Of a stretch of DNA of 26,073 nt, positions 1-26,073 are shown in pieces. Positions within the stretch are counted from its first letter, which is position 1. Every line of letters begins with the position of its first letter. The notes beneath the pieces are model-generated. The model was not told the DNA's origin and searched no databases. It saw only the letters and a program-made list of their open reading frames with translations. Source of the DNA: a bacterium. Lineage in GTDB: Bacteria > Hinthialibacterota > Hinthialibacteria > Hinthialibacterales > Hinthialibacteraceae. Position numbers and translations under genes: made by a program. The stretch is taken from positions 1 to 26,073 of the forward strand of contig JBHGBC010000082.1 in the NCBI GenBank assembly GCA_041946805.1, read 5' to 3'.

Positions 1-880
1 CTGGGTGTCCACCCGGATTAGCGAGTGAATGAAAGGCCTTTTGCACTAGCAGGTACGAACTTGCCGGATGAACCATAAATACTGGATATAGGGGCTGATG
101 GACTTGCTGATTCGTTTGAGGCGTTTTTTCCTGGAGGAGACCGTCCGCCAATCCGCTTCACAAAACGGTGAGGGCCGTTCCTTCACCCGTCACCATGTAA
201 CAAAGATTCATAAATATTTCATTTCTAATATTATTCATAAGGGAAGAAGGAAACCTGCTTCATTATGTAAATTATACTGGAACATCCGCGGAGGAGGAGG
301 AACAGCCTGCCTGGGAACGCCGGCGCGAGACTGCCCAAGGGGCCATCCGCCGGAAATGCGGCTGATAACCATGGCCGGCGCCCAGGCCAGGATGCGGAAG
401 GAGGAAAGGATTGATCCGTCCCATGAATCATTCTTGAGGAACGTAGTCCATCGATTATTCGAGATTCATCCAGCCAATGCGTGTTTTTTTCCTCCGATGG
501 CCGCGCGGCATCCAACCGGGGCGATCAAAGAGGTCCACGTCACCCCCCCGGAAAGGAGTCCGGATGAGGAATTTTTCAGGGACAGCCCTCCATGTTCCCG
601 CTCAGAACGGCCCAGGATTGCATCGCATTATCCCTCCCACAGGCTCCCTTCCCGGATGAACCTCGGTTACGATTCCTCGTTCACGGAAACATTCAATCCA
701 CGATCGATGCGGCAGGCTGCATTTAATTTTACATTTCCAATTTACAATTTAATTATATTTTAACGCATTGATATCATCCATATTGATTTTTTTTATTGTT
801 TTTGCCATTTTTACAAAAGGACGAATTGCACTCCCCAAGGACATTCGGGAGGCGGCCCGATCCCTTAGGATTCAGGATTT

Positions 881-899
881 TGTAAGTGAATTCCTTACA
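881..899. promoter_or_regulatory. Inverted repeat TGTAAG-N7-CTTACA, putative LuxR/NarL-family (GacA/UvrY/RcsB-like) binding site
   Basis: TGTAAG at 881-886 and CTTACA at 894-899 in an AT-rich tract. The GacA-box consensus is TGTAAG-N6-CTTACA, so the spacer is 1 nt longer here. A weaker TTAG..CTAA dyad follows at 905-921. Confidence 0.4.
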
Positions 900-921
900 T
901 TTTTTTAGAAAAAAACCCTAA

Positions 922-950
922 TAGACCAAGGATCATTTAACATGTACATT
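922..950 (+). promoter_or_regulatory. Putative sigma70 promoter
   Basis: TAGACC (922-927), 17-nt spacer, TACATT (945-950); 4/6 match to consensus at each hexamer; lies directly downstream of the palindrome. Confidence 0.4.
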
Positions 951-2357
951 ACTAATTACCAATGAATATGCAATGAGGGTAGATGAGAGAGGTGTCGAAG
1001 CTGATCCTGCAATAGAGCGTATCGGTTGCACCCATTCCACCATCTCCATCCTAAACAACTGCGTTTGTTTCTGTGCGGTTCGATCTAGTTCCATGGCCGG
1101 GTTAGGGAAATCATTCTTTCGACCACCAGGTATGAGAGCTGGGAGGTGGCTTATTTAATCACATCAGGATGATCCCGGGAATCATCCTCCCGGTTGCCCG
1201 AACGGGAATCTCACATGCGGACGGGAATGCCAAGCAGAAAACCGGAAGGCCGGAAGGGGGCCGGGAGGTGTTCCCTCATCGCAAGGAAGTGGAAAGCGGA
1301 GGGGTCCGGCCGGGGAACAAAGAGCCGGCCACGATCGCGGATCCGATAAGTTGGATCGAACCGGCCGGGCGGGAATCATTCGCCGGCCGGACGGTGGCCG
1401 CGGCGCATGGGGCTGTGAACGATGAGTGCGGCGGGAAATAACGGTTGGAGGTTATCCAGGGCTGCACGAGGCGTGGGACAGCCGCATTCCCCAGAGGACC
1501 GCCGCAAACGAACACCCGCGGGCGGCGCCCGGCAATATCCAGAAAAAGGAGGAAACATCGGAAACGGCGCCAGGTGACGGCGGGCGGTTGCAACCGGGCC
1601 AAGCCCTTCTTCCGTTGTCCCCTGTCGTTCCGGCGGAACATGAATCAAAAGTCCCCGGTTTATGCAGGTCCGGTTCTCTCTTCCTTTTCCCGCATTTTTT
1701 CCGAAAAGGGGAGGCGCCTGAGATCGGCCAGGTGCGCGGACGGACCGGGCGGGCGGGAATTCAGCCGAAAGGATTGAAAAACAAGTACATGGTTCGGTAG
1801 GGCAAGGGCGGATTTTTGATCGGTCCGGTCTGTCGGAAGATCCCGCAGCCCCGGCAAGGCGGCTGGAGGCGGCTGATTACCCCAAGCCGGGCGGGCCGGG
1901 TAGATGGAAGCAAGAAAAACGACGGGCAAGAGCTTCCAGGGGCGCAGCGGGATATACCGGTCGGGAAATCCAGAGCAACACGATAAGGGTTCGGCGGGGG
2001 GTCTATTTCATGGAGATAACGGCGAACAATCCACGGCAATCGATTATCCGATTCCTGATTCATAATTAATGTGCTTGAGGGAAGCGCTCCTTTCTTCACG
2101 GATTCCGGATGAAGAAAGCGGGATGCCGGATTTCATCACATAAGATCCCGCACGGAGGGGATCAAAAGGCCGGATGAATCTCCTAGAGGACAGGCTAGGC
2201 CCGTGATTTCCGCCGGATTCGGCGCGATGTTCGAACGGACCAGGGGGTAAGGAAGCACCGATCGCACTCATTTTTCATCCGGTTCGTGAGGGGCGGCAGG
2301 CAATCGCGAACGCGAGGCCTATTCCGAAACAATCTATATCATGATATCGAGGTTATC

Positions 2358-3533
2358 ATGTCCGGTCCACAAACTCTGCAAACACTGAAAAGGTTTCTGA
2401 ATTATGTGCGGATGCGGTTCTTGCTGCGGATCCATTCGGCGCAACAAATCCGCGGCATCATTGAACGGGAACGGTCGCGGTCCGACCGCTTCAGCAGCGA
2501 GTTTTCACTCGTGATGTTCGACTTGGATATCGAGAACGGTCATTATTTGTACATCTGGCATCTGGTCCAAACCTTACATTCCCGCATCCGGTGCTATGAT
2601 GATATTGGATGGTTTGACGGCTGGCACATCGGCGTTGTACTGCCGAACACCTCGTACCGGGAAGCCGTGAGTTTCGCGGAAGAAATAAGTCGCAAGATCA
2701 ATAAGTATGATATTTCATACCTGCGGTATGAAATTTATACTTATCCCGGTCATTGGATCAATAAACATCATTTGGTCACGAAATATCCCGCCCCGATGGA
2801 TAAAACGTTTGAAAAGCGTTCCTCGTTCATTCAGATTGACGCGGATTCCTCTCACGTCCCGCGGTTCGTCGAATCCGCGACGATCGCGTTTGCGGAAGCC
2901 ACGGTTCTTCCCAATCAAATGCTCTTGCAGCCGATTCCCATTTGGAAACGCTGCATGGATATACTCGTCGCGCTCACGCTGCTCATCCTGTTCTCGCCGG
3001 TGATGATCGGGGCGGCGGTTTTGATCAAACTGACATCGAAGGGACCCATTTTTTATGTGCAAAAAAGGACCGGATATAACTTAAAGCGCTTCAATTTTTA
3101 CAAATTCCGGTCCATGTACATGGGGGCCGATCTGCTGGTCAAGGATCTGGAAGCCGTGAATGAATGGAATGGCAAGGCTCCCCTGGTCCTGATCAAAAAC
3201 GACCCCCGGATCACGCCGGTGGGGAAATGGCTGCGGAAGACGAGCGTGGACGAACTGCCCCAATTATTCAACGTATTAAAGGGTGATTTATCCTTGATCG
3301 GCCCGCGGGCGCAATCGGCTTATCCGTCGCAATACGATTTATGGCAGTTGCGCCGCTATTCGGTCCGGCCGGGCGTGGCGTGCCGCTGGCAAGCGGAACG
3401 GCGCGGGGAAACGGATTTTGTCGCGTGGATGCGAAGCGATCTGCGCTACACGAGAAAAATCTCCCTCCGGGCGGATCTGAAATTGTTTTACCATATACTC
3501 GTCAAGGTATTGAGCTGCAAGGGTTCCTGTTGA
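2358..3533 (+). CDS. Priming phosphoglycosyl transferase (Bac_transf, WcaJ/CpsE/PglC-like) with N-terminal degenerate GGDEF-like domain
   Basis: C-terminal KRCMDI-hydrophobic helix-GPIFYVQKRTG, YKFRSM, DPRITPVGKWLRKTSVDELPQLFNVLKGDLSLIGPR. N-terminal RERSRSDRF-SLVMFDLD...RCYD-IGWFDGWHIGVVLPNT...A..FAEEI is GGDEF-fold-like. Start moved to ATG 2358 (GAGG at 2349-2352). Confidence 0.9.
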   Translation: MSGPQTLQTLKRFLNYVRMRFLLRIHSAQQIRGIIERERSRSDRFSSEFSLVMFDLDIENGHYLYIWHLVQTLHSRIRCYDDIGWFDGWHIGVVLPNTSYREAVSFAEEISRKINKYDISYLRYEIYTYPGHWINKHHLVTKYPAPMDKTFEKRSSFIQIDADSSHVPRFVESATIAFAEATVLPNQMLLQPIPIWKRCMDILVALTLLILFSPVMIGAAVLIKLTSKGPIFYVQKRTGYNLKRFNFYKFRSMYMGADLLVKDLEAVNEWNGKAPLVLIKNDPRITPVGKWLRKTSVDELPQLFNVLKGDLSLIGPRAQSAYPSQYDLWQLRRYSVRPGVACRWQAERRGETDFVAWMRSDLRYTRKISLRADLKLFYHILVKVLSCKGSC

Positions 3534-3558
3534 TGATTCACCATTGTTGATCATAGAA

Positions 3559-4875
3559 ATGTCCAAGATGAATCTTCCCGAAAGGATCAGAATCTTTCTG
3601 ACGGAGACCGCGCCGGTCGATGGATCGCTTTCCATACTGGATCAGGCCGTATGCAGCGCGACCACTTTTCTGACGGGGGTGCTCATCGCCAATACGGCCG
3701 GCACAAGCGAATTGGGGTATTACACGTTAATATTGAGCATCATCATGCTGGGGGGCGAGCTGCAAAACTCCCTGATCATCATCCCCTACACGGTTTTGTA
3801 TCCGCAGACCGCGGGAAGGGACCGGCCGGATTTCTTGAACAACGCCGTCCTCCAGCAGTTTATCCTCATCTTTTTTTTATTGGCTTTCATCGCCCTCGGC
3901 CATGCGGGCCTGCCGTTCACCTGCGGTTCCCTGAACATCCATTACATTCTGGTGAGCCTGGCGGTGGCCCTGCCCGGCATGATGATCCGGCAGTTCGCCC
4001 GCCTGGTCTCGTTTTCCCACTTGCGGCTTTGGACCACGCTGATCCTGGATGCAAGCACTGGGATCCTGCAAATCGGCGGCCTCTGCGGATTGATGTATTT
4101 CGGTCGGCTGGGCTCCGCCTTTCACGCCTTTTGCGTCATCGGCGCCGCCTGCACTCTCAGCGGCGTCTTTTGGATTCTCCGGCAAGACGTGTTCGTCCGG
4201 CTCCATTGGATGCATGCCTTCCGCACCATCCAGGACAACTGGAAATACTCCAAATGGCTTGTGAACACCATCCCGGTCGCCTATCTGCGGGGACAGCTGG
4301 GGATCTGGATGTTGACGATCTTCTACGACTCCTATCATACGGGACTTTTTTCGGCGTGTTTCGCCATCACCTCTATCGGCAACATGTTTGTTCTGGGACT
4401 GGGGAACTTCATCGGATCCATGTCATGCCACAAATATGACAAAAACGATGTCGTGCCCATGTTAAAATTCATCATTTATATTACGATCTTTATCGGTGTG
4501 TTTACCGGCGCCTTTTGCGGGATCATGGTGATTTGGGGTTCCACGATCGTGAGTTTCGTGTACGGCAGCGAATACAGCGGATTGGGGATGGCGATTTCCG
4601 TCCTCGCCGTCAGCAGTTTCGTCTGGTCGTTGTCGACGCCGACCTACCGCGGCCTGATCGCGATCAACCAATCCCAAGTCATCATGATGACCGAATTGTT
4701 GATCCTGTGCGTGAATATCGTCTTGGGATACTGGCTGATCCTGGTTCACGGCGTTTCCGGAGCGGCCTGGACGGTCATGGCCGGCAACTCCGTGGGTTCG
4801 GTCTTCCAAATCAGCCTGTTTTTCAAGCATATTCAACATTGCAAGAAAAATTCCTGCGTGGCCCACCCGGCCTGA
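3559..4875 (+). CDS. Wzx-like oligosaccharide flippase / polysaccharide biosynthesis membrane protein (MOP superfamily)
   Basis: About 12 hydrophobic segments, SILDQAVCSATTFLTGVLIA..SELGYY N-terminus, VYGSEY loop, GVSGAAW last hairpin; follows the sugar transferase. Start uncertain (3544/3559/3568). Confidence 0.8.
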   Translation: MSKMNLPERIRIFLTETAPVDGSLSILDQAVCSATTFLTGVLIANTAGTSELGYYTLILSIIMLGGELQNSLIIIPYTVLYPQTAGRDRPDFLNNAVLQQFILIFFLLAFIALGHAGLPFTCGSLNIHYILVSLAVALPGMMIRQFARLVSFSHLRLWTTLILDASTGILQIGGLCGLMYFGRLGSAFHAFCVIGAACTLSGVFWILRQDVFVRLHWMHAFRTIQDNWKYSKWLVNTIPVAYLRGQLGIWMLTIFYDSYHTGLFSACFAITSIGNMFVLGLGNFIGSMSCHKYDKNDVVPMLKFIIYITIFIGVFTGAFCGIMVIWGSTIVSFVYGSEYSGLGMAISVLAVSSFVWSLSTPTYRGLIAINQSQVIMMTELLILCVNIVLGYWLILVHGVSGAAWTVMAGNSVGSVFQISLFFKHIQHCKKNSCVAHPA

Positions 4876-5165
4876 CGGTCCGGGTGGAAGGCGGGGCCCG
4901 GGCGGGATGGTTCAATCCCGCGGCGGAACGGGTGATCCCGAAAGGAGGGAAGCCGGGGGCGCGGCGGCCACGGGAAGCGGCCCGGCCGCGAAGACGCCGG
5001 CGTCCGCTTCCCCTCAAGACAGCCATCGATCAGGAGGAGAAAGCGAAGCCTATCGCAGCCGGCGGGGATTATCGAAAGGGGCGCCAATGCCTTTGTGAGG
5101 ATTTCAATCAACTTATCCAGGGAATGGATCCGGATGATGCGGTAAGGTGCGGTCAAGTGGCCAGA

Positions 5166-7109
5166 ATGCATGAGCAACCATTCTTTTTTGGGGAAGCCGG
5201 GAAAAAACTCTACGGAGTGATCTACCCGCCGGCGGCCGGCCGTTGGATCAATGGCGGGTGGGTCCTCTGTGCGCCGTACGGCATCGAGCGCTTCAACTCC
5301 CGGCGGTTCCTGGTGAAATGGTCGCGGGAATTGTCCCAGTTGGGATACTGGGTTTTGCGGTTCGACTACCGGGGGCGCGGGGACAGCACGGGCCGGTTCG
5401 AAGATTACACCATGGAGGACCACGTGGAAGACATCCACGCCGCGGTCCGGGAATTGGAGAGAAAGGCCGGCGTCCCCTGCCGGGGGCTTTGCGGTTTGCG
5501 GTTGGGAGCCACCTTGGCGGCGGAAACCGTCCGGCGGACCGGCGGGAACCCCATGTTGGTGTTGTGGGAACCGGTCGTGCAGGGGAAAGAATACATCAAC
5601 GAGTTGCTCCGGGCGGCGATGGCGGGCGAGATGATCCAAGTGGGGGAGAAAGGCCGGACGCGGGTCCAACTGCGCGCGGATTTGGAGAACAATCAGGACG
5701 TCGTGGTCCAAGGATGCTTCTTGACCCGGAAGATGTATCATTCCCTCTCCGCGGTGGACTTGTTGTGCCAGCCGCGGCCGGGAAAGGGGCCGATCCTGAT
5801 CCTGAACATTCTGGGCAATCCGAATCAAGCCCCTAGCACGATTTTCGGTCTTCTGCATAAAAAATACGCAAAGGGAGGGGAAGTCTCGCTGGAAACGTGC
5901 CAGGCTCCGGTTCCCTGGGTCGGAGACCGGCAATACGTAACCGACACGGAGGCCATTTTCCGCCACACCGTCTCCTGGATCCTGGACCATGACACTCATT
6001 CCACTTCCGGCAATCCCATCCCGTGGGAACCGGGTGCCAAACCGCCGGCCGGGAACTCGAAGGGGATTCACGTGGTTTCCGCGCATAACGGATCGCTTCG
6101 GAAGGACGACGAACGCCTGGTGCGTTTTCTGGTCAAGGGGATCCCGATCTGGGGGATCTTGAAAGAGCCGGCGCCGGGGGATCCGAAGAAACCCCTGGTG
6201 ATCATGCAGGGGCGCCGTTCCCTCTACCGGAGCCTGGCGGGCAAACTGGCGGAAAAGGGATGGGCTTCGCTGTGTTTCGATCCGCGCGGTTTCGGGGAAA
6301 GCCTGGGAGATTGGGATTTCACGACGGAAGGCGAACTGTTTTACGCGATGGAGACCGGCCTGATGTACGAGGATTGCGTGGGGGCGGTCCATTTCGCGGA
6401 ACGGAAACTCGGGTATTCGTCCTGTGTGCTGATCGGATTATGCGGCGACGCCATCACCGCGGTGCTGGCGGCGGCCAATGATCCCCGGATCCGGGGAATC
6501 GTTCCCCTCGAACTGCCTTTCCGGCAGAGTTGCAAAAACTACTACGAGGGCGCGGCGGACTACTTGGTGTTCCTGCTCTCCTCCAAACTGTACAAGCCTC
6601 ACCTCAAGTCGTCTCTGCGGGTCAAGATCTGGAAGCGGATTAAACCGCTGATCTTCAAGTGGATCCATTGCATGCGCGCGGGGTTGTCGCAGGTGTCCGG
6701 CCTGTATTCTCCCACGAGCCACCTCCGGTTGCTGCAAAAGAAGTTCGGGCCGCGGCTGAACAAACACCTGTTTCACGCATTCCAGAACGACTTGCACAAA
6801 AACCTGCCGGTTCTCTGCCTCTTCGGCAGCACCAATAATTTCACCGATTTTTCCACGGTTCTGGAATTCATCGGCCGGGACCAAAACGATATTAATTTAT
6901 CCCTCCACTATCACGTGATTCCCAAGGCGGATCATGCGTTTTCCCATCCCAACCATACCGAGGCCATGATTGAGGTCATCCTCGCGTGGTTGGAAAAAAC
7001 GATCGCGCAGGCCACTCCGGCGCCTCTGGTGTATCACCCGGAAAGGGAACGGCCCCAGGTCGATTCCTCCCTCGAGAAGGGGAATCCCGGAACGTCCGGA
7101 TTGCCCTGA
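5166..7109 (+). CDS. Two-domain alpha/beta hydrolase: exosortase-A-system hydrolase 2-like domain fused to hydrolase 1-like domain
   Basis: Domain 1: PFFF..LYGVIYPP, APYGIERFNSRR, VLRFDYRGRGDSTG, GLRLGA, LVLWEPVVQGKEY. Domain 2: ERLVRF, CFDPRGFGESLG, IGLCGDA, DPRIRGIV, ADHAFS. Start taken at ATG 5166 (5124 possible); the 4515-5165 ORF extension is low-complexity and overlaps the flippase. Confidence 0.8.
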   Translation: MHEQPFFFGEAGKKLYGVIYPPAAGRWINGGWVLCAPYGIERFNSRRFLVKWSRELSQLGYWVLRFDYRGRGDSTGRFEDYTMEDHVEDIHAAVRELERKAGVPCRGLCGLRLGATLAAETVRRTGGNPMLVLWEPVVQGKEYINELLRAAMAGEMIQVGEKGRTRVQLRADLENNQDVVVQGCFLTRKMYHSLSAVDLLCQPRPGKGPILILNILGNPNQAPSTIFGLLHKKYAKGGEVSLETCQAPVPWVGDRQYVTDTEAIFRHTVSWILDHDTHSTSGNPIPWEPGAKPPAGNSKGIHVVSAHNGSLRKDDERLVRFLVKGIPIWGILKEPAPGDPKKPLVIMQGRRSLYRSLAGKLAEKGWASLCFDPRGFGESLGDWDFTTEGELFYAMETGLMYEDCVGAVHFAERKLGYSSCVLIGLCGDAITAVLAAANDPRIRGIVPLELPFRQSCKNYYEGAADYLVFLLSSKLYKPHLKSSLRVKIWKRIKPLIFKWIHCMRAGLSQVSGLYSPTSHLRLLQKKFGPRLNKHLFHAFQNDLHKNLPVLCLFGSTNNFTDFSTVLEFIGRDQNDINLSLHYHVIPKADHAFSHPNHTEAMIEVILAWLEKTIAQATPAPLVYHPERERPQVDSSLEKGNPGTSGLP

Positions 7110-7274
7110 CTGGCGGACACGGATTGTCGCAAGTCGGCGGGCAGATCCCATTCCTCGGACAGGGGCGGGCGGCAGGGGAAGCGCGAGCGCTCTTTCCCTC
7201 CCCGCCTGGCGCACATCGCTCTCCGATCTCCCTTCCCGGCTGATCAAAACGCTTCCCGCGGATCTCCCCCCGCT

Positions 7275-9299
7275 TCACGGCTTCACCGGTTTGTACAACA
7301 GCACGCGCGCGCCGGGCTGGTCCGGGATCTCCACGGTGAGACCGCTCTCCATGAGGACTTTGCCGCTTTGGATCTCCGGCTTTCCCCCCGGGGAGTTGGT
7401 GATCTCATATCGGCTATCCGGATCCAGGCCTTGGAGGCGGAAGGTCATCGCGGCGGTTCCGCATCGCGGGCGGCGGAAGGCCTCCACGACGCCATCGCCC
7501 GATTCGGTCCGGTGGAACTGCCAGGCGATCCATTGATCTTCGCCGATATTGTAGGGCGTGAGGGGATAATAATCACCATAATAGCAAGGCGCGATTCGCC
7601 GCCACTCTTCCGTCAATTGGCGGAGCCGGTCATAGTCCAGGTCCTTCCGCCGCATGTCATAGCCCAGGACCACACCCATCGCGTGGCCGCTGCGAAAGGC
7701 GTAGGTGTCGATCGTGTCGATCGGCAGCGTGTTCGAGGCGAAATAGGGAATCCACTGGAACAGGCTGGCGTGGAACGCCTGTTTGACGGTCAAATTGGAA
7801 TAGTTGTAATCGGTGGGATGCAAGGCCACGGCCCGGCGCATGGTCTCCAGGTCGTTCCGCCGGCCGCCGGAGGCGCAGCTGTCGATGAACAGGTCGGGAT
7901 GGCGCTCCCGCAAGGCGTCCCAGTAGGCCAGGTAGTTTTGGATATGCAGGTTTTCCGTGATTCCCTGGCGGTCGGGCCGGTCGTTCTTGCGCCAGAACTC
8001 CAGGGGATCCATGTTGAAATCCTGGCGGTAGAAATGGATGCCTTGCTCGCTCAGCGTGCGGTCGACGTGATCGGTCAACCATTGCCGCACAACCGGCAAA
8101 CCGAGATTCAGCAAGGTCTTGCCCAACAGCCAGCTGGGATGGTGGTCCGCGATCCAGGTCCCCTGGGCCACCCGCTCCGGTTCGAACCAGACGAGGGTTT
8201 TCACGCCTTGCTGGAGCGCGTGATCGCTGACGGCGCGCAAGCCTTTCGGGAATCGTTGCGGATCGGGTTCCCACGTGCCGGTTTGGGGCCAATTGTCGCA
8301 GGGATACCAGCCGGCATCCATCCACCAGAAGTCTAGTTTTATGCGTTCTTCCTGGTACCGGTTGATGAAATACATTTGGTCTTGATCGGTCGCATTGACC
8401 ATCTCGTTGAACCACAAGGAAGTATTGCCGAATAAGAATGGCGAGGGCAGCCGGCCTTCCGCGCGGGGGACGTTGTGCGTCCACATCCATTTCCGCCACA
8501 GGTTCTGCGCCCGTTCGGTATCGTCTCCTTGCCAGAACACCATGGCGATCAGGGGTGAACGCACCTGCTCGCCCGGTTGGAGAGTCAGATGCGTCAATTC
8601 CTGACCGGCTGTAATCCGAAGGCCGTTCGTGGCGTCCCGGATGAAGGCGGTGGCCCATTGCCCCGGCCAGCCGACGGCCAGCAGAATCCCGCCGCCCGGC
8701 ATCACCAGGTTGTAATATGGGAACGCGCCGTTGCTGCCCCGCCCGCCGTTGGGGGCGAAGCGCCGGCGGGCGCCGGATTCGAGGGGCAGTTCGAACGGCC
8801 GGTACAGGTCCTCATTGAACGTATCGCCATTCCAATGGCGCAGAACGAATTCACCTTCCGGTCCACGTTCGAATTGCGCGTCCAGCGCTTGGATGTTCTC
8901 CAGGAGCGGCGTGTCCCATGGACCTGTGTTCTTGAAATACACGGTCCATTCGATGGCGGGGAAGTCCGCGTAGTCCACGGCCACGCAGCGGATTTCCAGC
9001 GCCTTCTTCGGATCGGTCCACGTAAACGTGTGCCGGGTGCGCGCGTTATCCAGCTTTTCGAACGTGGAATTCATGGGCCAAGCCGCCATCCATTCCTCGG
9101 ATGATTTGCCGTCATAGGTGAATGAAAACGGCAACCGGGGCGTGGTTTTCAACCAGTGTTCATGCACCCACTGGTCCTTCATCTTCCGATCGGGCGGTGT
9201 GACATCCACGGACCAACCGGCTTGGCTGAAGAGACACATCCCCAGAACCATCACGCTGGCGCAGAGGCTTGCGCAGGATTGGAGTTGATTGAGGAACAT
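7275..9299 (-). CDS. Alpha-galactosidase, glycoside hydrolase family 36 (probably secreted)
   Basis: FWWMDAGWY, VWFEPERV, YRQDFN (nucleophile Asp region), IDSCASGGRRNDL, C-terminal LQGLDPDSRYEI; N-terminal hydrophobic signal-like segment. Confidence 0.9.
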   Translation of the reverse strand: MFLNQLQSCASLCASVMVLGMCLFSQAGWSVDVTPPDRKMKDQWVHEHWLKTTPRLPFSFTYDGKSSEEWMAAWPMNSTFEKLDNARTRHTFTWTDPKKALEIRCVAVDYADFPAIEWTVYFKNTGPWDTPLLENIQALDAQFERGPEGEFVLRHWNGDTFNEDLYRPFELPLESGARRRFAPNGGRGSNGAFPYYNLVMPGGGILLAVGWPGQWATAFIRDATNGLRITAGQELTHLTLQPGEQVRSPLIAMVFWQGDDTERAQNLWRKWMWTHNVPRAEGRLPSPFLFGNTSLWFNEMVNATDQDQMYFINRYQEERIKLDFWWMDAGWYPCDNWPQTGTWEPDPQRFPKGLRAVSDHALQQGVKTLVWFEPERVAQGTWIADHHPSWLLGKTLLNLGLPVVRQWLTDHVDRTLSEQGIHFYRQDFNMDPLEFWRKNDRPDRQGITENLHIQNYLAYWDALRERHPDLFIDSCASGGRRNDLETMRRAVALHPTDYNYSNLTVKQAFHASLFQWIPYFASNTLPIDTIDTYAFRSGHAMGVVLGYDMRRKDLDYDRLRQLTEEWRRIAPCYYGDYYPLTPYNIGEDQWIAWQFHRTESGDGVVEAFRRPRCGTAAMTFRLQGLDPDSRYEITNSPGGKPEIQSGKVLMESGLTVEIPDQPGARVLLYKPVKP

Positions 9300-9364
9300 C
9301 GAAGATCTCCTTACCAGTAATGGATATTTGGGTGGATTTCGCGGTGCTCAATCCACCCTGCAAT

Positions 9365-12334
9365 TTACTTCCATTGGCCTTGTGCGTACCGCACCAGGTT
9401 CAGCAGCAGGCGGCCGGCCGCGGGGTGTGCATCGCGGTTCTCCAAAATAGAGGGAGTACTGAGGATGAAGCATCCAGCCCCATGTTTATAAAGGGCGATC
9501 AACAGGCTCGATCCATACCCGCGCGGATAACTGGAATTGCCCGTGGCGAAGGCGGCGGCGATGGTCTCGTCCGGGGTGTCCTGTCCCTCGAACACCTCAT
9601 GCGGGATAACCGGCCCGTAGTAATCCCAATCCATGATGCCCGGCCCCTGCAATCCCTCGAATACCGGATGGCGCTGGGCCACGCACTCTTTGTGATACAA
9701 CCAATCGTTGAATGTACGGCAGACGCCCTGGTTCTTCAACGGCAGCCACTCCAGCGCTTTCGGATTTCGCTGGAATAACATTGGACTGAGAAAGATCACC
9801 CGGCCGCCTTTTTCCATTTTTTGCTTCAGGGCGTCCCAGAGCGGATAAGTTGCGTCCGCATAGCCCGGATTACCCACGAGGATGATTTCCTTTTCAATGT
9901 TCACATGCGGATCGAACGAACGGCAGCCCAGTCCATGTTCCGCCAGCCAATCGCCCGCCTGGGAATCCAATCCCCAAAGCGAGACATCACCCGTCATTTG
10001 GGGAAGATCATCCGGATTGGATACATGGAACGCCAGCCGGCCCCCGGTGGGCGCGCCGCCGCGCTCCAGGCTGGCGGCAAAGGTGTAAACGCCAGCGGGG
10101 CCTTCGATGGGAAATGTTTCACGAAGCACGGGAACCGCCAGCGCCGGTGGATCGGGGACTGTCACCGTGGCCGTTTTCTCCCATGCCGGGCCGTCCGGGC
10201 CGAACACGCGAAACCGCGCGGGATACACGCCCGGCGATAGTACATCCTCGTTGGCCAGCACCGCTTCGAGCGTGATCTCGCGCCCGGCGTACACATGCAT
10301 GGGTTCCGCGAAGAGGCACCAACGCAGCGGCGACCAGCCATCGGCCACGGCGTCGAAGACGGCCGGTTTCCACCGCCGCCAAAAGGTCCACAAGCCCTCG
10401 CCGGTCATGCCGTGATCGAGCATGCCCGTGAGGTTGTATCCGGCCAGTTGGGGATTGGAGCGCACGCAGTTGAATCCGAGCGTCCGCTGCCGGGCGTGCA
10501 GGCGCTGGCTTTCGCGCAGGAGATCCTCCGGGAACGGATAGACCTCCTCGAATCCCAGGCGCTTCCAATCGGCGGCGAGGGCCTCGCTTTGCTCGCGCAG
10601 CAAGGCCGCGTCCTCGAGATCGGGCCGCGCGCCGATTTGTTCGAAATGCCGCCATTCCTCGATCACGTTCATCTCACTGCCGATGCCGTACTCGGAGAGG
10701 AACACCGGCTTGCCCTCCCGCCCCAACTCGCGGAGGAACCGGTTGGTATCCGGCGTTTGCGGCACGCCCGGGTAGAAATGCGCGTCGCCCGCTTTCTCGG
10801 CATATCCTCCCCTCCCCAGTTTGGAAGGAACCGCGCCGGGACCTTCAACGCCCCAGACCGGCTCCCATTCGTTGCCGCCGGGATTGCTGGCCGATCCGAT
10901 GTCCCATTGCCCGTCCCACCGGCCGCTATCGAGCAGCACCAGCCGTGTGGGGTCCAATTTCCGCAGCGCGGGCAGGAATCCCGCCGCCTGCCGGAACACC
11001 GGGCCATCCTGGGTTTCATTGAGCAATCCCCAGATAACCACGCTGGGATGATTGCGGTCGCGGCGGATCATGGCCGAAGTGTTGCGGTCAAAACGTTCGG
11101 CCATTTGCGGCGAATCCTCCAACAACCAGCTGGCGAAACATTCTTCGTACACCAGGAGGCCCAGTTCGTCGCAGAGATCGAGCTGTTCGGGATACGCCAC
11201 CCCCGCAATGAAACGCACCATGTTGAAGCCCGACGCCTTGGCGTAGATCATGTCGCGGCGGCCCAGGTCTCCCACCACGCCGGCTTGTTGGCCCACCGGC
11301 ATGTGATTGCCTGTATGGGTGCTCTTCAAAAAGATCCGTTTCCCATTGAGATGGAAATATCCATCCACGACGCGGAAATCGCGAAATCCGCAACGCACGG
11401 AAAGTTGATGCGGCCGCCCCTCCGCGGCGGCCGTGGCCGCGATTCGATATAAGAAGGGATCCTCCAGGCTCCATAAACGCGGCGGGGCGATGGAGAGGAT
11501 GAATTCATGCTCCGACACTCCCCTGGCAAACTCCACCTGCTGTTCCGAGGTTTGCAACACATCCCCCCCGGCGGCCGGGGCGGCGGCCACCGAAAGAGTG
11601 CCGCGTACGGTCCCGGATCCCGCGTTGCGCGCCGTGACGGTCACGCCGATGTGGCCCGTTTTCACGTCCGGCCGGGCGAATAGGTCGGTGACATAAACCG
11701 GCGGGACCACGCGCAGCTCCACCGGGTATAGGATTCCGCCGCTGTTGTACGACCCGCCGCACATCGGGGGAATATACTTGTTGCGGTGCGGAGTTTGGTT
11801 CAACACGATGCCGTCGATGGGCTGATGCGCCGGATTCAGGACGCGCACGGCCAAGAGATTATCGCCTTCGGCGCGAATGGAATCCGTCACATCGAACTCG
11901 AAGGGCGTTTCTCCTCCCTCGCGGGCGCCCAGGTATACACCGTTGAGCCACACCTCTGCAAGATAATCCACCGCGCCGAACCGGAGCAGCACGCGATGGC
12001 CTTCCACCGGGCCGCATTGGCAACGGAAGGAATGCCAATACCAGGCCACGCCGTGATATCCGGGAAAGACCTGCTGGATCACACCGGGCACCGGCGCTTC
12101 TTCCACCTCGGGCCGTATGTTCTCAAACCACCGTTCCCCGCGGCCCCGGTTACCGGGATCGATTGCCAGCTTCCAACTCCCGCTCAAGGTTTGCGTGAAA
12201 GCGCGGTGAAGCAAATCCGCTTCGTCCGGCGTCCCGGTCGCCGCGGCTGGATTGCCCGCTCCCACCAGAAAGATCCCCACGGCCAACACGGCCGCCCATT
12301 GTGTTCCCCCCATCCGGATAGAATGTTTCATCAT
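9365..12334 (-). CDS. Glycoside hydrolase family 2 (beta-galactosidase/glucuronidase-like), with signal peptide and C-terminal accessory domains
   Basis: TLSGSW, GVAWYW, LRFGAVDYLAEVWLNG, PFEFDVT, LWSLEDPFLY, GFR...FHLNGKRIFLK, RDRNHPSVVIWGLLNE (acid/base), VFLSEYG (nucleophile); signal peptide AAVLAVGIFLVGAGNPAAA. Confidence 0.92.
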   Translation of the reverse strand: MMKHSIRMGGTQWAAVLAVGIFLVGAGNPAAATGTPDEADLLHRAFTQTLSGSWKLAIDPGNRGRGERWFENIRPEVEEAPVPGVIQQVFPGYHGVAWYWHSFRCQCGPVEGHRVLLRFGAVDYLAEVWLNGVYLGAREGGETPFEFDVTDSIRAEGDNLLAVRVLNPAHQPIDGIVLNQTPHRNKYIPPMCGGSYNSGGILYPVELRVVPPVYVTDLFARPDVKTGHIGVTVTARNAGSGTVRGTLSVAAAPAAGGDVLQTSEQQVEFARGVSEHEFILSIAPPRLWSLEDPFLYRIAATAAAEGRPHQLSVRCGFRDFRVVDGYFHLNGKRIFLKSTHTGNHMPVGQQAGVVGDLGRRDMIYAKASGFNMVRFIAGVAYPEQLDLCDELGLLVYEECFASWLLEDSPQMAERFDRNTSAMIRRDRNHPSVVIWGLLNETQDGPVFRQAAGFLPALRKLDPTRLVLLDSGRWDGQWDIGSASNPGGNEWEPVWGVEGPGAVPSKLGRGGYAEKAGDAHFYPGVPQTPDTNRFLRELGREGKPVFLSEYGIGSEMNVIEEWRHFEQIGARPDLEDAALLREQSEALAADWKRLGFEEVYPFPEDLLRESQRLHARQRTLGFNCVRSNPQLAGYNLTGMLDHGMTGEGLWTFWRRWKPAVFDAVADGWSPLRWCLFAEPMHVYAGREITLEAVLANEDVLSPGVYPARFRVFGPDGPAWEKTATVTVPDPPALAVPVLRETFPIEGPAGVYTFAASLERGGAPTGGRLAFHVSNPDDLPQMTGDVSLWGLDSQAGDWLAEHGLGCRSFDPHVNIEKEIILVGNPGYADATYPLWDALKQKMEKGGRVIFLSPMLFQRNPKALEWLPLKNQGVCRTFNDWLYHKECVAQRHPVFEGLQGPGIMDWDYYGPVIPHEVFEGQDTPDETIAAAFATGNSSYPRGYGSSLLIALYKHGAGCFILSTPSILENRDAHPAAGRLLLNLVRYAQGQWK

Positions 12335-12527
12335 TTTTCTTTTCCCGCCCTTTCTTTTTCATGGACTCGATCCCCGCGGAAGCCCCGCCCGGTTTCATCA
12401 TACCATGGCGCGAATCCAGATTCGCCGTTGGGGGGGATCGCGCTAATCAATCTGGATCATCCGGAAAATGCAGACCTCATGGGGATTCTGTTATTCTATT
12501 AACTTTATTGTTCGGGCAGGGAACCAA

Positions 12528-12560
12528 CCCTCTCCCTGCCCCTCTCCCGGAGGGAGAGGG
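12528..12560 (+). repeat. REP-like palindromic element (CCCTCNCCC..CCCTCTCCC-loop-GGGAGAGGG family), copy 1
   Basis: CCCTCTCCCTGCCCCTCTCCCGGAGGGAGAGGG; related copies at 22163-22195 (inverted) and 26034-26073; a degenerate hairpin follows at about 12571-12589. Confidence 0.75.
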
Positions 12561-12921
12561 AATCCTGATCTTCTCCCCGAGGGAAAAGGGATTTCGGGCT
12601 CTCTCCCACCCGCCGAAACGCGGTCCGGCCACACTCCCGGAAAAAAGAAAACACGTATCGGATGAGCCAAATATCCTGTCCTCCCTGAAGACCTGTTCTC
12701 AAGCACAGCCACTGCCTTGAAAAACTGTTCTTGAAAATATATTGACTTTCCAATTCATCCCCTTGATTATAGTCAGAGGATCAAAATCGGCGTATAAAGT
12801 CATTGGAACATATAGATTCCGGTTCGGTGAGGAAGGGCCGGCTCAATCCAGTCCGTCTCACCATTCCGGGATACCCCGGTGTCACGGACAAAGGGGATTC
12901 CGCGCGAACCGGGAGATGAGG

Positions 12922-12941
12922 GCAAGCCGGATCCGGCTTGC
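12922..12941. promoter_or_regulatory. Perfect 20-bp palindrome upstream of the transporter gene (operator or RNA hairpin)
   Basis: GCAAGCCGGATCCGGCTTGC equals its own reverse complement; it ends 46 nt before ATG 12988. Function is unproven. Confidence 0.4.
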
Positions 12942-12987
12942 GGCCGGGATTCCCGCGGCTGACCATAAACCGATAAATAAACAAAAT

Positions 12988-15900
12988 ATGCGAAAACTGT
13001 TGCTGCAAGTTTTCAAGATCTATGAAGGGGAGGGGTACAAGGTTTTCCTGTTCGCTCTCGCGGGAGCCCTTCTGCATGCGGGCATTTCCATTGGATCGGT
13101 GGCGTCCGACGCCTTGTTCTTGACCCGCCTGGGCGCGGAGAGACTATCGTATATCTATTTTGTTTTGCCCGGCATCATGATCGCCGTGGCCGCGCCGCTC
13201 TCGTATCTGACCGGCAAATGGGGAGCCCACCGGATCCAGTTCCTCTCGTTCTTCGCTTTGTTGGGCGGCGGGGCGGTGATCACGCTGACATTGGCCCTGA
13301 TCAGCAGCCCCTCCAGCCATGCCGATTGGCTGTATTTCGGGATCAAGTTATATGCCTGCCTGTGGTCCATTCTCGGTTTCACCGTGTTTTGGAACTACGT
13401 GGACGCCTATTTCGATATTCTCAGCGCCAAGCGGCTGTTTCCCGTGCTCGGCGGGGCCACCACGTTCGGAGCGATGGCCGGCGGCTGGCTGGTCATGGTA
13501 TTCATGGACTACGGCTGGAACGTCAACGCCTTGTTCGTGATCGGCGGAATCACCGCCCTCCCGGCCTGCATCCCCGTGGCCGCGGCCTGCCGGTCCCTTC
13601 CCCCCAGCCGCGGATACGATGAGGAGGAACTCTCTTTTTCGCACCAAATGCTCCAACTGGCCCAGACGTACCGCCAATCCCGTTATGTGATCTTCCTGAC
13701 CCTCTCCACGTTCCTGATCATGATCGTCATGAATTTCTGCGAATTTCAGTACATGCGGATCTTCAATCAGCGGACGATCAGCGACACGGCGCTGGCCGCC
13801 TTGTTCGGCCGCCTGTTCCTGGTGGTCAACGTTTTCAATACCGTTTTCACTCTTTTCGTCTTCAACCGGATGATCTTCACCCTGGGCGTGCGCAACACCT
13901 CCCTGATCCAGCCCGTGGCCTATCTGGTGTCATTCGCGGCCTACGTGTTCCTGGGCGGATATCCCGGCCCGATGTACAACGCCGCGATTTTCGGTTTCTT
14001 CGTCCTGCAAGGCATTCACGCGGCCATGGAGGACAACAACTGGAATTTCATGCTGAATCCGGTTCCCCAGCGGGTGCGGCCGCCGGTGCGGGCCTTTTTG
14101 GAAGGCGTGGTGGATCCCCTGGGCGGGGCCGCCGCCGGATTTTTCCTGATCCTGATGAACCAGCATTGGCAATGGTCCCACACCCAGGTTTCCCTTTTCG
14201 GGACGGGGCTTTCCGGCTTGTTGTTGATCGCGGTGTTAGGCAAACGCCATTATTACATGAACACCCTCATCGAAAACCTCCGCGCCGAATGGTTGGATTT
14301 TTCCACCGCGGATCAAGAGATCTTCCCCGAACTGGAAAACGAAGGGCGGGAGGCGCTGGCGGCCATCAGCCAAGGCGATAACCTGGACGATGCGCGGCTG
14401 GCCTGTTGGATTCTCTGGAAAGTGGACCGTCTCCGGGCGGCGCCGTACATACTGGATTTACTCGAACGGTGCCCCCTCGAAAGCCGGCCGCCGGTTCTGG
14501 ACCTGGTTTCCGGAATCCTGGCGGAGCGGGACAGCGAAATCACCCGGCTGGTCATCGCCTGGATGATGGACCATCCCGCCGCCGTGAGTTCCGCCATGAT
14601 TCAACAACTCGGCCCCCACCGCCTGGTGCACGACGCCGCCGCCTCCCTCCTGATGCAATCCCCCGATCCCAACGAACGCGGCGCGGCCTCCACCGTCCTC
14701 TGGCACAGCTGGGACATCGACAACAACGCCCGGGCCATGGCGGCCACCCGCACCCTTCTGGAGGGGAATCCGGAAGAGCGGAAGGCCGGCATCCGAACCC
14801 TGGCCACCACCGGCCAATGCCATTACGCCCATTACCTCATCCCCTTTATTCAGGAAGACGATCCGGAAGTGCGCCGGACGGCCAAATGGGCGATTTGCCG
14901 CCTGGCGGACGAGGCCTCCAGCCGCGATCTGGGCACGGTCCTGGAATTCGCGCGCGAGGAAGATCCGGAAATCCGCGGCTTGGCCTTGCAAGCCCTCTCC
15001 CGGATCGGGGATTCCCAGAGCATCGCCCCCCTCCTGGGAATGGCGGACGCCTTTTCCCCCCACGAGCAGCGCCGCGTGTATCAGGTCATCATGGACATCG
15101 GCCTGCGCAGCATCCCCGCCATCGCGGGAGTGGTGCGGGATCCACACTATCCCTATGCCGGCCGGCGCATCGCCGCGCGCGCCATCGCCCGGCTGGCGTT
15201 TCCCCAATTGCTCTCGGCCATCCCCACGATCATCCAGCAAGAAATCCGCCGGGCTTATCAAATCCTCTGCTTTCACTCCGTCCTGGCAAACGTGAACTTC
15301 CCTTCCCATGGGATTCGGGTCCTATCGCGGTACTACCGGGACGAACAACAGGCCACGCTGGAGTTCATCCTGGAAATCCTGGCCCTGGGGGGGCAGATCC
15401 CCAGCCACGAGATGATCGCCTCGTCGCTGCGATCCAACAATCCCAAAATCCGCGGCGACGCGATCGAAACCCTCGAACAGGCCGTCAGCCGTCCCACCTT
15501 CCGCGCGCTTCTTCCCTTGGTGGACGGCCGCCCCACGGAAGACAAGATCCGCTTTTACTTCAAGCGCTTTCGCGCCGGAAAACTCTCCGCCTCCCAAGTG
15601 GTCGACCTCGCCTGGTCCAGCCAGGACGAGTTGGAACGGGCGGCCGCCGCGCAGACGTTGTGGGATTTGACCGGCGCCCCGCCGCACGCCCTGGGTGACG
15701 ATGATCCGCTCTCCCGGCCGAAGCCGGAGGTTTTGAACCGGATCACGGCAGGCTTGGACGGCGCCCCGCCCCTCCTCAAAAACCTCCTGTTCTCCATCCT
15801 GTTCCGGGAAGCCGGACGGGATGTTCCGGACACCTTGATCGAGCGGATCGCGCTGCTGGGCGAAAACGGGCTGTTCAGCGGCATCGGCACGCGGGAACTG

Positions 15901-16242
15901 GCGGTCCTGGCCGGGGGAATCACGCTCGTGTCTTATCCCGCCGGCGCTTATATCTATATGGAAGGCGATCCCGTGGACGCGGTCTATTGGATCCGGGAGG
16001 GTGAAGTGTTGCTGCGATCGCCGGCCCGGGTGGAAACCCGGTCCGCCGGCCAGAACTTCGGGGAAGAACTGCTGTTCGGAACGCCCCGCCGGCTCCAGGA
16101 CGCGTCCGCGGACCCCATGACCGGATACCGCCTGGACCGGGAGACGTTCCAGCACAATGCCCAGACCTATTCGCGGATTGCGATCGCCCTCTGGGAGCAC
16201 GCGATGCAACATCCGGGAATCCGGAAGGCGCACGATGGATAA
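12988..16242 (+). CDS. NTT/TLC-like MFS transporter fused to HEAT repeats and a C-terminal cyclic-nucleotide-binding domain
   Basis: About 12 TM segments with DALFLTRLGAERL and FWNYVDAYFDILSAKRLFPVLGG (TLC-type motif); HEAT-like DDPEVRRTAKWAI, EDPEIRGLALQALSRIGD, NNPKIRGDAIETLE; cNMP domain LIERIALL..LFS..YPAGAYIYMEGDPVDAVYWIREGEV..FGE..PRR. Start moved to ATG 12988. Confidence 0.88.
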   Translation: MRKLLLQVFKIYEGEGYKVFLFALAGALLHAGISIGSVASDALFLTRLGAERLSYIYFVLPGIMIAVAAPLSYLTGKWGAHRIQFLSFFALLGGGAVITLTLALISSPSSHADWLYFGIKLYACLWSILGFTVFWNYVDAYFDILSAKRLFPVLGGATTFGAMAGGWLVMVFMDYGWNVNALFVIGGITALPACIPVAAACRSLPPSRGYDEEELSFSHQMLQLAQTYRQSRYVIFLTLSTFLIMIVMNFCEFQYMRIFNQRTISDTALAALFGRLFLVVNVFNTVFTLFVFNRMIFTLGVRNTSLIQPVAYLVSFAAYVFLGGYPGPMYNAAIFGFFVLQGIHAAMEDNNWNFMLNPVPQRVRPPVRAFLEGVVDPLGGAAAGFFLILMNQHWQWSHTQVSLFGTGLSGLLLIAVLGKRHYYMNTLIENLRAEWLDFSTADQEIFPELENEGREALAAISQGDNLDDARLACWILWKVDRLRAAPYILDLLERCPLESRPPVLDLVSGILAERDSEITRLVIAWMMDHPAAVSSAMIQQLGPHRLVHDAAASLLMQSPDPNERGAASTVLWHSWDIDNNARAMAATRTLLEGNPEERKAGIRTLATTGQCHYAHYLIPFIQEDDPEVRRTAKWAICRLADEASSRDLGTVLEFAREEDPEIRGLALQALSRIGDSQSIAPLLGMADAFSPHEQRRVYQVIMDIGLRSIPAIAGVVRDPHYPYAGRRIAARAIARLAFPQLLSAIPTIIQQEIRRAYQILCFHSVLANVNFPSHGIRVLSRYYRDEQQATLEFILEILALGGQIPSHEMIASSLRSNNPKIRGDAIETLEQAVSRPTFRALLPLVDGRPTEDKIRFYFKRFRAGKLSASQVVDLAWSSQDELERAAAAQTLWDLTGAPPHALGDDDPLSRPKPEVLNRITAGLDGAPPLLKNLLFSILFREAGRDVPDTLIERIALLGENGLFSGIGTRELAVLAGGITLVSYPAGAYIYMEGDPVDAVYWIREGEVLLRSPARVETRSAGQNFGEELLFGTPRRLQDASADPMTGYRLDRETFQHNAQTYSRIAIALWEHAMQHPGIRKAHDG

Positions 16243-18580
16243 AAAACCGTATCGGATCGGTATTCAAACCCTGTACATGGCGCTGCTGCTTCCCCTGCTC
16301 GGCGTCCTGACGGTGGTCATGGCCGTGGTGATTCACAACGATCTGTACCGCCGGATCGAGGATGGATTCAACCGGAAATTGGAAGCCATCAGCCTGGCGG
16401 CCGGAGCCTTCCTGGACGGAGACCAGCAGGAGGATTTGCTGCGACCTCGAGTCCTGACCGGTCTTACGTATGTAACTTCCCGGGATGCGTTGTTCGCTAT
16501 CGACCGTGATCAAAAAGACCTCGTCCGGATCGATCCCGATGACGGCGGGCCTCACCGGATAGGCCCCACCGGCGCGGACGGTCCCCTGGCGCTGGCTTAC
16601 GATCCCGTCCGCGACGTATTGTACGGCCTCGAGCCGGCCGGCGGCCGGTTGATGACGTTGAATCCCGATACCGGCGAGGCCCGGCCGGCCGGTCCCGCGG
16701 TAGCGGCGGGCAGCGGGCTGGTCTTTCATGCCCGGGAAGGCGCACTCTACGCGAGCGGCGCGAAATGGCTCCGGTTCAATCCGAAAACGCAAACCTGGCT
16801 GCCTGTGGGGCCCATGGAAGGAGAAACGATCACCGGCCTGGCTTACGATCCGGTCCGGGACCGGATTTTGGCCCTGGACAACCAAGGCAAGCGATTGCTG
16901 TCGGTCGATTCCAAATCCGGCCGCGTGAAAGTCATCGGCGGTCTCTCGTTCACGGACGCCGGCCAGTCCATCCGGGAATCACTCCGGCAAGCCTACTCCA
17001 ACCCGGCGGACTTGGAGGAAGACTTGCGGCGGATCGAGGAGTACGACCGGCTGCGGGAAACCGGGAAACCGGAAGAAACCGCCGCGGCCTGGCATCGGAT
17101 CCGGAAAATCGCCGGGTACACGGTGGCCGAGCTCGACACCCGCGCGGAAGAAGAGGGTGAGCGTCCCCTGCCCCAGGCATCCGCAACCGATTTTCAGGGA
17201 CTGGCCTGGGATTCCCGCCAACAACGGCTGTTCACCTGCGCGGCCCGCCTGATCCGCGTGGATCCGGAGTCGGGATCGTGTTGGGAGACCGGCTGGTGGG
17301 ACCATTTCCGCAATGAGATCAGCCAACCGTACCTGGAAACCATCCTGCCCATGCGGCGTATCTGGAAAAAACTCAACATCACGTATCTCTGCACGTTCCG
17401 CCGCCCGGCGGAAGGCAGCTGGGATGACGAAGTCTACGTGCTGGATGTCGACTACGGGTCCAAACACGTGGCCATCGGCTACCGGGAATCCTTCCAGGAA
17501 GGGGAAGGAGCCTTGATCTATAACAAGGTGAATACCGGGGGTGTGTATACGTCCGGCATCACGAACTGGGGGGAATGGGGTCTGCTGAAATCGGGCTACG
17601 CGCCGATTTACAATTCCGCCAATCAGGTCTGGGGCGTCGTGGGAACCGACATCGATGTCTCCATTCTCGCCACCAAAACCCGCATGGTCCTGTTGAAGAC
17701 CATCGGGATCGGTTTATTCGCCTTCCTGCTCGCGGGCTTGATCGCATACGGCATCACGCTGGCCCTCCTGAAGCCGATCCAGCAATTGATCGACAAAACC
17801 CTGATCGTCGCCGCGGGCCGGTACGGGGAATGCGCTCCCCCCCAAGGACCAACCGAATTCCGCCGCCTCTGCCTGGCTTTCAACCAAATGAGCCAATCCC
17901 TGCAAACCTACTTTCAAGAAAAAATCCAGGCGAACCAGCGCCTGCAAGCCCTATCGGCCCGCCGCAAACTGGAAAGCCGGCTCCAGGAAGAGATCGGGCA
18001 AGAATCCGGTCCCGGGGTACTGGAATATACGGCCACTAGCTTTTGCGGCGCGGACCACTTCCACAACCTTTCCGGTTTTGTGAGTCTGCCGGGCGCCTTC
18101 CTGGCGTGGGCGGGTTTCCATGATGGAAACAGTTTGGAGGCGCTGAAGATCCACTGGATTACAACCCTCGCGGCGCGGGCGCTTCTCCGGCGGCACGGCC
18201 CCCATTGGGAGACCATTGCGCCGCGGCTGCGGGACTTTTATCCCGAAGCGATTGCCTGGTTTCTTCTCATGGATACGGGGACCGGCAGGACTCACTCGCT
18301 CCAGCGCCGTCCCGCCCATTATTTTTTCTGGGACCGGGAATTCTTGCGGCACTGGCCGGAGTGGGAAAATCAACCACGGATTTTGGAGCCGGGACAATTC
18401 CTGATTCTCAGTTCCATCAGCCCCGGACGCTGGCAAGGCATCGCGCCGGGCTTATTCACCGCGCCGGACCTGGATTCCGCCGGCCTGCGGAACTCGATCC
18501 GCGAATTTTTCCAACGAAACCTCCCGTCCGGGGAGTTCGAGAATCTCACCGTGACGGTGATCCAAAGATCCGGTTCATGA
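16235..18580 (+). CDS. Membrane sensor: TM - Cache-like domain with inserted beta-propeller - TM - HAMP - degenerate SpoIIE/PP2C-like domain
   Basis: TM1 LYMALLLPLLGVLTVVMAVVI; repeated GLAYDP-type blades; Cache-like EWGLLKSGYAPIYNSANQVWGVVGTDIDVS; TM2; HAMP KPIQQL..AAGRY..TEFRRLCLAFNQMSQSL; C-terminus ends ENLTVTVIQRS. ATG 16235 overlaps the upstream stop. Confidence 0.8.
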   Translation: MDKKPYRIGIQTLYMALLLPLLGVLTVVMAVVIHNDLYRRIEDGFNRKLEAISLAAGAFLDGDQQEDLLRPRVLTGLTYVTSRDALFAIDRDQKDLVRIDPDDGGPHRIGPTGADGPLALAYDPVRDVLYGLEPAGGRLMTLNPDTGEARPAGPAVAAGSGLVFHAREGALYASGAKWLRFNPKTQTWLPVGPMEGETITGLAYDPVRDRILALDNQGKRLLSVDSKSGRVKVIGGLSFTDAGQSIRESLRQAYSNPADLEEDLRRIEEYDRLRETGKPEETAAAWHRIRKIAGYTVAELDTRAEEEGERPLPQASATDFQGLAWDSRQQRLFTCAARLIRVDPESGSCWETGWWDHFRNEISQPYLETILPMRRIWKKLNITYLCTFRRPAEGSWDDEVYVLDVDYGSKHVAIGYRESFQEGEGALIYNKVNTGGVYTSGITNWGEWGLLKSGYAPIYNSANQVWGVVGTDIDVSILATKTRMVLLKTIGIGLFAFLLAGLIAYGITLALLKPIQQLIDKTLIVAAGRYGECAPPQGPTEFRRLCLAFNQMSQSLQTYFQEKIQANQRLQALSARRKLESRLQEEIGQESGPGVLEYTATSFCGADHFHNLSGFVSLPGAFLAWAGFHDGNSLEALKIHWITTLAARALLRRHGPHWETIAPRLRDFYPEAIAWFLLMDTGTGRTHSLQRRPAHYFFWDREFLRHWPEWENQPRILEPGQFLILSSISPGRWQGIAPGLFTAPDLDSAGLRNSIREFFQRNLPSGEFENLTVTVIQRSGS

Positions 18581-18969
18581 ATCTCATCACGCGAGTTTTT
18601 GTGTTGAAAAAAATCCCGCCGTTCCAGGAATTGCTGGACTCGGAGTTGTGCCTCATCGCCCGCATCGCCCGGTCCCGGCGGTATCCCCCGGGCGGAGTGA
18701 TCGCGGGCGCCGGCACGCCGCTCTCCCGGCTGTATATCGTGGCGGAGGGATATTTGCAATTGGCCGACGGGACGGTCCTGCCCCGGATTCTGGGCCTGGC
18801 CTCCCTGCTGTTCGAACAAACCGCACCCCTCGATGTCATGGCCGCCCCCGGCCGGGAAACGGTCTGCCTGACGATCAACAAGGACCACTTTTTCACGTTG
18901 ATTCATGAATGCCCCGCGTTTGTCCTGGGGCTGTTGCAACAAGTCTATCCTGAAAAGGTACTCCTATGA
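18577..18969 (+). CDS. Stand-alone cyclic-nucleotide-binding-fold protein (130 aa, degenerate phosphate-binding cassette)
   Basis: MNLITRVFVLKKIPPFQELLDSELCLIARIARSRRYPPGGVI..GTP..RLYIVAEG...CLTINKDHFFTLIHECPAFVLGLL. ATGA overlaps at both ends (18577-18580, 18966-18969); it is the C-terminal part of track ORF 18205..18969. Confidence 0.85.
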   Translation: MNLITRVFVLKKIPPFQELLDSELCLIARIARSRRYPPGGVIAGAGTPLSRLYIVAEGYLQLADGTVLPRILGLASLLFEQTAPLDVMAAPGRETVCLTINKDHFFTLIHECPAFVLGLLQQVYPEKVLL

Positions 18970-20468
18970 TTTCCCGGCTTTTCACGATGCGGATCCTGAC
19001 GCAGAACCTGTTGGTGGTGCTGCCCGTGTTTCTGGCCACTTATCTCTTCATCGGCGGAAGCTGGTATCTTTCCGCGCGCGAAGAGATGCTCTGGTCCGCT
19101 CAAAACGAGCTCGCTTCGTTCGCCGTCGCGATCGCGGAATTCCTGGATCCCGCCCGGCCGCCCATATCCCGCCCCGAAGCCGCATCCGACTCCCCCGCCC
19201 TGCCTGCGGTGGAGAACCGTCTCCTCCGGATTTTTTCGTACGGCTATTTGCGGTACCTGGCGGTCTTTCCCAAGGAGGGAACGCAGGCGTGTTATGAACT
19301 GGGAGAAAAACCGGCCCGGCCCCCCGATCCGTTTCTGCGGAACAGCCTTACCCGGCTGCGCACGCTGGCGGCCGGATCTTCCATCCGGAAAGAATCCACC
19401 GATACGGTGGTCCTGAGCGCGTTGCAACCGGGCGCCCAGGAAAACGAACCGGATACCATGACCGTGCTCGCTCCGGTTTCTGACGGACGGCAAAATCTGG
19501 CGGCCATTGTATTTCTGGAAAAGGATGTATCCAGCCTCTCCCGCCAATCCGCCGGAATCCTCTCCCAGTTGCTCAAAATGGGGATTCTGGTGGTGATGGC
19601 CGGCGCCGCGGCCGCCGGATTGTTGTCCTACCTCGTTCACCGTCCCACCCAACGCCTCACCAGCGCGCTTTTGGCGTGCGTGGAAGGCCGGCGGGATTAC
19701 CTGGCCGAAGACGCCCCCATCCGCGAATTCCACGGCTTGAGCAACACATACAACACCATGGTCAGCGTCTTGAACGAAGCGGAAGGCCGAATCAACCAAA
19801 ACCTGGTCGCCTGCGAATATTTTTTCTCCAATACCGATCTGGCCTGCGCCTTCCGGGACGCGTTTTTGCGGCCGGTCGTCATGGAACGGGAATCGATCTC
19901 CGCGGTGGGCTGCATGTACGGAAATTGTTCGCGCGACTTCTTGGCCCTCGACGCGGGAAACGGCGTGACGTGGGGCGCGGTTTGCCGCTTGAGCGAACCG
20001 TCCGGCGAAACGTCGGACTGGGCGGCGGGCCACCACGGACCTCGGGACCATCTCCGGTACCCCCGGGATTGCGATATTCATTCGACTCTGTCCGCCGCCT
20101 GCTTCTCCACTCTCATCCGGGAGGAGCTCGATCGGGGCGATCCCCAGGGCGGCTTGGACAAAGTGACCGGACTTTTCGAGGTAAGTTCCTTTCATTACAT
20201 TCGGATTCACGAGGCGGCCGGCCGGTGTGAAACCTGGAGCTGGAACCCGGTCTCCCGGCGCCTGGAGCGGAACGAGGAATTCATGCCGCAAGGGGTGTCC
20301 ACCGTCCTGCATACCTTTACGGGAAAAGCCGCCGAGCGGATCGAAGTTTATACCCGGCTCTTCAGCGAATTACACCCCCAACAATTGCTCCAGGAACTGG
20401 TCCGTTCAATCGGCGATGATCTGAACGGCTCCCTGGTCATCATCCGTCTAAAGAAACCGGATTCGTGA
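18966..20468 (+). CDS. Membrane sensor: TM - extracytoplasmic domain - TM - HAMP - degenerate SpoIIE/PP2C-like domain
   Basis: TM1 LLVVLPVFLATYLFIGG; TVLAPVSDGRQNLAAIVFLEKD (Cache-like last strands); TM2 GILVVMAGAAAAGLLSYLV; HAMP RPTQRL..IREFHGLSNTYNTM; C-terminus PQQLLQELVRSIGDDLNGSLVIIRLK. Confidence 0.75.
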   Translation: MISRLFTMRILTQNLLVVLPVFLATYLFIGGSWYLSAREEMLWSAQNELASFAVAIAEFLDPARPPISRPEAASDSPALPAVENRLLRIFSYGYLRYLAVFPKEGTQACYELGEKPARPPDPFLRNSLTRLRTLAAGSSIRKESTDTVVLSALQPGAQENEPDTMTVLAPVSDGRQNLAAIVFLEKDVSSLSRQSAGILSQLLKMGILVVMAGAAAAGLLSYLVHRPTQRLTSALLACVEGRRDYLAEDAPIREFHGLSNTYNTMVSVLNEAEGRINQNLVACEYFFSNTDLACAFRDAFLRPVVMERESISAVGCMYGNCSRDFLALDAGNGVTWGAVCRLSEPSGETSDWAAGHHGPRDHLRYPRDCDIHSTLSAACFSTLIREELDRGDPQGGLDKVTGLFEVSSFHYIRIHEAAGRCETWSWNPVSRRLERNEEFMPQGVSTVLHTFTGKAAERIEVYTRLFSELHPQQLLQELVRSIGDDLNGSLVIIRLKKPDS

Positions 20469-20485
20469 GGATTCGTTTCCCCGGT

Positions 20486-20908
20486 TCAGGGGATGGCCCC
20501 CAATTGGCGCAGCAGGCTGAAAACATCCGGCACGGCCCAGCTCTCGGCCACCTGGCCGCTTTCGGTGAAGCGCCAGATATCCACACCCAGGTAACGGACG
20601 TAGCGGCCGGTCTGGGGAATCCCCAGGTACTCCCCGGAATGGGTCCCCACGGATTCCCAGTAACACCAGACCTTGTCCCCTTCCCCTGATAGATCCAGGA
20701 TGTTCATCCGGCCGTCGGGAAAGGCGTTCTGCCACCGGACAACCATTTCGGCGAAACCGGACCGGCTTACCGGTTCGGTCAGGGGCGAAACGTGAAAATG
20801 ATAATCCTCGGTGAAGCAGGACTCGATGGTCCGGGCCGACCGTTCCCGGTCATGCCACACCCCGTCAAACAGCGCCTGAAATGCCGCCCGGTTATCCTCG
20901 GCTTCCAT
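20486..20908 (-). CDS. SnoaL-like ester cyclase / NTF2-fold protein
   Basis: AFPDGRMNILDLSGEGDKV, GTHSGEYLGIPQTGR, DIWRF..GQVAESW...D..LLRQLG; start ATG 20908 with GGAG RBS. Confidence 0.9.
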   Translation of the reverse strand: MEAEDNRAAFQALFDGVWHDRERSARTIESCFTEDYHFHVSPLTEPVSRSGFAEMVVRWQNAFPDGRMNILDLSGEGDKVWCYWESVGTHSGEYLGIPQTGRYVRYLGVDIWRFTESGQVAESWAVPDVFSLLRQLGAIP

Positions 20909-20922
20909 GCTTGTTTCTCCGT

Positions 20923-22095
20923 CTAGCCAGTGGGCAGAACGCCGGGACCGGGAATCTGCTGGCTCTGAAGGAGCGCGCGGTGGTCGTCGATATACTGCCC
21001 GGCGTTGCCGTACTCCATCTTTTTCACTTCGAACGTGGGAATGGCGGGGCTGCCGTATTGCAGGAAATCGTTGGGATACCCCCATTGGACGATGGGTGAA
21101 GCCAGCGCGGGCAGGCTGGCCTCATCCAGCCGTTGCACCTGCTCCGGCGTCAGGGTGAACTCCAGGCAGCCCAAATCCTCCCGCATTTGTTGGAGCGTCC
21201 GGGCGCTGAACACCGGAATGGTCACCCCGGGCTTTTGCCGCAGCCAGTTGAGCGCGGCCTGAACGGTGGGCCGGCCGATTTCATCCGCGATCCGGTTCAC
21301 CTTTTCCATGATGGCCCGGTTCCGCTGTTCCACGGCCAGGAAGAAATGCTTCTTGGCCGGGTCTAGAATGTCTTGCAGCCGGTGAGGTTGGCCTGGATCC
21401 AACGCTCCCCGGCTGTATTTTCCCGTGGCCATTCCCCCGGACAGGGCCGACCAACACAGAACAGCGATGTCCAGGTGAAGCGACATGGGAATCTGGTCCC
21501 GTTCGGCGGTGCGCTCCACGAGGTTGTATTCAATCTGATTGGCGGTGAATTCCGTCCATCCCCGGAAATGGGCCACGGTGTTGGCCCGCGCGATCGCCCA
21601 GGCGGGCCAGTTGGAGCAGCCGATGTAGCGGACCTTGCCGGCCCGCGCCAGGTCATCCAAGGCGCGCATGACCTCCTCGGCGGGCGTGAGGGGATCCCAG
21701 ATATGCACATACAGCAGGTCGATGGAATCGGTTTTCAACCGCCGCAAACTGCCCTCCACCGACCGGACCAGGTTCTTCCGGTGACTGCCGCTGCCGTTGG
21801 GATTGTCCAAATTGGAATACAAGTCATAGAGAGTGAATTTGGATCCCACCACGAAATAATCCCGGTCCGAGGCGATACATTCGCCCACCAGCTCTTCCGA
21901 TTGCCCCTCCTGGTAGCGGTTGGAGGTGTCCACGAAGTTCCCCCCGGCTTCGGCGAAGGCGTCGAAGATCCGGAAACTCTCTTCCCGGTCCGATCCGATC
22001 GGCCCCCAGTTGGTCCCGAACGTGCCCGCCCCCAGGCACAGTTCGGATACCCGCAGCCCGCTTTTCCCCAATAGTTTATACCGCATTTGAGGCAT
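20923..22095 (-). CDS. Aldo/keto reductase (aryl-alcohol dehydrogenase-like)
   Basis: LGKSGLRVSELCLG, GGNFVDTSNRY, GSKF, SLRRLKTDSIDLLYVH, GKVRYIGCSN, QIEYNL; D/Y/K/H tetrad present; GGAGGTG RBS. Confidence 0.93.
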   Translation of the reverse strand: MPQMRYKLLGKSGLRVSELCLGAGTFGTNWGPIGSDREESFRIFDAFAEAGGNFVDTSNRYQEGQSEELVGECIASDRDYFVVGSKFTLYDLYSNLDNPNGSGSHRKNLVRSVEGSLRRLKTDSIDLLYVHIWDPLTPAEEVMRALDDLARAGKVRYIGCSNWPAWAIARANTVAHFRGWTEFTANQIEYNLVERTAERDQIPMSLHLDIAVLCWSALSGGMATGKYSRGALDPGQPHRLQDILDPAKKHFFLAVEQRNRAIMEKVNRIADEIGRPTVQAALNWLRQKPGVTIPVFSARTLQQMREDLGCLEFTLTPEQVQRLDEASLPALASPIVQWGYPNDFLQYGSPAIPTFEVKKMEYGNAGQYIDDHRALLQSQQIPGPGVLPTG

Positions 22096-22162
22096 GGTGA
22101 TTCACCTCCAGGTGATCATTTCCGTCTTTCTGATAACCAAGTTTGGCCTTGATATCTCAATT

Positions 22163-22245
22163 CCCTCTCCCTCTGGGAGAGGGTTAGGGTGAGGGAAAGC
22201 CTTTAACCATGTCCAGCACCCCGGCCTTCTCCCAAAGGGCGAGAA
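22163..22245. repeat. Pair of REP-like palindromes in opposite orientation (copy 2 plus a degenerate partner)
   Basis: CCCTCTCCCTCTGGGAGAGGGTTAGGGTGAGGG (22163-22195) and CACCCCGGCCTTCTCCCAAAGGGCGAGAA (22217-22245). Confidence 0.75.
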
Positions 22246-22383
22246 TAGGAGTGCATTCCATCTCTACATTCCCGGGGCGTCGCTCCTGGGCTAGCTTCTT
22301 ACGCGCATTTGACGCTTGAAAACAGCCCATTTAGTACTCTACATAATGACACCGGGCGGGCGTGGCCCATCTCTGCCGGCTGG

Positions 22384-23217
22384 TCAGAACGTATACCGGA
22401 TACCGAACTCACCCGCGTGGACATCGACGTTGGCTTGGTTGGGATAGCCTTGAAATACCACCTCGACCTTATCCGACGTGAAATACCGGTAACCCGCGAA
22501 GAGCTCCAGATGGTCCATCAGCTGGTAGTTGAAACCCAGTTTGAACTGCATCGCGCCGACAAAACTGGTGTCTTGGTTCATCGGGACTGTCTCTTGCCCG
22601 TAATAGGGATTGGCCGAGCCGTCGGGGAACGCCGGCGTGTTGTAGAGATAATTGAGCGTGGGAGTCTGGAAATCATCCAGAATCACTTGGGAACTGCCCA
22701 CCCCGAATCCCACGTACGGATGGAATTTCGATTCTCCGATGTTGAAATCGAACAGGACATTGAACATGAACGCGTTGATGTCGAACGAGGAATCCAGCGT
22801 GTCTTCATAGGCGGGAACGGGAAGGCCCTTGAGGAAAATTTCATCCCCCTCGTTGTGATACCGCGAATATTCGAACTCGAAACGCAACGTGCCGATGGAA
22901 TACGGCGGCAGTTTGTATCCCAGGGCGGCGCTCCCCACGATGCCGGGCGCGAATTCCAACACGCCGTCCTTGTCGTCGGTTTTCGCCCGGAATTCCGGCC
23001 CCACGCTGAGGCTCATATAAATCCCCTGGTACCATTCATCGTATCCATAACCACTCTGGCTTTCGCCTTCCGCGGATGCCAAAACATCCGCCGTGGAAAT
23101 CAATACATCTTCCGCGGACACCCCCCCTCCCAGGAAAAATAACAGCGCCAAAACCGCGAGGGTGATCCCCGCCGGCCCTTGGAACCTCTTCCCTGTTACT
23201 GCGTTGGCTTTTATCAT
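22384..23217 (-). CDS. Outer-membrane beta-barrel protein (OmpA-TM/opacity/Msp2-like, probably 8-stranded)
   Basis: Signal peptide ITLAVLALLFFLGGGVSA; GSAALGY, LRFEFEYS, FMFNVLFDF, FHPYVGFGVG, QFKLGFNYQL, LFAGYRY, C-terminal GIRYTF. Start at ATG 23217 with GGAGG RBS. Confidence 0.88.
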   Translation of the reverse strand: MIKANAVTGKRFQGPAGITLAVLALLFFLGGGVSAEDVLISTADVLASAEGESQSGYGYDEWYQGIYMSLSVGPEFRAKTDDKDGVLEFAPGIVGSAALGYKLPPYSIGTLRFEFEYSRYHNEGDEIFLKGLPVPAYEDTLDSSFDINAFMFNVLFDFNIGESKFHPYVGFGVGSSQVILDDFQTPTLNYLYNTPAFPDGSANPYYGQETVPMNQDTSFVGAMQFKLGFNYQLMDHLELFAGYRYFTSDKVEVVFQGYPNQANVDVHAGEFGIRYTF

Positions 23218-23352
23218 GGTTGATTCCTCCCTGTTGAGTTCATGTCTGGCCAATTGAACGGGCGAATCCCTGGCCTCCGGCCGGGAAGCGCCCGGATGGT
23301 CTACTTCAGCGAAAAAAGATCCGGCACGGCTTCCGGCACGGTTTTCGCAATC

Positions 23353-24894
23353 CTACAGGTCTTGCCGGATCATCTCCACCGCTTTTTCGCCGATCATGTA
23401 CGCGGCGGCGCAGGTATTGGCGCTGACATCCGCGGGCATGATCGACGCGTCCGCCACCCGCAATCCATCCACGCCATGCACCCGCAGCCGGGGATCCACC
23501 ACCGCTTGGGCGTCGAGGCCCATCTTGCAGGTTCCCACCGGATGCCAAATGGTCCAAATGTCGTTCCGGATATAGTCCCGCAGTTCCCGTTCCGTCTTGC
23601 GGGCGCCGGGCAACGCTTCCCCGCCCTGAAAATCACGGAAGGCTTTCGCGTGGATCAGTTCCCGGCAAATTTCAATGCCCCGCATCTGCACTCGGATATC
23701 CGCCTCGCATTGCAGAAAATTCCCGCGGATCACCGGCGGATCCTGCGGCCGGTTGGACCGCAGCGTGACGCTTCCCCGGCTCTGCGGCCGGACCAGGATG
23801 CTCATGAAAGTCACGCCGGGGCCTCGGCCGGGATAATCCGGCGGCAGGGTCACCGGATTCGTGGCGTTGAAATTGATTTGCAGGTCCGGCGCGGCGGCCG
23901 GCAATCCCTCCCGGGTGTGGACCAGCACACCGGCCTCGGCCAGAAACAGCGGCACGGGTTGTTCCTTCACGCAATCAAAATGGAGCGGCAGACGCAGATG
24001 GTCCTGGAGGTTCTGCCCCACTCCCGGCAAGTCCACCACGGGCGGGATCCCCATCGCCCGCAAGTGCGCGGCCGGACCGATGCCGGACAGCATCAACAGT
24101 TTTGGGGATTCGAAGGTCCCCGCGGCGAGAATCACTTCCCTCGCCACCGCCGCTTCCTGGCTGGAGCCATCCTTCCAATATTCCACCGCCTTGACGCGGC
24201 CGTTGTCCATCACCAGGCGCGCGGCTTGCGCGAAGGTTTCCACTTTCAGGTTGGAACGGCCCAAAACCGGGGTGAGAAAGGCCGAGGCTCCGCTGCTCCG
24301 TTTTCCGTCCCGGGTGAGGTTGAATTGATAGATCCCCGCGCTGTCCGCCGTATCGCCCGTGTTGAAATCCCAATCCCGCCCGCCGCGGAATCCAAGTTCC
24401 ACTCCGGCGTCCACGATCGCCAGGGCCGCGGGCGAAGGCGTGGCGTAATCGCACACGGACAGCGGCCCACCCGCGCCGTGATATTCCGAAGCCCCGCCCT
24501 CGTAATCCTCTGATTTTTTGAAGAAGGGCAGAACCTCGTCAAAGCTCCACCCCTCATTGCCACGATAATTCCAATGGTCGTAGTCCAGCCGGTGGCCCCG
24601 GATGTAGATCATGGCGTGGATCGCGCTGCCCCCGCCCAGCACCTTGCCCCGGTTCAGGGGCAGCCGCCGGCCTCCCAGGTATGTCTCCTCCTCCGAAGCG
24701 TAATTCCAATCCACCTCCGATCCCCACAGCGACAGGACGGCGGCGGGATTGTGGATTTCCGGCCGCTGGTCGGGCCCCCCCGCCTCCAGCAGCAGCACCG
24801 AAACGGAGTGGTCTTCCGTGAGCCGGTGGGCGGCCACACAACCGGACGGGCTGCCCCCGATGATGATGTAATCGTACGTTTTGGATTGGGTCAT
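23353..24894 (-). CDS. GMC (glucose-methanol-choline) oxidoreductase
   Basis: YDYIIIGGSPSGC, VLLLEAGG, RGKVLGGGSAIHAMIYIRG, EVILAAG..SPKLLMLSGIG, GVGQNLQDH, WHPVGTCKMG, GLRVADASIMP, ANT. Confidence 0.95.
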   Translation of the reverse strand: MTQSKTYDYIIIGGSPSGCVAAHRLTEDHSVSVLLLEAGGPDQRPEIHNPAAVLSLWGSEVDWNYASEEETYLGGRRLPLNRGKVLGGGSAIHAMIYIRGHRLDYDHWNYRGNEGWSFDEVLPFFKKSEDYEGGASEYHGAGGPLSVCDYATPSPAALAIVDAGVELGFRGGRDWDFNTGDTADSAGIYQFNLTRDGKRSSGASAFLTPVLGRSNLKVETFAQAARLVMDNGRVKAVEYWKDGSSQEAAVAREVILAAGTFESPKLLMLSGIGPAAHLRAMGIPPVVDLPGVGQNLQDHLRLPLHFDCVKEQPVPLFLAEAGVLVHTREGLPAAAPDLQINFNATNPVTLPPDYPGRGPGVTFMSILVRPQSRGSVTLRSNRPQDPPVIRGNFLQCEADIRVQMRGIEICRELIHAKAFRDFQGGEALPGARKTERELRDYIRNDIWTIWHPVGTCKMGLDAQAVVDPRLRVHGVDGLRVADASIMPADVSANTCAAAYMIGEKAVEMIRQDL

Positions 24895-24927
24895 GGTTTC
24901 CCCTCCTGGTCCCTGGGCAAGCCGCCC

Positions 24928-25356
24928 TCAGCGCAGCGGTTGCGGATTGTCCTCTTCGGTGAATCCTTGCGTGATTTCCAGTATGTTTCCCTCGGGATCC
25001 GCGATCCACACGGTTTTCCATCCCGGGATACAATCGTCAAAACTCAAGGGCCCCAGGGTGACGCGGGCCTCTTCGCCCATCTCCGCCAATTTCTTCTCCA
25101 CGTCCGGAACCGTGAACGCCAAATGCCGCCAGCCGGGATAGGCGGGGCCGTCTTGTCCGGCCGGCGGGACCGGCCGTTCCCCCTGCGCCTGGAAGATTTC
25201 CAATACGAGAGAGCCCGACCTCGTGAACACGATCTGCCCGTCTCCCAGGGGAATCACCCGGACACGCCGGAATCCGAAATGTTTTGTATAGAAGCGCTCG
25301 GTTGCCAAGGGATCCTGGCAGGTCAAGCCCACGTGCGCGAAAGTGATGTCCGTCAT
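24928..25356 (-). CDS. VOC / glyoxalase family protein
   Basis: FAHVGLTC..ERFYTKHFGF, LEIF, RHLAFTVPDV, WIADPEGNILEI; H/E/H/E metal ligands present. Confidence 0.92.
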   Translation of the reverse strand: MTDITFAHVGLTCQDPLATERFYTKHFGFRRVRVIPLGDGQIVFTRSGSLVLEIFQAQGERPVPPAGQDGPAYPGWRHLAFTVPDVEKKLAEMGEEARVTLGPLSFDDCIPGWKTVWIADPEGNILEITQGFTEEDNPQPLR

Positions 25357-25946
25357 GGTTTGGATCTCCTGTTTTTTTTCTGGGCTGCCAGAATTTCAAG
25401 GAGGGCGCGCGCGAAAACGTGGCAGTGGCCTCCCGAACGCGCTGTCACCAGATCGCCGTCCACCACCACGTCCTGGTCCGTGTAAATCGCCCCGTAGGCT
25501 TTCGCGTCGCCGATCAGATTGTTATGGACCACCAGACGCCGTCCCTTGACCAAGCCGGGGATGGGCGCGGCCAGCCACAAGCCATGGCAGATGATGCCTT
25601 TCACGATGCCCTTCTCCCGCATCGCCCGCCGCAGAAATTCCGTGGCGGGCGGGACCTTGGCCGGATCCTCGGTGTACCGCAGCCGGTCGGAGACCATGCC
25701 GGAGGGTACAATGATTGCCGCGTAACTCCGCAACGCCGCGTCGCTCATCTCCTCGAAGCTCTCCTGGCATTCGAAGGGAATGTGATACTCGTGTCCCTTG
25801 AAGATCAACGAGGGCTGTCCCCACAAGCGGGTCAGGAAGTGGACTTCCATCTCCTCTTCCGCGAACCGGTGCTGGTAATACCAGATCTCCGGTTCATAGA
25901 AGTCGCTTTCGATCAATATGCCGATCTTTTTCCCCTTTAATTTCAT
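25353..25946 (-). CDS. DJ-1/PfpI (ThiJ) family protein
   Basis: KKIGILIESDFYEPEI, AAIIVPSG, GIICHG (Cys-His), VVVDGDLVTAR; start ATG 25946 with GAGGTG RBS; ATGA overlap with the VOC gene. Confidence 0.92.
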   Translation of the reverse strand: MKLKGKKIGILIESDFYEPEIWYYQHRFAEEEMEVHFLTRLWGQPSLIFKGHEYHIPFECQESFEEMSDAALRSYAAIIVPSGMVSDRLRYTEDPAKVPPATEFLRRAMREKGIVKGIICHGLWLAAPIPGLVKGRRLVVHNNLIGDAKAYGAIYTDQDVVVDGDLVTARSGGHCHVFARALLEILAAQKKNRRSKP

Positions 25947-25985
25947 GGAGCACCTCATTGTGGGAACAATGGAATCAAGCCAGCC

Positions 25986-26011
25986 GGGCGGACACCGAGG
26001 TCCGCCCCTAC
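25986..26011 (-). repeat. GTAG-type REP sequence
   Basis: Minus strand reads GTAG-GGGCGGAC-CTCGGT-GTCCGCCC: GTAG tetranucleotide followed by a perfect 8-bp stem. Confidence 0.7.
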
Positions 26012-26017
26012 AAATAT

Positions 26018-26073
26018 CCCTCACCCCCGGCCTCCCTCACCCCCGGCCCCTCTCCCATAAAGGGAGAGGGGAG
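26018..26073 (+). repeat. REP-like palindrome copy 3 with tandemly duplicated 5' arm
   Basis: CCCTCACCCCCGGCC occurs twice (26018 and 26034), then CCCCTCTCCC-ATAAA-GGGAGAGGGG; runs to the window edge. Confidence 0.75.

Follow-up and report, generated by a model that had tools for sequence, protein, structure and literature searches.

What does a GGDEF-like domain that has lost its cyclase site do on an enzyme predicted to start polysaccharide synthesis? The question is raised by a 391-residue protein, P0001, encoded at 2358..3533 of the window, i.e., the whole 26,073-nucleotide stretch of DNA that was analysed (+ strand, as are all features of the window given below), whose open reading frame and translation join a GGDEF-like domain to a phosphoglycosyl transferase. 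The ATG at 2358 was taken as the start, as several homologues have the same 19 residues ahead of the first aligned column (P0001 residue 20), and a GAGG lies 6 nt upstream of it; a GTG at 2286 was also considered and was rejected, the homologues favouring the ATG. Full-length homologues numbered 63 (coverage of at least 88%, identity 31-41%). The motifs and coordinates given in an earlier, sequence-only reading of this DNA were all confirmed (SLVMFDLD at residues 50-57, VVLPNT at 93-98, A..FAEEI at 103-110 and VDELPQ at 297-302). Residues 137-180 (2766..2897) form a linker, predicted to be disordered (pLDDT <50 throughout), the length of which varies across the family, such that an alignment of ~400-residue proteins runs to 778 columns. 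Neither a c-di-GMP riboswitch nor any other Rfam family reached its gathering score anywhere in the window, and none matched at E<=1 over positions 700-2400.

The C-terminal half carries the monotopic phosphoglycosyl transferase catalytic domain PF02397 at residues 197-385 (2946..3512), with 187 bits against a cut-off of 27 bits (E 3e-55) and a match to model positions 1-178 of 179. The Asp298-Glu299 dyad (nt 3249-3254), whose catalytic role is known from work on PglC, is invariant in all 64 aligned homologues, as is Pro214, which together with Ser213 breaks the re-entrant membrane helix at residues 195-226 (2940..3035; modelled as two helices, 195-211 and 213-226). PglC and WbaP were the top structural and sequence matches of this half, PglC (8e37) being matched by Foldseek at E 1.6e-13 with a target TM of 0.80, and the PglC and WbaP structures by profile at E 1.7e-58 to 2.8e-66. 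Campylobacter PglC and Salmonella WbaP share the catalytic domain, the dyad and the Ser-Pro re-entrant helix with P0001, yet PglC has no extra domain, and WbaP bears four transmembrane helices and a CoA-binding-like domain, not a GGDEF-like one. The dyad, which the earlier reading had noted, and the helix are intact and the transferase looks active; we assign this half as a small monotopic phosphoglycosyl transferase, predicted from its sequence to put the first sugar-phosphate on undecaprenyl phosphate. As a side observation, over 90% of the family shares a GPRP motif that is replaced by GPRA in P0001 and in the paralogue closest to it.

The N-terminal domain, previously proposed to be a GGDEF homologue, proved to be one by profile as well as by fold. 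While PF00990 gave no match to P0001 at E<=10, it was reached at E<=0.01 by 14 of 64 homologues, and the TIGR00254 GGDEF model matched P0001 itself at 24 bits (E 2.6e-5), below its cut-off of 37.4. The family profile matched GGDEF chains of the PDB far more strongly (3ign at E 1.8e-12, 5euh at 4.7e-11 and WspR at 2.7e-8), and the single P0001 sequence matched 3ign in HMMER at E 1.5e-4. The AF2 model of the domain is confident (pLDDT about 87-97), and among the Foldseek matches listed, ranks 5 to 49 were all GGDEF structures (E 3e-6 to 4e-4), many with a probability of 1.00. A word-based search with residues 20-135 alone returned only the query itself, the domain having diverged beyond the reach of 5-mer matching. 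The region of homology spans residues ~25-130 (2430..2747) and, by profile and fold, comprises helix 0, strand 1, helix 2, strands 2-3, helix 3 and strand 4; GGDEF matches end at positions ~110-120 of models that are 161-168 positions long, and the elements after strand 4 are missing, the model being disordered from residue 137. As judged from the sequence and the model, this is an old, shortened and catalytically dead GGDEF descendant, located in the cytoplasm.

Its catalytic machinery is gone. DGWHI (D87-G-W-H-I91; 2616..2630) stands where 3ign has GGEEF, and across 111 family domains, whose rows were chosen with a profile that itself contains the residues counted, GG[DE]EF occurs in none and an equivalent of the strand-1 metal Asp in 18, in line with the earlier claim that cyclase activity is impossible. 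The loop following strand 1 is also shorter than in the aligned GGDEF chains, as seen from alignment gaps. Against these losses, RxxD (R78-C-Y-D81; 2589..2600) is retained at the I-site position, aligned to the RxxD of 3ign, 5euh and WspR, with the Arg in 109 and the Asp in 111 of the same 111 domains; conservation across homologues was a check that the earlier reading had proposed, and the canonical RxxD-x5-GGDEF spacing that it described is confirmed, with exactly five residues between D81 and D87. We considered whether this spacing is a chance match and rejected this, since HMMER pairs 'IRCYDDIGWFDGWHIGVVLPNT' of P0001 column for column with 'IRQSDSAGRYGGEEFGIILPET' of c-di-GMP-bound 3ign, placing RxxD in the homologous column. 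A second retained group is E38-R-x-R41-x-D43-R44, a cluster located where helix 0 ends (2469..2489; E38 in 109, R41 in 105, D43 in 100 and R44 in 111 of the 111 domains), in which R41, by our own count from the PleD numbering, presumably aligns with the secondary I-site Arg of PleD. RxxD and helix-0 arginines are common in ordinary GGDEF domains too, and their presence here is thus partly inherited. Furthermore, other near-invariant residues are specific to this family and have no counterpart in ordinary GGDEF domains, namely G84 (111/111), Y129 (103/111) and P130 (108/111).

The site is nevertheless incomplete. The third basic I-site residue, located on helix 3 (in the aligned c-di-GMP-bound structures, R in 3ign, H in 5euh and K in WspR), is Glu109 in P0001, and this column is mostly acidic or neutral in the family (D 42, R 17, S 11, A 11 and E 7 of 111). 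PelD, in contrast, needs an Arg here: its R402 is described as 'absolutely required' and pairs with RxxD (PMC8461298), and R395 of B. cereus PelD was required by ITC (PMC7112168), according to the accessible portions of both papers. Of the "intact I-site" claimed by the sequence-only reading, the RxxD therefore stands, but the third Arg does not and the domain ends after strand 4; intact is an overstatement, and what is kept, judging by sequence, is a part of a c-di-GMP-binding site. Since this part is kept, the signal might control the first step of assembly.

What is new here is that the domain is exclusive to this transferase family, with which it occurs in fused, tandem and separate-gene forms. 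A profile of the domain gave 41 matches at E<=1e-6; 35 of these reach 92 bits or more, every one of them with PF02397, and the remaining six, at no more than 58 bits, are ordinary GGDEF proteins. The genome encodes eight small transferases of this kind, four of which have the domain. Apart from the form fused once, there are tandem forms (P0002-P0005, P0013 and P0024) with two full copies each, at 92-118 bits per copy; RxxD was read in the first copy of P0002, P0005, P0013 and P0024, the four tandem forms whose N-termini were examined. In the split forms, which occur within the same genome, the domain has a gene to itself, immediately preceding that of a small transferase. In one (L018, - strand), a 230-residue transferase (6308..7000) has the start of its gene overlapped, by 4 nt, by the gene of a 184-residue domain protein (6997..7551), and in the other (L017) the pair lies at 5768..6532 and 6442..7212; the split domain gene is apparently translationally coupled to the transferase. 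In a FastTree tree of the transferase domain (130 sequences, 196 columns), the domain-bearing enzymes formed no single clean clade, the largest pure clade holding 33 of 78, and 44 large transferases grouped apart as one clade (support 0.81). The two split-form transferases were mutual nearest neighbours, with fused forms next.

As for the pathway, the fusion gene is followed by a gene for a multi-pass membrane protein (3544..4875), a probable Wzx/MOP-type flippase that we treat as a lead: its product had no Pfam or NCBIfam match, and its ESM Atlas feature neighbours were Polysacc_synt, Polysacc_synt_3 and MatE clusters at 0.99. Next comes a double alpha/beta-hydrolase protein (4878..7109; Hydrolase_4), which resembles exosortase-A-associated hydrolases (TIGR03101 at E 4e-37 and TIGR03100 at E 7e-22, both below their cut-offs). 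We compared six loci (the window, L016, L017, L018, L020 and L021) and found genes for Wzz/GNVR and P-loop ATPase proteins just upstream of the module in three, L017, L020 and L021. The proposed link to a Wzx-type pathway thus held in part: several family relatives do lie within Wzx/Wzy-type clusters, but the window's own downstream gene is flippase-like by language-model features only. Regarding the signal itself, one REC-PAS-GGDEF-EAL protein (with RAGD...GGDEF) is encoded, by which the genome, as read from this sequence, can make and break c-di-GMP, and therefore sensing of c-di-GMP is possible. A REC-GGDEF-like protein with GGDDF is encoded as well. No PilZ match was found in the genome, and the degenerate GGDEF domains could therefore be its c-di-GMP receptors.

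We infer that the GGDEF-like domain probably regulates the transferase, as a dedicated regulatory module of this enzyme family. Two explanations of its role carry about equal weight. In the one that we put forward as the best, which is a real possibility although short of probable, the dead-GGDEF modules would act in pairs to gate the priming transferase: two domains, in trans or in tandem, would be joined through c-di-GMP or a closely related guanine nucleotide lodged between the RxxD loop of the first and the helix-0 Arg cluster of the second, in the manner of PleD and WspR under product inhibition. Such pairing would switch the transferase and thereby gate the entry of the lipid carrier into a Wzx-type polysaccharide pathway. 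That the ligand of P0001 is c-di-GMP itself is doubtful, and we are similarly hesitant about its narrowest form, in which an intercalated c-di-GMP dimer bridges two minimal GGDEF-derived domains and directly switches the priming transferase. In favour of ligand-gated pairing are the homology and fold, the selective retention of RxxD, R41 and R44 amid the loss of GG[DE]EF and the metal Asp, the exclusive partnership, the split and tandem forms, the genome's enzyme for making and breaking c-di-GMP and the PelD precedent; against it are Glu109, the loss beyond strand 4 and the partly inherited RxxD and helix-0 arginines. A complex prediction of the transferase domain (181-391) with the N-terminal domain (1-140), using a 64-row alignment for each, scored 0.02, the mark being 0.32, a result that bears on docking in neither direction.

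The rival of similar weight, which we consider a serious candidate without favouring it outright, requires no ligand: the domain may be a pairing or adaptor module that dimerises an otherwise monomeric small transferase or docks it to a partner, such as the Wzz/BY-kinase co-polymerase, a flippase or the next glycosyltransferase. The conserved Arg, Asp and Glu residues could then serve a structural network of salt bridges or an interface between proteins. Such a module is equally compatible with the tandem and split forms, the Wzz/GNVR and P-loop ATPase genes found upstream in half of the loci accord with docking, the third I-site Arg is not conserved, and the invariance of G84, Y129 and P130 shows constraints unrelated to c-di-GMP. 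Moreover, structural work on WbaP reportedly has the large transferases of the superfamily dimerise through a non-catalytic domain. This dimerisation is also touched on in the accessible text of PMC12802240. However, an adaptor gives no specific reason for I-site residues to be kept at 98-100% while the other nucleotide machinery decays.

Two further explanations carry less weight. It is unlikely that the RxxD and Arg cluster bind another small molecule, be it pGpG, (p)ppGpp, another cyclic dinucleotide, GTP/GDP or, as feedback, the UDP-sugar or UMP of the pathway. An Arg and an Asp at i and i+3 beside an Arg cluster may be a generic arrangement for binding guanine and phosphate, the acidic third position suggests a pocket unlike the canonical one, the REC-GGDEF-like protein with GGDDF might make another product, and there are PDB entries of PleD with ppGpp or pppGpp, going by their titles; the GTP/substrate site of the ancestral domain, however, is destroyed. 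Least credible, and in our view highly improbable, is that the domain is a decaying remnant without present function. The catalytic motifs and the C-terminal third are indeed lost, yet members at only 31-41% identity to P0001 still keep the invariant residues, the model is confident in this region, and the domain is maintained both in tandem duplicates and as a gene of its own that is apparently coupled in translation to the transferase gene.

The ligand-gated module has relatives among known systems. PssE of Listeria and YdaK of Bacillus subtilis are degenerate-GGDEF I-site receptors of exopolysaccharide systems that activate a glycosyltransferase complex; they and BcsE are stand-alone partners of processive GT2 synthases, unlike the domain described here, and we know of no receptor of this type reported on a phosphoglycosyl transferase. 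BcsE likewise keeps an I-site in a degenerate GGDEF domain and activates such a complex (PMC8461298, accessible text). Degenerate GGDEF receptors of the PelD type use RxxD to bind c-di-GMP, and PelD of Pseudomonas aeruginosa and Bacillus cereus resembles P0001 in that its GGDEF-type domain is catalytically dead, retains RxxD and serves one exopolysaccharide machine (PMC7112168 and PMC8461298, in the parts available). PelD, however, is a membrane protein in its own right, has a GAF domain and belongs to a synthase-dependent system, whereas the P0001 domain is shortened and is attached to, or encoded beside, a priming transferase of Wzx/Wzy-type clusters; PelD was also absent when the family profile was matched to PDB sequences at E<=1. 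Similarly, in EpsW-EpsZ of Myxococcus xanthus a small signalling domain controls a Wzx/Wzy priming enzyme post-translationally (PMC12802240), but there a large WbaP-type enzyme is controlled in trans by a phosphorylated receiver domain, with no GGDEF-type domain and no nucleotide ligand described. O'Toole, Imperiali & Allen surveyed small monotopic transferases that carry extra domains (PNAS 2021, as cited in the portion of PMC12802240 available). Pfam makes no call for the domain in P0001, and a Pfam-based survey could therefore easily have missed it; our literature search, which did not cover the contents of that survey, found no paper on a GGDEF-like/phosphoglycosyl transferase fusion.

The post-translational control of Wzx/Wzy-dependent pathways has been described as incompletely understood, whereas for synthase-dependent systems there is ample documentation of control by c-di-GMP (PMC12802240, accessible text), and the accessible text of a 2021 review on c-di-GMP control of exopolysaccharides mentions Wzx 0 times (PMC8461298). 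The idea is directly testable with point mutants of R78, D81, R41 and R44, and nature supplies split, single and tandem versions for comparison. Even if the ligand is not c-di-GMP, the domain would be an unannotated regulatory domain exclusive to one enzyme family. A built-in or operon-encoded sensor on the priming enzyme would exert its control just where the scarce lipid carrier becomes committed. If the c-di-GMP reading is true, this would be the first case in which a second messenger exerts post-translational control over the step that initiates Wzx/Wzy-type pathways, by way of a receptor module spanning several phyla and unrecognised by current domain databases.

The open frame at 2358..3533 (+) has 391 codons, and every motif claimed from the sequence alone was found in its translation (P0001): R78-C-Y-D81 at nt 2589-2600 and D87-G-W-H-I91 at nt 2616-2630, the gap from D81 to D87 being five residues; SLVMFDLD, VVLPNT and A..FAEEI in the N-terminal domain; and the transferase DE dyad within VDELPQ (D298-E299, nt 3249-3254). 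Both dyad residues are invariant among 64 aligned homologues, i.e., P0001 and 63 proteins covering at least 88% of it, taken from a listing of 120 proteins (P0001 included); the 56 proteins of lower coverage were left out, and eight of these have a more diverged version of the N-terminal domain. Altogether, 23 positions are invariant in the C-terminal half (D298, E299, P214 and 20 more). PF02397 matches residues 197-385 (187 bits, E 3e-55), and the EPS, WcaJ and WbaP transferase models of NCBIfam align to P0001 by their C-terminal catalytic parts only. The AF2 model (mean pLDDT 84, pTM 0.77) shows a helix-break-helix at S213-P214, and structurally this half comes closest to PglC (Foldseek E 1.6e-13) and WbaP. 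The C-terminal half is thus an ordinary small monotopic phosphoglycosyl transferase. The protein is a singleton at 90% identity, with its nearest relatives ~40% identical.

The sequence-only reading took the N-terminal domain for a catalytically dead GGDEF homologue, and profile, model and structure comparisons all bear this out. PF00990 gave no Pfam match to the domain of P0001 at E<=10, TIGR00254 scored 24 bits (below its 37.4 cut-off), and 14 of the 64 homologues reached PF00990 at E<=0.01. Searching the PDB with P0001 alone recovered the c-di-GMP-bound GGDEF domain 3ign (E 1.5e-4), and a profile of 23 of the 64 N-domains recovered 3ign at 1.8e-12, GcbC (5euh) at 4.7e-11, WspR at 2.7e-8 and PleD at 0.05, a picture with which the full-length 64-sequence profile agrees. 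The AF2 model is confident at residues 20-130 (helix, strand, helix, strand, strand, helix, strand) and gives a disordered linker at residues 137-180; among the Foldseek matches listed, ranks 5-49 are GGDEF structures throughout. When aligned with solved GGDEF domains, RCYD falls on their RxxD and DGWHI on GGEEF, and GG[DE]EF is found in none of 111 family domains, while the metal-binding Asp of strand 1 is kept in 18 of them. The domain is also shortened twice: the loop after strand 1, which carries the guanine-binding residues of GGDEF domains, is shorter in P0001 than in the aligned chains, as judged by alignment gaps, and everything beyond strand 4 is absent. We are close to certain of the fusion architecture, the GGDEF homology and the catalytic death of the N-domain.

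For the residue counts, the N-domain profile was run on 161 proteins (154 collected proteins and seven locus ORFs); 113 matched at E<=1e-3, and 111 domains in 105 proteins, each of at least 60 bits, were counted. Nine weaker domain matches were dropped: seven in ordinary GGDEF proteins (P0149-P0154), one in a fused protein at locus L021 (53.7 bits), which carries RLSD, and one in a 145-aa stand-alone protein at locus L020 (21.8 bits). RxxD is conserved across the homologues (R78 in 109/111, D81 in 111/111), as are E38 (109/111), R41 (105/111), D43 (100/111) and R44 (111/111) of helix 0, counts that are somewhat circular because the rows were picked by a profile containing those same residues, although identity to P0001 is only 31-41%. 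By our own residue count on PleD numbering, R41 presumably occupies the position of the PleD secondary I-site Arg, which we regard as a lead. G84 (111/111), Y129 (103/111) and P130 (108/111) are without counterpart in ordinary GGDEF domains. The domain end (2736..2747, residues 127-130, Y-T-Y-P) forms a near-invariant aromatic-x-Tyr-Pro, likewise lacking such a counterpart; given that Wzz/BY-kinase-like genes often lie nearby, it might conceivably be phosphorylated, though that is wholly speculative.

The proposal of an intact I-site held for two of its three primary positions, but the third is usually charge-reversed. In the profile alignments the residue at this position is R for 3ign, H for GcbC and K for WspR, whereas the family consensus has Asp (D 42, R 17, S 11, A 11, E 7; n=111); in P0001 it is Glu109. 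In B. cereus PelD, a degenerate-GGDEF c-di-GMP receptor, binding measured by ITC is lost in each of the variants R363A, D366A and R395A (PMC7112168).

A search with the domain profile, restricted to longer proteins at E<=1e-6, returned 41 proteins. PF02397 is present in all 35 that score at least 92 bits; after a score gap, the other six (58 bits or less) are ordinary multi-domain GGDEF proteins. PF02397 genes number eight in the window's genome (G000; 6.7 Mb, 96.8% complete), and four of them go with the GGDEF-like domain: two are fused, one being the window gene and the other a 402-aa paralogue (L016 6920..8128), and two are split. In one split pair the last 4 bases of the gene for a 184-aa domain protein (L018 6997..7551, -) overlap the beginning of the gene for a 230-aa transferase (6308..7000, -), and in the other the transferase (L017 6442..7212) comes after the domain protein (5768..6532). 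The remaining four transferases are large or built differently. Six long homologues (P0002-P0005, P0013, P0024) are tandem forms with two full copies each, at 92-118 bits per copy, and RxxD was read in the first copy (four with N-termini inspected). Across 35 genomes of the phylum, nine hold matches reaching the family-specific profile end (position >=108); most other matches there, ordinary GGDEF domains, end at around position 95-101. Taken together, the fused, split and tandem forms suggest that the domain is a module working with the transferase, probably in pairs.

Directly after the window gene lies a 443-aa multi-pass membrane protein, for which no Pfam or NCBIfam family was found; by language-model features its neighbours belong to Wzx/MOP flippase clusters (0.99), which gives a lead only. 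Among related loci, L017 reads Wzz/GNVR, two P-loop ATPases, domain protein, transferase, Gfo/Idh/MocA oxidoreductase, Wzy_C, methyltransferase, Polysacc_synt; L021 reads Wzz, ParA-like ATPase, insertion sequence, fused transferase, Polysacc_synt_3, pyruvyl transferase, GT2; and L020 reads 145-aa domain-like protein, Wzz/GNVR, fused transferase, oxidoreductase, GT2, deacetylase. From this gene content, the earlier assignment to a Wzx-type pathway is sound for the family and plausible for the window. The rest of the window encodes glycoside hydrolases, oxidoreductases and sensors.

After the flippase-like gene, 4878..7109 (+) encodes one protein with two alpha/beta-hydrolase domains resembling exosortase-A-associated hydrolases 2 and 1 (TIGR03101, E 4e-37; TIGR03100, E 7e-22; both below cut-off), and 12742..16242 (+) a 1166-aa protein in which an MFS-like membrane part (weak match) is combined with HEAT repeats and, at the C-terminus, a cyclic-nucleotide-binding domain. 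Upstream of the fusion gene, ~1.6 kb (764..2357) is without a convincing ORF and unique within the genome, and an Rfam search as permissive as E<=1 found nothing in it; positions 1001-2000 have a GC of 0.60, the flanks 0.47-0.51. For the transferase gene with its neighbours (1..4000), GC is 0.47-0.54, as opposed to ~0.56-0.67 in the rest of the window, P0001 has no relative above ~41% identity, and the best match in a same-genus genome (G016) is nearest to the paralogue on contig C272 (N-domain alignment, tree distance), which together suggest that the window copy is divergent or acquired.

As for signalling capacity, G000 encodes one REC-PAS-GGDEF-EAL protein (694 aa) with RAGD and GGDEF intact, and a receiver protein (L002 977..2047, -, contig C261) whose GGDEF-like domain has a GGDDF signature and matches only the first 90 PF00990 positions. 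PilZ had no match in this draft genome, where absence is not proof. A fifth degenerate GGDEF (RNTD...GGNEI) lies behind a TackOD1 zinc-ribbon (E 1.7e-54) in a 530-aa protein (L003 550..2142, +, contig C280), whose gene lies directly upstream of a multi-pass GT2 synthase-like gene (2111..3415, +; QRWRW motif) and overlaps it, which makes the protein a candidate second dead-GGDEF receptor next to a polysaccharide enzyme. Judging from these genes, the organism can signal with c-di-GMP, if only with a minimal kit. One cyclase and several RxxD-bearing dead GGDEFs beside polysaccharide enzymes are what a c-di-GMP receptor reading predicts, though they do not prove it.

Residue conservation and the exclusive partnership with the transferase make a regulatory role likely; a vestige is unlikely. 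In the mechanism we favour, c-di-GMP or a close guanine nucleotide would bridge two domains via RxxD and the helix-0 arginines, and the bridged pair would then switch the transferase; for P0001 we hold this only tentatively, owing to Glu109. About as likely is that the domains pair independently of ligand or serve as an adaptor, to which the split and tandem forms are equally open, and binding of a different ligand is possible.

Judged by titles and abstract openings, no publication on a GGDEF-like domain fused to a priming transferase was found. PMC12802240 reports a Myxococcus receiver-domain protein that activates the priming enzyme, and cites a 2021 network study for regulatory-domain fusions of small transferases, among which the GGDEF-like class may be listed. 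Public databases hold many family members, one named 'GGDEF domain-containing protein' by its source. The N-domain of P0001 would be a degenerate-GGDEF, receptor-like module on a priming enzyme, to which we add here the caveat on the third I-site residue and the split and tandem forms.

Follow-up and report, generated by a model that had tools for sequence, protein, structure and literature searches.

Four overlapping genes in the genome of a Hinthialibacterota bacterium are inherited as a unit, and we read their products, at a probability of about 0.4, as a carrier complex that is gated by a ligand and moves a solute other than a triphosphate. The genes lie on the forward (+) strand of the window, the whole stretch of 26,073 nucleotides analysed here, which is a single contig (C297) with both ends inside dispersed repeats. 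Gene A (12988–16242; 1,084 amino acids) encodes an NTT/TLC-like MFS carrier followed by HEAT repeats and a C-terminal cNMP-fold domain. Gene B (16235–18580; 781 amino acids) encodes a receptor with a first transmembrane helix, an outer Cache domain carrying an inserted β-propeller, a second transmembrane helix, a HAMP domain, a signalling helix and a dead PP2C-fold tail. Gene C (18577–18969; 130 amino acids) encodes a shortened cNMP-fold protein, and gene D (18966–20468; 500 amino acids) a second receptor, with a degenerate Cache/PAS-like outer domain between its two transmembrane helices, HAMP-like helices and another dead PP2C-fold tail. Pfam matched A above cut-off to HEAT_2 and cNMP_binding and weakly to MFS_1, B to HAMP and C to cNMP_binding at 27.3 (cut-off 27.5), with no match in D; the PP2C-like tails and Cache domains of B and D were identified by folding and profile comparison. 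Domain searches detected no kinase, response regulator, cyclase, sigma factor or DNA-binding domain in the four proteins, as the first-pass annotation had stated, and tblastn found no paralogues of A–D elsewhere in the genome. A sigma-70-like site at 12742–12770 was at chance level (1 found against 0.7 expected), and PADLOC yielded only weak HEAT matches.

All three junctions had been described as overlapping at first pass, and the open reading frame coordinates bear this out: A and B share 8 nucleotides (16235–16242), and B/C and C/D are joined by ATGA overlaps at 18577 and 18966. With starts chosen by script, A and B overlap in 58 of 66 homologous loci, and the spacing is −4 between B and C in 45 of 64 and between C and D in 37 of 55; gene overlap is thus a family trait. 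The annotation had also treated the four genes as one system, and the search for their co-occurrence across phyla was in keeping with that view. We examined the 150 related loci returned by the locus search (a further 45 GTDB and 27 metagenome matches fall outside this set), 33 of which are interrupted by contig ends. A, B, C and D occur together in all 117 loci with room for them, in about 15 phyla and nearly always in the order ABCD. In separate profile searches of 35 genomes of the phylum, C and D each matched the 7 that A had matched, and genomes anchored on C contain B-C-D in five cases out of five and A as well in the four with room. The distance matrices calculated for the four proteins are correlated (rho 0.63–0.78, or 0.46–0.73 when alphaproteobacteria are left out), the sequences being related and hence not independent. 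B and C are fused in one locus (L084, a single MAG). Cultured carriers of the module include Novosphingobium mathurense, Sphingomonas sp. Root710, Phenylobacterium kunshanense and Pseudomarimonas salicorniae.

The two receptors are paralogues of each other and of E, a neighbouring active Cache–HAMP–SpoIIE phosphatase; B, D and E are homologous over their full length (hhalign, 99.7% and 99.1%). The predicted tail of B (18020–18577, +) matched the RsbU domain of Rv1364c (3KE6) with a Z score of 13.5 (rmsd 3.7, 189 residues aligned), and that of D (residues 301–498) with 16.9 (rmsd 2.5, 172 aligned), alongside a match of D to RsbX at 15.6; Atlas neighbours of the D tail were SpoIIE domains only. 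The two N-terminal catalytic motifs of the PP2C fold, GGDxY and the DVSGKG type, were found in 0 of 114 D and 0 of 67 B sequences compared with 71 of 71 E sequences, 70 of which also keep the last motif. Loose TDG and DDxT patterns occur in 10 and 16 of the 114 D sequences and in 8 and 1 of the 67 B sequences, and the columns of D aligned to catalytic residues hold Arg, Leu/Phe and Gly. We conclude from these fold and motif comparisons that B and D are descendants of an RsbU-like receptor that are no longer catalytic, as the earlier label of pseudo-phosphatase implied. An alternative start codon of D, the ATG at 18987, aligns with most homologue starts.

Constraint within the module is uneven. 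Mean conservation is 0.56 in the carrier, 0.55 in the B Cache domain, 0.52 in the distal HEAT repeats, 0.52 in the TM1 regions and 0.51 in C, compared with 0.32 in the cNMP domain of A, 0.26 in the Cache domain of D and 0.22–0.27 in the PP2C tails. The constrained parts are the carrier cavity, the distal HEAT repeats and C, together with the Cache pocket of B and the first transmembrane helices. The proposal that the PP2C tails are the main docking parts does not agree with their low conservation, nor with the B tail being mostly lost in alphaproteobacterial members. A complex prediction of A (residues 440–1075), C and the D tail (residues 275–498), scored on the D tail, returned 0.00 twice and is evidence neither way. 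On the outer side, the conserved single Cache-type pocket of B (17318–17668, +) is a candidate ligand site, and probably the ligand site, in which Y401, D404, H411, W448, G449, K452 and D472 are nearly invariant in 60 sequences. Atlas neighbours of this domain belong to Cache families; we found no solved structure related by sequence to it or to the E sensor. The five-bladed β-propeller inserted in the outer domain (16442–17290, +; residues about 70–352), which the first-pass annotation did not describe, has glutaminyl cyclase (Z 20.4) and YjiK (Z 20.1) as closest folds by predicted fold comparison and is optional, with a gap fraction of 0.55 over 58 loci.

The gene neighbourhood bears on the direction in which a signal might run. 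E flanks all 29 alphaproteobacterial loci of at least 15 kb, with STAS and RsbW in 26; when E and cyclases are counted together, such a neighbour is present at all 29 and at 17 of the 30 other long loci. The first-pass description did not include these flanking genes. Given this recurrence, signalling could instead proceed from the carrier to the receptor. In such a scheme, the main rival of the reading favoured here and a little less probable than it, A would be a trigger carrier and the dead B and D would control active E (or a cyclase or MCP-like output) and through it a STAS/RsbW switch, in the manner of DctA/DcuS. The full-length homology of B, D and E and the intact motifs of E are in line with this, as are E-type sensors joined to a cyclase (L044) or to an MCP-like tail (L137, L142, L143 and L155). 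In this genome, another contig (C275) carries E with RsbW, two STAS genes, GlgX and an AGE-family epimerase, resembling the icfG cluster of Synechocystis (slr1852–slr1862), which in the accessible parts of its descriptions comprises an AGE epimerase, two STAS genes, GlgX, a PP2C and an RsbW-like kinase (PMC12329169, 10.1101/2021.07.28.454097). The likeness of C275 and of the module neighbours to icfG was judged by gene content; no join between C297 and C275 was demonstrable. Similar gene types flank the module in L036, L040 and L042, and a DJ-1/PfpI gene of the window (25353–25943, minus strand), accessory and not core, is 74% identical to the copy in an icfG-like cluster flanking the module elsewhere.

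Against the co-sensing scheme, however, no E-type receptor was found in five of the seven module genomes of the phylum; these are MAGs of 77–98% completeness, three of them 96–98% complete. Of 25 further module genomes, selected as lacking E in the fetched locus, only 7 had a strong E-type receptor, and E-type sensors also occur in module-free genomes (G010 and G018). On these two counts we rejected E as an obligate fifth gene. An obligate link to an icfG-like cluster was likewise rejected on the epimerase, which was found in 2 of 7 module genomes of the phylum and at 3 of the 55 long loci from GTDB. E, STAS and RsbW are frequent, not obligate, neighbours. Two further candidates were rejected: in L140, a GGDEF gene lying upstream of A lacks the sensor of E, and a 265-residue neighbour taken by eye for a cyclase matched neither Pfam nor the cyclase profile.

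Accessory enzymes also recur beside the module: among loci of at least 15 kb, a decarboxylase or SAM enzymes occur in 25 of the 29 from alphaproteobacteria and in 19 of the 30 others. The decarboxylase is LysA-like, with Asn in place of the Cys of the LysA C-E-S-G-D motif, and is present in 39 of 55 GTDB loci of at least 15 kb, a set dominated by related alphaproteobacteria, often directly upstream of A and alongside methyltransferases. One could picture a quorum-like loop in which these enzymes make a methylated amine that A exports and B (and E) sense, and the conserved aromatic and acidic residues of the B pocket would suit such a ligand. We consider this unlikely, since the methyltransferase type varies by lineage (SET, class I, HemK-like or NNMT), many loci lack the enzymes and no solved relative points to the ligand. 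This genome has no SET gene, no SAM decarboxylase and no close decarboxylase orthologue (best match 32%), and an obligate link to the set was rejected on this ground; none of the scored accessory genes is present at 4 of the 30 long loci from outside the alphaproteobacteria.

The first-pass annotation had proposed nucleotide transport by A. The only transporter matched by the A profile is CpNTT1 (E 3.8e-8), and a TLC match was found in 19 of 37 A members (E up to 0.01) though not in A of this contig. Like canonical NTT/TLC carriers (CpNTT1, PDB 9J3N; AtNTT1), A has a homologous fold with the F-W and A-K-R motifs; it differs in its long cytoplasmic tail, in its free-living hosts, and in lacking the R..K pair of helix 1 and three of four key charged residues. 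Mapped through motifs via CpNTT1 and hand-counted spacings of 90 and 140 on plant NTT1, only the equivalent of AtNTT1 E385 is kept (E252, 71 of 73 sequences). Lys occurs in the stretch equivalent to K155 in 1 of 73 and Glu at the E245 equivalent in 1 of 73, whereas the K527 equivalent, placed from motif and spacing alone, is basic in 0 of 73. The sources, in their accessible text, describe these residues as necessary for a carrier to bind or exchange ATP/ADP (PMC3306366, PMC10654386), and triphosphate transport is thus not borne out. Part of one source also describes microsporidian NTT sequences that deviate at these key sites (PMC10654386), which leaves some room for other nucleotides as cargo. 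The carrier domain (12988–14298, +; residues 1–437) is under the strongest constraint in the module, with 50 columns at or above 90% in 58 loci, and keeps, by sequence comparison, an invariant polar cavity unlike that of ATP/ADP carriers; D41, K120, W135, D139, K148, R149, E252, N350, N351, N353, R368 and E372 are invariant or nearly so. Sensing-only carriers such as UhpC exist, and conservation of the cavity alone does not prove transport.

The HEAT repeats of A span residues about 438–900, and their conserved distal region (15058–15567, +; residues 691–860; 18 columns at or above 90%) is a likely docking surface. The cNMP-fold domain that follows (15820–16197, +; residues about 945–1070) has G-E and Arg in this copy, but across the family the pocket Glu is present in 17 of 41 and the Arg in 18 of 41; no column reaches 90% conservation and the domain is lost in 21 of 22 alphaproteobacterial members, so that it is unconstrained and dispensable. 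C matches Pfam cNMP_binding with an E value of 3.6e-6, slightly below cut-off, which on sequence grounds makes it a cNMP-fold protein. The phosphate-binding cassette of cNMP-binding proteins contains a Glu and an Arg. In C the pocket Glu occurs in 2 of 70 sequences and the R-S/T-A motif in 0 of 70; no Arg is listed at the aligned pocket column, an Arg one residue later being present in 13 of 70. The C-terminal hinge K-x-H-F-x-T...E-C-P is conserved, and C is probably an adaptor devoid of a cNMP pocket. Integration of a cyclic nucleotide, as first proposed, is therefore poorly compatible with both domains. A carrier of ATP/ADP or another nucleotide gated jointly by the receptors and cAMP or cGMP accordingly seems very unlikely, despite the NTT ancestry of A, the G-E and Arg of this copy and the cyclases found beside the module at 9 of the 55 long loci from GTDB. 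Co-regulation of separate A+C and B+D pairs that form no single complex is the least probable reading: classic NTT-HEAT loci in which only a cNMP gene adjoins (L022 and L023; PMC5381601) and a second A+C-type pair without B and D (L138) do exist, but B and D, neither of which has any catalytic output itself, are nonetheless never missing in the 117 loci, C lies between B and D rather than beside A, and the overlaps are kept.

We tentatively favour the ligand-gated carrier complex. The core occurs without E in five of seven genomes of the phylum and so must supply its output itself; only the carrier looks active. A–D would assemble into a single complex of the inner membrane, with A as its working output and the others as non-catalytic control. 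B and D may pair as an asymmetric HAMP dimer, with an outside ligand bound in the Cache pocket of B and D as structural partner, and the signal would reach A by way of the first transmembrane helices, which are conserved, and HAMP. C would be clamped as an adaptor onto the distal HEAT repeats, and the outcome would be that transport of a small non-triphosphate solute is opened or closed. The enzyme-free, post-translational relay suggested at first pass is plausible because the core contains no active signalling domain. The frequent presence of E or a cyclase also fits the opposite direction of signalling. Our best guess at the solute, an amine or an adenosyl metabolite of the SAM/SAH/MTA class, is speculative: it derives from the acidic and amide residues of the cavity and the recurrence nearby of SAM-dependent methyltransferases, SAM decarboxylase and the LysA-like decarboxylase, and is weakened by the absence of SET, SAM decarboxylase and a close decarboxylase orthologue from this genome and of any scored accessory gene from the four loci noted above.

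In a literature search that mostly covered sources other than subscription journals, we found no description of the four-gene unit or of B and D. The first-pass claim that the system is undescribed holds to the extent that no characterised match to the whole unit was found, the A+C pair having been published in 2017. NTT-HEAT(-cNBD) proteins, with cNBD adjacent or fused, share the architecture of A, an NTT domain fused to HEAT with the cNMP fold both fused and separately encoded, and cAMP-tuned ATP uptake was proposed for them (Major, Embley and Williams 2017, PMC5381601). The accessible part of that paper names no HAMP or PP2C partners, whereas B and D are constant in the module, from which the ATP residues and cNMP pocket are lost. 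Its set includes an NTT-HEAT protein of Novosphingobium pentaromativorans with an unfused cNBD, whose printed sequence has A-clade motifs as judged by eye. A quick tree restricted to module carriers and classic NTT-HEAT, without a single-domain NTT outgroup and with long branches, placed 38 module carriers on one side of a 100% branch and 6 classic proteins on the other.

Carrier–sensor units include UhpC/UhpB and LysP/CadC. DctA/DcuS, in the available text of its source, likewise pairs a secondary carrier with a membrane receptor bearing an outer sensor domain (PMC4280142). In such units the receptor output is an active kinase or DNA-binding domain, whereas both module receptors are catalytically dead, and the module carrier, unlike theirs, bears a HEAT scaffold and adaptor. 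An obligate active sensor of this type has no E-type counterpart in five of seven phylum genomes, within the limits of incomplete MAGs. The icfG descriptions, in their accessible parts, do not contain the four core genes, and the switch components (active PP2C, STAS and RsbW-like kinase) are absent from the core and are frequent neighbours only. In Chlamydia trachomatis, CT589, likened to B and D by description in an accessible part of its source, is a membrane receptor with an outer sensor and a PP2C-like tail without metal-binding residues, and adjoins its active paralogue RsbU (CT588) and a STAS/RsbW switch (PMC4552016); there is one dead paralogue there compared with two in the module. C. 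trachomatis also has an uncharacterised NTT-HEAT gene (PMC5381601).

Two dead phosphatase receptors strictly linked to a carrier in about 15 phyla match no described system that we found. What is new is the four-part unit and not its components, whose folds are all familiar; the A+C pair has appeared in print, and the mechanism is an inference. Since 2017 no function has been assigned to the NTT-HEAT family, for which ATP transport and its control by cAMP were guesses; for the A clade the sequence argues against both. The module gives the family two constant partners and a conserved candidate ligand pocket, and thereby a bench-testable question in cultured non-pathogens. A more elaborate reading, which we hold to be improbable as a whole, is that of a mobile pseudo-enzyme machine in which a dead RsbU heterodimer and a dead cNMP adaptor mechanically couple an outside ligand to a retuned NTT-derived carrier, with an amine or adenosyl metabolite made by the neighbouring decarboxylase and methyltransferases as cargo and with swappable outputs (phosphatase partner switch, cyclase or MCP-like). 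If it were true, the orphan genes of chlamydiae for NTT-HEAT, cNMP and CT589-like proteins would be accounted for by a simpler version of the machine.

The four open reading frames and the overlaps between them proposed in the first-pass annotation are present on the + strand: gene A (12988-16242) encodes an NTT/TLC-like carrier, genes B (16235-18580) and D (18966-20468) encode membrane receptors, and gene C (18577-18969) encodes a small cNMP-fold protein. The window spans the whole of contig C297. The host genome (6.7 Mb, 97% complete) belongs to a small phylum (35 genomes compared), and the NCBI label on the A protein of one relative is Candidatus Omnitrophota. A tblastn search detected no paralogues of A, B, C or D elsewhere in the genome. 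Unrelated genes lie upstream (2358-7109 and 7275-12334): a sugar transferase, a double alpha/beta hydrolase, a membrane protein judged flippase-like by eye (without a Pfam match) and, on the - strand, two glycoside hydrolases (GH36-like and GH2). Convergent on the module (20486-25943, - strand) are DJ-1/PfpI, glyoxalase, GMC oxidoreductase, outer-membrane beta-barrel, aldo/keto reductase and SnoaL genes; SnoaL and aldo/keto reductase likewise lie 3' of the module at locus L016. Short dispersed repeats at 12526-12570, 22160-22183 and both contig ends are probably a REP-like element, the copy at 12526-12570 giving 468 blastn-short matches on 188 contigs of the genome.

Full-length A occurred in 6 of 40 relatives, each with A-B-C-D (6/6). 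Scans with A gave 74 GTDB loci from the best 80 of 125 matches (71 after removal of three duplicating relatives) and 73 metagenome loci, near-copies included, from the best 80 of 107. Together with the relatives these made 150 loci, 33 of which end too early at a contig edge; all four genes are present in 117/117 loci with room (6 relatives, 64 GTDB and 47 metagenome, from the best 80 of 125 and of 107 matches). Within these best-match scans, no locus with at least 4.5 kb after A lacked a gene, and the order was plain ABCD in 112, BCD-A in two and ABCD with a second A after D in three. Overlapping junctions are kept across module loci. Profile searches with C and D, not started from A, recovered the same 7 of the phylum's 35 genomes as A. 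C also occurred in 6 of 81 genomes sampled from another family, and the five of these that were new all carried B-C-D, with A in all four that had room. The idea that the genes form a single unit is thus borne out by the best-match scans and by the searches independent of A. Record labels spread the module patchily over about 15 phyla, and it was not found in a same-genus genome (G001, 98% complete). We conclude that the four-gene membrane module is real and strictly conserved.

The unit is apparently undescribed; our literature search did not find a description of it. NTT-HEAT proteins with an adjacent cNBD are known but functionally uncharacterised, according to the available portion of Major et al. 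2017 (PMC5381601), which makes no mention of HAMP partners, whereas the module has B and D; their set contains a Novosphingobium sequence that by eye carries the motifs of the module-carrier clade. At two classic NTT-HEAT control loci, a cNMP gene is the sole partner alongside, and a quick tree split module carriers from six classic NTT-HEAT carriers on a 100% branch. Individual loci vary: L084 (one MAG) has a B-C fusion; L125, L127, L128 and L129, all from one metagenome, carry a second copy of A behind D as well as a gene with an FGE-sulfatase domain; and in L138 D is immediately followed by a classic NTT-HEAT gene plus a cNMP gene of canonical appearance (16793-19973), placing two NTT-HEAT systems side by side.

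A combines a membrane domain with HEAT repeats and ends in a cNMP fold. A profile of 37 A membrane domains had a single transporter match in the PDB, Chlamydia NTT1 (9J3N, E 3.8e-8), and 19/37 matched the TLC family. The predicted structure of B (pLDDT 89.9) follows a TM-Cache-TM-HAMP-PP2C plan (PP2C part, Z 13.5), and its outer domain contains an inserted five-bladed propeller resembling glutaminyl cyclase (Z 20.4). D (pLDDT 90.7) is predicted to share this plan minus the propeller, its tail resembling the Rv1364c RsbU domain (Z 16.9, rmsd 2.5, 172 aligned) and RsbX (Z 15.6). C is a shortened cNMP fold. Judged by hhalign (99.9%), B and D are paralogues. Both align to E, the active Cache-HAMP-SpoIIE phosphatase often found beside the module, over their sensor, HAMP and tail (99.7% for B, 99.1% for D). 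E keeps its catalytic motifs in 71/71 sequences (the last in 70/71), whereas the count for each of the first two is 0/114 in D and 0/67 in long B sequences. Relaxed versions of the last two motifs were matched by a minority of B/D tails, but D has Leu/Phe and Gly at the aligned columns. The label 'pseudo-phosphatase' was right, and by their motifs B and D are dead phosphatases. Chlamydia CT589 is a single dead RsbU paralogue in the portion of PMC4552016 available.

Because no active signalling domain belongs to the constant core, in which only the carrier looks active, our preferred reading is a carrier complex for a non-triphosphate solute, gated by the receptors (probability about 0.4). A close second, compatible with it but on balance doubtful, is that the module co-senses for E and a partner switch. 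Among loci of at least 15 kb (29 alphaproteobacterial, 30 other; lineage assigned by record titles), E adjoins the module in 29/29 versus 10/30, and STAS plus RsbW-like genes in 26/29 versus 4/30; E or a cyclase occurs in 17/30 of the others. The sensor of E is elsewhere joined to a cyclase or MCP-like tail. On a Sphingomonas paeninsulae plasmid the annotated order is porin, hypothetical, PP2C, A, B, C, D, STAS, kinase, SET, decarboxylase. Contig C275 of the host genome (L110, 9097-16841) carries an E-type Cache-HAMP-SpoIIE phosphatase, RsbW-like kinase, STAS, GlgX, STAS and an AGE-family epimerase, the same gene types as in the Synechocystis icfG cluster. The DJ-1/PfpI gene of the window is 74% identical to the DJ-1 of the icfG-like cluster and part of the same gene set, and the epimerase occurs in only 2/41 genomes, both module-bearing. 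E is nevertheless not obligate, since it was not found in 5/7 module genomes of the phylum and was strong in just 7/25 further module genomes, sampled for its absence from the fetched locus.

A self-made amine signal loop is a good deal less probable. A LysA-like decarboxylase or SAM enzyme neighbours 25/29 alphaproteobacterial and 19/30 other loci of at least 15 kb, and a Gcw_chp/TorF porin 18/29 and 7/30; 4/30 of the others have neither these neighbours nor E, a cyclase or STAS plus RsbW-like genes. In the host genome, neither SET nor SAM decarboxylase was found, nor a close orthologue of the decarboxylase. The LysA-like decarboxylase (L036, 6687-7880, and 38 other GTDB loci) has Asn where LysA has its Cys motif, and some loci encode it as a fusion with a methyltransferase domain (SET or class I). 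A conserved hypothetical of ~265 aa, matching no Pfam family or cyclase profile, converges on E in alpha- and gammaproteobacteria (L064, 7456-8256, and 27 other loci). ABC exporter, SPFH/Band 7 and solute-binding proteins, and once DUF697, recur at L019, L021, L037, L056, L138 and L239; a polyketide synthase lies near L020; and weak matches to a pentameric ligand-gated channel domain adjoin the module at L126 (1346-2515, E 7e-5) and L017 (5976-7031, E 0.006).

Cyclic-nucleotide gating of a nucleotide carrier, as the first-pass annotation proposed, is improbable, and the family fits neither half of it. A pocket Glu and an R-S/T-A motif mark cyclic-nucleotide binding. In 70 C sequences the Glu occurs in 2 and the motif is absent; the A cNMP domain has 0 columns at 90% conservation (Glu 17/41, Arg 18/41) and is missing in 21/22 alphaproteobacterial members. 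Four AtNTT1 residues are required for ATP/ADP exchange, according to the accessible parts of PMC10654386 and PMC3306366. When mapped by CpNTT1 motifs and hand-counted spacings on a plant NTT1, only the E385 equivalent is kept in A (E252, 71/73), the others standing at 1/73, 1/73 and 0/73. The A cavity has its own invariant residues, rich in Asp/Glu/Asn. On these residue patterns, cyclic nucleotide and ATP are unlikely as signal or substrate. Some microsporidian NTT sequences deviate at comparable key sites (PMC10654386, in part), so A may still carry other nucleotides. Mere co-regulation of the four genes is the least probable reading.

Across 58 loci, conservation was highest in the carrier domain of A (0.56; 50 columns at ≥90%), followed by the B Cache (0.55; 12), distal HEAT of A (0.52; 18), the first-helix regions of B and D (0.52) and C (0.51; 11), and was low in the D outer domain (0.26), D tail (0.27), B tail (0.22) and propeller (0.17). 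Alphaproteobacterial B is 362-446 aa in 21/22 members, shortened by loss of the propeller and of most of the tail. On this map and these losses, B looks like the ligand-binding subunit and D its structural partner; the membrane helices, HAMP, C and distal HEAT are a more likely route for coupling than the tails. Gene linkage, protein folds and residue losses are observed; for the receptor-gated carrier, we infer contacts, ligand, substrate and signal direction as follows: B, binding an outside ligand, and D would gate carrier A within one complex, and A, as the output, would move a non-triphosphate solute.
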